A DNA stretch of 64,000 nucleotides from assembly GCA_963716725.1 (NCBI GenBank), contig CAVQUB010000010.1, forward strand, positions 96,001 to 160,000. The letters run 5' to 3'. The notes below the pieces were generated by a model, which was given only the letters and a program-made list of their open reading frames with translations, did no database searches and had not been told where the DNA came from. Source of the DNA: an uncultured delta proteobacterium (GTDB lineage: Bacteria > Myxococcota_A > Polyangia > Polyangiales > Polyangiaceae). A program made the position numbers and the translations under genes. Of this stretch, positions 1 through 64,000 are shown piece by piece (the first letter of the stretch is position 1; each line of letters starts with the position of its first letter).

Positions 1-1
1 A

Positions 2-3000
2 GACAGCGTCGCCCAACTTGGACACGGCCTGGGCCTTCCGCTCAAGGTCGTCGCCGCTGCGACCATCAAGCTTCTGCCGGATCCGAAGGCCACCTTCGAA
101 TACTCCGCAGACGTAGTCGGTGGGGACAGCGGCGGGCCGGTGATCGACCTCGCCACCGGGCTGGTCACGGGCCTGGTCACCGCACGCCCGGACCCGCCCG
201 GTGGCGAGTTCACCCTAGATTCGACGGGATCCTGCTATCGCTACGGTGCGTCTTGTAGCGAACTGGATGGATGCCCCGCCTTTGCGGGCGATCCGAAGTT
301 CGCCGTCGCGACAGACCTGTCCGACGCGAACCTCCAGGGCGCGATCCCGACACCCCCACCCAACCCGACCCTCTTTGCGGATCTGGACCTCGACGGAGCC
401 CCGGACGAGGTCTCCTTGAAGGTCGTGGCCGGCTTCTACGCCTTGGATCTGAAGATCAGCAGCGGGCAGATTTGCCCGCTTTGCCCCATCATCACGCCTA
501 TACCGGCCGCGTTTCCGGCGCCGGATCTCTCGCCGGCGATCCACATCGGCGACTTCAACGGAGATCAGCGTCATGACGTGTTGGTCGTCTTCGATGGGTA
601 TCCACCGGCGTACGCAGATGGCAAGAGCTTGCTGACGCTGAGCCCCTTCAGTCTCGCGCAGTCGTTCCTGTCGGGCTCGGTGTGGTCTCCGACGCCATAC
701 TCGAGCTTCAGCGTTGCCGACTTCAACGAAGATGGCATCGACGATCTGCGCTCGCAAGACACCAGCGGGACAGTGCGGACGTTCATGGGGACTCGGTCGG
801 GCCCCATCACCTCTGCGGGGCTCGCGCCGGCGGTCGAGGTACCCCCAGAGTGCGGAGAGAGCTCGCCCAGAGCGCTGAATTGGAGTTCCCTTCCCTTCAT
901 GGCACGGCCGTACGAGGCCACGCGCGCGGTGGCGGTGGTGCCCGCCGACGTGGTCGGCGTTGCCGGCGGCGGAACTCTCCTCGCCATCGACTGCCCAGGG
1001 CCAACCAAGAAGAACCAGATCAAGCTCTTGGACCCGCGCAGCGGGGCCGTGAAGAAGACGATCGCCCTCACCGGCGGCGGCGAGTGGCGCTCATTCACGT
1101 ATCGGTTGGTGGAGAAGGACCTCCTTGCGCTGAGTAGCCCGCACGATCCGATGGGAAACTACACGGTCTTCCGCATCCCGCTCTCGAGCGGCTCGTCGGC
1201 CGCGGCGCAAACGCTCATCGTCCGCAAGCAAGATGGGATCGCGACCGGAGTCGGCTGGCACGCGAGCGCAGGGCGTATCCGTGTCCTCGTCGACGCGGGC
1301 GCCCCACGGGTCGACCGCTTTGCGCCGAACAACAGCTTCGTCATCGACGACTTCGTCGACGTCGCACCATGCATTCAAGGCCCCTACGAAAAAACGGCTC
1401 TCGTGGGCGGCCTCGCCGTCAGCGGAGAGGTGGAGGTTGGCGCATGCAACCACCTGGGTCTGGGCCGAGACAAGACGAACCTGCTCAATCTCGGCGTCAT
1501 CCAAGGGTCAAAGCGGCTCTCGGAGAACGCGCTGGAGTTGTTCCTGCACGACATCGAGTGCGACCCACTGACCTTCGAGACGGAGCCGAAGAACGTCATC
1601 TGGGGCGTGTCGCGCAGCGGTCGGATGATTCGGGCCTTCGAGGTCGATGGTGCAACGTGTGGGTTTGCGGGCTTTCCGCCGACGTCGAAGCTGTGCGTGA
1701 CGCCAGGCGACGGTCAGCCCGAAATCGTCGCCGTCTACTCCGGCGCAGGCGCGTCTTTCTTCCAGGGCGCGGACGGACGCATCTGGGCGTCCGGTGACAA
1801 CTCGCTCGGCCAACTCGGCCTCGGTGGCATTCCAAACGTGCTCGGCCCGACGTTGGTCCCGCCACTCCAGACTGCCAAAGGGATCGCCACGAGCTCGACG
1901 CACACGCTGGCCGTTCTTGGCGACGGAACCGTTGTCGCGACCGGGGACAACTCCTCCGGTCAACTCGGAAGGACGGACGTGGGCCCCAGCGGGCACCCGA
2001 TGCCGATCCCCTCCCTGACGGCTGCTGCAGTCGCGGCGGGCGACGGTTTCTCTGTGGCGTTGCTCGTGGACGGGACGGTCTGGACCTGGGGCGCGAATGA
2101 CGCGGGTCAGTTGGGCGACGGAACCACGCTCCCGCGCGCCGCTCCTGCCCCCGTCGCGTCCGACGTCGGGCCCATCGTGGCGATCGCAGCCGGGGGTCGC
2201 TTCGTGCTCGCGCTGGATGAAAACGGGCAAATCTGGGCCTGGGGAGCGAACGAGCGCGGGCAACTCGGCATTGGCAGCGAGTCGGCGTTCTCCGCGACAC
2301 CGGTTCGCGTTGCCCAGAGTGCCCGCGCGAACCCCGATGCCGACCGCGCGAGCGCGATTGCAGCGGGTCGCGCGCATGCGCTGGCTGCGACCGCCGATGG
2401 CCTGATCATCGCATGGGGCGAGAACTCTCGGGGCCAGCTTGGGAAGGCTCCGTCGAGCCCGGCCACGACACCTGTCCTGGTCCCAGGCGCGGCCGGCATC
2501 CGCGTGGTCGCAGCGGGTTCGGCGCACTCCGTCGCATTGACCGACGCAGGGAGCGTGTTCGCGTGGGGCGCCAACGACCACGGGGAACTCGGCGATGGAA
2601 CGACGCAGGAGCGCGCTACGCCTCTGCCGGTCCTCGATCGCTGCAGCCGCACAGGAACGGTCCGCGCAGCGTCGAGCGTTGCGGCGGGGGCGGCCCACAC
2701 GCTGGCCGTCGGCAGTGTGCTCGCTTGGGGGAGCAACGCGCAAGGGCAACTCGGGCTCGGCAGCTCCGAGGACGCTTCAACAGCCAGCCCGGTAGTGTTC
2801 AACCACGCTCCGAGCTGTGCGTCGGCCACGGCATTGCCGGGCGTCGTGCTCTGGCCGCCGAACGGAGCTCTCTTCGACGTGAGCGTCAGCGGCGTGATCG
2901 ATCCCGACGGGGATCCCGTCCAGATCGAGGTGACAGGCGTCTCCCAGGACGAGTCACAGCAAGCCCCCGGCCAGGGCAGCGTGAACCCAGATGCATTCAT

Positions 3001-3559
3001 CGTTCAGGGCAAGGCCAAACTCCGAGCCGAACGCTCAGGACAGGGCGACGGGCGCGTCTACCACCTCAGGTTCCGAGCGTCAGATCCGGGTGGAGCTGCG
3101 TGCACCGGCGTGATCCGAGTCTGCGTCCCACACAACGGAAAGACGTGCGGCGACGGAGGACCGCTTCACGTCTCGACCGAGCCGCCCGGCCTCGGAGCGT
3201 GTCAAAGCATGCCGGGCGAGCCGGACGACTGCCACGCTTGCTCGCGGACGCAGTGCTGCGGCGAGCTGACGGCCTGCGCAGCCGACGCTGCGTGCACGTC
3301 GGGGGGGCCCGACGGTCGCGGAGAGTTCGTGTGCCTGCGTGACTGCCTCGGCACAGCGGTCGCCACGTCGTACGACCTTGTCGCCGCCAGCGTTTCGTGT
3401 GCGGCCAGTTGCGCCACGAAGAGCAAGAAGCTCTCACCGAAGACCTCAAGCTTGCTCTCCTGCATCGCTGGATCCGTCGGAGCGATGGTCGGCGGGCACT
3501 GCGCCGCCGAGTGTCTGGGCGGGGACGCATCCCCCGTGCTGCTGGAGGCACCGAGGTGA
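2..3559 (+). CDS. 5'-truncated multidomain secreted protein: trypsin-like serine protease C-terminal half, FG-GAP repeats, RCC1 beta-propeller, Ig-like WPPN domain, Cys-rich tail
   Basis: Frame is open from nt 2 and reads ...GHGLGLPLK...FEYSADVVGGDSGGPVID (chymotrypsin-fold nucleophile motif) upstream of the ORF-track start at 140. Also GDFNGD/ADFNEDG repeats, about 7 'WGxNxxGQLG' RCC1 repeats, the 'LWPPN...LRAERSGQGDGRVY' domain and a C-terminal CxxC/CC domain. Confidence 0.85.
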   Translation, partial: DSVAQLGHGLGLPLKVVAAATIKLLPDPKATFEYSADVVGGDSGGPVIDLATGLVTGLVTARPDPPGGEFTLDSTGSCYRYGASCSELDGCPAFAGDPKFAVATDLSDANLQGAIPTPPPNPTLFADLDLDGAPDEVSLKVVAGFYALDLKISSGQICPLCPIITPIPAAFPAPDLSPAIHIGDFNGDQRHDVLVVFDGYPPAYADGKSLLTLSPFSLAQSFLSGSVWSPTPYSSFSVADFNEDGIDDLRSQDTSGTVRTFMGTRSGPITSAGLAPAVEVPPECGESSPRALNWSSLPFMARPYEATRAVAVVPADVVGVAGGGTLLAIDCPGPTKKNQIKLLDPRSGAVKKTIALTGGGEWRSFTYRLVEKDLLALSSPHDPMGNYTVFRIPLSSGSSAAAQTLIVRKQDGIATGVGWHASAGRIRVLVDAGAPRVDRFAPNNSFVIDDFVDVAPCIQGPYEKTALVGGLAVSGEVEVGACNHLGLGRDKTNLLNLGVIQGSKRLSENALELFLHDIECDPLTFETEPKNVIWGVSRSGRMIRAFEVDGATCGFAGFPPTSKLCVTPGDGQPEIVAVYSGAGASFFQGADGRIWASGDNSLGQLGLGGIPNVLGPTLVPPLQTAKGIATSSTHTLAVLGDGTVVATGDNSSGQLGRTDVGPSGHPMPIPSLTAAAVAAGDGFSVALLVDGTVWTWGANDAGQLGDGTTLPRAAPAPVASDVGPIVAIAAGGRFVLALDENGQIWAWGANERGQLGIGSESAFSATPVRVAQSARANPDADRASAIAAGRAHALAATADGLIIAWGENSRGQLGKAPSSPATTPVLVPGAAGIRVVAAGSAHSVALTDAGSVFAWGANDHGELGDGTTQERATPLPVLDRCSRTGTVRAASSVAAGAAHTLAVGSVLAWGSNAQGQLGLGSSEDASTASPVVFNHAPSCASATALPGVVLWPPNGALFDVSVSGVIDPDGDPVQIEVTGVSQDESQQAPGQGSVNPDAFIVQGKAKLRAERSGQGDGRVYHLRFRASDPGGAACTGVIRVCVPHNGKTCGDGGPLHVSTEPPGLGACQSMPGEPDDCHACSRTQCCGELTACAADAACTSGGPDGRGEFVCLRDCLGTAVATSYDLVAASVSCAASCATKSKKLSPKTSSLLSCIAGSVGAMVGGHCAAECLGGDASPVLLEAPR

Positions 3560-4323
3560 GATGCGCTCGGTGGGCTTGCTCTGGCCTGCTCGTCGCCACG
3601 GGTTGCTCGACGCCACCACAACCAGCTGTCAAGCCCAGGCCCGCGCCAGTAGCGACGGCGACGGCGGACGCTGCCCAGCCCGCCCGGCCAACGCCAGAGG
3701 TGGGGGAGCACTCGGGCATCATGCCGGAGGATCTATGGATCCCGTACCGCTTCCAGCTCGTGCGAGAGAAGGAGCCGATCGATCCAGAGTGGTCGACTAG
3801 CACCGAGAACCTCCTGCTCGAACGCTTTGTCGATACCTCCAATCGCCATTTGGTCGCCGTGCAGTGCCGGCGCATGACGTGCCTCACGGCGTTCATCCTT
3901 CGCCCTCCCGCCGAACCACCGAACTGGCCGATCCTCGACTGGGCGGGTGCGCGTTGGGGAACCACCCGCGAGCGCTCCGACGGTTGGATCGACGTGCTCA
4001 TAGTCAACAAGCGGCACCCCGACGACCGGCCGGACGTCGGAGAGCGGGTTGCTTCCCATGGTGCTCCGAACTCCTCCGCGGCCTGCCGCGCCGAGCGGCG
4101 CGGGTATTCGACCGAGTCGGATTTTCGCACTTGCGCCGTCGTCGCGTCCTTCGGCCATGCGCAGGACTTCCTCTGCTTCGGGTCCCGGGATGATGCGTGC
4201 GACTGCGCGTGCAGCATGTGGGGACGTGAATTAACACGCTGTAGGATGGACGAAGCCCATCTCGTGGGCTGCTCCGGACCGCACCGTTACCCCGAGTGGA
4301 AGGTGGAGTTCTTTCCACCTTGA
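3556..4323 (+). CDS. Hypothetical lipoprotein with Cys-rich C-terminus
   Basis: GTG at 3556 overlaps the upstream TGA (GTGA); signal ends LLVATG-C; Pro/Ala linker follows. Confidence 0.6.
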   Translation: MRCARWACSGLLVATGCSTPPQPAVKPRPAPVATATADAAQPARPTPEVGEHSGIMPEDLWIPYRFQLVREKEPIDPEWSTSTENLLLERFVDTSNRHLVAVQCRRMTCLTAFILRPPAEPPNWPILDWAGARWGTTRERSDGWIDVLIVNKRHPDDRPDVGERVASHGAPNSSAACRAERRGYSTESDFRTCAVVASFGHAQDFLCFGSRDDACDCACSMWGRELTRCRMDEAHLVGCSGPHRYPEWKVEFFPP

Positions 4324-4334
4324 CCGCTCCTGGG

Positions 4335-5816
4335 TCACGGCACCCGGGCGATTCCGAGCCAGCGCCCCTCGGCGGAGAGGGCGAAGCTCGCTGCGCGGTC
4401 GGACACGACGGCGATTTGGTCTTCGTGCCACAGCGGTAGGACCGGCAGGTCGCGCTGCATGCGCTCGGCGATGCGAGCGTAGAGATCTTTGCGTCGAGCC
4501 GCGTCCCGCGTCGCGCCGGCGGCGTCGAGCCAATTGCCCACCTCGGGGTCGCGATAACGCGCGCGGTTCTTGCCCTCACCGCCCTCGCCGGGCACTCCGC
4601 GCGGGTGGAAGAACCACGCCAGCACGTTTGGCTCGGTGAGCTCGGGCATCTGAAGCGTCGCCATCTCGAAGTCGCCCGCGTCGAGGCGAGCGAGCAGCAC
4701 GCCGAAGTCGAGGGTGACGACGCGCACGCTCAGCCCCGCGTCTCCGAGCATCTGCGCGATGGCCCGCGCGATGGTCACGCGCAGCCAATCGGTGCTCGTG
4801 ACCAGCGTGACCTCGGGCAGACTCGCCAAGAGCGCGCGCTCGGGGCCGGGATCGAAGCGCTGACTCGGCAGCGACTCGGGCGCTGCCCAGTGGCCTCGTG
4901 GCAAGAGCCCGTTCGCGCTCTCGGCGCGTCCCGCCAGAAGCGTCCGCACGATCTGCTCGCGGTCGATGGATCGCGCGATGGCTCGGCGGACCTCTGGGCG
5001 ATCGAAGGGCGGCCGTTCGTTCTGGTACAGGAGGTAGCTGATGTTCGCGCCGGTGCGAGCTCGGATTGTCAGACCCGCGCGCCCTTCGAGTGACGGCAAC
5101 AGAGTCGGCGACAGCGCGTTGGGTGCGACGTCGGCGCGGCCGGCGAGCAGCCGGAGCGCGCGGGCGTTCTCGTCGCGGATGCTGCGAATCACGACGGAGT
5201 GGCGCGGCCGGGGCAGCACTCCGGTGTCGGCTGGTTCGAGCTCGACCACGGCCGGCGTTGCGCGGGTCACACGATACGGACCGATCCCGTCCAGGCCGCC
5301 CAGGGGCTGCGGGGCCCATCGAGCCTGGTCCTCTCGCAAGATCGGCACCTCGAGATCAGTGAGCAGCGTCGCACGATCGGTCGCGAGCTCGATGCGCAGC
5401 CGCTGTTCCGCCTGGGGCACGCAGGATCCAATGGCGCGTACGACCGCGCGGTGCGGGCTGCCGAGCTTGGCCTCCCCGAGGGCCGTGAGGGTCGCACACA
5501 CGTCCGCCGACGTGAGCGGCTTGCCGCTGTGGAAGGTCACGCCAGGCCGAAGCTCGACCTCGAGCACGCGGTCACTCACGAAGCGCCAGCGCTGGGCGGC
5601 CAAGGGCACGGGCGCGAGGGTGTCCGGATCGAGCCCGACCAGACCGGCGTGGATCAAGCGGGTCGTCTTGACGTCGTGGCCGCGGGTCGAGAACCTCGGA
5701 TCGAGGGTGGCGATCTCCTGGGGCAGCACGATCTCGAGGGGGCGCTCGCTCGGGGGCGCCCGCTCCGCGCAGCTCGATGCGGCTGAAAGCAGGCCGAAGA
5801 CCACCGCGATGCGCAC
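4335..5816 (-). CDS. Peptide/nickel ABC transporter substrate-binding lipoprotein (family 5)
   Basis: Lipobox AASS-C; motifs TLDPR, LRPGVTFHSG..LTSADV, GIGPYRV, VRRAIARSIDRE, LPVLPLWH. Confidence 0.9.
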   Translation of the reverse strand: MRIAVVFGLLSAASSCAERAPPSERPLEIVLPQEIATLDPRFSTRGHDVKTTRLIHAGLVGLDPDTLAPVPLAAQRWRFVSDRVLEVELRPGVTFHSGKPLTSADVCATLTALGEAKLGSPHRAVVRAIGSCVPQAEQRLRIELATDRATLLTDLEVPILREDQARWAPQPLGGLDGIGPYRVTRATPAVVELEPADTGVLPRPRHSVVIRSIRDENARALRLLAGRADVAPNALSPTLLPSLEGRAGLTIRARTGANISYLLYQNERPPFDRPEVRRAIARSIDREQIVRTLLAGRAESANGLLPRGHWAAPESLPSQRFDPGPERALLASLPEVTLVTSTDWLRVTIARAIAQMLGDAGLSVRVVTLDFGVLLARLDAGDFEMATLQMPELTEPNVLAWFFHPRGVPGEGGEGKNRARYRDPEVGNWLDAAGATRDAARRKDLYARIAERMQRDLPVLPLWHEDQIAVVSDRAASFALSAEGRWLGIARVP

Positions 5817-5908
5817 GGGTCGGTCATAGACCAGGGCGGAGGCAGGCGCGAGTTTCCAGGGCCCAGGAATTGCCCAAAGGCCGAGCTGCGTTTATCTCCA
5901 GAGGGCCC

Positions 5909-7351
5909 ATGCGAAACGCGGTCCTAGCTCTGCTCGTCGCAGCCGCCTTGGCGGGCCACGCCGCGACAGCGAGCGCAGAGCCGCCGCCCGCCGCCGCCCG
6001 CGCGGTCGCCACGACGCAGACGGAGCTCGACCGCCTCGCAGCCTGGGTCGATCGCCAGAAGGGTGAGCTGTCGGCTCGGATCGTGGAAGTCGAGACGGGA
6101 CGGGTGATCGCCGAGAAGAACCCGGTGCTCTCCCTCAACCCGGCGTCCAATGCCAAGGTCGTCACCGCGGCGGCGCTGCTCGCACGGCTTGGGACGGACC
6201 ATCGCTTCAAGAGCGGGCTGTACGGCGAAGTCACCGGTGGAGTGGTGGCGCGGCTGGTGCTGCGCTCGAACGGTGATCCCAGCCTCTCGAGTCGAGACCT
6301 CGAGAAGCTGGTCAAGGCGGTCGCCGACGCGGGCGTCAAGCGTGTCGGCGAGATCTTGGTCGATCAGGGCGCCTTCGACCCGCGCTTCGTGCCGCCGGCG
6401 TTCGAGCAGCAGCCAGCCGAGTGGGCACCATTTCGTGCCCCGGTGAGCGCGGTGTCGCTCGATCGCAACGCCTTCGTCGTGCGCGTGGCTCCAGGATCCA
6501 TCGGCGAACCGGCCCGCGTCAGCGTCGATCCGGCGGGGTTCGTGGACATCGAGGGCAAGATCGTCACCGAGAAGAAGGGCAAGGGAAAGTCCCTCCGCGT
6601 CGAGATGCGCCCGAACGGCAGCGCGCTCGCGATCCGCTTGTCGGGTCACATCGCCATCGACGCCAAGCCCACTGCCTTCGCAAAACGCGTCGAGGATCCG
6701 CGGCTGTACGCTGGCCACGTGCTCAGGGCGCTGCTGAAGCGTCGCGGGGTCCCGGTCGATGGTGGTGTGAGCGAGGGCGGCAAAAGCGAGACCCACGCGC
6801 TAGCGGAGAAATCCAGCGAGCCCGTGTCGATGCTGCTGCGCGAGGTCGGGAAGCACAGCGACAACTTCACTGCCGAGACGCTGCTGAAGGCATTGGGCGC
6901 AGCGACCAGTCGCCGTCCTGGCAGCAGCGCCGACGGCGCGGCCGCGGTCAGCGAATGGATGAAGTCGGCGGGGGCCCTGGACTCGAGCACTCGTATCGTC
7001 AACGGATCCGGGCTGTTCGATGCGAATCGGATCAGCGCGGCGTCGCTCGTTGCTGCGCAGATCGCCGCATCGAAAGAACCCAAGACCGGATCGGCTTTCG
7101 TCGACCAACTCGCGGTGGGCGGAGTCGACGGCACGCTCCGCAACCGCTTTCGCAGCAAGCGGCTCAAGCAGAAGCTTCGCGGCAAGACCGGCACGCTGGC
7201 TCGCGCCCACTCGCTGTCCGGGGTCGTGCTCGGGGACGATGGGCGGCCCCGCTTCGCGTTCGCGCTGCTGATCAACGGCATCGGAACCAAAGCCGACGAG
7301 CAGCGACGCTGGATCGATCGCGTGGTGGAGAGGGCGGCGGCGGAGCGCTGA
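5909..7351 (+). CDS. dacB: D-alanyl-D-alanine carboxypeptidase/endopeptidase (PBP4, peptidase S13)
   Basis: PASNAK (SxxK), HSDNFTAE (SxN), NGSGL, GKTGTL (KTG); signal peptide from ATG 5909. Confidence 0.92.
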   Translation: MRNAVLALLVAAALAGHAATASAEPPPAAARAVATTQTELDRLAAWVDRQKGELSARIVEVETGRVIAEKNPVLSLNPASNAKVVTAAALLARLGTDHRFKSGLYGEVTGGVVARLVLRSNGDPSLSSRDLEKLVKAVADAGVKRVGEILVDQGAFDPRFVPPAFEQQPAEWAPFRAPVSAVSLDRNAFVVRVAPGSIGEPARVSVDPAGFVDIEGKIVTEKKGKGKSLRVEMRPNGSALAIRLSGHIAIDAKPTAFAKRVEDPRLYAGHVLRALLKRRGVPVDGGVSEGGKSETHALAEKSSEPVSMLLREVGKHSDNFTAETLLKALGAATSRRPGSSADGAAAVSEWMKSAGALDSSTRIVNGSGLFDANRISAASLVAAQIAASKEPKTGSAFVDQLAVGGVDGTLRNRFRSKRLKQKLRGKTGTLARAHSLSGVVLGDDGRPRFAFALLINGIGTKADEQRRWIDRVVERAAAER

Positions 7352-7392
7352 TCGCCAGGCTGGGGGCGGGCTTCGGCGGCGCTCGTGCTTGG

Positions 7393-7411
7393 GTATGACC
7401 AGAGTTATACT
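7393..7411 (+). promoter_or_regulatory. TA operator palindrome overlapping a -10 box
   Basis: GTATGAC-CAGA-GTTATAC imperfect inverted repeat; TATACT at 7406-7411, 6 nt before the GTG start. Confidence 0.6.
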
Positions 7412-7417
7412 CCGGGA

Positions 7418-7660
7418 GTGAAGACGGCCATCTCGATCCCAGACGACGTGTTCCGCGACGCGGAGCGCTTCGCCAAGAAGCTGGGCCTCTCGCGCAGCGA
7501 GCTCTTCACCCGGGCGGTGCGGGGCTACGTCGAAGAGCACCAAGCTCGAGAGCTTCGCGCCTCGTACGATCGAGCGTTCGGGTCCGACAGCGGCGACGAC
7601 GACACGAGCGAGCTCGCAAAGCGCGCCGCAACTCGGGCACTTTCCGACGTCGAGTGGTGA
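7418..7660 (+). CDS. Ribbon-helix-helix antitoxin (MazE/ChpI-like)
   Basis: MKTAISIPDDVFRDAERFAKKLGLSRSELFTRAV is an RHH pattern; the gene overlaps the start of a PemK/MazF gene. Confidence 0.85.
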   Translation: MKTAISIPDDVFRDAERFAKKLGLSRSELFTRAVRGYVEEHQARELRASYDRAFGSDSGDDDTSELAKRAATRALSDVEW

Positions 7661-8002
7661 TGGAAACGAGGGGAGGTGTGGTGGGCGGATTTCGGAGCTC
7701 CGAGAGGATAAGCCCCGGCGCTTCGCCGCCCGGTCTTGATTGTCCAAGACGACGTGCTCACCGAGTCTGCGCTGCGGACCGTAATGGTGGTGCCGTTGAC
7801 CTCGAATCTGCGTCGGGCGGAGGCCATCGGGAACGTGTTGTTACAGCCCCGCGAGACCGGGCTCGATCGCGCTTCCGTCGTTCTCGTGCGTCAGGTCATG
7901 ACGCTGGACGCCGCGCATTTCGATCGGATCGTCGGCAGCCTGTCGCCTCGCGCTCGCAAGACCGTGGACGCGGGGCTGAAGCTCGCGCTCGCCCTCGGAT
8001 GA
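7654..8002 (+). pseudogene. mazF: PemK/MazF-family toxin interrupted by a +1 frameshift (~7662) and an in-frame TAA (7709-7711); possibly sequencing error
   Basis: Frame of 7661 reads WKRGEVWWADFGAPRG*APALRRPVLIVQDD...TVMVVPLTSN...QVMTLD...VDAGLKLAL, a classic MazF; the start codons at 7654/7657/7660 are in another frame. Confidence 0.85.
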
Positions 8003-8059
8003 GCCGCTGCAGGGCGCTCGGCCGTTGCCGCCTCCAGGGCCGTGGGGCATCGTAGGCGC

Positions 8060-9304
8060 GTGTCGGCAGACCCCCATCCTCCGCCCTGGGCGGAGCTCGG
8101 CAGCGCCTATCGCTCCGTGAAGGTCCTCGCGGGCGGCGAGCTCGGGGTCGCGACGAAGGACCACCTGGTGACGATCTTTGGTGCTGCGCGCACGGTCGTG
8201 CACCTGGATCTCGAAGGACGACTCCATCGGGCGTGGCTCGGCGACAGATCGTATCAACGCGGCCTCGACGGGAGGGTTCGACGCGTCACCTTCGAGGGCG
8301 AAGGTCGCGATCGTTCAATCGCCATCGAGATTGTGTCACCGGGGCTGGCGGCCGGCGTGTTCGCGCAAATTGGGGAGCTGGTCGCCGCTGCGCATGCTGC
8401 GCTGCCTGCCGACGTCGAGCCGGTCGTCGCCGAGACGCTCGCGCTTGCGCTGGGCGCGTTTGCTCCGAGCGCGGTGGAAGGGGAGGCGGCGAAATTCCGC
8501 GCCGCCTACGATCCGATCCCAATCCTGCCGCCGGATCGCAACCGCGCGCTGGTGATCCAGCTCACCTCCGGATGCTCCTGGAACCGTTGTACGTTCTGCC
8601 ACCTCTACCGCGATACGCGCTTCAGCATGAAGACGCCCGAGTCACTGGCGGACCACATCGGGCGGGTGCTCGGCGTGGTTGGCCGGGCGCTGCCGCTGCG
8701 CCGGGGTGTGTTTTTGGGCCAGGCCAACGCCCTGGTGATCGCGCGAGACAAGCTCTTGCCGCTGATCGACGTCGTGAACGCCGAGCTCCGGCGGGCGAGT
8801 GCTCCGGCTGCGTTCAGGTCGCTGTCGGCCTTCGTGGACGCCTTCTCGAGCCCGAAGCGCGTCGAGGAGTGGGCCGAACTCAGGCAGCGGGGCCTCGAGA
8901 GCGTGTCCCTCGGCCTCGAGAGCGGCAGCGACGACGTGCTGGCGACGCTGGGCAAGCCCGCGGAGTCGGCCGGCGCAGTTCGCCTGGTCGAGCAGCTCCG
9001 CGAGGCTGGCATCGGCGTCGGCGTCATCGTGCTCGCGGGCGCGGGTGGAGCGCGATGGCAAGAGCGCCACGTCGGCGCGACGGTCGAGGTCATTGCGCGC
9101 ATGGGCCTTCGGAAGGGCGATCGCGTGTACCTCTCGCCGCTGCAGGTCGAGCAGGGCTCGGGCTTTCAAGCGGCGTTCCAAGAGTTGGGAACGCTCTGCC
9201 TGGCCGAGATCGAGGCGCAGGCGAACAGCATCCGCGCGGGCCTGCGGGCGGCGGGGGTCAGCGTGCCCGTCGCGCGCTACGACATCCGAAGGTTCGTGTA
9301 CTGA
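8060..9304 (+). CDS. Radical SAM protein of unknown function
   Basis: ILPPD..ALVIQLTSGCSWNRCTFC (CX3CX2C), SLGLESGSD; start uncertain (8042 or 8060). Confidence 0.85.
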   Translation: MSADPHPPPWAELGSAYRSVKVLAGGELGVATKDHLVTIFGAARTVVHLDLEGRLHRAWLGDRSYQRGLDGRVRRVTFEGEGRDRSIAIEIVSPGLAAGVFAQIGELVAAAHAALPADVEPVVAETLALALGAFAPSAVEGEAAKFRAAYDPIPILPPDRNRALVIQLTSGCSWNRCTFCHLYRDTRFSMKTPESLADHIGRVLGVVGRALPLRRGVFLGQANALVIARDKLLPLIDVVNAELRRASAPAAFRSLSAFVDAFSSPKRVEEWAELRQRGLESVSLGLESGSDDVLATLGKPAESAGAVRLVEQLREAGIGVGVIVLAGAGGARWQERHVGATVEVIARMGLRKGDRVYLSPLQVEQGSGFQAAFQELGTLCLAEIEAQANSIRAGLRAAGVSVPVARYDIRRFVY

Positions 9305-9331
9305 GGGTTCGGTCGAGCGGTCGGATTCACA

Positions 9332-9362
9332 GGAAGGCGGGAAGGCGGGAAGGCGGGAGGCG
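9332..9362. repeat. Extragenic 8-bp tandem repeat (GGAAGGCG)x3 plus one degenerate copy
   Basis: Read directly in the gap between convergent genes. Confidence 0.85.
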
Positions 9363-9389
9363 GTGCAGCATGACGGCAGCTCCGCCGCG

Positions 9390-9653
9390 CTACGCTGAAC
9401 TCGTCGAGGTCACGACTTTCGTCGCGTCCGTGCCGAGGGCGCGTTCGCGTTCGCGTTCGCGCCGCCGCACATGCCAGATGCCCAACCCGATGAGCGTGCC
9501 GATCAGCATCAGGGGAAACAGGCTCAAGAAGATGGTGGAGCCCACGTAGGCGTCGCGGGTGGCGTTGTTCTGCGGGGTCCCGCAGACCGGGCATCCGGCG
9601 GCCACGGCCGGAGCCAAGAAGGCGAGGCAGCCCGCCCAGAGCCCGGGCCTCAT
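9390..9653 (-). CDS. Small membrane protein with signal peptide and CPVC motif; last gene of the oxidase operon
   Basis: MRPGLWAGCLAFLAPAVAAG-CPVC...one TM helix...basic tail; ATGA overlap with the upstream subunit III gene. Confidence 0.75.
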   Translation of the reverse strand: MRPGLWAGCLAFLAPAVAAGCPVCGTPQNNATRDAYVGSTIFLSLFPLMLIGTLIGLGIWHVRRRERERERALGTDATKVVTSTSSA

Positions 9654-10243
9654 AGGTAGACCCTCCAGTAGAGGATCGGCCAGAGACCGACCACGAAGAA
9701 CCAATACAGGCGGGTGGCAGTGAAGAAACCGGGACCGAGCTGTCCGCGCTTCGCCTTCGCGCGCGCCGTCGCCAGGGCGAGGAGCCCAGCGACGGCGTGC
9801 AGGGCATGCGCGCCCACCAAGAGGTAGAAGAAGCTACCCGCCGGCCCCGAGCGCATGGTGAGGCCCTCGCCGATCAGGCGCACGCACTCGTAGCCTTGGA
9901 AGCCCACGAAGGCCGCGCCCAGCCCGAGCGCCGCTCCGAGCATCGTGGCCGCGCGCCCGGCCGCGACGCGGTACTCGCGGCGCGCGAAGTAGACCGCCAC
10001 CCCGCTGGCGATGAGCACGCCAGTGTTGACCGCCGTGGCCGCGATGGGCAGGCGCACTTGACCCGGTGGTGGCCAGGCCCCGGGGGTCGTGATGCGGGTG
10101 ATGGTGAAGGCGCTGATCAGCGCAGCGAAGAACATCGCCTCCGCCGCCAAGAAAATTGCCATGCCGATCACCGCGTTCGGCGCGACTGCTTCCCGCGGCG
10201 GCAGGCCGGCAGGGCGATCGACGGGCAGTGCGGCGGAGGTCAA
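9650..10243 (-). CDS. ctaE: Heme-copper oxidase subunit III (second copy)
   Basis: GMAIFLAAEAMFF, NTGVLIASG, FYLLVGAHALH, YWFFVVGLWP; TTG start. Confidence 0.88.
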   Translation of the reverse strand: MTSAALPVDRPAGLPPREAVAPNAVIGMAIFLAAEAMFFAALISAFTITRITTPGAWPPPGQVRLPIAATAVNTGVLIASGVAVYFARREYRVAAGRAATMLGAALGLGAAFVGFQGYECVRLIGEGLTMRSGPAGSFFYLLVGAHALHAVAGLLALATARAKAKRGQLGPGFFTATRLYWFFVVGLWPILYWRVYL

Positions 10244-10244
10244 G

Positions 10245-10691
10245 TCAGTGCGCCTGGTGGGGTTGGTGTTTGATTGCTTCGAGTGCGCGCTTCACCTCTT
10301 GCTCCGCGGCCTCGTTCTTCCAGTTGTGACCCTTGTGCGCCATCACGTCGGGTGCGACGCCGAAGAAGAGCAGCACCATGAACGCCACCATGGTCGCGAG
10401 CATGTAGACGATGTAGCGGCGCTCGGTTCCGAGGTGCATGAAGTGCTTGGCTACCAGGTAGGCCTTGACCGTCGCGATACCGAATGCCGTCACCAGGGTG
10501 AGCACCGGGTGACCCAGCATGGGACCGACAACGCTGACCACCAGGAGCGCGACCAAGACCGCCCAAATCTGGACGTAGTGCATGTCGCCGTGGGGCGTGG
10601 CGTGGCCGTGGCCAGCCTTGGCGGGCCGAGCTGCCGGCGGCTCGCTCTGGGCCGCGGCGCTTCGATCGTGTTTCTTGCCGGAAGAAGCCAT
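10245..10691 (-). CDS. ctaF: Cytochrome c oxidase subunit IV family protein
   Basis: His-rich N-terminus, YVQIWAVLVAL, KAYLVAKHFMHL; ATG at 10691. Confidence 0.85.
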   Translation of the reverse strand: MASSGKKHDRSAAAQSEPPAARPAKAGHGHATPHGDMHYVQIWAVLVALLVVSVVGPMLGHPVLTLVTAFGIATVKAYLVAKHFMHLGTERRYIVYMLATMVAFMVLLFFGVAPDVMAHKGHNWKNEAAEQEVKRALEAIKHQPHQAH

Positions 10692-10702
10692 GGTGCCTCG
10701 CC

Positions 10703-11275
10703 TCACTTCGCGATGTAGAGCAGCGGAAACAGGAAGATCCACACCAGGTCGACGAAGTGCCAGTAGTTGGCGATGAGCTCGACGCGCTGGAGCTCTTTGC
10801 CCTCGGCGGCATCTTTGGCGACGATGCCCATGATGACCACGCCGGCGATCACGTGCACCGCGTGGAGCCCGGCGGCGGTGTAGTAGAACGACCAGAATGC
10901 GTTGGTGGTGAGCGTGAAGCCGTGGCTGATCTCCATGGTCCACTCGGCTGCCTTGACGCAGGCGAAGGTCAAGCCGCCGAGCATGGTGAACATCAGCAGC
11001 TTGGCGGCCCGCACGCCGTCTTTGCGCTCGGCCGCCTGATGGGCGAGCACGGCCGAGAGGCTCGAGCTGAGCAGCACCAGGGTGTTGAAGGCGCCTATCC
11101 ACGTGTTGGTGTTGGCGGCGTAGTCGCCAAACTCGGGGTGCCCGAGCCGGTGCATGATGTAGGAGGCCAAGAGACCGCCAAAGATCACGATTTCCGAGGC
11201 GATCAGCCACCAGACGGCGAGGCGACCGGTGGGGATGCCGGTGGCGCTGCGGGTCGTGGCAATGGGTTTGTTCAT
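10703..11275 (-). CDS. ctaE: Heme-copper oxidase subunit III
   Basis: WWLIASEIVIFGG, NTLVLLSSS, FYYTAAGLHAVHV, YWHFVDLVWIFLFPLLY; ATGA overlap with subunit I. Confidence 0.92.
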   Translation of the reverse strand: MNKPIATTRSATGIPTGRLAVWWLIASEIVIFGGLLASYIMHRLGHPEFGDYAANTNTWIGAFNTLVLLSSSLSAVLAHQAAERKDGVRAAKLLMFTMLGGLTFACVKAAEWTMEISHGFTLTTNAFWSFYYTAAGLHAVHVIAGVVIMGIVAKDAAEGKELQRVELIANYWHFVDLVWIFLFPLLYIAK

Positions 11276-12978
11276 TGCGCCGCCTCCGGCGTGGGCTCCG
11301 AGCCGTCGTCGGGCGGCTCGTCCTGGGGCCAGAAATCGCTCTCGCGCCCGGGCACCGAGTACTCGTAGGGGCCGCGGTAGACCGAGGGCAAGACCTCGAA
11401 GTTGCCATGCGGCGGCGGTGAGGCAGCCGCCCACTCGAGCGTATTGGCGTTCCAGGGGTTATTGCCCGCCCGCTTCCCGCTCTTCATGCTCTTGAAGAAA
11501 TTGTAGAAGAAGATCACCTGCGCCGCGAGCATCGCGACGGTGGCGATGGTGGCGATCATCCGGAGGTTCTGCAGGTCCGCGCGCGCGAGGTCGGGGAACT
11601 GCCGGTAGTCGTGGATGCGGCGGTGATCCCCGGCGGCGCCGGTGATGAACAGCGGGATGAAGATGAAGTTGAAGGGGATGATGGTCGTCCAGAAATGCAG
11701 CTTGCCCAGCTTCTCGTCCAGCATCTTGCCGAACATCTTCGGGAACCAGAAGGTGACGCCAGCGAAGGTCGCGATGATGGCGATGGGCACGAAGGTGTAG
11801 TGGAAGTGAGCGAGCACGAAGTAGGTGTCGTGGAAATAGATGTCCGAGCCGCTGGACCCCAGGTAGATGCCGGTCACGCCGCCGATTAGGAACTCGGCGA
11901 CGAAGGCCAGGGCCCAGAGCATGGGTGTCGTCAGCCGAATCGAGCCGCCGTAGAGCGTGGCGATGGTCACGAAAATCATCTCGGCGATGGGCACCGAGAT
12001 GAGCACCGTCGTGACCGTGAACACGTTGGCCATCCGCGGGTCGATGCCGGCCACGAACTGGTGATGTGCCCAGACGAAGAAGCTGAGAATACCCGTGGCA
12101 AAGGCCGTGTAGAGCACGGTCTTGTAGGCGAAGACCTTCTTCCGGGCGAAGACGGCGATGACGTCGATGGTGATGCCGGCCGCTGGCAGGAACACGACGT
12201 AGACCTCCGGGTGGCCGAAGAACCAGAACAAGTGCTGCCACAAGATCGGGTCACCGCCGCGGACCGGATCGTAGAAGCCGGTGCCGAACTGCTGGTCCAT
12301 GAGCAGCATGACCGCGCCGGCGACCAAGGGCCCGACGGAGCCCATGAACACGATGGTGGCCACCACGATCATCCAGATCACGACCGGGATCTGGTGCCAC
12401 TTCATGCCCGGGGCCCGCGAGTTCATCACGGTGGTCAGGAAGTTGATGCCGCCCATCAAGAAGGCGACGAACTCGAGGGCCACCGCCAAGAGCCAGAGCG
12501 TCGAGCCGGCTGGAGTGAGGCTGTATTGGTGCTTCGCCGAGAGCGGCGGATACGCTGTCCAGGCGCCGCCGAAGGCGCCGCCCGGCACGAAGAACGAGGC
12601 GAGCAGCACGAGGGCGCTGACGAGGAAGATCTGGTAGCTGAGACGATTCAGCCGCGGGAACACCATGTCGTCGCAGCCGATCATGAGCGGGATCAGGAAG
12701 TTCCCGAAGGCCGCGATCAGCACCGGCATCGCCACCCAGAAGATCATGATGGTGCCGTGGTTGGTGACCAGGGCGTTGTACTCGTTGGGCGATACCAAGC
12801 CGTAGCCAGGGACGCTCTGGCCCGGGAACCCGAGCTGCATGCGGAAGGCGTAGACGAAGAAGCCGCCGAGCAGGGCCATGGCCATGCCCGTGAACAGGTA
12901 CTGCAAACCGATGATCTTGTGGTCGGTGGACCACAGGTACTTCTTGACCCAGCCTTCTTGGGGGTGAGCGTGACTCAT
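11272..12978 (-). CDS. ctaD: Cytochrome c oxidase subunit I (A1-type GHPEVY motif, atypical K-channel)
   Basis: STDHK, NHGTIMIF, GAWTAYPPLS, WFFGHPEVY, VWAHH, HDTYFVLAHFHY, RR pair. Confidence 0.97.
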   Translation of the reverse strand: MSHAHPQEGWVKKYLWSTDHKIIGLQYLFTGMAMALLGGFFVYAFRMQLGFPGQSVPGYGLVSPNEYNALVTNHGTIMIFWVAMPVLIAAFGNFLIPLMIGCDDMVFPRLNRLSYQIFLVSALVLLASFFVPGGAFGGAWTAYPPLSAKHQYSLTPAGSTLWLLAVALEFVAFLMGGINFLTTVMNSRAPGMKWHQIPVVIWMIVVATIVFMGSVGPLVAGAVMLLMDQQFGTGFYDPVRGGDPILWQHLFWFFGHPEVYVVFLPAAGITIDVIAVFARKKVFAYKTVLYTAFATGILSFFVWAHHQFVAGIDPRMANVFTVTTVLISVPIAEMIFVTIATLYGGSIRLTTPMLWALAFVAEFLIGGVTGIYLGSSGSDIYFHDTYFVLAHFHYTFVPIAIIATFAGVTFWFPKMFGKMLDEKLGKLHFWTTIIPFNFIFIPLFITGAAGDHRRIHDYRQFPDLARADLQNLRMIATIATVAMLAAQVIFFYNFFKSMKSGKRAGNNPWNANTLEWAAASPPPHGNFEVLPSVYRGPYEYSVPGRESDFWPQDEPPDDGSEPTPEAAQ

Positions 12979-12981
12979 GGC

Positions 12982-13674
12982 TCAGGGGGCTTTCGCGCTG
13001 GCGAGCTTCTTCTGTGATTGCTCGGCGATCCAAGCGGCGTGCGCCGCGGGTGACTCGATGACGATGCGACCCGGCATCAGGCCGTGCCCTACGCCGCAGA
13101 TCTCGGCGCACTGGATGTCGAAGCTGCCGGTCTTGGTGGGCTTGAACCAGCCCTGGATGATGCGGCCCGGCACCGCGTCTTGCTTGAGGCGGAACACCGG
13201 AATGCTGAAGCTGTGCAGCACGTCGCGCGAGACCAAGTTGAAGTGGTAGGTCTTGTTGACTTCGACGTGCAGCTCGTCAGTCGTGCGGATGTCGTCATCG
13301 GTGCCGAGCTTGCCGTCCGAGCCGGGGTGCTCGAAGGTCCAGGCCCACTGCTGGGAGATGACGTTCACCTTTGCGTCGGGCTCCGGCATGGTCTGCTTCA
13401 CCGCGACCCAGACCTTGATCGCCATCACGATGATGACGATGTCGCAGGCCAAGATCATGTTGTGCGGGCGCGTGATCCACTTCTTCTCTTCCTTCTTCTC
13501 CCCGGTGATGTAGAGGGCCTTGCGACCCGCTTTCTCCTTGAATTTGAAGATGAGGTAGAAGAGCGCGCCCTGGGCGACGAAGAACCAGAAGCCGACCAGC
13601 ACCGTGATCAGCGTGATCAGGTTGTCGATCTCGGCGGCGTAGGTCGACGCTTGGGGGACGAGCCATTCAATCAT
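12982..13674 (-). CDS. ctaC: Cytochrome c oxidase subunit II (CuA, no fused cytochrome c)
   Basis: QQWAW, DVLHSF, CAEICGVGHGLM CuA motif; ATG at 13674. Confidence 0.95.
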   Translation of the reverse strand: MIEWLVPQASTYAAEIDNLITLITVLVGFWFFVAQGALFYLIFKFKEKAGRKALYITGEKKEEKKWITRPHNMILACDIVIIVMAIKVWVAVKQTMPEPDAKVNVISQQWAWTFEHPGSDGKLGTDDDIRTTDELHVEVNKTYHFNLVSRDVLHSFSIPVFRLKQDAVPGRIIQGWFKPTKTGSFDIQCAEICGVGHGLMPGRIVIESPAAHAAWIAEQSQKKLASAKAP

Positions 13675-13823
13675 CGCGAAAGCTCCACGGACGTGTCGGG
13701 CGAGTGCTTCGGCTCGCCTGCCAGCGCGAGAACCGAGGCTGCGGCCACGTAGGCCACGAGGGCGCCGGCGGTGAGCCAGAAGGTCCACTTCGCCACGGCG
13801 TCGCTGCTGATGTCTTTTGCCAT
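13671..13823 (-). CDS. Unannotated 50-aa single-TM protein
   Basis: MAKDISSDAVAKWTFWLTAGALVAYVAAASVLALAGEPKHSPDTSVELSR; GAGGAG SD before the ATG; stop overlaps the subunit II start (ATGA). Confidence 0.75.
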   Translation of the reverse strand: MAKDISSDAVAKWTFWLTAGALVAYVAAASVLALAGEPKHSPDTSVELSR

Positions 13824-13833
13824 GCCGCTCTCC

Positions 13834-14499
13834 TCACTTGGCCTGGGCGATGAACGCGGCGATGTCGCGCGTCGCCTGATCGTCGGGCAGCATCACGGCC
13901 TGGGGCCGCATCATGCCGCCGGTGGCGTCGTCCGGATGGGTGCCGCGGATGCCCTTGCGGAACCTCATGAGCTGAGTGGCGATGTACCAGTCACTCTGCG
14001 CCTGAAGGGGAGGCCCCTTGGTGCCCTCGTTGCCCTCGCCGCTCGCGCCGTGGCACGCAGCGCAGGGCTTGAAGAGGGTCGCACCGCGCGCCGGGTTTGC
14101 GTCCTTGATCTGCGCTTCAGGTCGGAAGCGGGGCATCTGCGAGACGTGCTGCGAGATGGTCTTGATGTCGCCGTCGTGGATCAGGGTGCGCGCTATGGGC
14201 CGCATCTGCATGCCCGTGATGTCGTCGGGGTGTGCTCCGCGCTGCCCACTGCGGAACTTGATCAGCTGCGCCTCGACGTACCAAGCGGGCAGTCCCGCGA
14301 TGGCCGGCGTGTTGGCAAAGCGGTTGCCGAGGCCGCTTTCGCCGTGGCACTGCGAGCAGAGCTGGTAGAGTTGCTCGGCCGAAGCGCCTGCGCCTGCGCC
14401 CGCGGGGGCGGTGTTGCACGCGGAGAGCGCGAGCAGCACGACGGCGGTGAGCGCCCCAACACAGAGTGCTCCCAGAGACCGGCGACTGTGGGTCGTCAT
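13834..14499 (-). CDS. Di-heme cytochrome c4-type lipoprotein
   Basis: CSQCH and CAACH, each followed by P.L/IAG/Q..WY and an axial Met; lipobox LLALSA-C; alternative start 14514. Confidence 0.9.
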   Translation of the reverse strand: MTTHSRRSLGALCVGALTAVVLLALSACNTAPAGAGAGASAEQLYQLCSQCHGESGLGNRFANTPAIAGLPAWYVEAQLIKFRSGQRGAHPDDITGMQMRPIARTLIHDGDIKTISQHVSQMPRFRPEAQIKDANPARGATLFKPCAACHGASGEGNEGTKGPPLQAQSDWYIATQLMRFRKGIRGTHPDDATGGMMRPQAVMLPDDQATRDIAAFIAQAK

Positions 14500-14813
14500 C
14501 TGTCCAATCCGCATCTCGATTCAGACGGCACCGTACAGCAAGCCGCAGCGCTTTCACCATGAAATTATCCCGAAAACAGACAGTTTTGTGTGGGATCGGG
14601 TCTGTGGGGGGGGGCGAGTGTTCCCGTTGGGGACGAACGACGGTCACGGGCGGCCTGCGCCGGACAGCGACGGGACATCGGTCCGTCGAACAGGGGGCGT
14701 GACCGGCCCCTCGCGGTACACGCACCGCCGCGCTCGGCGCAGCGGCGGCGCTGGGGACCGCGGGTGGGCGCGATCGATTCGACTGGACGTGGCCGTCCGG
14801 CGGACGCGCGGAT

Positions 14814-15353
14814 TCAGGGCGCTTCGGGCACTTCCGGCGCGGTCGGCGGCTTTGGAGCCGGCGTGGTCGGCGGCTTTGGAGCCGGCGTGGTCGGCGGCGC
14901 TGGCTTCTCTTCCGTCGGCTCCGGCGCTGCGGCGTCGGTCGCGGTCTCGGCCGCATCCGTGGTGGCCTCGCCGCCGTCCGCGCCTTCTGCCGTGACCTCG
15001 GCGCCGTCGGCGCCCGCATCTGCGTCGGGAACTTTCGGCGGCGGCGGTGGCGGGGTCGCCGACGCCGGGTCGTCGTTCAAGGACTTGACGACCATGGCCA
15101 TCGCGCGCTCGACAGGCAGCGCCGCGGTGCCCTTGGCCTTGTCCGACCAGGACGCAGGCGCGACGAGCTCGCCCTGCTGCTGGAGCGTCGTGTCCTTGGT
15201 AGCGCGCTCGAGGTCGATGGATTGATTGGCGAGCTGGGTCTCTGCGGCCTGGGTCGTCGACATCGTGTACGCGATGGAGGCGCCCACGCCCACCACACCC
15301 AGGAGCACCAACACGGCTGGAACGACGCTGGTCTGTTCGTTGTGCTTTGCCAT
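14814..15353 (-). CDS. ActG-like ACIII accessory membrane protein with Pro-rich tail
   Basis: One TM helix, WSDKAKGTAALPVERAM motif, position directly after actF, GGAG SD. Confidence 0.65.
   Translation of the reverse strand: MAKHNEQTSVVPAVLVLLGVVGVGASIAYTMSTTQAAETQLANQSIDLERATKDTTLQQQGELVAPASWSDKAKGTAALPVERAMAMVVKSLNDDPASATPPPPPPKVPDADAGADGAEVTAEGADGGEATTDAAETATDAAAPEPTEEKPAPPTTPAPKPPTTPAPKPPTAPEVPEAP
14841..14898. repeat. 24-bp coding tandem repeat (about 2.4 copies) encoding PPTTPAPK
   Basis: GGTCGGCGGCTTTGGAGCCGGCGT at 14841 and 14865, partial copy at 14889. Confidence 0.85.
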
Positions 15354-15372
15354 TCGTGGTCTCTCCGGCCGA

Positions 15373-16602
15373 TCAGAAGTTCTCGAACGCCAGCGATTTG
15401 TCCAGTCGCGGGTCCTTGATGGGCACCAGATTCACCTTCTGGGAGGAGAACGCGGCGGCAGCGATGAACAGCCCGAGCACACCAATGGTGCAGGTGAGGT
15501 CCATCAGGCTGAAGGGCAGATGCTCGGTGTGCATGTGCGGCTTGACCAGCCAGAACATGTCGAGCCAGTGCACGACCAAGATCCAGACCGCCCAGAAGCC
15601 AAGGCCAAAGCGATTGCGCTTCACGTGTCGCGACATCAGCCCGAAGAAAGGGATCACGAAGTTCACCGCGATCATCGCGAAGGAAACCATGCCCCACGGC
15701 CCGTGGGCGCGCAGGTGGTACCACTCCGTCTCTTCGGGGATGTTGGCGTACCAGATCAGCATGAACTGGCTGAAGGCGATGTAGGCCCAGAAGGCCGTGA
15801 ACGCGAACATCATCTTGCCGATGTCGTGGTAGTGCTCACTGGTCACGCTCTTGGCGAGGCGGCCGTTCTTTTGCAGCCACATCAGCGTGAGGGCGAAGAA
15901 CGAGTGGAAGCTGACCACCGCACCGGCGAAGTAGTAGACGCCGAAGATGGTCGAGTACCACTTGGGCTCCAGCGTCATCAGGAAGTCGATGGACGCGAAG
16001 GTCAGCGTCAACGCCAAGAGGATCATGCTCGGGGCACAGAGGCCCTGGAGCTTCGAACGGATTTCTGGCGCCCCGGTCTTGTCCTGCTCCACGCTCTTCG
16101 AGAACAGAAAGCGCGAGAGCACTCCCCAGAACACGAAGTAGATCACTAGGCGGACGACGAAGAAGTCCTTGTTGAGGTAGGCCGCCTTCTTGTGCAGCAT
16201 GTGGTCGGCCTGCATCTTGTTGCCGTCGGCCCAGATGTACAGCGTGGTGTCACCCATCAGGGTGGGGATCACGATGGGCAGCGAGAGCAGCGCCAGCATG
16301 GGCATCGTCGAAGCGAGGATCTCCCCGACGCGGCGGACCACGGTGCTCCACTTGGCGTTGACCAGGTGTTGGAGCACGACCCACCACAGGGCGCCGAGGC
16401 CGATGCTCAGGATCCACGCGTACGCCGTCAGGTACGAGTGCATGAACTGAGCCTTGTCGCCGGTGAACCCCAGGAAAAGGCTTGCGCCGAGGGCGACGGC
16501 GCCGACGCCGCCGGCGATCCCCATCAGCTTCGCAGCGAGGCCATCCATGCGGATGTTGTCGCCGAAGCCCCCGTCTTTGGCTGTCTCTGTCGTCTTGGCC
16601 AT
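15373..16602 (-). CDS. actF: Alternative complex III subunit ActF
   Basis: WSTVVRR, W.STIFG, HYHDIGK, FWAYIAFSQFMLIWYANIPEET; about 10 TM helices. Confidence 0.92.
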   Translation of the reverse strand: MAKTTETAKDGGFGDNIRMDGLAAKLMGIAGGVGAVALGASLFLGFTGDKAQFMHSYLTAYAWILSIGLGALWWVVLQHLVNAKWSTVVRRVGEILASTMPMLALLSLPIVIPTLMGDTTLYIWADGNKMQADHMLHKKAAYLNKDFFVVRLVIYFVFWGVLSRFLFSKSVEQDKTGAPEIRSKLQGLCAPSMILLALTLTFASIDFLMTLEPKWYSTIFGVYYFAGAVVSFHSFFALTLMWLQKNGRLAKSVTSEHYHDIGKMMFAFTAFWAYIAFSQFMLIWYANIPEETEWYHLRAHGPWGMVSFAMIAVNFVIPFFGLMSRHVKRNRFGLGFWAVWILVVHWLDMFWLVKPHMHTEHLPFSLMDLTCTIGVLGLFIAAAAFSSQKVNLVPIKDPRLDKSLAFENF

Positions 16603-16617
16603 CTCAGGGATCTCCAC

Positions 16618-17826
16618 TCACTTCAACGTGGCGCGTTCGGCGTCAGTCAGCTCACCCACCGGGGCAGCTTTGGCCTTTTGCAGGGCGCGTAGGTAGAGGA
16701 CGACGGCCCAGCGATCGTTCAACGAGATCTGCGAGGCGTAGGGCGGCATGTTACGGACGCCGTGGGTGACGACGTCGTAGAGCTGTCCGACCGGCATCTG
16801 TCGGAGGTAGTCCATGCCCATGTTGGTCGGCGGCACCCAGGTGCCCTCGGCGAGCGTCATGGCGCGTTGCGAGACCGGCCCGTCGCCGTTGCCGCTGATC
16901 CCGTGGCACGGTGCGCAGAAGATCTCGAAGCGCTCCTTGCCCTTGGCCATGCTCGCGGCATCGACGCTGAAAGCTTGGGGGAAGGTCCGGGCGAACTGGC
17001 CGTCGACCTTGCCTGCGGTGAGGTGCTCGTCGTCCGGGTGTTCGTCCATGGCGACAGTGCCCGGTTCGGGAGCACGCATCGCCATTTGGTCGGGGAAGAG
17101 CGGGTTTGGTTGCTGAGCTTGGTACTTCACCTGCCAGTCCATGTCGCCGACCGCGTGGATGCGGGTCTCCGTGGTCTTCGCGGCGCGCGCCTTGGCGATG
17201 AAAGCAAAGGGCACCAGCGCGAGGACGGCCACGACGGCTGCGGTGAGCAGCAGCGGCTTGGGCAGGCGATCGGAGGTCGAGCGGTCCTCGTGGACGAGGT
17301 CCACGGCGACCGGGTGGGTCCCGTCGAGCAGCTGCTGGGTGTCGTTCGCGTCGAACTTCTCGTCGCGACGCTCGATGAAGAGGAAGAAGCGATCGTCCGT
17401 GGCACGGCCGAAGGCCTGCAGGTGATCCAGGGGGTGCGCCGGCTGCGGCAGGTTGTTCAAGATGAGCATGCCGAAGAGCGCCGCGAAGGCGCTAAAGAGG
17501 ATGGTCACCTCGAAGTAGACCGGCACGCTGGCCGGGATGCTCCACATTGGCTTGCCGCTGGAGATGAACTTGTAGTCCACCGCATTGGTCCACCACTGCA
17601 GCCAGATGGCCGCACCCAGGCCGAGCAGAGCGGCGATGAGCACGAGCCAGGGCAGGGCGGTCATGCGAATGCCCATGGCCTTGTCGATGCCGTGGACAGG
17701 GAAGGGCGTGTACGTGTCCCATTTGGCGTAGCCCGCGTCGCGCACCTTCTTGCAGGCCGCGACCAGCGCGCTCGGGGTCTCGTACTCCGCCAACAGGCCG
17801 TGCAGATCGTCGTCGTGTTCGCTCAT
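16618..17826 (-). CDS. actDE: Fused ACIII subunits ActD (DUF3341) and ActE (monoheme c)
   Basis: N-half DTYTPFPVHG, SGKP, FEVTILF, DDRFFL; C-half DMDWQ, CAPCHG, GVRNMPPY, DRWAVVLYLRALQ. Confidence 0.9.
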   Translation of the reverse strand: MSEHDDDLHGLLAEYETPSALVAACKKVRDAGYAKWDTYTPFPVHGIDKAMGIRMTALPWLVLIAALLGLGAAIWLQWWTNAVDYKFISSGKPMWSIPASVPVYFEVTILFSAFAALFGMLILNNLPQPAHPLDHLQAFGRATDDRFFLFIERRDEKFDANDTQQLLDGTHPVAVDLVHEDRSTSDRLPKPLLLTAAVVAVLALVPFAFIAKARAAKTTETRIHAVGDMDWQVKYQAQQPNPLFPDQMAMRAPEPGTVAMDEHPDDEHLTAGKVDGQFARTFPQAFSVDAASMAKGKERFEIFCAPCHGISGNGDGPVSQRAMTLAEGTWVPPTNMGMDYLRQMPVGQLYDVVTHGVRNMPPYASQISLNDRWAVVLYLRALQKAKAAPVGELTDAERATLK

Positions 17827-17836
17827 GGTCGGACCC

Positions 17837-19204
17837 TCAGTGGTCGTCCCCGTGCGCATGCGCGGAGGGGTGGAAGGCCTTCACCTCGCTCATGGCGACC
17901 ATGGGCAGGTAACGGCAGAACAGGAGGAACAGGGTGAAGAAGAGGCCGAAGCTGCCAGCCAGCAGCGAGAAGTCCCAGAAGGTGGGCTTGTAGTAGCCCC
18001 AGCTCGACGGCAGGAAGTCCCGCGAGAGGCTGGTGATCACGATCACGAAGCGCTCGAACCACATGCCGATGTTCACGAGCACGCCCACCACCAAGATGAC
18101 CCAGGGGTTGGTGCGCATCTTCTTGGACCAGAACACCTGGGGCGTGACCACGTTGCAGAAGATCATGCACCAGTACGACCAGGCATAGGGACCGAGCGCC
18201 CGGTTGAAGAAGGTGAACATCTCGTAGTCGTTGCCGCTGTACCAAGCGGTGAAGAACTCCATCGAGTAGGCGTAGCCAACCATCATGCCCGTCGCGAGGA
18301 TGATCTTGGCCATCAGCTCGAGATGCCCGATGGTGATGATGCGCTTGAGCCCGAAGAACTGACGCGCCGGGACGGCGAGGGTCACGACCATGGCGAAGCC
18401 GCCGAAGATGGCGCCGGCCACGAAGTAGGGCGGGAAGATGGTGGCGTGCCAGCCGGGCAGCTGCGCCGTGGCGAAGTCGAATGAAACGACCGAGTGCACG
18501 CTGAGCACCAGCGGCGTGGCGAGTGCGGCCAGGATCAAGTACGCGCGCTCGTAGCGGTGCCACTGGCGGCTCGATCCACGCCAGCCCATGGCCAGGATGC
18601 CATAGGCGATCTTGCGACCCTTGGTCGTCGAGCGGTCGCGGAAGGTCCCAAAGTCCGGGATCATGCCCATGTACCAGAACAGGGTGGACACCGTGAAATA
18701 GGTGCCGACCGCGAACACGTCCCACTCGAGTGGGCTCCTGAACTGCGGCCACATGCTCATCTGGTTCGGCAGCGGAAACATCCAGTAGGGCAGCCAGGGC
18801 CGGCCGACGTGCAGTCCCGGGAAGATGCCGGCGCAGATGACCGCGAAGATGGTCATGGCCTCGGCGAAGCGGTTGATGGCGGTGCGCCAGTTCTGACGCA
18901 GCAGATACAGGATGGCGCTGATCAGCGTTCCGGCGTGGCCGATGCCGACCCAGAACACGAAGTTCACGATCGGCATGGCCCAGAACACTGGGTTCATGTT
19001 GCCGAAGATGCCGATGCCCGACCACATCAGCCAGCCGATGCTCACGCCGAAGATGGAGAGCAGCGTGAGGGCGATGCCGAAGGCGATGTACCAGCCGCGG
19101 GGCGGCCTTTGCACCTCGGCGACGCGGGCGACGTTGTGGGTGATCTTCGCGAACGCGTTCTCACCTTGCGGCGGGGCGTCGAAGGGATTGACGGCGATGG
19201 CCAT
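17837..19204 (-). CDS. actC: ACIII subunit ActC (NrfD/PsrC family)
   Basis: [55 protein letters not shown]. Confidence 0.95.
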
Positions 19205-19207
19205 GGC

Positions 19208-22255
<3,048 letters not shown>

Positions 22256-22268
<13 letters not shown>

Positions 22269-22900
22269 GCTGAGCAATCCTCGGGAGGGTTGATGTTGTT
22301 CGCCTTCTTGAACTCGGCGCCGAAGGTCGGGCTGGGCGCTTGCCAGCTCATGTTGGTCGCCTCCGCAGGCGGCCGGAGGTGCGGAGCGGGGTTGCGGTGA
22401 CACTCGAGGCACCAGCCCATGCTGAGCGGCTCGACCTGGGAAACCTCTGCCATCCGATCGACCCGCCCGTGACAGCTCACGCAGCCGATGCCGCGGGTCA
22501 CGTGCGCGCTGTGGTCGAAATAGACGTAGTCCGGCATGTCGTGGACCTTCACCCACTCCACCGGCTTGCCCGTCTCGAAGCTCTGGCGGATGAGCTCGAG
22601 TTTGTCGCTCTTGCCCCGGACGCGAGCGTGACAGTTCATGCACGTCTCGGTCGGCGGCGTGGCGGCGTGCGCCGCCCGATCGACGGTGTTGTGGCAGTAG
22701 CGGCAGTCGATGCCGAGCTCGCCGGCGTGCAGCGCGTGGCTGTACGCGACCGGTTGCTTCGGCTGATACCCGACGTCGGTGGTCTTTGGGGAGAACCCGT
22801 ACCAGACCAGTGCGGTCAGGTAGACCGGGGCGACGCCGAGCGCGACGCCGGCGAGCTGCCGGGTCTTATTGGCCCATCGCGGGAACGTGAATGAATTCAT
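22256..22900 (-). CDS. actA: ACIII subunit ActA (pentaheme cytochrome c)
   Basis: One TM helix, QPVAYSHALHAG, five CxxCH (CRYCH, CMNCH, CVSCH, CLECH, CSACH); ATG at 22900. Confidence 0.95.
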
Positions 22901-23145
22901 CGGTTCGACCCTGAGCTGGGTCGTCCGGCGTGCGTGGCGCACGGCACCGGACGAGGAGGTGATCGGGGCGCCCCCCGGTAGCACGAGGCGGGGATGGAAG
23001 GCGACAGAAGAGACGCACCTTTGCCGACGAAATGACGGACGTCTGTCGCATGCGAGCGCGAGACCCCCCAAGTCGTCACGGCCCGCCCACGCCGCGCGGC
23101 GAGGTTATGCGAGAGTCCCCTCGGGTTGTAAAGCTAGAAATCCAC

Positions 23146-23790
23146 CTAGTCGGCCAGCGATCGCAGCCGGCCGAGGTCCGAGACGCGTACGGTCCGGCCG
23201 CGCGATAGCGCGCCGGCCTCGCGCAAATCAGCGAGGGCCCGGGACAGCGTCTCGGGGCGCATGCCGAGCATGCCTGCCAGCACCCGGTGTGGGGTTTCGA
23301 GGGTCTCTCCGCCGTCCTCCGCTTCGGAGTGTTGCAGCAGAAAGCGCGCCACACGCCGGACCGCGGACCCCTGCAGCGCCTGGCGCTCTCCCACGCGTCG
23401 CGCGGCTTCTTCGAGCGAGTAGACGAGCGCTGCGCCCGCCGGGGTGTTGCGCGAGCCAATCCACGCCTCTGCAGCTGCTCGATCGAGGGTGCAGTACGCG
23501 ACGTCGGTCAGCGCCCACACTTGATAGGGCATCGGCTGATTGAGGAGCAGCTCGAGGCCCAGCATGCTGTCCGGGCCGCGAACCGCGCACGAGACCTCGG
23601 CTCCCGACGCCGCCGTCGAGCTGAGCACGACCTGCCCTCGGCGAAGGTAGAGCGCGGCGTCGGGGGTCACCCCCTGTTGCAGCAGCACACTTCCGGACGC
23701 GCGCCGGGTGTCCCTGAAGGGACAATCGTGCACTCCCGAGCGTAGAACGAGAGCGCAGGTTTGACATCTGACCGGCAACGAGGCGTTCAT
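23146..23790 (-). CDS. Crp/Fnr-family regulator with FNR-like cysteine set
   Basis: CQTC-x10-C N-terminus, internal ALTDVAYC, HTH LAGMLGMRPETLSRAL. Confidence 0.88.
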   Translation of the reverse strand: MNASLPVRCQTCALVLRSGVHDCPFRDTRRASGSVLLQQGVTPDAALYLRRGQVVLSSTAASGAEVSCAVRGPDSMLGLELLLNQPMPYQVWALTDVAYCTLDRAAAEAWIGSRNTPAGAALVYSLEEAARRVGERQALQGSAVRRVARFLLQHSEAEDGGETLETPHRVLAGMLGMRPETLSRALADLREAGALSRGRTVRVSDLGRLRSLAD

Positions 23791-23820
23791 TGGGGAGCCG
23801 CTGCACTCGATTGTTGCACA

Positions 23821-23836
23821 ATTGACGATGGTCAAT
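23821..23836. promoter_or_regulatory. FNR-type binding site
   Basis: ATTGAC-GATG-GTCAAT, a perfect-arm palindrome with a 4-nt spacer between the divergent fnr-like and lipoprotein genes. Confidence 0.75.
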
Positions 23837-23871
23837 GCCAGCGGCTTCGACTTTGGCAGAAGGAAGCACTC

Positions 23872-24045
23872 ATGCGCTGGTTATTCCTGGTTTTGTTGGT
23901 AGCGGCCGCCTGCGACAAGCCGGCGCAATCGCCGAAGGGAGGGGGAAAGGCTTCCCCCAAGCCCCAGCCGTCCGCTTCGGCGGGGGCTGAAGACGACGGC
24001 ATCGTCCCGCCCCCGGACAAGCCAGGGTACGAAAAGCCCGAGTAG
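23872..24045 (+). CDS. Small lipoprotein (57 aa)
   Basis: AGGAAG SD; MRWLFLVLLVAAA-C lipobox; low-complexity mature part. Confidence 0.7.
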   Translation: MRWLFLVLLVAAACDKPAQSPKGGGKASPKPQPSASAGAEDDGIVPPPDKPGYEKPE

Positions 24046-24079
24046 GAAGGGCGCGTGGGGGCGTGCTAGCGGTCGACCC

Positions 24080-25477
24080 GTGCGAGCGCTGTTGCTCAGG
24101 CCCCGGGCGCGGGAGCGCTTCGGTCTTGGTCCGTTCTTTCGGGTGGAGCCCCTCGGGCTCGAGTACCTCGCGGCTGCGCTGATCCAGGAGGGACACGAGG
24201 TCGAGATCCGTGACCTCCGCTTGTCGCGCTCGCTGGGGTCCGCGCGCCCCGACTGGGTGGGCATCTCCTGCATCCACACCATCGACCTGCCCGAGACGCT
24301 CGAGTTGGCCCGGCGGGTGAAGCGGCGGTGGCCGGGGATCTTCGTGTCCGTCGGCGGTCACGCCGCGAGCTCGGATCCTGAAGCGCTCGCGGTGCCGGAG
24401 GTGGACGCGGTCGCGTTGGGCGCCGGCGAGCGAAGCGTGTGCCGCTTGGTGGCGGCGCTGAGTCGTGGTGACTCTCCGGCGGGGATCCCGGGGATCTGGG
24501 TCCGCGGGAGGGATCTGGTGCGCGGGGGCGAGGATCCTGATGGAGCCGATCCAGCCCTGCTGCCTGCCCGCAAGCTCGTGGCGAGGTACCGATCGAAGTA
24601 TCGATGTGTGCACCGCTCGCCGATCTGGGCGCTGGAGACCGGACGCGGCTGCCCCTTTCGTTGCTCGTTCTGCGCCGTCGGGCGTAGCGACGGGTATCGC
24701 GCGCGCGACATCGACGCGGTGGCTCGTGACTTCGCTGAGGTCGGCGACGACGTCTTCGTCATCGACGACCTGTTCTTCTACCCTCGGGAGCGCAGCCGCG
24801 AAATTGCCAGGAGGCTAGCGACTGGCGACCTGAAGAAGCGCTGGATTCTGGCCCAGACCCGGGCGGACACAGTCGTGAGGAGTACCGAGTTGCTCGAAGC
24901 TTGGCGCCCGCGCGCCGAGCGATTCGACCTGTTCTTTGGCTTCGAGGCCGCCACCGATCGAGCTCTCGCGGCGCTCGGGAAGGACGCGACCGTGAGCGAC
25001 ACCGAGGAAGCGGTGCGCATCTGCCGAGAGCTGGGCTTCGGTGTCACCGGCAACTTCGTGGTCGACCCGGACTGGAGTGAGAGCGACTTCGAAGATCTAT
25101 GGGCACTCCTCGATCGCGTGCGCCTCGACCGCGTCGGCTTCACGGTGCTCACCCCGCTGCCCGGCACGGACTACTACGAGCAGCAGCGTGCGAGGGTTGC
25201 CGAGAAGGACTTCTCGCGCTTCGACATGCACCACCTGCTCTGGGAGCCGCGCCTCGGCCGCAGGCGCTTCTACGAGCTGATGGTCGAGAGCTGGAAGCGC
25301 AACGTGCTGTCGAGCGGCAATGCGTCGCGGCGTTGGCTGAAGTGGTTTCGCGGCATCGGCGTGAAGGAGGCCCTCGCATTGGCGGGTGTCCTCTATCGGA
25401 CGCAGCGGCTCATGAACGTCGATGCCTACATGGACGATACCTTTCCCCTCGAGTTGCCCGCGCTGCTGTCCGAGTAG
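24080..25477 (+). CDS. Cobalamin-binding radical SAM enzyme (class B methylase-like; HpnR-like N-terminus)
   Basis: EPLGLEYLAA, VGGHAAS, GAGE (B12 domain); GRGCPFRCSFC; LTPLPGT. Confidence 0.88.
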   Translation: MRALLLRPRARERFGLGPFFRVEPLGLEYLAAALIQEGHEVEIRDLRLSRSLGSARPDWVGISCIHTIDLPETLELARRVKRRWPGIFVSVGGHAASSDPEALAVPEVDAVALGAGERSVCRLVAALSRGDSPAGIPGIWVRGRDLVRGGEDPDGADPALLPARKLVARYRSKYRCVHRSPIWALETGRGCPFRCSFCAVGRSDGYRARDIDAVARDFAEVGDDVFVIDDLFFYPRERSREIARRLATGDLKKRWILAQTRADTVVRSTELLEAWRPRAERFDLFFGFEAATDRALAALGKDATVSDTEEAVRICRELGFGVTGNFVVDPDWSESDFEDLWALLDRVRLDRVGFTVLTPLPGTDYYEQQRARVAEKDFSRFDMHHLLWEPRLGRRRFYELMVESWKRNVLSSGNASRRWLKWFRGIGVKEALALAGVLYRTQRLMNVDAYMDDTFPLELPALLSE

Positions 25478-25502
25478 ACGCGCGTCGGATAGGCTCACCG
25501 CC

Positions 25503-26534
25503 ATGGTGCGCTTCGCGAAGACCCTCTCGCCCTCGGCCTTGCTGCTCGTCGCCGTCGCCGCGTGTGATGCCCCGTCGAGCTCGCCGTCGCCCTCGACCTC
25601 CCCGCCTACGCCGTCGCCGCCGGTGGCAGTGGCCGCTCCGCCGGCGGCGAGCGCGTCCGCTCCGCCGGCAGAGAGCGCGGATCCGAAGGCCAAGCCGCCT
25701 CGGGAGCGACCGGGGCTCGCGGGCATGATGCTCGGGGCGGCCGCGGATTTGGTCGCGGGCGCGGAGCAGCGGGCTGCCATCGACTCGCTTGGCGACCAGC
25801 TCGACCGGGCCGCTCCCGCGGAGCTCGAGGCGCGCAAGGCCCTCCGCGCGGCGATGGTGGAGGCCGTGAAGACCGGAAAGGTCGAGATGTCGAAGCTCGA
25901 GCCCGCGCTCGTGCGGCTCGACAAAGCTGCCGTGGCGAACCAACAGCTCGAAGCCACGGTGCTGGACGCGCTCCACGCAAAGCTCGACGCCGCGCAGCGC
26001 AAGGCGCTGGTCGAGGTGGTCGGCAAGCGGCAGGCCGACCGCGACGCGCGCGTCGAAAAACGGGCGCAGCCCCCGGCGGCTGACTCCCTCGAGGATCCAG
26101 CGCGGGTGAAGCGTCGGGTCGAGCGTCTGTCAGGCGAGATCGGGCTCGACGCCGATCAGCGGAGACGGGTCGAGCCGATCCTGGCGAAGCAGGACGATGA
26201 AGTCTCCGCAGCGAAAGACACGCATGCGGCGACGAAGAAGCGCACCGCGGCCGTGCTCGCGGCCTTCGTCAAGGACACCTTCGATGCGTCGAAGTTCGAC
26301 CTCGGCGTGGAGCTGAAGCGGCACCGCGCCGGGACCCAGAAGAAGGTCGATACCTTGAACGCTCTCCTCGGCGTGATCGATCCGGAGCAGCGCGATGAAC
26401 TCGCCGCGACCCTCGACGATGCTCGGAGGAGCCCGCCCGGCCAGGGCTCGGTTGGCCAGTGGACCGGGCGGATGATGCGCTCGCCGCGGAGCGGGCCCCG
26501 GGGCGTCGGCGAGATCGCCGGACAGATCGACTGA
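25503..26534 (+). CDS. Helical periplasmic lipoprotein (Spy/CpxP-like pattern)
   Basis: LVAVAA-C lipobox, Pro/Ser linker, LDAAQR/LDADQR/IDPEQR repeats. Confidence 0.6.
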   Translation: MVRFAKTLSPSALLLVAVAACDAPSSSPSPSTSPPTPSPPVAVAAPPAASASAPPAESADPKAKPPRERPGLAGMMLGAAADLVAGAEQRAAIDSLGDQLDRAAPAELEARKALRAAMVEAVKTGKVEMSKLEPALVRLDKAAVANQQLEATVLDALHAKLDAAQRKALVEVVGKRQADRDARVEKRAQPPAADSLEDPARVKRRVERLSGEIGLDADQRRRVEPILAKQDDEVSAAKDTHAATKKRTAAVLAAFVKDTFDASKFDLGVELKRHRAGTQKKVDTLNALLGVIDPEQRDELAATLDDARRSPPGQGSVGQWTGRMMRSPRSGPRGVGEIAGQID

Positions 26535-26554
26535 AGGACGTGCCGCCCTGGCGG

Positions 26555-27920
26555 CTACCAGTTGTCCCGCATCTGCTTGCGGATCTTGCCAATAGCTTGC
26601 TCTTGCAGCTGTCGGATGCGTTCGCGCGACAGATTGTACTTGTCGCCGATCTCCTTGAGCGTGAGCTCGTCCTCGTTGTCGAGGCCGAAGCGCCAGCGAA
26701 TGATGCGGCTCTCGATCAGGGTGAGCGTTCCGAGCAGACGGCGGACCTCTGCGGCCCACTTCTGGTTGGCCAGGCTGTCGTAAGGCGAGAGGTTGTTCTC
26801 TTCGACCAAGAAGTCGATGAACCGGCGCCCGTCTTCGTCCCCGACCGGGCGGTCCAGAGAGAAAGGCGTGTCCGCGTACAGGTCGCGCACCTTGTCCAGC
26901 TTGTCCTTGGGGATGCCGGTCTCCTTCTCCAGCTCTTCCGGCGTCGGCTCGCGACCCGTGCGCGCGATGATGGTCTGCGTTGCCCGGGACACGCGGTTGT
27001 AGGTGTCGAGCATGTGCACCGGGATGCGGACCGCGCGACCCTTGTCGGCCAGCGCGCGGCTGATGGCGTGGCGGATCCACCACGATGCGTAGGTGCTGAA
27101 TCGATAGCCGCGCGAGTGGTCGAAGCGCTCCACCGCCTTCATCAGGCCGATGTTGCCCTCTTGGATCAGAATCGATCAGCGGCAGGCGGCCGCGGTTGTA
27201 GCGCCGCGCGATGCTCACCACCAAGCGTAGGTTCGCCTTCACGAAGCGGTTCTTCGCCTCGCGCTGTTCGTTGTCGGTGCCCTTCACCCGATCGATGAAG
27301 CGCTTGTAGGCAGCCGACTCCGGGAGCACCGGTCGCGCGAGGTCTTCGGTCGGCAGTTCGACCACCTCGCGCGCCACGCGGTTCGCGTTGGCCATCCAGA
27401 TCCGATCGGAGTCCGCCAGGCGGATGTCGCGCCCCAGAGACTCGCAGAGCTCGGCCCAGCGCTTTTGCTGCGGCGCCAGGAACTTGGAGCGCTGCTTCTT
27501 GTGCAGCTTGAGCAGCTTGCGCAGCTCCTCCCGCTGCGTAGCTTGCGGTCGCTCCTCTTCCGACACCGTCGCGATGTCCGCGTCGAGTTGGTCCAGGACC
27601 AGATCGGCGCAGGGCGGATATGCGAGCAAAGCGATCCAGTGCTCGACCTCGGCGCGTTCCACTCGCTGTGCGGTCTGCAGCTCTTCGTCGGGACCCATCA
27701 CCTGGTGGGTCGCCATCTCCCGAAAGTAGCGGGAGAGCATCGAGTCGGTGGAGCCGTCTTCGGCTTTGGATGCGGCCTTGGCGGGGGCCTCGGGCGCGGT
27801 ACGACGCTCACTCTCCGGCGATTCCTCCGGCATGATGGATGAACGTGCACGCACGTCGGTTTGTTCGTCGAACTCGTCGACGTCAGCGGCTTCGGTGGCG
27901 GTAGCGCGATTTTGGGCCAT
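26555..27920 (-). CDS. Sigma-70 family (RpoD/RpoS-like) sigma factor; one extra base near 27170, probably sequencing error
   Basis: Region 1.2 [24 protein letters not shown]; after the shift [31 protein letters not shown]; region 4 TLKEIG...SRERIRQ; GAGGA SD before ATG 27920 (alternative start 28088). Confidence 0.92.
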
Positions 27921-28247
27921 AGCGGTCCTCGGGTCGGGCGGGCGGCGACCGGGGAGGGGGAACCCCGGGCGCGGGGGAGCGGGCTTAGCGGCGGCTTCGG
28001 ACACGGTCGGTGGGGAGGGTTCGGCCGTGTCGGAGAATTGGTGGCTGGACTGCGGACGGATTCGTTTCAGTTTCACTGCAATGTCCATGCCCGTTGGTGG
28101 ACGGTTCCTGCGACGTGGGGGCTGGGTCTCCAGGCATTCGTTGATTGGTTCGCTGAGGCGACTTGAAACATTCGATGCAAGGCTGGGGCCGCTGGTGACG
28201 GGGCACGCGGTTCGGAGTAGTCGCTGCTCTCAGTAACTACGGACGAG

Positions 28248-29918
28248 ATGCCAAAAGCGATCCGCAGAAAGTCGAACACCGCGAAAATTCGCGGGTTCGC
28301 GGCCCAGATTTGGAGCGAAGTTCCGTCGCGACGCTCCCGCGGGCTCGCGCTGGGCGCGAGCTTGGCGTTGTCGGGCGTAGGGCACGGAGCCCTGGCGTTT
28401 GCGGCCGGATTGCTGACCCGATCACTGGCGCAGCCGCCAGGTGCCGGGAGCGAGGGGGTCGGACTGCTGGGAGTCTGTTATGTCGGGCTTGCGGCGGCGT
28501 GTGTCAAGGCCGCGGGGTCTACGCTCCTTGCGTACCTTCAGGCAAGAACCGCGGGTGACATCGGCCTCGGCTGGAGGAGGCGCTTCGTGGAGCGGTGGAG
28601 CGAGCACGGCCTGCCGGACGCAGCGCCCCGGGTCCTGGCAGTCGTCGCGGTACGCCTCGCCGAGCTCGAAGCCGCTGTCGTACATGGTGCGCTGGCCAGC
28701 GCGCGGGCGTTGGCACAGCTCCTCCCGATCGTGTTGGGTCTGATCTTCGTGTCACCCCTGCTCGCAGGAGTTGGCACCCTCGTGCTCGTGCCATTTTCGC
28801 TCGGGCTTGCCGCAGTGCGCCGAAAATTCCGGCGAGCAAACGAGCGAGCTCAGGCACGCGCGGTCGAGCTGCACGAGGGAGTCGACGTGCTGGTGAACCA
28901 CCTCGACCTCTGGCGGACTTTCGGTGCAACGCGGCGAGTCAGCACCGCGATAGCGAGTACCGGTGCGCTGGCCGTGGCTTCTGCGTCGAAGGTCGAGGCA
29001 TCTCGCGCCCTGCTGTCGGGAGCCAATGAGGTGCTGGGCGCCTTCGCGCTCGTCGGAGCCGTCACGCTCGCCCAGCGCGCCGGCGCGTCCCTGGGCGACG
29101 GCAACTTGGTGGCGTTCGCCGCAATCTGTTTCATGGCATATCGGCCAATGCGCGACCTGGGCGACGCGCGCGGTTGGGTCGAGCGCGGTCGCGCTGCCCA
29201 CGTCGCGCTGGGCGGCGTGATGACGGAAGCGCGAGGCAGTCTGCCCAGCGCCCGAGGCGCAGAGATCTGGGCCCGGCGTCGAGGTGCACTCGAGCTCGTC
29301 GACTTGGGGGCGCGAGACCGCGGCCCGCGAACTTCGACGACGCTTCACTTTGGCGCCACGCTCGCAGTGCTGGGCGCCAACGGATCAGGAAAGACCACGC
29401 TGCTTCGGACTCTGCTCGGGCTCGAGCCGGCGGTCGGTGCGCTGGCCTACGATGGGGTCCAGCTCGCGGAGCGTGGCGTGGGCCCCGACGCGCGCCCCTT
29501 CGCCTGGGTGCCGCAGGAGGCGCCGCTCGTCGCCGGCACCCTCCTCGACAACGTGGCGCTGGCCTGCGGTGACGAAGCCCGCGCGCGGCTGGCGCTGGCG
29601 GAGCTTGGAGCCGAACGCCTCCTGGCCCGAGCGAACGAGCGCGTGGGACCCGGCGGCTCCGCGCTCTCGGGTGGCGAACGGCGTCTTGTGGCCATGGCCC
29701 GTGCCTTGGCCACCGACCTGCCGGTCATCCTCATGGACGAACCGACGGAAGGACTCGACGATCGGAGCCGCGCGCGGGTACTCGCGGCCATCTCTGCGCT
29801 GTCGACGACGCGTACGGTCGTCTTGGTCACGCACCACGCCGACGTCGCGGCGCTTGCCGACCGCGTGATTTCTCTCGATTTCGTCCCAGCAGTCTTGGAT
29901 CTCGCCGCCGCCGAATGA
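28248..29918 (+). CDS. ABC exporter, fused permease and ATPase (MsbA-like)
   Basis: TM domain, then GANGSGKT, LSGGE, ILMDEPT, VTH; start uncertain. Confidence 0.85.
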   Translation: MPKAIRRKSNTAKIRGFAAQIWSEVPSRRSRGLALGASLALSGVGHGALAFAAGLLTRSLAQPPGAGSEGVGLLGVCYVGLAAACVKAAGSTLLAYLQARTAGDIGLGWRRRFVERWSEHGLPDAAPRVLAVVAVRLAELEAAVVHGALASARALAQLLPIVLGLIFVSPLLAGVGTLVLVPFSLGLAAVRRKFRRANERAQARAVELHEGVDVLVNHLDLWRTFGATRRVSTAIASTGALAVASASKVEASRALLSGANEVLGAFALVGAVTLAQRAGASLGDGNLVAFAAICFMAYRPMRDLGDARGWVERGRAAHVALGGVMTEARGSLPSARGAEIWARRRGALELVDLGARDRGPRTSTTLHFGATLAVLGANGSGKTTLLRTLLGLEPAVGALAYDGVQLAERGVGPDARPFAWVPQEAPLVAGTLLDNVALACGDEARARLALAELGAERLLARANERVGPGGSALSGGERRLVAMARALATDLPVILMDEPTEGLDDRSRARVLAAISALSTTRTVVLVTHHADVAALADRVISLDFVPAVLDLAAAE

Positions 29919-29966
29919 GCGGAGGAATGCGCCCCCGGACCTCCGGCGTTGCACGAGAGAAGGCCC

Positions 29967-31055
29967 ATGGACCGGCGGAGCGCCCTCGCGTCGATGCTCA
30001 CGCTCGCGCTCGACCCTCGCAGCGCCGGGGCCAGGAGCGCCTCGCGGGAGCTGACTCGGCGCTTTCCGGGGCTCGCGGGGCTGCCGTGGCTCGATTTGGC
30101 TCGATTCCCGACTCCGCTCGAAGAGTCGCCCGCGCTCGCTCGTGCGCTCGGTGTCGGACGGTTGTTGATCAAGCGCGACGACCGCGCGGGGGCCACCTAC
30201 GGCGGCAGCAAGCTCCGAAAGCTCGAGCTGTTGCTCGGAGACGCCGAAGCACGCGGGCATCGCGCCGTCGCGGCGGTGGGCGGCGTCGGGTCGAATCAAA
30301 CGCTCGCTACGGCTGTGTTTGCCAAGCAGCGCGGACTCCGCGCCCACCTGTATCTGCTCGCTGAGCGACCCAGTGCCGGCGTGCGCGAGCATCTGCTGGC
30401 GCAGGCGGCGCTCGGTGCTCAGCAACAGCTGGTGGGCGCCGAATCCCAGGCGGTGCGCGCCATCGCCCGGCTGCCAGGTCGACCCTACTCGATCCCGATG
30501 GGCGGCAGTTCGCCCCTGGGCAACGTTGGCTTCGTCGAAGCGGGACTCGAACTCGCGCGGCAGGTGCAGGCGGACGTCGTCTACATGCCTCTCGGCACTG
30601 GCGGCAGCGCCGTGGGCCTGGCGCTGGGGCTCCAGGTGGCGGGAGCCGCCACCCACGTGGTGGCGGTGCGCACTGCGAGCATGCGCTACGCCTCGCCGTC
30701 GCTGATCCGCAGGAGCACCCGGGACATCAGCTCGGTGCTGCTCGCGCGGGATGCGCAGTTTCCAGCGCACGACCGCCTGCCGCACCTGGGGGTGCGCGAC
30801 GGCTTCGTGGGCAAGGGCTACGCGGAGCCGACCGAGGCTGGGCGCCGCATGCGCACCCTGGCCCGCGACGTGGCCGGGCTCGAACTCGATCTGACCTATT
30901 CGGCGAAAGCCATGGCCGCGCTCCGAGCAGACGCCGCGAAGCTGTGGGACAAGACGGTGGTGTTCTGGCTCAGCTACGACCCGCGTCGCGTCGACGCGGC
31001 GGGCGTCGGTCCCGGCGATCTGCCGCGCGCGCTGCGCGGTTACGTTCACGGCTAG
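29967..31055 (+). CDS. PLP enzyme of the D-cysteine desulfhydrase / ACC deaminase family
   Basis: FPTPLE, IKRDD, GGSKLRKLE, GSNQ, IPMGGS, LGTGGS, LDLTYSAKA. Confidence 0.88.
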   Translation: MDRRSALASMLTLALDPRSAGARSASRELTRRFPGLAGLPWLDLARFPTPLEESPALARALGVGRLLIKRDDRAGATYGGSKLRKLELLLGDAEARGHRAVAAVGGVGSNQTLATAVFAKQRGLRAHLYLLAERPSAGVREHLLAQAALGAQQQLVGAESQAVRAIARLPGRPYSIPMGGSSPLGNVGFVEAGLELARQVQADVVYMPLGTGGSAVGLALGLQVAGAATHVVAVRTASMRYASPSLIRRSTRDISSVLLARDAQFPAHDRLPHLGVRDGFVGKGYAEPTEAGRRMRTLARDVAGLELDLTYSAKAMAALRADAAKLWDKTVVFWLSYDPRRVDAAGVGPGDLPRALRGYVHG

Positions 31056-31095
31056 CGTGTCATGGCGGCGCGCAGCGGCGGCCGGAACGTGCTCT

Positions 31096-31174
31096 GACGT
31101 GGTCGATGTCGCTGTGGGCGCCAAACGCCACCGCGCAACAGGCTGCGACGTGGTGAATGTCGCGGTGGGCGCCA
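31096..31174. repeat. Two 28-bp direct repeats (25/28 identical) with a 23-bp spacer
   Basis: GACGTGGTcgATGTCGCtGTGGGCGCCA at 31096 and GACGTGGTgaATGTCGCgGTGGGCGCCA at 31147. Confidence 0.8.
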
Positions 31175-31216
31175 CGAACGAGCAGACGCGCTCGAAACCA
31201 AAAATTTCTGCGCTGT

Positions 31217-31276
31217 GTTCTCGGCGTTCTCGGCGTTCTCCGCGACTTCGTTCTCCGAGCGAATCGCGTTCTCCGC
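31217..31276. repeat. Five copies of a GTTCTC-cored 9-mer, the first three in tandem
   Basis: Copies at 31217, 31226, 31235, 31250 and 31268 in the gap between convergent genes. Confidence 0.8.
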
Positions 31277-31288
31277 AGGGACGCGACG

Positions 31289-32393
31289 TCAGAACTGCGC
31301 CAGGAAGCGCGGGTCGTTCTCGAACAGCAGGCGGATGTCCGGGATCCCGTAGCGCAGCATGGCGACGCGCTCGACGCCCAGGCCGAAGGCGAAGCCGCTG
31401 TACTTCTCCGGATCGATGCCGCAGTGCTCGAACACGGCCGGGTGGATCATGCCGCAGCCGAGGATTTCGAGCCACCCAGTGGCCTTGCACACGCGGCAGG
31501 TGGCGCGCGAGCCGCGCCTATCCGCGGGGTCCCCGGCGTCGTCGTCGGCTCGACAGAATACGCAGCCGACGTCCATCTCGGCGCCGGGCTCGACGAAGGG
31601 GAAGTAGCTCGGGCGGAAGCGCACGGGTGTGCCCGGACCGTAGAGGCGCTCGGCGAACGCGGTGAGCACGCCCTTGAGCTCCGCGAAGCTGACGCGTTCG
31701 GCCACCAGGAAGCCCTCGATCTGGTGGAACATCGGCGAGTGCGTGACGTCGTCGTCGCGCCGGTAGACCGGGCCGCCGCTCACGATGGCCATTGGCGGGG
31801 TGTGCGTGCTCATCTCTCGGACCTGCACCGTGCTGGTGTGGGTGCGGAGCAGTACGCGCGCGTCGGGCTGGCCGCCTTCGACGCTGACCCAGAAGCTGTC
31901 CTGCATGTCGGTCGCCGGGTGGTCCGGTGGGAACGCGAGCTTCTCGAAGTTGTTCGCCTCGAGGTCGATCTCGGGCCCCCACGAAATCTCGAAGCCGAGG
32001 GCGCGGAAGATGTCGAGGATCTCGTCTTTGACCCGCGTGATCGGGTGCAGGTGCCCCCGCGGCGCCGGCACGCGGCCGGGCAAGGTCAGGTCGAAGGGGC
32101 GCGCGGCAAGATCGGCGTCGCGCAGCGCTCGCAAGATCTGAGCGAGACGCGCGTCGAAGGCCGACTCGACGTCGGCCTTCACGGCGTTGACTTGCTCTCC
32201 GATGCTCTTCTTCTGCTCGGCGGGCACTTTGCCCATGAGCTTGAGCAGCTTGGTGAGATCGTCCGTTCTTGCCCAAGACCTCGGCCTTGGCGTTGCGCAG
32301 ATCTTGCTCACCCGTGGCGCCCGCGAAGGCTTCCCGAAAACGCTCTCCGAGTGCTCGGAGCCCCGCTTCGATCTCCGCCGCTGCGTCGGACAC
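31289..32393 (-). CDS. pheS: Phenylalanine--tRNA ligase alpha subunit; one extra base near 32261, probably sequencing error
   Basis: N-term ...KAEVLGKNG shifts to DLTKLLK; DLTLPG, GHLHP, HPATDMQDSF, LRTHTS, HSPMFHQIEG, RPSYFPFVEP, GFAFGLGVER. Confidence 0.96.
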
Positions 32394-32400
32394 GAACCGA

Positions 32401-32757
32401 CTACTTGGCGGCGGCGACCGCGAGCTCGGTGAGCTGCTTGAACGAGTTCGGATCGTTCACGGCCATGTCGGCGAGCACCTTGCGATCGAGCTCGATCTCG
32501 CTGGTCTTCAGCGCACCCATCAGCTTCGAGTACGTCGTGCCGTTGATGCGGCAGGCGGCGTTGATGCGCGTGATCCACAGGCTGCGGAAGTCGCGCTTCT
32601 TGAGCTTGCGGCCTTCGTAGGCGTAGAGCCAGCTGTGCCAGAGCACGTGGAGCGCTTGGCGGAAGCGGTTCTTGCGACCGCCGTGGAAGCCCTCGACCTG
32701 CTCGAATACGCGCTTGTGGCGGCGATGAGCGGTGACACCTCGTTTGACGCGGGACAT
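32401..32757 (-). CDS. rplT: 50S ribosomal protein L20
   Basis: MSRVKRG, KKRDFRSLWITRINAA, LDRKVLAD. Confidence 0.97.
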   Translation of the reverse strand: MSRVKRGVTAHRRHKRVFEQVEGFHGGRKNRFRQALHVLWHSWLYAYEGRKLKKRDFRSLWITRINAACRINGTTYSKLMGALKTSEIELDRKVLADMAVNDPNSFKQLTELAVAAAK

Positions 32758-32773
32758 CTGACGATTCTCCTCT

Positions 32774-32971
32774 TCAGCCGTAGGGCAACAGGATCTTCAC
32801 GCGGCGTTCCATCGCCGGCGACACCATGTCGTTGTCGCGCAGGCGACGACGGCGCTTGCGGGACTTCCCGATCATGTTGTGCTGGGCGCCGCACTTGGAC
32901 CGGCGGACGCGGCCCTTGCCGGTGATCTTGAAGCGCTTGGCGGCCGCGCGATTGGTCTTCATCTTCGGCAT
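32774..32971 (-). CDS. rpmI: 50S ribosomal protein L35
   Basis: MPKMKTNRAAAKRFKITGKG...LLPYG; AGGAG SD. Confidence 0.97.
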   Translation of the reverse strand: MPKMKTNRAAAKRFKITGKGRVRRSKCGAQHNMIGKSRKRRRRLRDNDMVSPAMERRVKILLPYG

Positions 32972-33016
32972 GACAGTCGACTCCTGCGGGGCCATCCGGG
33001 CCGCCGAGAGCGCGGA

Positions 33017-33045
33017 CTTATGACGGATGGGGGCCCGCCCGTCAA
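33017..33045 (-). promoter_or_regulatory. Sigma-70-type promoter of rpmI-rplT-pheS
   Basis: TTGACG-N17-CATAAG on the minus strand; embedded TGACGG/CCGTCA inverted repeat. Confidence 0.6.
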
Positions 33046-33253
33046 GCGCTCGCAAACCGCTGGGCGCCTGACCAGGGCGTGCCCCGCCCTGCGCAATCGC
33101 CGCGCCGGGCCGGCTGCGCTCCCCCCTGAGGCCGCGGAGCGGCCGATTTGGGGGAAGCTCGCGCGAAGGCGCAGCCGAGCGCGGCGTGGGGGGGCAACCT
33201 CCGCTCGGATTGTGCGGGGTGAGCATCGCCGGCCGAGCATCGGCATCGGCGCC

Positions 33254-34066
33254 TCAGAAGCGCCAGCGCGCGGAGGCCGCGGCGGCGCCGGGGGCGACGC
33301 CGAGACCCAGGTCGAAGCGCCGAGGCTTGCGGGCCTGCACCTCGCTCGCGGGTTTCCCCGTGAAGTAGAGCACCGCTCCCACGCCGACACTGACCACCGC
33401 GACGCCGGTCAGGATGGTGCTGGTGAGCGCCAGGGTCTTGCCGGACGAGAGATTGGAATCGGCGCAGCGCGGCGAGCACTCGTCCTTCGCGTTGTTGTAC
33501 TCGCCGTTGGCGAGCACGCCGGTGATGACCGCGCCCGCGGCGGTGACGCCGCCGATGCCGAGCAGCACGAAGGCCGGCAGATTGCTCTTGGTCTCGACGG
33601 GGCCGGCCTTGTCCCGCGAGCCCGGGGTCGTGCCCGGGGTGGGTCCCGGGGCGGTGCCGCCGGGAACTCCGGTTGGGCCCGGGGTGGTTCCCTTGGCCTG
33701 TTCCGAGAGTCGTTTCTCGAGGTTCGCGACCCGTGCCTCGACCGTCGCGCGCTGTTCGCCGTCGGGCGCGACCTCGAGATACTTCTTGAGTGAAGTGACC
33801 GCCGCGCTCAGATCGCCCTTGCGCTCGTGCACGGTGGCGACGTTGAGCAAGAGATCGGGTCGCTTGCTGAGCTCGTAGGCTTTCTCGAATGCCTTGAGTG
33901 CGTTCTCGTAGTCCGCCTCTTGGAGGTAGGCCACGCCCGACTCGAAGTGTCGACGGGCGAGTTCGTCAGGGCTGTCTTGGCCGATCGCCGTGCCGCTCTG
34001 GCTCGCGATCGCGATCGCGACGAGCGTCGCCATGACCCGCGCGTGGTGGCGCTTCCCTCCGTGCAT
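33254..34066 (-). CDS. TPR protein with two C-terminal hydrophobic helices, ending ...ARWRF
   Basis: ARRHFESG..Y...DYENAL..FEKAYELS.RP.LLLN TPR pattern; Pro/Gly linker. Confidence 0.8.
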   Translation of the reverse strand: MHGGKRHHARVMATLVAIAIASQSGTAIGQDSPDELARRHFESGVAYLQEADYENALKAFEKAYELSKRPDLLLNVATVHERKGDLSAAVTSLKKYLEVAPDGEQRATVEARVANLEKRLSEQAKGTTPGPTGVPGGTAPGPTPGTTPGSRDKAGPVETKSNLPAFVLLGIGGVTAAGAVITGVLANGEYNNAKDECSPRCADSNLSSGKTLALTSTILTGVAVVSVGVGAVLYFTGKPASEVQARKPRRFDLGLGVAPGAAAASARWRF

Positions 34067-34174
34067 TTCGGCAGCTTAGCGCGGCTCGCGTCCCGGACAA
34101 ACTCCTGCGATCGCGCCGCCGGGACCAAGCGGCTTCTCGCCGGACCGCGCCTGGGATAGACGCCGTGCCCACCG

Positions 34175-37100
34175 ATGCCCAAGCGCGACGACATCGAAAA
34201 GATCCTGCTCATCGGCTCCGGACCCATCGTCATCGGGCAGGCGTGCGAGTTCGACTACTCCGGCACCCAGGGCGCGAAGGCGCTGACCGGGCTCGGATAC
34301 GACGTGGTCTTGGTCAACTCGAATCCCGCGACCATCATGACCGACCCCGAGCTGGTGCGGCGGACCTACATCGAGCCCATCGAGCTCGATACGCTGACCG
34401 CCATCATCGAGCGCGAGCGGCCCGACGCGCTCCTGCCCACCCTCGGCGGGCAGACGGCGCTGAACGCGGCCATCGAGCTGCACGAGCGCGGCGTCTTGTC
34501 GCGCAACGGCGTCCAGCTCATCGGCGCGCAGATCGATGCCATCCGCAAGGCGGAAGATCGCCAGCTCTTCAAAGAAGCGATGGAGCGCATCGGTCTGGAG
34601 TGTCCGCGTTCGGCCCACGTGGGCAGCGTGGACGAGGCCCGGGAGTTCGCCAAACTGGCGGGCTACCCCGTGATCCTCCGGCCCAGCTTCACCATGGGCG
34701 GGTCCGGCGGCGCCATCGTGCGCGACGCGAGCGAGATCGACGCGAAGGTCGGCTGGGCGCTCTTGCAGTCGCCCACTCACCAGGTGCTCGTCGAAGAGAG
34801 CGTGCTCGGTTGGAAAGAGTACGAACTCGAGGTGATTCGCGACAAGAACGACAACTTCATCGTGGTGTGCACCATCGAGAACCTCGATCCGATGGGGATC
34901 CACACCGGCGACTCGATCACCGTCGCGCCCGCCATGACCCTGACCGACCGCGAGTATCAGCGCCTGCGCGACGCGGCGCGGGCCGTCATGCACGAGATCG
35001 GAGTGGAGACCGGCGGCTCCAACGTGCAGTTCGCTGTGGATCCCAAGACCGGCCGGGTGTTGGTCATCGAGATGAATCCCCGCGTCTCGCGTTCGAGCGC
35101 GCTGGCGTCCAAGGCGACTGGCTACCCGATCGCCAAGATCGCCGCGAAGCTCGCGGTGGGCCTGACCTTGGATGAGCTCGAGAACGACATCACGGGCACC
35201 AGCGCCGCCTTCGAGCCGACCATCGACTACGTGGTGGTCAAGTGGCCGCGCTTCGCCTTCGAGAAGTTCCCGGGTTCGGACAACCGACTCGGTACCCAGA
35301 TGAAGAGCGTCGGCGAGGCGATGAGCATCGGCCGAACCTTCTGCGAGGCGCTCCAGAAGGCCGCACGCTCGCTAGAGACCGGCAAGGCCGGGCTGACCGG
35401 GCTGGTGGGGCTCGTCGACTACCGTGCGCTGCTCGAAGATCCCACTGCCGCCCGGGATCTCGTCCACGAGGCGCCGCCCATGGCCAAACCCCGGGCCAGC
35501 ACACCGCCGCCGATGGACGAGATCGTTGCGCTGCTCGAACGGGTGGTGGTGGAGCCGACCGCGGACCGACTCTTTCATGTCGTGGACGCCATCCGACACG
35601 GCATCACTCTCGCGCGGCTCCACGAGCTGACCGCCATCGACCCCTGGTTCTTGGAACAGCTCGGCCGAATCGTCGCCCACGAGCGTGTGCTGGTAGAGGC
35701 GCCCGGGCTCTCTGGAGAACTCTTGCGCGACAGCAAGCGCTTGGGGTTCTCCGACCTGCAGATCGCTCGCCTGCGTGGCCTACGAGAAGAGGAGGTGCGC
35801 GAGGCCCGTACGGCCGCCGGTGTGCACGCCGTCTACGGTCGAGTGGACACCTGCGCAGCCGAGTTCGTGGCGCGCACGCCCTATCTGTACTCGACCTGGG
35901 AGAGCGAGAGCGAATCCGAGGTCACCGACAAGAAGAAGGTGATCATCCTGGGCGGCGGTCCCAACCGCATCGGGCAGGGCATCGAGTTCGACTACTGCTG
36001 CTGCCACGCGGTCTTCGCGCTGCGCGAACTTGGCATCGAGACCGTGATGGTCAACTGCAACCCCGAGACGGTCTCCACCGACTACGACACCAGCGATCGA
36101 CTCTACTTCGAGCCGCTGACCCTGGAAGACGTCCTGGGGATCTGCCGCGAGGAATCCCAGAACGGCGAACTGCTCGGAGTCATCGTGCAGTTCGGCGGAC
36201 AGACTCCGCTGAAGCTCGCGGTGCCCTTGGAGACCGCCGGCGTTCGCTTGCTCGGGACCAGCGCCGACGCCATCGACCGCGCCGAAGACCGCGAGCGCTT
36301 TGATGCGCTCTTGTCGAAGCTGGGCCTCGAGCGGCCGCGGGCCGGCATCGCCAAAGGCGCCGGCGAGGCCCAGCGCATCGCTGCGGACGTTGGCTATCCG
36401 GTCCTGGTGCGACCCTCGTACGTGCTCGGCGGCCGCGCCATGATGATCTGCTGGGACGAGGCCGAACTCGAAGCCTACGTGGAGATCGCCATCGAGGCTG
36501 CGCGCGACGAGGGAGCGTCGCCGACACTGCTCATCGACCAGTTCTTGAAGAACGCCATCGAGGTGGACGTGGATTGCGTCTGCGACGGTCGTCGAGCGGT
36601 GATCGGCGGCGTGATGCAGCACATCGAAGCGGCCGGAGTACACTCCGGTGACTCCACCAGCGTATTGCCGCCCTTCAGTCTGGCGCCGGCGGTGGTGGCC
36701 GAGATCGAACAGAGCACGCGCGCGCTGGCCCTCGAGCTGGGCGTGGTCGGGCTGATGAACGTGCAGTTCGCGGTGAAGGACGGCTCGGTCTACGTGCTCG
36801 AGGTCAACCCCCGGGCGTCGCGCACGGTCCCCTTCGTGTCCAAGTCCACCGGGCGCCCGCTGGCGAAGATCGCCGCCAAGGTCATGGTCGGCAAGACGCT
36901 CGACGAGCTCGGCGTGAAAGACGAGCCCGTCCCCACTCACGTGGCGGTCAAAGAGAGCGTATTCCCCTTCGCCAAATTCCCGGGCGTGGACACCATCTTC
37001 GGTCCCGAGATGCGCTCCACCGGGGAGGTGATGGGCATCTCGGTGAGCTTGCCGCTGGCTTTCGGCAAGTCCATGGCGGCAAGCGGATACAGCTTGCCCG

Positions 37101-37531
37101 ATCACGGTCGGGCATTCATCAGCGTGCAGGACGACGACAAGGCCGCCGCCTGCGACGTTGCCCGTCGACTCCGCAACATCGGGTTCTCCGTCGTTGCCAC
37201 GGGAGGCACTGCGCAGGCGCTGGAGAGCGCGCGGATCCCCGTCGACCGCATCAACAAGGTGCTCGATGGATCGCCGCACGTCGTGGACGCCATCGAGGCC
37301 GGGACCATTCAGCTCGTGGTCAACACCACCCAGGGCGCCAAAGCGATCCGCGACAGCTACTCGATCAGGCGCACCACGCTCTTGGCGAACATCCCCTACT
37401 TCACGACGCTGAGCGCGGCGCGGGCGGCGGTGGACGCCCTCGAGGTGCGATTCGTGGCCGGGCGGAACATCAGCGCCGTGCGCAGCCTGCAAGAGTGGCA
37501 TCAGCGATCACGGCGGGCGACCTCCGCCTGA
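34175..37531 (+). CDS. carB: Carbamoyl-phosphate synthase large subunit
   Basis: [55 protein letters not shown] domain. Confidence 0.98.
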
Positions 37532-37600
37532 ATTCGTGGCCATCCTGAACGTCCGTCCGGGAAAGTCGCCCGAGTCGGTCCGATGAGCTAGGGTCGATCC

Positions 37601-38095
37601 GTGAGGCGGCGCTACCCGCTCGAGGCACTGAAAGCGGTCCGGCAGAGCGCCGTCGACGCCCAGGTGCGCGAGGTGGCCGAGCGCGCTGCAGGTACCGCCG
37701 AGGCCCGTGCCGAGGAGGAGCGCGCCCGGCGCCGTCGGCAGGCCGAGGAAGAGCGGGCTCGCGGGAGCCGCAACGCCGAGAGCACGCGGGTCGATCTGGG
37801 GGAGGCCCGCGTTGCCGATCTCCAAGCTCAAGCGACCTGGGAGCTGGCCGAGCAAGACCGCATCGAGGCACTGCAGCGACGCGAGCGCGCCATCGCAGAG
37901 ACCGCCCACGTCGCCGCTGGACTCGAGCAGTCGGCCCGCGCCGATTTGGCCCGCGCCCAGGCCGAGGTGAAGGCGGTCGAACGCCATCGGGAGCGGTGGA
38001 GCAGCGAGGGGGAACGCGCCGCAGAGCTCGAAACCGAGGACGCCGCCCAGGACGTATGGGCCGCGCGCCGCGCCGGATCGGGGAGGCGTGCGTGA
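37601..38095 (+). CDS. Coiled-coil protein, YscO/FliJ (export-ATPase stalk)-like
   Basis: 164 aa, all-helical; N-terminal RYPLEAL..VR and C-terminal VERHRERW...E.E.ED pattern. Confidence 0.55.
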   Translation: MRRRYPLEALKAVRQSAVDAQVREVAERAAGTAEARAEEERARRRRQAEEERARGSRNAESTRVDLGEARVADLQAQATWELAEQDRIEALQRRERAIAETAHVAAGLEQSARADLARAQAEVKAVERHRERWSSEGERAAELETEDAAQDVWAARRAGSGRRA

Positions 38096-40485
38096 GGCTG
38101 CAATCGGCGCTCGGCGCGGCGGCGCTCTGGGCCTGCTCCGCTCAACAGACGCCCACGGGCTCCCACGGCGTGCAGACCCCAATCGGAGCCGACGGCGGCG
38201 TCGCGCTCTCGAAGGCGGCGCCGGTGGTGATCAAGGACGAGATCTCGATCGCGGAGTTCCAGCCATTGCTCGCTGAGCCAATTCTGGCCAGAGCGCAGAA
38301 GCACATCGACGATGGCAACCACGCGGCCGCGGCTCGCGAGGTCGAAACGCAGATGGGCAAGGTCGAGTCCACGCCTCGAAACGTCGCGCGCTTCCAGATG
38401 TTGCTCGGGCGGCTTCGCGAGATCTCCGGTGACCTGCGGGGCGCGCACGCTTCCTACGAGTTGGCCGCCGCCGAGCGATGGCCCCTCGCGGGATACGCGA
38501 CCTTGGCGGCGGGACGCGTCCTGCTTCGCTCCGGCAAGACCGAGCAAGCCATTGGCGTCCTCGAGCGAGCGCCCAAGGATCAGCCCATCGCCCGGGACGC
38601 CCGCCTGCTCTTGGCCGAAGCGGCGCTCAAGGCCGGCAAGACCGAGATCGTCATCGACGCCTGGCGCGCGCACATCGGGGAGAGGCCCGCCGAGGCCAAC
38701 GACTACGCGCTGCGGCTCGCGGCGCTGCTGCTCGATCGCGCAGGCGCGAAGACCGACGACGCGTCGCTCTCGGACCAGCGCGAAGCGCTGGGTCTAGCCC
38801 GGCGCGTGGCTGCTGAAAACGTCGCCCGGACCACGATCTTGGACCGCGCTCGCAAAGTCGAGAAGCGCGCCCTCGAGGCCCTGCCCCGCGTCGAACAGAA
38901 GCGCTTGGCGCGCCCCACCGCCGAAGAAGAGCTGCTGCGGGTGAAGGCGCTGGTCGAAGCCAAGCTCGAGGCCGACGCCGAGAAGAGCGCCGACGCGCTC
39001 ATCGCTTCGCTCGGCAAGGCAGAGCGCTGGAACGCCACGGGGTGCGAAGCGTCGTTCTGGCGCGCAAAGGCGATTTCGCTCAAGCGCGAGTCGGCGCGCG
39101 CCGCCGAGGCCTTTGACGCCGTGGTCGAGCATTGCAAGGCCGATGATGATCTGCTTGCGCGCTCGCTGTACTTGGCCGGGAAGCACGCTGCGGCCGACGG
39201 CAAGAAGATGCAGGCCGCGCAGCGCTACGGCGAGCTCGAGAAGCTCCTTCCGAAACACCGCCTCGCCGACGACGCGCGCATGGGCGCGGCGCTGGCCTAT
39301 TTCGATCTTGGCATCGAAGCGCGCTTCACCGAACTCTTGTCCACCATCATGGAGGACTACCCCGAGGGCGACATCGTGCTCGACGCGGTGTTCCGCCTCG
39401 CGCTGCGCCGCATCGAGAAGGGCGACTGGCCTGGAGCGGCCAACGTGCTCGGCAAGGTGGCCGCCACCATCGCCAAGAACGACAGCGCCCGCGGCACGGA
39501 GCACAGCGGACGCGAGCGCTACTTCTTGGCGCGCGCTTGGATCGAGAGCGGGGACGCCGAGCGTGGCTACGCGGAGCTCGAGGCCATCGTCCGGGAGCTG
39601 CCGCTCTCCTATTACATGCTGCATGCGTGGTCGCGTCTGGTCGAAAAGGACCCGTTTCGAGCCAAAAACGTGCTGGAGGAGGCCGAGAAGAAGGCCGCCA
39701 CGCAGCCCTTCGCTTTCGAGCACCAGCCGGAGTTCGACAGCCCCGGATTCGCGCGGGCCATGGAACTCTTGCGGCAGGGCGAGCTGGAATTCGCGCGGCG
39801 CGAGATCGAGAGCTTGGGCATCGCCAAGCCCGGAGCGACACCCCGTCTCCTGTGGGGGATCTCGCTGCTCTACGCCCGGGCGGGGTCCGCACGCGACGCC
39901 CACGTCATCGCCCGCGGCATGCTCACGGATTGGCTCGGTCGCTGGCCCGCTGGGGACTGGGCCAAGGCTTGGCAACTCGCTTACCCCAGACCTTATCGCA
40001 ACATCGTGCAGCGCGAGACCAAGAAGAACCTGGTCCCCGAGTCGCTGGTCTATGCCGTGATGCGCGAGGAGAGCGCCTTTGAACCCAGCGCCGAGAGTCA
40101 CGCCGCTGCCTACGGCCTGATGCAGCTGATCGTGCCGACGGCGAAGATCCTGGCCAAGCCGTTGGGGTTGCCGTCGGACGCGTCGAGCCTGAAGCAGCCG
40201 ACCGTGAACATTGCGCTCGGCACCCGGGGTCTCGCCGAGCTCGAGAAGACCTTCTCCCAGAACCCGCTCCTCGCCATTCCGGGCTACAACGCGGGCCCCA
40301 ATCGGCCCCGGCGCTGGCTCCGCGAGCGGCCCCGCGTGGACTTCGATGTCTGGGTCGAGATGATCCCGATCACCGAGACGCGCCGGTACACGAAGCGGGT
40401 TCTGGCAAGTCGCGCGGCTTACGCCTATCTGTACGAGAGGGAGCGCTCTGCCGAGTCCATGGCGCTGCCGGTGCGAATGGAATGA
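38092..40485 (+). CDS. Slt-family lytic transglycosylase lipoprotein with TPR superhelix
   Basis: AALWA-C lipobox; AVMREESAF, GLMQL, NIALG, YNAGP, ETRRYTKRV; GTGA overlap with the upstream gene. Confidence 0.92.
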   Translation: MRLQSALGAAALWACSAQQTPTGSHGVQTPIGADGGVALSKAAPVVIKDEISIAEFQPLLAEPILARAQKHIDDGNHAAAAREVETQMGKVESTPRNVARFQMLLGRLREISGDLRGAHASYELAAAERWPLAGYATLAAGRVLLRSGKTEQAIGVLERAPKDQPIARDARLLLAEAALKAGKTEIVIDAWRAHIGERPAEANDYALRLAALLLDRAGAKTDDASLSDQREALGLARRVAAENVARTTILDRARKVEKRALEALPRVEQKRLARPTAEEELLRVKALVEAKLEADAEKSADALIASLGKAERWNATGCEASFWRAKAISLKRESARAAEAFDAVVEHCKADDDLLARSLYLAGKHAAADGKKMQAAQRYGELEKLLPKHRLADDARMGAALAYFDLGIEARFTELLSTIMEDYPEGDIVLDAVFRLALRRIEKGDWPGAANVLGKVAATIAKNDSARGTEHSGRERYFLARAWIESGDAERGYAELEAIVRELPLSYYMLHAWSRLVEKDPFRAKNVLEEAEKKAATQPFAFEHQPEFDSPGFARAMELLRQGELEFARREIESLGIAKPGATPRLLWGISLLYARAGSARDAHVIARGMLTDWLGRWPAGDWAKAWQLAYPRPYRNIVQRETKKNLVPESLVYAVMREESAFEPSAESHAAAYGLMQLIVPTAKILAKPLGLPSDASSLKQPTVNIALGTRGLAELEKTFSQNPLLAIPGYNAGPNRPRRWLRERPRVDFDVWVEMIPITETRRYTKRVLASRAAYAYLYERERSAESMALPVRME

Positions 40486-40555
40486 GCGACGCCGCCATTC
40501 GTGGCCAGCGCCGGCCGGGCGCGGTAGGCTTCGAAGCGCTCGAGAGGGTTTGAGG

Positions 40556-42124
<1,569 letters not shown>

Positions 42125-42125
42125 A

Positions 42126-44822
42126 ATGGAGCGATTCGCGAGGTGGCTGGGCCTGCTGGGCGCCGCAGTGGTGTGTTGGGGTTGCACCGACTTGGACGAC
42201 ATCCGGGCCGATGTTTGCGGCAACGGCGTGGTCGACAGCAAGGAGGACTGCGACGGCAGTCCGGGCTGTAACCCGGCTGGAAAGGCCGGGGCCTGCCGGT
42301 TTTCGTGCGAAACTGCCGCCGAATGCCCAGCAGGGTGGCAATGTGGGTCGGACGCCATCTGCCGCGAGCCCACCGGCGAGTTCGAGTCGTTCGTCTCGCT
42401 GCCCACCGCCGACCAGCTGGAGGTCGCGGTGGGTGAGCTCAACGGGTCGCGCCCGGCGGATCTCGTCAGCGTCGGTCCGACTGGAGAGATCACGGTTCGA
42501 TACGGAGGAGGCAGCCTGAGTGACACCGCGACCTTCAGGTCTCGACCGATCTTGCCTGCCATCGGCAAGCTCAGCGAAGACCAGACCGACGACATTGCGC
42601 ACGTGGCGGGGCGCGCGCTCGGTGTGCTCTTGGGCACTTCGCCGAAGGGATTGCGGCCCCTGGCGTACGCTCCCTTCGCCATCGACGACACCGAGGCGCG
42701 CTTCCTAATCACCGAGGGCCGCCGCTCGGATGGCCCCAAGGACTTCATCCACCAGCTCGACGAGATCATCGAGCTGTCGAAGTCCGACATCATCGACGCG
42801 CTCGATCCGGCTCGGCCGATCATCGCCAAGATGCCTTTCGATGTTTCCCTGTTGACTCCGACCGGTATCGACCAGCAGGTGCCCGCGGGAAATATCGACT
42901 CGAGGCCCGAATCCCCCTGCAGCGAGCTCGTGCTCGCCGCGGCTGGAGCGTCAGAGGTCATCGTCTACTCTCTCTGTAAGGGTGCCGGCTACAAGTGGAA
43001 CGACGAGATGGCCTTGGCGCCAAGGGTCAAGCTCCCAGGGGGTGCAAAGGTGTCGCTCGGTGCGGTGCTGGCCGACATCGACGGTGACCAGCGCCTCGAT
43101 CTGTTGATCCTCGGGCCGCTGGCTCCGAAGTCGGAGGCCCCGCCGGGCTACTCGACATTCGTCGCCTTCGGAGCGGGTGACGGCACGTTCAACAGCACCG
43201 TGAACCCGGTGCCCGGCGCGGTCGACCACACTGCGACGCTGTTGGACGTCGAAGCGGCAGCGCTCCCCCTCGCGGCCGGAGATCTGAACCACGACGGCCG
43301 TGCAGACTTCGTCTTTCCCAACACCATCATCTGGAGCAAGAAGCCGTGTTTTAGCCTCTCCAAGAGCTGTTATGACCTCTGGGAGCACTACTTCGACCTG
43401 AAGCAGGCGCGGATAGCCGATCTCAACGGCAACCAAATCAACGACCTGGTGGCCATCGTCGAGGAGTCGCGAACCCTCTATTTCTTCAACGGAAACGGCA
43501 CGAACCTGCCGACCTTGTACGAGATCCCCGTCGAGGGCGAACCCACCGGTCTCGGTATCGGTGACTTCGACGGTGACTTGGTGAACGACGTGGCCGTCGC
43601 GCAGCGCGTGGGCAGCGTGCTTGGGGTCGAAACCGGAACCAATGGAGACTCCATCGTAGCGGGCGGGGGAGGGAACGTGTTCACGGTTGGGTTCGGCAAC
43701 CTGCAGGGAGCGCCGAGCGCCCCCCAGCGCATGGGTGAGCTTGGGCGAATCGATGCCATGGCGACGGGTCACCTCGCGATTCGAGGGCTCGATCTGATGA
43801 GTGACGTCGGAGTGCTCGGACTCGACCAAGCCGGCGTCCCCTCGGTCGCCATTTTCACTGGAGCCAGCAACCGGCAGCTCCAGTCCCCCTTCGAGCTGGC
43901 GGTCGAAGGCGAGGTCCCCGACACTCCGACCGCGATCCAGCTCGGGCGCTTCGACGCCGACGGCTCGCAGCGCGACATCGCCGTGATCGGCGTCAACCAA
44001 AAGCAGAGGCGACTCTGGCTCGTGCCCACGACCGGCGACGCCGCGCTCTCGGTGAACACGACGACCTCCACGGCGCTGCCCGCCGAGTTCGATCCCTGCG
44101 GCTCCTTCCTCGTGCCCATCGACGTCGGCGGAGGCCAGGACGACCTCTACCTCGTGGGGCGCGCGAAGCCACCGCAGTCCGGGACCCAGATCCTCGTCGC
44201 GAAGGCGGGCTCGGGGAAGTGGGAGATTGGCGCGCCGGTAATCCTGGACGACCTCATGATTGTCCCGCACTTCATTCGCTACATCTTCTGCCGCGACACC
44301 GTTCTCGATTTCGACCTGCCGGACATTAGCGAGATCTTGGAGTCGAAAGTGACACACTTCGGTGACGTCGAGGTGGCAGACCTCGATGGCGAGGGGCCCC
44401 GGGAGCTCGTCTTGCTTTCGTTCGAGGCGACTGAGTCCGAGGCAGCCCCCTTTGCAGCCAAGCTGGTGGTGCTCCGCGGTGGCAACCTCGACGCTGCGTC
44501 GCGCATCGACATCGCCTTGCCCGCCGATCGGCATCCGTTCTCGTTCGCGATCCTCAACGCCGACGGCGATCCGGAGCCGGAGATCGCCTATGTTTCACCG
44601 CAAGGCATCTACGTCGCGGACCTCGATCTCGAGGCCCGCACGCTCACCGACTTGACCACCGTGATGGACGTAGCAAGTGCGCAGGGCGGGGCTTCGTCCT
44701 TCGGCGACAGCGCGCCGCTCAACATGGTGTCGGGCGACTTCAACGGTGACGGCATCGCGGACATCGCCATGGCCTATCAGCTGTCCACGGACGTCTACTT
44801 CGGGAAGGCGGTGAACCCATGA
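42126..44822 (+). CDS. FG-GAP/VCBS repeat lipoprotein with N-terminal CGNG Cys-rich domain
   Basis: VVCWG-C; CGNGVVDSKEDCD; repeated DxD/NGD motifs. Confidence 0.85.
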   Translation: MERFARWLGLLGAAVVCWGCTDLDDIRADVCGNGVVDSKEDCDGSPGCNPAGKAGACRFSCETAAECPAGWQCGSDAICREPTGEFESFVSLPTADQLEVAVGELNGSRPADLVSVGPTGEITVRYGGGSLSDTATFRSRPILPAIGKLSEDQTDDIAHVAGRALGVLLGTSPKGLRPLAYAPFAIDDTEARFLITEGRRSDGPKDFIHQLDEIIELSKSDIIDALDPARPIIAKMPFDVSLLTPTGIDQQVPAGNIDSRPESPCSELVLAAAGASEVIVYSLCKGAGYKWNDEMALAPRVKLPGGAKVSLGAVLADIDGDQRLDLLILGPLAPKSEAPPGYSTFVAFGAGDGTFNSTVNPVPGAVDHTATLLDVEAAALPLAAGDLNHDGRADFVFPNTIIWSKKPCFSLSKSCYDLWEHYFDLKQARIADLNGNQINDLVAIVEESRTLYFFNGNGTNLPTLYEIPVEGEPTGLGIGDFDGDLVNDVAVAQRVGSVLGVETGTNGDSIVAGGGGNVFTVGFGNLQGAPSAPQRMGELGRIDAMATGHLAIRGLDLMSDVGVLGLDQAGVPSVAIFTGASNRQLQSPFELAVEGEVPDTPTAIQLGRFDADGSQRDIAVIGVNQKQRRLWLVPTTGDAALSVNTTTSTALPAEFDPCGSFLVPIDVGGGQDDLYLVGRAKPPQSGTQILVAKAGSGKWEIGAPVILDDLMIVPHFIRYIFCRDTVLDFDLPDISEILESKVTHFGDVEVADLDGEGPRELVLLSFEATESEAAPFAAKLVVLRGGNLDAASRIDIALPADRHPFSFAILNADGDPEPEIAYVSPQGIYVADLDLEARTLTDLTTVMDVASAQGGASSFGDSAPLNMVSGDFNGDGIADIAMAYQLSTDVYFGKAVNP

Positions 44823-46045
44823 AGCGCACCGGGGCTCTGCTCGCGCTCGCGGCCGCGCTCTGGTCGGCGCCGGCTGCTGCGGACGAGGCGCGCACCTACT
44901 TCGACATCGGCGCCAAGGCCTATCAAGCGGGGCGCTACCTCGACGCCGCGCAGGCATTCGACGAGGCGTATCGTCGATCGACTCGGCCGGGCCTGCTGTT
45001 CTCCCTGGGACAGGCGCATCGCATGGAGTACTTCGCGCGCAACGACCCGGCGCGGCTCCGGGACGCGATCCGCTACTACGAGGAGTATCTGGCCAAGGAG
45101 CCCCAGGGCAAGCGCGTGGTCGAGACTACCGAGGCCCTCTCGAAGCTGAAGCCCCTCGCGGCGGCGGCTGGCGAGAAGCCGGATTCGCCGGTCGCGCCTG
45201 CGCCGCCGAGTAAGCCCCGCGTGATGATCTCATCGCCCACGCCGGACGTGAAGGTGACCTTCGATGGGCGCGCGGTGAGCCACCCCTTCATCCAGGAGGT
45301 CGAGCCCGGCAAACACAAGGTCGTGCTCAGCGCGCCGGGCTTCGAGGACTACGTGCGCGAGTTCGTGGTGGACGCCAAGACCGGCGCTCCGCCCCTCGAC
45401 ATCCCGCTGGAAGAACGGCCCGCGATGCTCGTGATTCAAGCGCCCGACGGCGCCGAGGTCGCGATTGACGGCCGTCTGCAGGGAGTCACGCCCTTGCCCC
45501 CGCTGCCCGTGGCCTCGGGCCGACACTTCGTGTCCGTCACCATGAACGGCAAGAAGGCGTTCTCCGAGAGCGTCGTGCTGAAGCGCGGGCAGAGAAAGAA
45601 CCTCCCGGCGGGCCTCGAGAGCACAGGTCAGCGCACGGCGTCGTGGGTCCTGATGGGGATCGGCACCGGGGGACTGGTGGCGGGCGGTGTGCTCGCTGCC
45701 CTGGCCTTGAACGAGCAGAACAAAGCAGAGGATCTGCTGGCCGCGACGAAGGGCCCCGGAAGCCAGGCGCCGGACACCATCGCTCGATACGATGAGCGCC
45801 GTGGGAACCGCGACGACTACCGAATGGCGGCCGTCATCACCGCGGCCGCGGGTGCCGGCGTGGGAACCCTCGGGCTGATGCTCTACGCTTTCGATCCGGC
45901 CAAGGCGCCGCTGCCTCCAGCCGAAGAGGCAGTCCCTGGTCAACCCAAGACGCCCGGCGGTCCCACGGCTCCGAGCATGGAGATCTCACTCGCGCCGCTG
46001 TGGGCGCCGGGCTTTGGCGGCGGCAGTGTGATTGGTCGGTTCTGA
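44819..46045 (+). CDS. TPR + double PEGA protein with two hydrophobic helices, ending ...VIGRF
   Basis: Signal peptide; ARTYFDIG..AY..GRY; PGKHKV, SGRHFV; ATGA overlap with the upstream gene. Confidence 0.85.
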   Translation: MKRTGALLALAAALWSAPAAADEARTYFDIGAKAYQAGRYLDAAQAFDEAYRRSTRPGLLFSLGQAHRMEYFARNDPARLRDAIRYYEEYLAKEPQGKRVVETTEALSKLKPLAAAAGEKPDSPVAPAPPSKPRVMISSPTPDVKVTFDGRAVSHPFIQEVEPGKHKVVLSAPGFEDYVREFVVDAKTGAPPLDIPLEERPAMLVIQAPDGAEVAIDGRLQGVTPLPPLPVASGRHFVSVTMNGKKAFSESVVLKRGQRKNLPAGLESTGQRTASWVLMGIGTGGLVAGGVLAALALNEQNKAEDLLAATKGPGSQAPDTIARYDERRGNRDDYRMAAVITAAAGAGVGTLGLMLYAFDPAKAPLPPAEEAVPGQPKTPGGPTAPSMEISLAPLWAPGFGGGSVIGRF

Positions 46046-46069
46046 ACGCGAGCTTGCCGGCTGCTTCTG

Positions 46070-46819
46070 CTAGCCGCCGGGGCAGGTCACCTGCAGGTTG
46101 CCCGCGGAGTCCGCCTTGCACATGTCGCCGCAGGACTCGCTCTTCAAACACGCGCAGCTCGGGCTCGAGCCGCAAGCTGTGGGGAGGGCTTTGCACGCAA
46201 ACTCGTTGGGGTAGCCGCCGACATCGGAGATCGCCATCTGACAGTACTGTTGGCCGATGGTGCAGAAGATGGGACCACAGCCGAACATGCCCTGAGGAGC
46301 CGGGCAGCCGCCTTCGGCGGAGACGTCCTGTCCTCCCGATTGGCCCGCACAAGCGTTCCCTGCTTGCTGGCCGTCGCAGGTGCAGACCGGCGCGTAAAGC
46401 AGGTCGCAGCCTTGGGGGCGCTGCTTGCACGCACCCGGCGAGCCGGCGCCGCAGAGGTTGTCCGGGTAGTCGCACCACTCGCTGGCAGCGCAGGGTTGGC
46501 TGGGCGAGCAGGTGGTGCTGGCCGAGCAGATCCCGGTCGGCGGCCAAGAAGCGCCGGTCGGGCACTCGGGGTTGTTCGGCGTGGGGCAGATCGGAGCGAC
46601 CGGGTTGCCCTTGGCGTCGCAGCACGGGACGAGGCTCTCGCAGGTGCCGCCCCCGCCGCCCGTCCCGCCGCCCGTCCCGCCGCCGATTCCACCGGTGCTG
46701 CCGCCGGTGCCGCCGCCGGCTTGACCGCCGGTATTCGCGCCGTCGCTGTCGGTCGAACCGCCGCAGCCGACGGCGAGCACAGCGAGCAGAGTGAAGGTCG
46801 AGAGCAGAGCTCGGGTCAT
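46070..46819 (-). CDS. Cys-rich lipoprotein with Kazal-like segment
   Basis: LAVG-C lipobox, Gly/Thr linker, CDLLYAPVCTCDG....NAC; start uncertain (46819/46828/46837). Confidence 0.75.
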   Translation of the reverse strand: MTRALLSTFTLLAVLAVGCGGSTDSDGANTGGQAGGGTGGSTGGIGGGTGGGTGGGGGTCESLVPCCDAKGNPVAPICPTPNNPECPTGASWPPTGICSASTTCSPSQPCAASEWCDYPDNLCGAGSPGACKQRPQGCDLLYAPVCTCDGQQAGNACAGQSGGQDVSAEGGCPAPQGMFGCGPIFCTIGQQYCQMAISDVGGYPNEFACKALPTACGSSPSCACLKSESCGDMCKADSAGNLQVTCPGG

Positions 46820-46914
46820 GCCCGGCATCGTTTGCAACTCATGTTCCAGGCGGTGGTGGCGAACAAACGCCGAAAAACCTCAGGGGCCTGTGCCGCGCTG
46901 TGCCAGGTCCCGGA

Positions 46915-48822
46915 TCACTTCTTCGCGCAGTTCGGGCACATCGGCTCGCTGTCGGCCTCGTCCACGCAGATGAGGTCCCACTTGCCGGTGCTGCTGTTGC
47001 AGCAGAACTTGTCCTTGGCGCACACGACCTTCGTGCACTCGCTGCAGGTCTCGGCGAGGGCCACGCCGGTCACGCACTCGCTGTGGGTACCGCAGGCGTC
47101 CTTGGCGCAGGCCCCACCGCATTCGGGCTTGATGGTCGGGTCCTTGAGCACGTAGTCGACGCATTTCTGGGACCACTGGCCGTTCTGGGCGTCGCAACAC
47201 GATGGATCGTGGTTGCAGACGGCCAAGGTGCAGGTGGTGCACGACTTTTTCATGGCCGCGCCCGTCTCGCACGGCGTGTGGGAGGTGCAGGCCGGATCCT
47301 GGCAGGGGCTCGCGCAGATGGCCGCGACCTCGGCCACACAGAGATCGTCCCAGCCCTTGGTGCAGCAGAAGCTGTCGACGGCGCAGATCGCCGCTTCACA
47401 GACGCCGCACTTGGGATCGAGGGCGTCGCCCGTGGTGCACTTGTCGTGCCCGCAGTTGCCGCTGGTGGTGGTGGTGCCCCCGCTGCCGGCACCGCAGCCG
47501 TCGAGGGGGTTGGCGCAGGGCAGGCAGACGCCGTAACCACCCGCCACCTCCTGGCACTGCATGTGGAGCTGGTGCTTCTTGTCCTTGCCGAACAGGTAAT
47601 CCATCAAGAACGCGCCGGCGATCTGCATCAGGGGGTCGCCCTTGAACAAGCTGCTGACGAGCGGGTCGAGCTCGATGGGCTTGCAGTCTGCGTCGTCGTT
47701 GCAGGGCACGCAGACGCCGCACTTCTTGTCGCCGATGATCTCGATGCTGGCGCAGGCATTCATCGGGAATTTCTGAATCGCGTCTTGGATCTTGACCTTC
47801 TTGATGCCCAGGTTGATTTCGGGGCCACCGACCAGATCCCGGATGATCTTGCCGATGTTCACGTCCATGCTCACGCCGGCGCAGTTGGCGTCGCCCGAGC
47901 AGGTGTTGGTCACTCCGTCGAAAGGAGCCGGCAAGACGGCACCCGACGAGAGCAAGTCCGTGCAGCCCGTGGCCGGGTGCGTGCACGTGCCGTGCGTCCC
48001 GCCGTTGACCGGGAACTTGCACTTCCAGGTCTCGTTCGAGCTGGTATTGCCGCAGCCGTAACACTCGGCGTCGGTCTTGCAGTCAGCGCCCTCGCCGCCG
48101 GCGGAGCCGCAGGGCTTGATGCACTTCCCTCCCGAGCACTCCATGCCGGTCACGCAGGCCTTGGTGGGCGAGCACTCCGAGCAGACGTGGTTGTTGCACG
48201 CGAAAGCCTGCACGCCGCCGACCTCGCACTTGCCGCAGTCGCTGTCCTGCGAGCAGTTGGTCGGGCATTTGTCTTCGCAGGTGCCCGTCGCGCCGCAGCC
48301 CTGGTTGCCGGTACACGAGGAGGCATTGCCGCCGACGCAGGCCACGCACTTGTTGGTGCCCGTGTCGCAGATCTGGTGCATCGGATCGCAGGCGGCGCAG
48401 TCGGCGTCCTTCTGGCACGAGATCGTCGGGGTGCCGGTGGAGTCCGCGGGGCAGGTCAGCTCTTCCGGCGCGCAGGTGCCGAAGCCCGTGCACTGCTCAC
48501 CGGCCTTGCAGTCACTCTTGCTCTTGCACGCGATGCAGCGTGTGTTCGGGATGTCGCAGATCGTGCGACCGTAGGAACAACCCTCGCACTCGGCGTTCGA
48601 GTGGCAATTGTTCAAGAGGCACATGCCCGAGCCGAAGGCGCCGCCGCCGGCGGCGCCGCCCAGCCCGCTGTCGTCTCCCCCGCTGCCCCCGCTCCCGCCG
48701 CCGCCGCCGTTGGAGGGGGGGCCGCTGCCGTCGCTGTCGCCGCCGCAGCCGGGCAGCGCCGCAGCGAGGGCCAGGCCCGCAGCGAGAGTGGTGGCCAACA
48801 CGCCCTTCAAAGACAAAGCCAT
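46915..48822 (-). CDS. Large Cys-rich lipoprotein, paralog A, with three C-terminal HxxC..CCxxxW repeats
   Basis: ALPG-C lipobox, Gly linker, very high Cys content, strong codon bias. Confidence 0.85.
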   Translation of the reverse strand: MALSLKGVLATTLAAGLALAAALPGCGGDSDGSGPPSNGGGGGSGGSGGDDSGLGGAAGGGAFGSGMCLLNNCHSNAECEGCSYGRTICDIPNTRCIACKSKSDCKAGEQCTGFGTCAPEELTCPADSTGTPTISCQKDADCAACDPMHQICDTGTNKCVACVGGNASSCTGNQGCGATGTCEDKCPTNCSQDSDCGKCEVGGVQAFACNNHVCSECSPTKACVTGMECSGGKCIKPCGSAGGEGADCKTDAECYGCGNTSSNETWKCKFPVNGGTHGTCTHPATGCTDLLSSGAVLPAPFDGVTNTCSGDANCAGVSMDVNIGKIIRDLVGGPEINLGIKKVKIQDAIQKFPMNACASIEIIGDKKCGVCVPCNDDADCKPIELDPLVSSLFKGDPLMQIAGAFLMDYLFGKDKKHQLHMQCQEVAGGYGVCLPCANPLDGCGAGSGGTTTTSGNCGHDKCTTGDALDPKCGVCEAAICAVDSFCCTKGWDDLCVAEVAAICASPCQDPACTSHTPCETGAAMKKSCTTCTLAVCNHDPSCCDAQNGQWSQKCVDYVLKDPTIKPECGGACAKDACGTHSECVTGVALAETCSECTKVVCAKDKFCCNSSTGKWDLICVDEADSEPMCPNCAKK

Positions 48823-48888
48823 GCTGGGAGGATAGCAGAGACGGCTCGGCGCGCGCGCCTCCCGCTTGGCCCCGAGAGCCGCGGTCCG

Positions 48889-48915
48889 GCCCCCCTCGCG
48901 GTCGGCGAGAGGGGC
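48889..48915 (-). terminator. 11-bp GC-rich stem-loop between the two paralogs (no U-tract)
   Basis: Minus-strand GCCCCTCTCGC-CGACC-GCGAGGGGGGC pairs fully, with one G-U pair. Confidence 0.45.
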
Positions 48916-48956
48916 TTCTTCGTTGCCGCGACGGGCTCAGGCCCGCCGCGCGCCCG

Positions 48957-50825
48957 TCACGGACAGGTGCAGCCGGTCGTGGTCTTGGCCTTGGTGACGC
49001 ACATGCTGTCCCAGGAGGTGCTGCAGCAGAACGCGTCGGCCGCGCAGACGTTCGTCGCGCAGGTGGAGCAGGTCTTGACCAGCGGGCCGCCCGTGGAGCA
49101 CTCGCTGTGTGCGCAACCCGTGCCGCAGGCCGAGGCGCAGGCCGTCTCGGCTTTGGACTCGGTCACGCACTGGCTATCCCACTTGTTGTCACAGCAGAAG
49201 GCGTCCTTGTCGCAGACCGCCTTGGTGCACGCGCTGCAAGTCGGGCTCAGCGCCTTGCCTTCGGTGCAGGGCGTGTGGTCGCAGGTCGTGGTGCCCCCAC
49301 CGGAGCAGCCGTTCGGGCAATATTTGTCGACGGCCTTGATACAGATGTCGTCCCACGCGGTCGTGCAGCAGTACGAGTCGTGCTTGCAGACCTCGGAGGC
49401 GCAAGAGTCGCAGCTCTCTTTGAGCGGGCCACCCTTCTCGCAGACCTTGTGGTCGCACGAGCCGGTGCCGCCCCCGGTGGTCTGGCCGCAGGCCTTCAGT
49501 GGGTTCGAGCAGGGCATGCAGACGCCGTAGCCCGCCGCCACGTTCAGACACTGGAAGTGCAGGCTGTGGTCCTTCTCGGAGCCGTACAGCACCTCGAGCA
49601 GGAGCTTGCCGGCGATCTGCACCAGCGGATCGCCCTTGAACAGGTCGAACGAGACCTTGTCCATGTCGATCTTCTGGCAATCCGAGTCGGCCTTGCAGGG
49701 CACGCAGACGCCGCACTTGACGTCGTTGATCAGGTTGATGCTCGCGCACTTCGGCATGCCGTACTTGACGAGGGAGTCCTGGATCTTGATCTTCTTGCCG
49801 AAGACGTCGATTTCTGGCCCCCCCACCAGATCACGCACCAGCTGGCCGACGTTGTACTCGATGCCGACCCCGGCGCAGTTCGTGTCCGTGGAGCAGAGGT
49901 TGGTCACCTTGTCGTAGGGGGGCGGCAAGACGGCGCCCTGACCCAGATCCGAGCACCCCGTGGCCGGCGCAGCGCAGACTCCGTGCAGCCCGCCGTTGAG
50001 CGGCAGCTTGCAGTCCCACTTCGGCGCCGTCGTATTGGTCGGATCGCCGCAGCCTTCGCAGTCGGCCTTACCGTTGCAGGTGCCGGCGGCTTGGCCCGGG
50101 ATGCCACAGGGCTTGATGCAGGTGCCCTTCTGGCAGACGAAGCCAGCGGCGCATGCGTAGGTGTCGGAGCACTCCGCGCACTTGTGGTTGTAACAAGCCT
50201 TGGCCTTCTTGCCGGCGGTGTACTCGCAACGCATGCAGTCGTTGTTGGTCGTGCAGCTGTCGGGACACTTGTGGGAGCACTTGTTGTCCACGCAGATGTC
50301 CGACTCGGAACACTGGCTCGTGTTGGTGTCGGTACAGGCGACGCACTTGCTCTTGGCGGCGTCGCAGATCTGGTGCATCGGGTCGCAGGCGGCGCAGTCC
50401 GCGTTCGACTTGCAGGTGACGGTTGGCTCACCGTTGGCGTCCGCCGGGCAGGTCTGGCCCGTCGGCGCGCAGGTCCCGAACGACGTGCACTCTTGCCCCG
50501 CAGGGCAGCCTTGGCCGGTCGACGGGTCGCAGGCGACGCAGCGGTTCTCGGAGACCTTGCACTTGTTGCGGCCGGAGGTGCAGCCGGAGCAGTCGGCATC
50601 CGAGCTGCAATTGTTCAAGAGGCAGACATTCGACGAGCCGCCGGATCCCCCGGCGCCGCCCAGGCTGCCGCCGGAGCCCCCGGTGTTTCCCGTGTTTCCG
50701 GAGCCGCCAGCGCCCCCGGGGCTGCTGGCGTCGTCGTCGCCGCCGCAGGCCGGAGCGAGAGTGATCGGAATGGCCACGGCACAGGCCGCAATGAACAAGC
50801 CCTTGAGGCGATGGATGAAAGACAC
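48957..50825 (-). CDS. Large Cys-rich lipoprotein, paralog B
   Basis: GAGGAGG SD before GTG 50825; LAPA-C lipobox; colinear with 46915-48822. Confidence 0.85.
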   Translation of the reverse strand: MSFIHRLKGLFIAACAVAIPITLAPACGGDDDASSPGGAGGSGNTGNTGGSGGSLGGAGGSGGSSNVCLLNNCSSDADCSGCTSGRNKCKVSENRCVACDPSTGQGCPAGQECTSFGTCAPTGQTCPADANGEPTVTCKSNADCAACDPMHQICDAAKSKCVACTDTNTSQCSESDICVDNKCSHKCPDSCTTNNDCMRCEYTAGKKAKACYNHKCAECSDTYACAAGFVCQKGTCIKPCGIPGQAAGTCNGKADCEGCGDPTNTTAPKWDCKLPLNGGLHGVCAAPATGCSDLGQGAVLPPPYDKVTNLCSTDTNCAGVGIEYNVGQLVRDLVGGPEIDVFGKKIKIQDSLVKYGMPKCASINLINDVKCGVCVPCKADSDCQKIDMDKVSFDLFKGDPLVQIAGKLLLEVLYGSEKDHSLHFQCLNVAAGYGVCMPCSNPLKACGQTTGGGTGSCDHKVCEKGGPLKESCDSCASEVCKHDSYCCTTAWDDICIKAVDKYCPNGCSGGGTTTCDHTPCTEGKALSPTCSACTKAVCDKDAFCCDNKWDSQCVTESKAETACASACGTGCAHSECSTGGPLVKTCSTCATNVCAADAFCCSTSWDSMCVTKAKTTTGCTCP

Positions 50826-50993
50826 GGGAGCCTCCTCTGAGATGCTAAGCCGAGCCGTCAGGATAGCTAACCCCGACGACAAAGGAAAACCGCGCGCGGT
50901 GTACACCCAGGGCCCCAGCCCTGCAACCGCCGCGGGGGGCGCATGTGGGTCCCTCGGTGCCTGTTCGAGCCGAGGGCGGTTTGCTGCTGAAAA

Positions 50994-52421
50994 TCACTTC
51001 AGGCGGTAGACGACCTCGGAGCCCACCAACAGGTCGTGGGCCGCGCGTTTGTCGGACTGAAAGGCCGCCAAGGCGAGGCCCGCCGCGTACAGCAGGCTCA
51101 GGAGCACGTTCCCCAGAGCAACCGCCAGGACCAAGCCCTTGAAGGCGTCGACGTCCGTGAGCTGGATTTGCCGGATGGCGAGCTGCAACCCGCCGCGCCC
51201 CTCAGTCAGTAAAATCACGAGTCCGGCGAAGAACGGCAGCCACATGCTGGCCACGGTCCGCAACAGCGAACGCCCGACGCCCAGAGGACCTCCGTCAAGG
51301 CCCCGCACCCGTAGATTCATCAGCGCCTTGCCTAGGGTCTGTCCGCGAGTGGCGTGCGCGGCGGTGACGTAGGCCAAGTGCAAGAACAAACCTGGCAGAC
51401 CCAAGAGGCCGATGACCAGACTCGCGAGAGCGACGTCGATGCCCACCGCGGCGCCGCGGACCCAGAAACCGCCGAAGCGCACCTTTTCGGGCGCGGCGGC
51501 GTCGAGCGCGGCGAGCAGGTCGTCGTAGCTCGGGAAGCGGTCATCGGGCGCCTTGGCCATCAAGCGCTCGATGATCGATGCCAGGGGCTTCGGCGTGTCC
51601 GGGGAGGCGCTGGCGAGCTTGGGCGGCGGCTCGGTCAGATGCTTGCTGATGACCGCCACCGGCGTCTTGGCGTCGAAGGGCGGCTTGCCGGAGAGCAGGT
51701 GATAAAAGGTGCATCCGACCGAGTACATGTCCGCCCGGTGATCGATTTCGTCGCCTTTCGCTTGCTCCGGCGCCATGTAGAGCGGGCTGCCGACGACGGC
51801 GCCGTCGCGAGTGATCTTCGAGTCGGTGCCTCCAACGGGTTTCGCCACTCCGAAATCGGCGATCTTGACCGAGCCGTGCTTGTCGATCAGGAGGTTGCTC
51901 GGTTTGATGTCGCGGTGGATGATGCCCGCCGTCTGCGCGTCGCGCAGGCCGCGCGCCACCTGAATCATCAGCGCGCGGGCCCGTTCCGGCGCGATGCGCT
52001 CGTGGCGTTCGACGAAGCTCTCGAGATCCCCGCCGTCGACCAGTTCCATGGCGAAGAAGAGCGAGGTCTTCCCGCTCTCGTCCGCGGCGGGCGTTCGACC
52101 GATGTAGTAGATGTGTGCGACGTGCGGGGAGTTGAGTCGCGCCTGCGCCCGCGCTTCTCGCAAGAACCGCTCTTGGAGCTCGCCGCTCTCCGCGAGATCG
52201 TGGGGCAACACCTTGATGGCGACCCGGCGGTCCAGGGAGCGATCGTGCCCCGAATACACCGCGCCCATGCCGCCGCTGCCCAGGGGTTTGTCGACGTCGA
52301 AGTGGTCGAAGCGCTTTCCTACCCAGCGTCGGATGTCCGCGCTGGGTGGCTTGGATGTTGCGCGCGGACCACTCTCGTCGAGCAGTGTGGTCTCGAATGC
52401 GTCAGCCCCTTGGACGCTCAT
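50994..52421 (-). CDS. Ser/Thr kinase fused to an RDD membrane domain
   Basis: LGSGGMG, HRDIKPSN, DFG, GSPLYMAPE; C-terminal FWVRGAAVGID, GQTLGK, RAAHD. Confidence 0.9.
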   Translation of the reverse strand: MSVQGADAFETTLLDESGPRATSKPPSADIRRWVGKRFDHFDVDKPLGSGGMGAVYSGHDRSLDRRVAIKVLPHDLAESGELQERFLREARAQARLNSPHVAHIYYIGRTPAADESGKTSLFFAMELVDGGDLESFVERHERIAPERARALMIQVARGLRDAQTAGIIHRDIKPSNLLIDKHGSVKIADFGVAKPVGGTDSKITRDGAVVGSPLYMAPEQAKGDEIDHRADMYSVGCTFYHLLSGKPPFDAKTPVAVISKHLTEPPPKLASASPDTPKPLASIIERLMAKAPDDRFPSYDDLLAALDAAAPEKVRFGGFWVRGAAVGIDVALASLVIGLLGLPGLFLHLAYVTAAHATRGQTLGKALMNLRVRGLDGGPLGVGRSLLRTVASMWLPFFAGLVILLTEGRGGLQLAIRQIQLTDVDAFKGLVLAVALGNVLLSLLYAAGLALAAFQSDKRAAHDLLVGSEVVYRLK

Positions 52422-52517
52422 CACGGATCCCTTGGACAATGTTCCCACCACGGGGGGCCAGGAGCAATGCTCGTGCCAGAGCCAGCTGCGAACGCGGGGA
52501 CGCAGCCGGCGAGGCGG

Positions 52518-52937
52518 CTAGTACGGACTCGCTCCGAAGGCATCTCGCAGCCGATCCTCGACGCTCGGGTTCGGGCTGGGCAGACCGATGCGCAACGTGA
52601 TGGTCGTGTCGTCGCCCCACGGCCACCAGAGCCCATACACGATGGCGCCGCCGCTGGAGTTCGTAGAGAAAATCCACTGGTCGGCGCGGACTCCGCCGGT
52701 CTTCTCGGCGATCTGCTGCACCAAGGGCGGGGCCGTTCCCAGCGTGCGGTGGTTCCAGCGGCCAGGGAAGGTGATCGCCAGAGCCCCGTTGGCCTCCTCG
52801 ACGAGCTCCACCGAAAACGCGGAAGCGACGCAGGAGAAACGCGAATCCCAGCTCCAGCCCCGCTTGGGCCACTTGGCGCGGAACTCGGCAAGCTGCGACA
52901 AGAGGGGGTCGAAGGCGGTGTTCGATCGCTGGTTCAT
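52518..52937 (-). CDS. Hypothetical Trp-rich protein
   Basis: Good codon usage; WSWDSRF, GGVRADQ, LWWPWGD; fills the gap between confident genes. Confidence 0.7.
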   Translation of the reverse strand: MNQRSNTAFDPLLSQLAEFRAKWPKRGWSWDSRFSCVASAFSVELVEEANGALAITFPGRWNHRTLGTAPPLVQQIAEKTGGVRADQWIFSTNSSGGAIVYGLWWPWGDDTTITLRIGLPSPNPSVEDRLRDAFGASPY

Positions 52938-53018
52938 TCGCGTCCCGCAGCGTAGCCCGGACCGGGGTGGGTGTGGAACTCTCTTGCCGAGAGCGGCCCG
53001 CCGGGCTTCCATCCCTGC

Positions 53019-54035
53019 GTGCGGTTCCACCAGCTTTGGAAGGCCGCGAGCCTCGCGCTCGTCGCGGTGGCCTTGCTGATCTGTCCGGTGGCGCGGGCCG
53101 ATGGCGACGCCGAGCTGATCCGCGCGCGAAAGCTCTACGCCCAGGGTTTGACTCAGGAAGCTGCCGGCGACTGGGCCGGCGCCCTAGCGACCTTCGAGGA
53201 CGTGGCGCGCATCAGGGCCACGCCCCAGGTGAGATTCCACTTGGCCCGCTGCAAGGAGCATTTGGGGCGCTTCAACGAAGCGCTGGGCGGGTATCGAATC
53301 GCCGAATACGAGGCAGAACAGGCGGCGAGCAAGGAGCCGACGCTGCTCGACGAGGTGAGGAAGGCGCGCGTCGCCCTCGAGGGGCGCATCCCGAAGCTCA
53401 CGATCGCGAGGGGCAAGGGGGCGGAAGCCATCAAGATTGAGCTCGACGGGGTCGCGCTCGGTGACACTCAGATCGGGCAGCCCATCACCTTGGATCCGGG
53501 ACCGCACGTCGTGACCGGGATCGTCGAGCGGGGCAAGACCTTCAAGAAGATGCTGAACGTGGCCGAGGGCGACGCAGTCCGAGTCGAGCTCGACGTGCCG
53601 GACGAGCTGGTGGAGCAGCCTGTCGCGCCGCCGCTCGCAACGAACCCGGTCGAGCCCCCACGCGGGCCCGCCGAGCCCCCGGGACCTCCCGCTCGGCAGG
53701 CGCGCTCGGCTGCGCCCTGGATCATCGGTGGGATCGGTGTCGCGAGCCTGGCGGCGTCGGCCGTGTTCTATTCGCTGCGCGCGAAGGCCGAAGACGAGCT
53801 GGACCAGGGGTGTCTCGGCCGCACCTGTCCCGACACTCTGAAGGGTACCCAGCAGAACGGCGAGACCTACGCAGCTCTCACTGGAGTCACGCTCGGGATC
53901 GGCGTCGTCGGGGTCGGCGCGGGCGTGTTGATGTTGCTCGGACAGAAGAGCCCCGCTCCGAGCTCGACCCAGCCCACGGCCGCGCTACAACTGGGTCGGG
54001 GCGCCGCAGCGGTCAGCTTCCGCGGGCGCTTCTGA
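53019..54035 (+). CDS. TPR + PEGA protein with two hydrophobic helices, ending ...FRGRF
   Basis: Signal VARA-D; ARKLY.QG...E.AGDW..AL; LDPGPHVV; start 53019 (or 52971). Confidence 0.85.
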   Translation: MRFHQLWKAASLALVAVALLICPVARADGDAELIRARKLYAQGLTQEAAGDWAGALATFEDVARIRATPQVRFHLARCKEHLGRFNEALGGYRIAEYEAEQAASKEPTLLDEVRKARVALEGRIPKLTIARGKGAEAIKIELDGVALGDTQIGQPITLDPGPHVVTGIVERGKTFKKMLNVAEGDAVRVELDVPDELVEQPVAPPLATNPVEPPRGPAEPPGPPARQARSAAPWIIGGIGVASLAASAVFYSLRAKAEDELDQGCLGRTCPDTLKGTQQNGETYAALTGVTLGIGVVGVGAGVLMLLGQKSPAPSSTQPTAALQLGRGAAAVSFRGRF

Positions 54036-54046
54036 TCTGCTCAAAG

Positions 54047-55093
54047 GTGCGGTTGATACACGGATTTCGCGTCCTCGGAGCGTGGGCAACGCTGCCCGTC
54101 GTGCTCGCCTGCAGCATCGAGCTGACCGGGAGCGCTGATCCCGATTCAGGCGCCGCCGGGAGCGGAGGCTCGACCGTGGGCGGCTTCGGCGGCGGGGGCG
54201 CCAGCGACGACGCTGGCGCTGGCGGCGTTGCCGGTTCTCCGAGCAGCTGCGCCTCCGGATTTCAGTGCGTTCCCACGGCGAGCCTGCAGTGGGCGTATGC
54301 GTTTCTCGCGCTCGATGGCTTCGCGAATGGCGCCGGGCCACCCTGTCCCGACGGCGCCGATCCCCAAACTTATGCCAGCCTGCCGTCGGGAGCCGGAGGT
54401 TGCGCGCCCTGCCAGTGCGCGCCGCTCCAAGGCGGAGTCTGCACCGTCCCGCTCCTCTGTGCAGAGAATGCTACCTGCGCGAACGCGCAGAGCTACACGC
54501 GAACTGACGGCGACTGCGCGGGCAAGACCGGGAGCCCGACGCTCAGCTGCATGCTCGGGCCGCCGACGGTGGTGACGCCGGGCACCTGCGCCGCGAGCGG
54601 AGGCAGCGTTACGCAGATGGATCCCTTCGAGAAGCGAGCGTCGCTGTGCCTGGTCAAGGAGGGACCGGCGTGTGGGGCGACCTCGACCTGTGTTCCCGTG
54701 GGAACCGGCGTCTACGCGCCGTCGGTTTGCGTCTACTTGCCCGGCGAGCAGACCTGTCCCGGCGACTGGCCGACGTCGACCGTGATCTATCAGAAACACC
54801 TCGACCAGCGCGTGTGCTCACCCTGCACTTGCTCGCCCGGCTCAGTGACCTGCCTGGCCGAGTACCAGTTCTACGACGACATGTTGTGCGCCGGCAGCGG
54901 CAAGAAGGTGGCGAGCACCGCCTGCACCAACGTCAGCGGCGCGATCAACGATTTCTGGGCGGGCTGGGGCTACAAACGCAGCGGAGCGCCGGTTCAAGGT
55001 GGCGGCTGCGTTCCCGGTGGCGGCATCCCGAGCGGCGGGATCGTGGGCGATCCCAACGCCGTTATCACCGTCTGCTGTCGGCAAGCGCAGTGA
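54047..55093 (+). CDS. Cys-rich lipoprotein
   Basis: VVLA-C lipobox, Gly linker, two CxxCxC units, ends TVCC. Confidence 0.75.
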   Translation: MRLIHGFRVLGAWATLPVVLACSIELTGSADPDSGAAGSGGSTVGGFGGGGASDDAGAGGVAGSPSSCASGFQCVPTASLQWAYAFLALDGFANGAGPPCPDGADPQTYASLPSGAGGCAPCQCAPLQGGVCTVPLLCAENATCANAQSYTRTDGDCAGKTGSPTLSCMLGPPTVVTPGTCAASGGSVTQMDPFEKRASLCLVKEGPACGATSTCVPVGTGVYAPSVCVYLPGEQTCPGDWPTSTVIYQKHLDQRVCSPCTCSPGSVTCLAEYQFYDDMLCAGSGKKVASTACTNVSGAINDFWAGWGYKRSGAPVQGGGCVPGGGIPSGGIVGDPNAVITVCCRQAQ

Positions 55094-55136
55094 GGTAGAG
55101 TCTCCCGGGTCGGGTCTCGAGACTCGCGCGCCGGAC

Positions 55137-56342
55137 ATGCTCGAATTCGAAGACCCCCAAGAGCTCGTGGGTGCCACCTTGGATCGACGGTGGCGCCTGA
55201 AGCGCGTCTTGGGGCAAGGCGGCCTCTCGGCGGTCTTCGAGGCCGAGCCTGTGGAGGGTGGTGGGACCTCAGCGGTCAAGGTGTTGCGGGCCGAGTTCGG
55301 AGAAAACCAGGAGGTCGTGACCCGGTTCCTGAACGAGGTGCAGGCGAGCGCTCGGGTCGACCATCCCGGAATCGCACGGGTCTACGAGGCGGCGCGAGCG
55401 CCGGACGGGACGCCGTACTTGGTCATGGAGCTCCTGCCGGGCGAGGCCCTGGCCGATCGAATGAATCGCGGTCGCGTTCCGGTCGAACAAGCGGTGGGCA
55501 TCGTGCAGAACATCCTGCGGGCGCTCTCGGCCGCGCACGCCGCCGGCGTCGTGCACCGCGACCTGAAGCCCGGAAACGTGTTCTTGACCGGCGCCGCCGA
55601 CGGCGGAACTGAAGCAAAGCTGCTCGACTTCGGCATCTCGCTGGTGCTCGACGCGGCCGGCGGCATGCACCGGAAGACACGCACCGGGATGATGCTGGGT
55701 ACGCCCGGCTACATGAGCCCGGAGCAGATCAAAGACATCAAGCACGCCGACGCTCGGGCCGATCTCTGGTCCTGCAGCATTCTGTTCTACGAGCTTCTCA
55801 CTGGAGTTCCGGCGTTCGAGGCAGAGAACGAGTTCGTGCGGGTCACCAAGGTCCTCACCAGCTCACCGACTCCCATCGAGCAGGTGGCTCCTCAATTTGC
55901 GCACTGGGGCCCCTTCTTCCAGCGGGCGCTCGCCCGAGAGTTGGCGGGGCGATTTCAGACCGCCTACGAGATGGCGCAGGCGATCGAGAGCGTGGCGCGC
56001 TCGGGACAGATGCCCAGTCCCTTGCTGCCGTCACCGGTCACCGCTGGCGCGGCTGAGTTCCCGACTGGGGCTGCGCAGCCCTCTGCGCCTGCGGGTCAGT
56101 ACCCGGCCAATCCTCCGCCTCCCGCCCCAGAGGCGGCCGCGCCGAGACGCTTCGGCGGTGACACGGCGGTGTCGGCGGGGCTGCCCGGTGGCGCGTCGTC
56201 CCCCCAGTCGATGCCGCCTTCGGTGCAGGTGGTCACGGTCCCTCGCCGGGGGCTCTCGCTGCCCCTGCCGCTGGCGCTGATCCTCTTCGGCATTGCCTTG
56301 ATGCTCGGCTTTGCCGCCGGGCTCTTCGTCGGCAGGTGGTGA
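55137..56342 (+). CDS. Ser/Thr kinase with C-terminal membrane anchor
   Basis: LGQGG, AVK, HRDLKPGN, DFG, GTPGYMSPE; terminal TM helix. Confidence 0.92.
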   Translation: MLEFEDPQELVGATLDRRWRLKRVLGQGGLSAVFEAEPVEGGGTSAVKVLRAEFGENQEVVTRFLNEVQASARVDHPGIARVYEAARAPDGTPYLVMELLPGEALADRMNRGRVPVEQAVGIVQNILRALSAAHAAGVVHRDLKPGNVFLTGAADGGTEAKLLDFGISLVLDAAGGMHRKTRTGMMLGTPGYMSPEQIKDIKHADARADLWSCSILFYELLTGVPAFEAENEFVRVTKVLTSSPTPIEQVAPQFAHWGPFFQRALARELAGRFQTAYEMAQAIESVARSGQMPSPLLPSPVTAGAAEFPTGAAQPSAPAGQYPANPPPPAPEAAAPRRFGGDTAVSAGLPGGASSPQSMPPSVQVVTVPRRGLSLPLPLALILFGIALMLGFAAGLFVGRW

Positions 56343-56376
56343 CGCCTGGGGCGGGCTCGGGTAGAAGTCGCCCACC

Positions 56377-56907
56377 ATGACCGAGCTCGACAGCCGCTGT
56401 CTCGAAGCGTTCCCGAACTGGTTGCGCACCCTCGGCGACGATGCGCGTGCGCTCGCGGCCCTGGTCGAGTCGAGCGCGACGCCCGCGTCGGTTCGGCGCG
56501 GGTCGGCCGCCGCCTTGAACTACCTCCTGCGTTCTCTCGATCTGATCCCGGATGGAATCGAGGATCTAGGCTTCATCGACGACGCCTTCGTGTTCAGGGT
56601 CGCGGCGGTCAGCGCCGACGCCGAGGGAGCAGAGCCTGTGCTTTCGCGCCTGGCCGCGGAGGCCGCGACCATCCGCGAGTTTCTCGAAGGCGACTACGAG
56701 CGTCTCGAGAACTATGTCGCGGCGCTCGGCAGCGCGCCGTCGCGGGGCCGCACGGTCGACGACATCCTCGCCGATGCATCCGTAACCGCCGAGTTCGTGC
56801 GCGATATCCGCGGCTGGGCCGACGCTTACACGGCCCCGACCTTTCATCGCGACGCGAAGAACCTGGTCAAGTTGCGGAGCTTCCTGGCGGCAAAGCTCCC
56901 GAAGTGA
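56377..56907 (+). CDS. DUF1232/YkvA-family protein
   Basis: YLL..LDLIPD....LGFIDD motif. Confidence 0.8.
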   Translation: MTELDSRCLEAFPNWLRTLGDDARALAALVESSATPASVRRGSAAALNYLLRSLDLIPDGIEDLGFIDDAFVFRVAAVSADAEGAEPVLSRLAAEAATIREFLEGDYERLENYVAALGSAPSRGRTVDDILADASVTAEFVRDIRGWADAYTAPTFHRDAKNLVKLRSFLAAKLPK

Positions 56908-56910
56908 AGC

Positions 56911-58647
56911 TCAGGCAATCGAGCGGGTACTGGCGTTCGCCCAGGGTTGCTCGGTGACTTCGTGCGTGGCTTCGCTGCTCTTCAGCTGAGCCATCAGGTC
57001 GCGACACTCCGGCCGCTCTTTGAGGCATTCCATCAGTGCGCTGCTGCCGTCGGTGAACGCCTTCTCCATACGGATGCCCTCGCGGGTGCGTGTTGCCACC
57101 TTCTCGCGTCCGCTCGCCAAATCTTCTTCCAGCGCTTCGGCGTAGCGCGCGAGCTGAGCACGAAGATCTTCGATCTGTCGGCGCAAATCTCGGGCGATGG
57201 ACTCTCGCCCCGTGCGGCGAGTCTCTCGCGTGGAGAGCCACTGACGTTTGGCTTCGACCATGGCGCGCGCGGCGCCGGCGCTCTCGAAGATGGCCCGTGA
57301 TCCCTGGCCGGAGCGTTCGGCACTGTCGGCTTGCCCCACCTTGTCCTTGGCCAGTTGCATAGCGGCGGTGAGCTCGCGCCGCGCGGCTTCTTCTTCTTCA
57401 CCGTAGGCAGCTGCGTCGCGCAGCGCGCGGCTCTCTTCTTGAGCCAGCTCCTCGACCTTGCGGCCGATCTCGGCGCGCAGTGCGCGTCCGCGCCGCTCGA
57501 GCGCCTCGAGCTTGCGAGTGTGGCTCGCGATTTCACCTTCGAGACCGTTGGCCTTCGCGGTGACCTCCCAGATGCTGGCCATGGCTTGGGCCAGCTCGGG
57601 CGTGGCGTTGCCCGCGGGGAACGCTCGCGCCAGCATGCGGGCGAAGAGGCCCGCGCGGTTCGCCCACTCGGTGACCGGGGTGGTCTTCGGCGGCGGCGGA
57701 GGCGGAGGCGCGACCTGGGGCTGCGGATCCCCGGCGCTCTCCTTGTCCCACGAGGTGCTGGGCAGGGACCGTTGCAGCGCCTTCAGCTCTTCGAGCAGAT
57801 GATGGCCGTCGCGGTAGCGCTTGCGCGCCTCCTTCTCGAGCAGCTTGAGGATGATCTTCTCCGCGACCGGGTTCACGTCCTTCTTGATGCCCGCGGGTCG
57901 GGGTGCGGGCGCCGTTCGCTGCATTTCGAGCAGTGTGTCGCGATCGGTGGCGCGGAACGGGAGCTGTCCCACCAACATCTCGAAGAAGAGCACGCCGAGC
58001 GCGTAGAGATCCGATTGCGGGCCGGCCTGCTCTCCACGCGCCTGCTCCGGAGACATGTACTCGGGCGTCCCGAACACGGCGCCCTTGGGCGCGAGTCGCG
58101 GATCGTGGGCGAGAGCAGCGAGCCCGAAGTCGAGGATCTTCACGAAGTCTTTGCGACCGCCGCGCTGCGTGAGCAGGATGTTGTCGCTCTTCAGATCGCG
58201 ATGCACGACGCCGAGGTCGTGGGCGCGCGCGAGCGCTGCTCCCATCTGCTCGAGGATGTCCACGCCGCGGGTGAGCGGCATCGGACCGCGCGCGAGCTCG
58301 GTCGAGAGGGGAGTGCCGATCAGGTACTCCATGACCAGATACAGCTCGCCCTCGTCGGTCTCGCCGATGTCGTGGATGTCGATGATGTGGGCGTGATCGA
58401 CCCGGTTGGCGGCGCGGGCCTCGCGCAGCATCCACGCCCGAAGGTGGGTCTCGCCGCGGAGGTCGGGCCGAATCAGCTTCACCGCAACGACGCGGTCGAT
58501 GAGCACGTGACGGGCGCGGTACACGATGCCCATGCCGCCCTCGCCGATCCGCGCCTCGAGGCGATAGCGCCCCGCAATGACCTTGCCGATCGCGGGATCC
58601 TCACCGCGTCCACGTGAGCTCGAGCGTTGCGGCGCTGCTTGTGCCAT
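56911..58647 (-). CDS. Cytoplasmic Ser/Thr kinase with coiled-coil C-terminus
   Basis: IGEGGMG, HRDLKSDN, DFG, GTPEYMSPE; poly-Pro linker; heptad-rich tail; no TM helix. Confidence 0.92.
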   Translation of the reverse strand: MAQAAPQRSSSRGRGEDPAIGKVIAGRYRLEARIGEGGMGIVYRARHVLIDRVVAVKLIRPDLRGETHLRAWMLREARAANRVDHAHIIDIHDIGETDEGELYLVMEYLIGTPLSTELARGPMPLTRGVDILEQMGAALARAHDLGVVHRDLKSDNILLTQRGGRKDFVKILDFGLAALAHDPRLAPKGAVFGTPEYMSPEQARGEQAGPQSDLYALGVLFFEMLVGQLPFRATDRDTLLEMQRTAPAPRPAGIKKDVNPVAEKIILKLLEKEARKRYRDGHHLLEELKALQRSLPSTSWDKESAGDPQPQVAPPPPPPPKTTPVTEWANRAGLFARMLARAFPAGNATPELAQAMASIWEVTAKANGLEGEIASHTRKLEALERRGRALRAEIGRKVEELAQEESRALRDAAAYGEEEEAARRELTAAMQLAKDKVGQADSAERSGQGSRAIFESAGAARAMVEAKRQWLSTRETRRTGRESIARDLRRQIEDLRAQLARYAEALEEDLASGREKVATRTREGIRMEKAFTDGSSALMECLKERPECRDLMAQLKSSEATHEVTEQPWANASTRSIA

Positions 58648-58722
58648 CGATGTTGTTTTCCGTCCTTCGAGGAGACCTCGGATGCTAGCGGAAAGCCCGC
58701 GCGCGCTCCAGAGGTGGGGTCG

Positions 58723-59388
58723 TCAGAAGACGAAGCGCATCACCGGCACACGGACCTCGGTCGACTGTTTGACGCCGAATTCCATGATCTCAGTGCGGGT
58801 GAAGGCGTTTCGGACCTCGACCGCGGGCACACTCAGCGTCACCGCGGTGGGACTCAGGCCCACGAGAGCCGGCGGCGCGGTGTACAGCTCCGCCTGCTGC
58901 ACCGGGCGACGGGCGATCCGGCGGGTACGCGCCTTCTTGACTGCGCCTTGCGGGGCGGGGGCTGCGCTCGGCTGGGCCGGCTCGGCTGCCGGCTCGTCCG
59001 CCGGGGCCCGGTCTTCCGTGGCGTCGACGGAGGGGGCTTGGTAGGCGGTGGCGTTCAACACAGCCACGGTGGTCGGGATCGCGAGGGCCATCCCGCCAGC
59101 GAGCAGATAGATGCTGATCTTGGGCTCGGCGCCGTCCTCGATGAAATAGCCGCCTACGCCGCCGGCGATGCCGCCGGCGATGCCGCCCACGGCGTAAGCC
59201 CACGGCTTCTTCACCTTGATGGCCGCTTCCACCAGCATGATCACTTCGGCACCCAGCAGCGCTCCGCCAGTGATGCCTTTGCCCGTTGCAGACGCCTCGG
59301 TCGCGTCCTCGGCGGCGCGCGCCGGGTTTCCGCTGAAAACCAGAGTCGCCGCGACAGCGGCTCCCGTGAGCAGGTGAAGAATACGCAT
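58723..59388 (-). CDS. Secreted/membrane protein with glycine-zipper helices, ending ...MRFVF
   Basis: GGAGG SD; signal PARA-A; GGALLGAE, GGIAGGIAGGVGG. Confidence 0.72.
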   Translation of the reverse strand: MRILHLLTGAAVAATLVFSGNPARAAEDATEASATGKGITGGALLGAEVIMLVEAAIKVKKPWAYAVGGIAGGIAGGVGGYFIEDGAEPKISIYLLAGGMALAIPTTVAVLNATAYQAPSVDATEDRAPADEPAAEPAQPSAAPAPQGAVKKARTRRIARRPVQQAELYTAPPALVGLSPTAVTLSVPAVEVRNAFTRTEIMEFGVKQSTEVRVPVMRFVF

Positions 59389-59540
59389 CGTTCCTCCGCA
59401 GGTGGGTCCCCGATCTCCGGTGTCCCAGCGTGCTGAAATGTTCGCGAAGGGTACCCTGGCCCCGGCCGGCCACCAAGGCCTAGCGCGGGGCCCCGGATTT
59501 CTGGGCGGCCGGCAGGGCAAAGACGGGCTAAATCAAGGGC

Positions 59541-60536
59541 ATGGGAGCCCTGGGCTGGCGCGCGGTGGTGGGAGCCAGCCTCGCGGTGCTCGGGGTACTC
59601 GCGCTGGGCCTGGCTGCGGGCGGCATCCGGCTCCTGCCGTGGCTCTGGGCGCCCGAGGTGCCGATAGAGGTCGCGCTGCCCTTTGCCCGGGCGCTCGGCG
59701 CCGCCGCCACCGAGACGGCGCTCGTGGTCGGGGCGCCGGTGGGTGCCGCCCTCGCGGTTGCGGGCTTCGTCGACCGCGGCGAGGCCCGCGCGCTGTTCGC
59801 AGTGGGGGCATCGCCCCTGCGCCTGGTGCTGGGCGCATCGCCCCGCATCGCGGCATTCGTGTTGGCTGCCGCTCTGGTCGGCGCAGCTTGGGGCTCCAGC
59901 GCGGACGTCCCCGGTCGCTTCGCCGCGGAGCTGGTCGAGCAAGGACGCGCGAGCTGCGCCCGCGCCACATCACCAAAGAGTGCGCAGGTCCCCTTGGTGG
60001 GAGTGACGTGGTTGTGTTTTCCGGGCGAGCCCCCGCGCGTGACCGGGGGGTTGCCTGGGCTTGGCGAGTTCGGTTCGTTCACTGCGCGAGCGCTCAGGCC
60101 GAGCGACGATCTGCGCCAAGTGCGCTTCGATGAGCTCCGCGTGTTCACGAGGAAGGTCGATGACCAGCCATCCCTCGAGCTGTCGGTGCAGACGGCGACG
60201 GTTCGCGGCCTGCCGGGTTGGGGACGGAGCGCAAAGCTCGGATTGGTCGTGCGGAGCGCCCTCTCGGCCGGCACGGCCATGGTGCTCGTGCTCGGGGTGG
60301 TCTTCAGTGTGCTTCACCTCGGAGTCACGCGACGGCTTGGCGCGCTCGCCCTCGGCGGCCTCCCGTCGCTGGCCGCGTTCACGTCACTCTCGCGCTTCGA
60401 CGCCAGCTCGCTGCCCGCGGCGGCGTGCCTTCTCGTCCCCTTCGTCGGAGCCGCGGCGCTGGTTGGGGTCGCGCTCGGGGCGCGAGCCTTTCCGGCGGAT
60501 CTGCGCTGGCTCCGGCGGCTTTCCCGGCGACGCTGA
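59541..60536 (+). CDS. LptF/LptG-like membrane protein
   Basis: 3 TM helices, then RGEARALFAVGASP motif, periplasmic segment and 3 TM helices. Confidence 0.55.
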   Translation: MGALGWRAVVGASLAVLGVLALGLAAGGIRLLPWLWAPEVPIEVALPFARALGAAATETALVVGAPVGAALAVAGFVDRGEARALFAVGASPLRLVLGASPRIAAFVLAAALVGAAWGSSADVPGRFAAELVEQGRASCARATSPKSAQVPLVGVTWLCFPGEPPRVTGGLPGLGEFGSFTARALRPSDDLRQVRFDELRVFTRKVDDQPSLELSVQTATVRGLPGWGRSAKLGLVVRSALSAGTAMVLVLGVVFSVLHLGVTRRLGALALGGLPSLAAFTSLSRFDASSLPAAACLLVPFVGAAALVGVALGARAFPADLRWLRRLSRRR

Positions 60537-60591
60537 CCGCGGTCCCAGCGCGTTGCCCGATCGTGCCGGCAATGTTAAACGTCGCGCTCCC

Positions 60592-60879
60592 ATGGGTGCC
60601 GGCCCTTGGCAGCTCGCTGTCATCGCCCTATTGCTTCTCGTCTTCTTCGGCAGAAGCCGGCTGGGGGAGATCGGGCGTGGGCTCGGTCGAGGCCTGCGGG
60701 CGCTCCGCGAGAGCGTGAAGGCAAGAGACGGTGAGGCCGGAGACGACGATGACACCGACGATGACGACGACGAACCCGCGCTCCCCCGGCGACGCGCCGG
60801 CAAGGGCGAAACTGGAGTGAGGAGCCGCCGGCACGTGATGGCAAAGCCACGCGAGCCGGACTCCGAGGCCGACGACTGA
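60592..60879 (+). CDS. tatA: Twin-arginine translocase TatA/E subunit
   Basis: GPWQL...LLVFFG..RL.EIGRGLGRGLR, acidic tail. Confidence 0.88.
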   Translation: MGAGPWQLAVIALLLLVFFGRSRLGEIGRGLGRGLRALRESVKARDGEAGDDDDTDDDDDEPALPRRRAGKGETGVRSRRHVMAKPREPDSEADD

Positions 60880-60887
60880 AGGAGCTG

Positions 60888-62090
60888 ATGGTGCCAACGA
60901 ACCTCGCAAAACGACTGGAAGCGGTGGCGCCGAGCGCGACCCTCGCGATGACCGCAAAGGCCGCGGAGCTCAGGGCGAAAGGCCGTAAGGTCTACGCTTT
61001 TGGCGTGGGCGAGCCCGACTTCGAGACGCCCGAGCACATCCGCCTCGCGGCGCAGGCAGCGATGGGCAAGAGTTCGCACTACACCGCGGTGCAGGGCACG
61101 GCCAGCCTGCGCGAAGCGATATGCGTCGCGACCGAACGGGACCGTGGGTGGCGGCCGACGCCGGACGCCGTCACCGTATCGGTTGGAGCGAAACACGCAC
61201 TCTTCAACCTGGCGATGGTGCTCTGTGACCCCGGTGACGAGTTCGTGATCCCCGCCCCGTATTGGGTGAGCTACCCGGAGCAGGTGCGCTTGTTCGGAGG
61301 CGTCCCAACGATCGTCGAGACCAGCGCCGAGCGCGGCTTCCGCATGACTCCCGAGGCACTCGATGCGGCCATCGGACCGCGGACCAAGGCCGTCATCTTG
61401 TGCACTCCGTCGAACCCGAGCGGAGCGGCCTACGACGCCGGCGAGCTCTTGGCTCTGGCCGAGGTGCTGAAGGCGCGCGACGTATGGATCGTGCTCGACG
61501 AAATCTACGGCGACCTGACCTACGAGGGTTTCGAGCACGTTTCGCTGGCCAAGCTGGCGCCGGAGCTGCGGGACAAGATGATCGTGGTCGATGGCGTGAG
61601 CAAGACCTACGCGATGACCGGCTGGCGCATCGGCTGGTCCATCACGCCGCCGGCGCTGGCCAAGGCCCTGCTGAAGGTGCAGGGGCAGTCCACCACCAAC
61701 GCCACCGCGATCGCGCAGGCCGCGGCGGAGGCAGCGCTGCTCGGTCCCCGGGAACCCATCGCCGAGATGGCCCGGATCTTCGCCGAGCGCCGGCGCCGAA
61801 TGGTCGAGGGGTTGAACGGAATCCCGGGCATGCGCTGTGACTGGCCGCGCGGCGCGTTCTACGCGTTTCCCGACGTCACGGGCCTCTACGGTATCCAGTG
61901 GGGCGACCGGCGGCTCGCGAGCGCGGACGACGTTTCGCTCTGGCAGCTCGAGGTCTGCGGGATCGCCGCGGTGGCGGGTGAGCCCTTCGGTGCGCCGGGC
62001 CACGTGCGCTACAGCTACGCTGCGGCCGAGTCCGTGATCGACGAAGCGCTCTCCGTCCTCGGCGCAGCGGTCGCTTCTGCAAAGCGTTGA
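60888..62090 (+). CDS. PLP-dependent class I/II (aspartate) aminotransferase
   Basis: VGEPDF, GAKHAL, PYWVSY, PSNPSG, DEIY, SKTYAMTGWRIG. Confidence 0.95.
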   Translation: MVPTNLAKRLEAVAPSATLAMTAKAAELRAKGRKVYAFGVGEPDFETPEHIRLAAQAAMGKSSHYTAVQGTASLREAICVATERDRGWRPTPDAVTVSVGAKHALFNLAMVLCDPGDEFVIPAPYWVSYPEQVRLFGGVPTIVETSAERGFRMTPEALDAAIGPRTKAVILCTPSNPSGAAYDAGELLALAEVLKARDVWIVLDEIYGDLTYEGFEHVSLAKLAPELRDKMIVVDGVSKTYAMTGWRIGWSITPPALAKALLKVQGQSTTNATAIAQAAAEAALLGPREPIAEMARIFAERRRRMVEGLNGIPGMRCDWPRGAFYAFPDVTGLYGIQWGDRRLASADDVSLWQLEVCGIAAVAGEPFGAPGHVRYSYAAAESVIDEALSVLGAAVASAKR

Positions 62091-62097
62091 CCATCGA

Positions 62098-63000
62098 ATG
62101 TCGAACATGGCCGAGGCAGTGGATGCAGTGACCCGAACCCGAGATGCGACGCGCGTTGCCGGTGCGCTGTTTCAGCTCGCGAAGCCTGGCGTCACTCGCA
62201 TGGTGCTGGTCACCACGGGCATCGGCGCAATCCTGGTGCCGGGCCGGATCGTGCTCCCGAGGTTGGCCCTGACCGTGACCGCGACCGCCGCGGTGGTCGC
62301 GGCGGCCAACGCTCTCAACATGTACCTCGAGCGTGACGTGGACGCCCGCATGGCGCGCACCCGGACCCGGCCGCTTCCGTCGGGACGTCTCTCACCGGAG
62401 GTGGCCCTCTGGTTCGGGGTCGTCCTGGCATTCACTGGGATTTCGGCCCTCACTTTCCTGATCAACCCCCTCTCCGGCCTGCTGTCCGCGCTGGCCATTT
62501 CTCTCTACGTCCTGGTCTACACGCCGCTCAAGCGCGTGACGCCCTACGCGCTCCACGTGGGCGCTATCCCCGGCGCCATCCCGCCCTTGATTGGTTGGGC
62601 CAGCGTGACCGGCGAGCTCTCGCTGCCGGCGCTGAGCGTGTTCGCCATCCTGCTCGTCTGGCAGATCCCACACTTCCTTGCGATCGCGATCTTTCGCGCG
62701 TCCGAGTACGAGGCAGCGGGTCTGGCCGTGTATCCGTCGGTGCGGGGCGTGCCGGCCGCGAAGCGAGCAGTGATCGCGTACTCATTTTTGTTGCTGGTGG
62801 TGAGCGGACTGCCCGTCGTCGCCGGAATCGGCGCGACTTGGTACCTTGGCGTCGCGGCTGTGCTCGGCGTGACGCAGATCGTGATCGCGCTCCGGGGCCT
62901 GGTTGCCCCGGACCTGAGTCAGTGGGCTCGCTCGTTGTTCTACGCGACGCTTCCCTACCTGCTCGTGGTCTACGGCGCCTTGGCGCTGACCGCGTCATGA
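62098..63000 (+). CDS. ctaB: Protoheme IX farnesyltransferase (heme O synthase)
   Basis: NMYLERDVDARMARTRTRPLPSG, YTPLKR, GAIPPLIGW, WQIPHF. Confidence 0.96.
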   Translation: MSNMAEAVDAVTRTRDATRVAGALFQLAKPGVTRMVLVTTGIGAILVPGRIVLPRLALTVTATAAVVAAANALNMYLERDVDARMARTRTRPLPSGRLSPEVALWFGVVLAFTGISALTFLINPLSGLLSALAISLYVLVYTPLKRVTPYALHVGAIPGAIPPLIGWASVTGELSLPALSVFAILLVWQIPHFLAIAIFRASEYEAAGLAVYPSVRGVPAAKRAVIAYSFLLLVVSGLPVVAGIGATWYLGVAAVLGVTQIVIALRGLVAPDLSQWARSLFYATLPYLLVVYGALALTAS

Positions 63001-63092
63001 GCCACGGTCCTCCGATGCGCTGGTGGGCTTGGGCGCTCTTCGCCGCCGCCTGCCTGGCTATCCCGCTGGTTGGCTATTGGCTCGGGCGCTGA
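62997..63092 (+). CDS. Putative 31-aa single-TM peptide
   Basis: ATGA overlap with the ctaB stop; MSHGPPMRWWAWALFAAACLAIPLVGYWLGR. Confidence 0.4.
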   Translation: MSHGPPMRWWAWALFAAACLAIPLVGYWLGR

Positions 63093-64000
63093 GCGGGCAG
63101 CTCTCGCGCAGCCGCCAGGGCAGCGAGCAGCGAGCCGAGCAGCAGCGCCAGTGCCAACACCGGGATGTCCGTGCCGGTTCGGGCGAGCAACGCCATCGCG
63201 ATGGCACTGCGCGCGTAGGGTCGATCGGCGCGGGAGAGCAGCGAGGCCGGAACCGCCAGCAGCAACGTGACTCCCAGGGCGACGTGCAGCAGTTGCGGCA
63301 CGAAGGGGAAGGGATGCCTCGAGAAGCCCTGGATGGCCTTGGTTAGGAGCCCGAGCACGCTGTCAGTCGGAGGCGAAAGGTAGAGGCTCACAGCTGCGAG
63401 CCCGATGCCGAGCGCCACGACGGGCGGCCACACGGCGAGGGCCAGCTTCTTGTGAGCCGCCGCGAGCCACAGAACGGCGATGACGAGAGTGGTCAGATCG
63501 AGAACCCAGGCCACGGTGGCCAAGGTCTGTGCGACGCGAAACAGCCGGGTCAACGCTTCGTGGCTTGCCCATACGGCGAGGGCCCGCGCCGAGACGCTGA
63601 CGAGGGCGGTGAGTCCTGCCAGCCCGACGACGATGCCGGCGGCCCGCGTGTGGTCTCGGAGCGCCGTCGGGACACTGGCGAACAGCGCCATGAATGACGA
63701 GAGCACCGCCAACCCGAGCACCAGGAGCATGGGCAACTCGCGGGTGGCCGACGCCATGACGAGAGTGACGACCCCGGCGGTGGTCGGTGCGACGACGAGT
63801 CGGAAGGCCACGCTCAGGTTGCTCTCGACCAAGATCGCGATCAGCAGCTGAATCGCCAAGAGACAACCCCCGACCACTGCGAGTTGCGCGAGCAGCGCGG
63901 CGGCGTTGTCCGAGCGGGTGATCCACTGCTCGAGACCGGAGCGCCAGCCGAGCAGCGCGGGCACCACGATGCGACCGGACACGAGCGCGAAGAAGAACAA
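63074..64000 (-). CDS. Polytopic membrane protein, 5' end outside the window
   Basis: Open frame with about 9 hydrophobic segments; no recognisable motif. Confidence 0.7.
   Translation of the reverse strand: MFFFALVSGRIVVPALLGWRSGLEQWITRSDNAAALLAQLAVVGGCLLAIQLLIAILVESNLSVAFRLVVAPTTAGVVTLVMASATRELPMLLVLGLAVLSSFMALFASVPTALRDHTRAAGIVVGLAGLTALVSVSARALAVWASHEALTRLFRVAQTLATVAWVLDLTTLVIAVLWLAAAHKKLALAVWPPVVALGIGLAAVSLYLSPPTDSVLGLLTKAIQGFSRHPFPFVPQLLHVALGVTLLLAVPASLLSRADRPYARSAIAMALLARTGTDIPVLALALLLGSLLAALAAARELPAQRPSQ

Follow-up and report, generated by a model that had tools for sequence, protein, structure and literature searches.

Lysine K362 of the A-family haem-copper oxidases (R. sphaeroides numbering, used below for subunit I unless CoxI residues are named) is among the most studied residues in bioenergetics, and its replacement by methionine is the usual means of inactivating the K pathway: K362M has long been known to leave an almost dead enzyme, and the reductive phase of K362M enzymes is not rescued by a functioning D channel. 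B and C families, for their part, use a K-type channel only. The canonical K channel is defined by K362, T359 and S299 (K354, T351 and S291 in P. denitrificans; PMC3084760, Table 2), and the available portion of a study of R. sphaeroides (PMC10341450) delimits it by P315, G324, G327, A356, I363, S365 and W366 together with H96, L100 and E101 of subunit II, and places position 197 among the residues lining the D channel. Lysine-less family-A oxidases, also devoid of COX2 E78 (R. sphaeroides E101), have been tabulated by Degli Esposti et al. (2021; PMC8239418). In this class K354 is replaced by a non-protonatable residue, COX2 E78 is substituted and the D channel is kept; the row HR19 (S291 to F, K354 to T, T351 to F) shows the pattern of a basal member of the clade described here (L023, Ca. 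Calescibacterium, 51% identity). The aa3 oxidases of the rus operon (Acidithiobacillus and other Fe(II) oxidisers) likewise have Ile, Val or Met in place of the Lys and lack COX2 E78 (Degli Esposti et al., 2021), although they are of the A2 type, without E286 and in an acidophile context, unlike the present clade. In the cbb3 enzymes (C family) a proton path called the KC channel uses positions of helix VII, an idea that the accessible part of Degli Esposti et al. (2021) credits to Degli Esposti (2020, BBA). Finally, the ACIII-aa3 locus of Flavobacterium johnsoniae ("A1 a-III subtype, split" in Degli Esposti et al., 2021) pairs an aa3 oxidase with an adjacent alternative complex III and contains two COX3-like genes, as does the locus studied here, whereas its COX1 row (Y S K S N E ... 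E) has a full K channel.

The locus lies in a stretch of 64,000 nucleotides (the window) from an uncultured member of the Polyangiaceae (contig CAVQUB010000010.1), and its features are collected in Table 1. An initial annotation of this DNA had described an A1-type oxidase with a remodelled K channel at 11272..13674, a span that is exact for the two genes coxI and coxII. CoxI matches PF00115 with 430 bits (cut-off 34.8) and falls below the cut-off of the NCBI equivalog TIGR02891 (CtaD_CoxA; 584 bits against 670.75); CoxII matches PF00116 and is also below the cut-off of TIGR02866 (139.8 against 147.7 bits). Many clade members bear the NCBI product name "cbb3-type cytochrome c oxidase subunit I", a generic label rather than a family assignment, and this label together with a score below the CtaD cut-off would mislead the inference of O2 affinity in genomes of Myxococcota and Gemmatimonadota. 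The available part of the NmpR paper (PMC11841059), whose authors named their cluster cbb3, is silent on the clade.

Table 1. Features of the oxidase locus (window positions; Rs, R. sphaeroides numbering)
Feature	Position	Strand	Remarks
cox3-like subunit (second)	9650..10243	minus	PF00510, 62.2 bits
Prokaryotic subunit IV-like protein	10245..10691	minus	PF03626, 34.3 bits
cox3-like subunit (first)	10703..11275	minus	PF00510; ATG overlaps the coxI stop (ATGA)
coxI	11272-12978	minus	568 aa; A-family haem-copper oxidase subunit I, E286 present, K-channel Lys absent
CoxI helix VIII I331-A332-E333-M334 (Rs T359-G360-I361-K362)	11977..11988	minus
CoxI S328 (Rs A356)	11995..11997	minus	Ser in K-less members, G/A in canonical
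CoxI helix VII T287, T291, T295, S299 (Rs 315, 319, 323, 327)	12082..12120	minus	hydroxyl stripe, i, i+4
CoxI I271 (Rs S299)	12166..12168	minus	K-channel Ser gone
CoxI helix IV E169...A172-F173 (Rs S197, S200, S201)	12460..12474	minus	new D-channel Glu; Ser201 gone
coxII	12982-13674	minus	start MIEWLV, 230 aa; CuA subunit II without cytochrome c domain
CoxII TM2 H71...C77-D78	13441..13464	minus	membrane-embedded His and Asp, seven residues apart
CoxII E63 (aligned with Rs E101 of subunit II)	13486..13488	minus	not kept clade-wide
Dihaem cytochrome c, lipoprotein-type signal	13834..14514	minus	PF00034, two stretches
Alternative complex III genes actA, actB, actC, actD/E fusion and a 414-aa membrane ORF	15373..23104	minus	PF14522, Fer4/Molydop_binding, PF03916, PF11821
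Crp/Fnr-family regulator, N-terminal C-x2-C-x10-C	23146..23790	minus	PF13545, 63.3 bits
Perfect palindrome TTGAC-N4-GTCAA	23822..23835	.	about 30 bp upstream of the Crp/Fnr-family regulator gene

The best PDB sequence match of CoxI is the canonical A1 aa3 oxidase (R. sphaeroides 1M56, P. denitrificans 1AR1/3EHB). The HMMER alignment to 1M56_A (E 1.3e-122, 413.6 bits) is ungapped across helices IV–VIII, so that a CoxI residue number is the R. sphaeroides number minus 28. The canonical enzyme and the clade share the haem and CuB ligands, the H-x3-Y motif, E286, the D channel, the R481/R482 pair, the CuA site and the set of subunits III and IV. CoxI retains N121, D132, N139, N207, H284, E286, Y288, H333, H334, H102, H419 and H421, as the initial annotation had listed for the metal ligands and main channel residues; the six His ligands of haem a, haem a3 and CuB (H74, H256, H305, H306, H391 and H393 in CoxI) and R453/R454 (R481/R482) are invariant, and the Tyr-I motif on helix VI is intact (H256-P-E-V-Y260). 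The possibility that the enzyme is not an O2 reductase at all, for example a NO reductase derived from the A family, is very improbable indeed: several switches to NO reduction have occurred among haem-copper oxidase families according to the available portion of PMC11214002, but the cross-link motif, the three CuB histidines, E286 and the CuA site are all intact here, and the tyrosine cofactor is absent in the known NO reductases which that portion covers.

The K channel, on the other hand, has been taken apart. The defining residues K362, T359 and S299 are M334, I331 and I271 in CoxI, I361 is replaced by a new glutamate (E333), and V and T stand at S365 and W366. The helix VIII string reported initially (SVPIAEMIF) is present in the translation and its substitutions are borne out by the alignment. 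For helix VI, the string LPAAGITID and the loss of S299 also stand, with V298 to T and H300 to D beside it, whereas the R. sphaeroides reference had been misquoted as LPGFGIISH (it is LPAFGIVSH), which leaves the conclusion unchanged. The helix IV string LEFVAFLMGGIN is likewise found, with S197 to E169, S200 to A172 and S201 to F173. A placement in other families is contradicted as well. In the tree the clade falls among A-type sequences, distant from the B-like outgroup, and the D channel and E286 set CoxI apart from the B family. With regard to cbb3, the clade has a serine in place of the helix VII cross-link tyrosine (Tyr-II), a CuA subunit II in place of CcoO/CcoP, and E286 with a D channel. 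The KC positions (312, 316, 319 and 327) are A, V, T and S in CoxI, that is, two of four with a hydroxyl, on our own ungapped count checked against the R. sphaeroides/Paracoccus rows (G, M, A, G) of Degli Esposti et al. (2021).

Subunit II is changed as well. Its CuA ligands (H154, C189, C193, H197 and M200) are invariant, and its second transmembrane helix (TM2) contains a one-turn, 4-residue insertion with respect to canonical proteins; conserved on this helix are D78 in 120/120 homologues, H71 in 119/120 and C77 in 115/120. The absence of the L-E-I-x-W-T entry motif had been noticed before and stands; yet E63 (in KKEEKKW) is placed by HMMER at the E101 position, with Glu there in only 66/120 homologues, so that this residue does not characterise the clade; in the K-less class of Degli Esposti et al. 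(2021) E78 is substituted. The alignments of both subunits thus support a distinct A1-type subfamily in which the canonical K channel appears to be dismantled in subunits I and II alike, as had been proposed. With respect to the canonical enzyme, the clade has hydrophobic residues at K362, T359, S299, S365 and W366 and no conserved E101 in subunit II, and has gained E197, S356, E361, T319, T323 and S327 in subunit I and H71, D78 and the TM2 insertion in subunit II. The replacements most tightly linked to the change, namely Asp78 and His71 of subunit II and Ser356, Thr319, Thr323 and Ser327 of subunit I, had escaped the initial annotation.

Conservation was followed among the 119 closest database matches of CoxI (at least 74% identity). 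A lysine at 362 is found in 0/119 (Met in 111, Leu in 7 and Thr in 1), so its absence survives proper alignment, while E197, A200, F201, E361 and Ser at 356 are each present in 119/119, as are T319 and T323, with S327 in 117/119 and T315 in 107/119. Sequencing error or a pseudogene was rejected, with intact ORFs and residues invariant in 119/119 and 120/120 homologues. Across the wider clade, K362 becomes M/L, T359 I/V/F, S299 A/I, N/S365 V/A and W366 Y/T/M/F; E/D197 occurs in 23/23 K-less members and 0/56 canonical sequences, with S201 lost alongside (among canonical sequences, F/L stands at 197 and S at 201 in 48/56), and Ser356 in 18/18 core and 5/5 outer members against 0/56. Both glutamates noted initially are therefore conserved in the nearest homologues, but E361 is found in the core subclade only; I/V/M/L/V stand there in the five outer members. 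A single alternative path built from both of them does not hold: each glutamate is real, but 197 lines the D channel and is as old as the clade, whereas E361 is a core trait.

The K-less clade is monophyletic (22 rows, SH-aLRT 100) and spans Myxococcota, Gemmatimonadota, Bdellovibrionota and Verrucomicrobiota, with cross-phylum identities of about 70–78% that indicate strong purifying conservation. On the tree the traits are nested: K loss, E197, S356 and D78(II) lie at the base, followed by H71(II), and E361, T319 and T323 come last; accordingly one member (L016) has H71(II) with I361. Among 77 pairs of subunits I and II, neither D78 nor the TM2 insertion occurs in any of the 53 with K362, and those that cover the E101 position all have Glu there (L071 is cut off), whereas 22 of the 24 pairs without K362 have D78; this is essentially one evolutionary event, so the co-occurrence shows linkage and not statistics. 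Other independently K-less lineages lack the pattern: L032 has retained E101(II) and is without D78, and E197 is missing from P0128, P0167 and P0179. Outer members L022, L023, L042 and L044 lack E361, T319, T323 and H71(II), so that a general solution can only consist of D78(II) and S356 (D78 is not placeable in L023, where the alignment is ambiguous).

Subunits I and II of cytochrome c oxidase are a textbook pair with solved complexes, so a successful prediction of their complex shows likeness to these and nothing new on binding. The predicted model scored 0.91 against 0.01 for the best of three controls, a mark reached by 116/157 solved complexes and 2/215 mismatched pairs (rough counts here, since our own alignments were used); three runs agreed in at least 97% of contacts, with a partner pLDDT of at least 89. 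The model tells which residues belong to the interface but not how their side chains are arranged, and it depends on resemblance to solved oxidases without the TM2 insertion. In it the CoxII interface comprises residues 63–64, 66–67, 70–71, 74–75, 78 and 81–82, a face that bears E63, H71 and D78, while the interface of CoxI helix VIII includes 328–329 and 332–333 (S356 and E361) and excludes 331 and 334 (the T359 and K362 positions). Predicted contacts of CoxI 321/322/325 with residue 82 of CoxII fix an antiparallel register, with H71 opposite E333 and D78 opposite S328, next to the emptied K channel.

These observations suggest that the task of the K pathway, the supply of protons to the binuclear centre during reduction, may have shifted laterally, by roughly one helix face, to the seam between subunits I and II, where the protonatable groups would come largely from helix 2 of subunit II. 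His71 would be roughly level with K362 and form a pair with Glu361 in the core subclade, and Asp78, roughly level with T359, would pair with Ser356; the helix VII hydroxyls T315/T319/T323/S327, together with T352, would lead on to Tyr288. Three of the positions that delimit the R. sphaeroides K channel (315, 327 and 356) carry Thr/Ser in the clade. Such a relocated K-type path, with conduction by these very residues, has slightly less than an even chance of being the correct reading; that subunit II (His71, Asp78 and the lengthened helix 2) supplies the mid-membrane groups, paired with Glu361/Ser356, in a natural and fully competent "K362M" oxidase that is the sole terminal oxidase of some aerobes, is plausible with the odds somewhat against it. 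If true, the textbook view of proton channels as a property of subunit I alone would change. Alternatively, the buried Asp and His may play a structural part, in the packing of the helices around the insertion, or may be a binding site for lipid or metal.

A path of the KC type inside subunit I only, running along helix VII (T315/T319/T323/S327 with E/D300) and leaving D78 and H71 of subunit II a structural role, is decidedly unlikely: the hydroxyls are spaced i, i+4, S327 occupies the position of the cbb3 cross-link Tyr and T319 and T323 are invariant in the nearest homologues, but outer K-less members with S/A and L/A at 319/323 still have D78(II), and half of the KC positions are apolar. 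Rather unlikely, too, is an oxidase without any K-type path, in which all chemical and pumped protons would pass through the D channel and Glu197, beside the lost Ser200/Ser201, would act as a second carboxylate near Glu286 from which protons branch off towards the active site, the reverse of the situation in the B and C families. The D channel is indeed complete (D132, N121, N139, N207, Y33 and S142, ending at E286) apart from the changes at 197, 200 and 201, a preprint by Degli Esposti also argues that it is kept in K-less enzymes, and the occurrence of E/D197, at a D-channel-lining position, in all K-less clade members examined and in no canonical sequence agrees with it. Yet this reading leaves the invariant Asp/His of subunit II and the Ser/Thr/Glu bordering the K channel unexplained, and in mutants an intact D channel fails to rescue the reductive phase of K362M enzymes. 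Not among the columns scored by Degli Esposti et al. (2021) are E197, E361, S356, T319/T323 and His71/Asp78(II). In their tables the Gemmatimonadetes rows have the Lys, and five supplements gave 0 matches for Myxococc, Polyangi and Sorangium. No paper describing the replacement residues was found in a literature search, although Figs S9–S11 of a 2020 bioRxiv preprint may show related sequences; a lysine-free family-A oxidase is already known in kind, and the replacement residues of the clade appear to be the new part.

The locus is best explained if coxII and coxI code for the catalytic core of a genuine cytochrome c oxidase of the aa3 type (A family, with Glu286) that is predicted to be active. 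In a Longimicrobiales genome with a single chromosome (G001, 2.86 Mb) the clade oxidase is the only PF00115 match and no cytochrome bd was found; being the sole terminal oxidase found there, the enzyme must work. The window's own genome (84% complete) likewise yielded no cytochrome bd, and its only other haem-copper oxidase is without the cross-link Tyr, which leaves the clade oxidase as the only candidate O2 reductase found. Homologues of at least 56% identity are carried by 66/201 sampled genomes of the phylum, among the matches listed; as to cultured hosts, 6 clusters gave MAG names only, and the sole non-MAG record is Puniceicoccaceae bacterium K14 (L016). A weak hint of expression comes from two metatranscriptome runs of a single study, whose short contigs match coxI, coxII, actC and actA with 0–2 differences; DNA carry-over is possible in such libraries, the contigs say nothing on level or strand, and uncovered parts are uninformative. 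An abundant clade across phyla with a native Met/Leu at 362, apparently the main and sometimes the only oxidase, offers a natural test of the need for the K pathway and of other ways to fulfil its task.

The Fnr link made initially is sound for this locus, where a gene of the Crp/Fnr family, whose product bears a cluster of Cys at its N-terminus, stands at the head of the gene cluster, directly upstream of actA on the same strand. Together with the near-dead phenotype of K362M, this would suit an oxidase for a special purpose, slow or without proton pumping, which tolerates the absence of a K-type path and serves, for example, to scavenge O2 or to signal under Fnr control. This reading has a slight chance of being right, as it is opposed by the position of the enzyme as only oxidase found in G001 and only candidate in the window's genome, by the purifying conservation across phyla and by the Fnr and ACIII context, which is not conserved across the clade. 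ACIII adjacency was rejected as a clade trait: tblastn of the window's ActA, ActB, ActC, ActD/E and the ORF in the ActF position against 80 loci found ACIII upstream in just two, L019 of the core clade and the canonical L024. The label "actF" for the 414-aa membrane ORF comes from position alone, with no Pfam or NCBIfam match, and neither a 50-aa membrane ORF (13671-13823) nor a 179-aa ORF (14814-15353) gave a Pfam match or a tblastn match in the 80 loci. What is conserved in the clade is the module of dihaem cytochrome c, CoxII, CoxI, Cox3, Cox4 and Cox3; the cytochrome, the likely electron donor of the oxidase, has a tblastn match upstream of coxII in all core-clade loci with upstream sequence (L018 ends at coxI). 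A scan of the window for FNR boxes (TTGAT-N4-ATCAA with at most 2 mismatches) found 11 against 5.3 ± 2.2 expected, a number matched by 1/100 shuffles and barely above chance. The single box with 1 mismatch (13415-13428) lies inside coxII and is probably due to chance, and the palindrome upstream of the regulator gene is the only match of the scan in a promoter-like place.

HMMER matches the window CoxI to subunit I of the R. sphaeroides enzyme (1M56_A; E 1.3e-122); the alignment has no gaps over helices II to X, and query numbers run 28 below Rs numbers; Rs numbering is used here for subunit I, and the numbering of the window protein for CoxII, unless marked otherwise. The initial annotation described an A1-type oxidase with a remodelled K proton channel, and its residue readings are confirmed: T359 is replaced by I, I361 by E and K362 by M in helix VIII, S299 by I in helix VI, and S197, S200 and S201 by E, A and F in helix IV. 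The six His ligands are all kept, as are the Arg pair, Y288, E286, D132, N121, N139 and N207. Two further residues bordering the K channel, S365 and W366, are changed to V and T. The R. sphaeroides helix VI string quoted at the time was wrong and should read LPAFGIVSH. Subunit II does lack the usual entry motif, as stated there; a Glu, E63 (in KKEEKKW), nevertheless aligns to Rs E101, but since only 66 of 120 homologues retain it, the entry Glu is not a conserved feature. A different chemistry for this enzyme, in which the active site, the CuA site and the D channel are all intact, is hardly credible.

The window enzyme is a lysine-less A-family oxidase, a kind that is already known. The classical A-type definition includes K354/T351/S291 (Table 2 of PMC3084760), and the available parts of Degli Esposti et al. 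(PMC8239418; preprint) report family-A enzymes in which both the Lys of COX1 and E78 of COX2 are missing, and propose that some of these use cbb3-like 'KC' positions. The A1 row for 'bacterium HR19 (Calescamantes)' in Supplementary Table S3 of that work has the pattern F, T, F, the same as our basal member L023, so the clade has already been touched in print. No Myxococcota occur in its supplements and its Gemmatimonadetes rows, unlike the clade described here, have the Lys. E197, S356, E361, T319/T323 and CoxII H71/D78 lie outside the positions scored there. The literature searched yielded no biochemical study of A1 enzymes of this sort. The replacement motif spanning both core subunits is specific, testable and apparently undescribed, and an inter-subunit proton path, if true, would raise the interest of the finding.

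This motif emerged from a column-by-column comparison of 18 core members (the inner subclade with E361), 5 outer members (in the K-less clade but outside that subclade) and 56 canonical sequences. The canonical K lumen (S299, T359, K362, N/S365, W366) is all hydrophobic in the clade. S356 is present in all K-less members and in 0 of 56 canonical sequences, E/D197 and the loss of S201 are likewise common to all K-less members, and E361, T319 and T323 are confined to the core. In CoxII, helix 2 is longer by four residues between its pair of conserved Trp and also has Asp78 (120/120 homologues), His71 (119/120) and Cys77 (115/120); the seven-residue spacing of His71 and Asp78 places both on one helix face. 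Apart from the new Glu at 197 and 361, this polar replacement set, including CoxII Asp78/His71, was overlooked by the initial annotation. Among 77 subunit I and II pairs, all 53 with K362 have neither the insertion nor the Asp, and those covering the E101 position all have Glu there (locus L071 is truncated there). Asp78 occurs in 22 of the 24 pairs lacking K362, the other two being L023 (ambiguous alignment) and L032 (independent loss). Since the clade is monophyletic, this linkage represents essentially one origin and is no statistical test.

In the 119 nearest database proteins (74–100% identity), E197, A200, F201, E361, T319, T323 and S356 are each invariant (119/119), S327 is found in 117 and T315 in 107, and position 362 is M in 111, L in 7 and T in 1. 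Clustering at 50% left one full-length representative for the clade, and the next relatives beyond it are only ~45% identical and have the Lys. Species-representative genomes yielded 80 loci, 24 without Lys and 56 with it. A 68-row tree combined the window sequence with 22 K-less and 31 canonical loci, 13 cluster representatives and a B-like outgroup, omitting the fragmentary or frameshifted L018, L019, L026, L028, L030 and L067 and thinning many near-identical Acidobacteriota rows; in it, 22 K-less rows form a single clade (SH-aLRT 100). Its members come from Myxococcota, Gemmatimonadota (Gemmatimonadaceae, Longimicrobiales), Bdellovibrionota, a Puniceicoccaceae isolate, Ca. Eisenbacteria, Fibrobacterota and Ca. 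Calescibacterium, and their 68–78% identity across phyla indicates lateral spread. Other K-less sequences of the sample (L032, P0140, P0143, P0167, P0179) are placed elsewhere and are independent Lys losses. Within the window's phylum, 66 of 201 sampled genomes hold a homologue of at least 56% identity, counted by identity and not by motif.

Some records deserve comment. L017, a 37-kb contig titled Klebsiella pneumoniae MAG, bears a full clade-type module (CoxI 68% identical, E197/E361/M362; CoxII H71/D78) and is most likely mis-binned rather than an enterobacterial gene. The clade-type coxI of L026, from an uncultured delta proteobacterium MAG, looks disrupted (H284–Y288 columns unaligned, tblastn match beginning late), a probable frameshift or assembly error. 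The L032 CoxI (9977–11695, uncultured proteobacterium MAG), in a canonical-type clade, has H284 and H333 both replaced by Q, D132 by E, T359 by A and K362 by V, and is probably a degenerate, non-catalytic paralogue. Many clade members (P0011, P0012, P0024, P0027 and others) are named 'cbb3-type cytochrome c oxidase subunit I' by NCBI. The clade consists of A-family proteins scoring under the CtaD equivalog cut-off (584 vs 670.75 bits for window 11272–12978), for which reason the label is a generic default that would mislead inference of oxygen affinity.

The CoxI–CoxII complex was predicted with a score of 0.91 (best of 3 controls, 0.01), at least 97% of contacts shared between runs and partner pLDDT of at least 89. 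Of 157 solved complexes 116 attained such a score, as against 2 of 215 mismatched pairs, a calibration that applies only roughly here, since self-made alignments served as input. Like complexes are solved, so this is likeness and no new evidence of binding. The CoxII residues touching CoxI in the model (63–64, 66–67, 70–71, 74–75, 78, 81–82) make up exactly the face bearing E63, H71 and D78. Helix VIII of CoxI (window numbering) contributes 328–329, 332–333 and 335–337, which take in S356 and E361; the interface list does not include 331 or 334, which correspond to T359 and K362. Predicted contacts of CoxI 321, 322 and 325 with CoxII residue 82 fix an antiparallel register; in the model, H71 thereby faces E361 level with K362, and D78 faces S356 level with T359/A356. 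In the accessible parts of an R. sphaeroides MD study (PMC10341450), the K channel is bounded by P315, G324, G327, A356, I363, S365 and W366 and by Rs II:H96, L100 and E101, and the D-channel set includes S197, S200 and S201; the Thr/Ser now found at 315, 327 and 356 therefore lie along the edge of the former K channel, and 197 is a D-channel-lining position.

We tentatively favour a K-type pathway relocated to the subunit I/II seam. Protons taken up on the N side would first run along the Lys/Glu-rich beginning of CoxII helix 2 to His71(II)/Glu361(I), pass on to Asp78(II)/Ser356(I) and reach Tyr288 through T352 and the hydroxyl stripe of helix VII, the D channel keeping its usual role. The traits are nested on the tree: K loss, E197, S356 and D78(II) at the base, then H71(II), already in L016 (which still has I361), and last E361, T319 and T323. 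As H71, E361, T319 and T323 are missing in outer members, a solution common to the clade must rest on D78(II)/S356 or on E197, and the core-member residues would be later refinements. The E197 option corresponds to a D-channel-only enzyme helped by Glu197, which we regard as rather unlikely. A path entirely within subunit I along helix VII, after the 'KC-channel' idea, is quite unlikely; T319 and T323 are core-only. The interpretation offered by the initial annotation is partly supported.

A slow, special-purpose oxidase is improbable. In G001 (Longimicrobiales, one 2.86-Mb chromosome, locus L008) the K-less oxidase is the sole PF00115 match and no cytochrome bd was found; other carriers have additional HCO matches (two each in G002 and G005, one in G004, a fragmented second copy in G003). 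No cytochrome bd was found in the window's genome either, an assembly of 7.9 Mb that is 84% complete, so that absence is unproven there; the named proteins closest to its own come from Polyangiaceae/Myxococcota MAGs. Transcription is weakly hinted at by short contigs, from two metatranscriptome runs of a single study, that match coxI, coxII, actC and actA with 0–2 differences. The only other HCO of this genome (534 aa; PF00115, 225 bits) has no cross-link Tyr and is unlikely to be an O2 reductase, because GHPSQQ stands where H-x3-Y should be; a B-family-derived NO reductase, eNOR/sNOR-like as PMC11214002 uses these names, is a candidate identity for it. Its locus also holds a CuA-type subunit II and an SCO1/SenC gene, with a Crp-type regulator ~5 kb upstream (C6:211806–212030).

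Oxidase cluster of the window, in transcription order, and the second HCO locus of the same genome (G000)
Feature	Position	Strand	Remarks
Crp/Fnr-family regulator	23146–23790	minus	first in order; PF13545 search of genome, 63.3 bits
actA, actB, actC, actD/E fusion, membrane ORF in actF position (alternative complex III)	15373–23104	minus	
179-aa membrane protein		minus	before dihaem cytochrome c
dihaem cytochrome c	13834–14514	minus	lipoprotein-type signal
coxII	12982–13674	minus	230 aa from MIEWLV; PF00116
coxI	11272–12978	minus	568 aa; PF00115, 430 bits
COX3-like gene (first)		minus	directly after coxI; ATG overlaps coxI stop
subunit IV-like gene, then second COX3-like gene		minus	end of listed order
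second HCO	G000:C6:216798–218159 (L002:1351–2955)		with L002:819–1346 and L002:3157–4215

Both oxidase genes thus lie in one long minus-strand cluster. The coxI stop and cox3-like start share ATGA (11272–11275), which suggests translational coupling. In the 23146–23835 region, the regulator has C-x2-C-x10-C near its N terminus, and a perfect palindrome, TTGAC-N4-GTCAA, just upstream of its start suggests autoregulation; only ~40 bp separate its stop from actA. Upstream of coxII and overlapping the region of its start, a 50-aa single-helix ORF (13671–13823, minus) follows the dihaem cytochrome c gene; it matched no Pfam model and, by tblastn, none of 80 related loci. A haem O synthase (62038–63000, plus; TIGR01473, 251.6 bits, above the 210.3 cut-off) lies ~50 kb from the oxidase genes. 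Divergent to the regulator is a B12-binding radical SAM protein (23903–25477, plus) whose best model, the hopanoid C-3 methylase HpnR, scores 212 bits, far under the 650 cut-off. Just downstream of the cluster, a PemK/MazF-like toxin ORF (7712–8002, plus; PF02452, 59 bits) directly precedes another radical SAM gene (8042–9304, plus).
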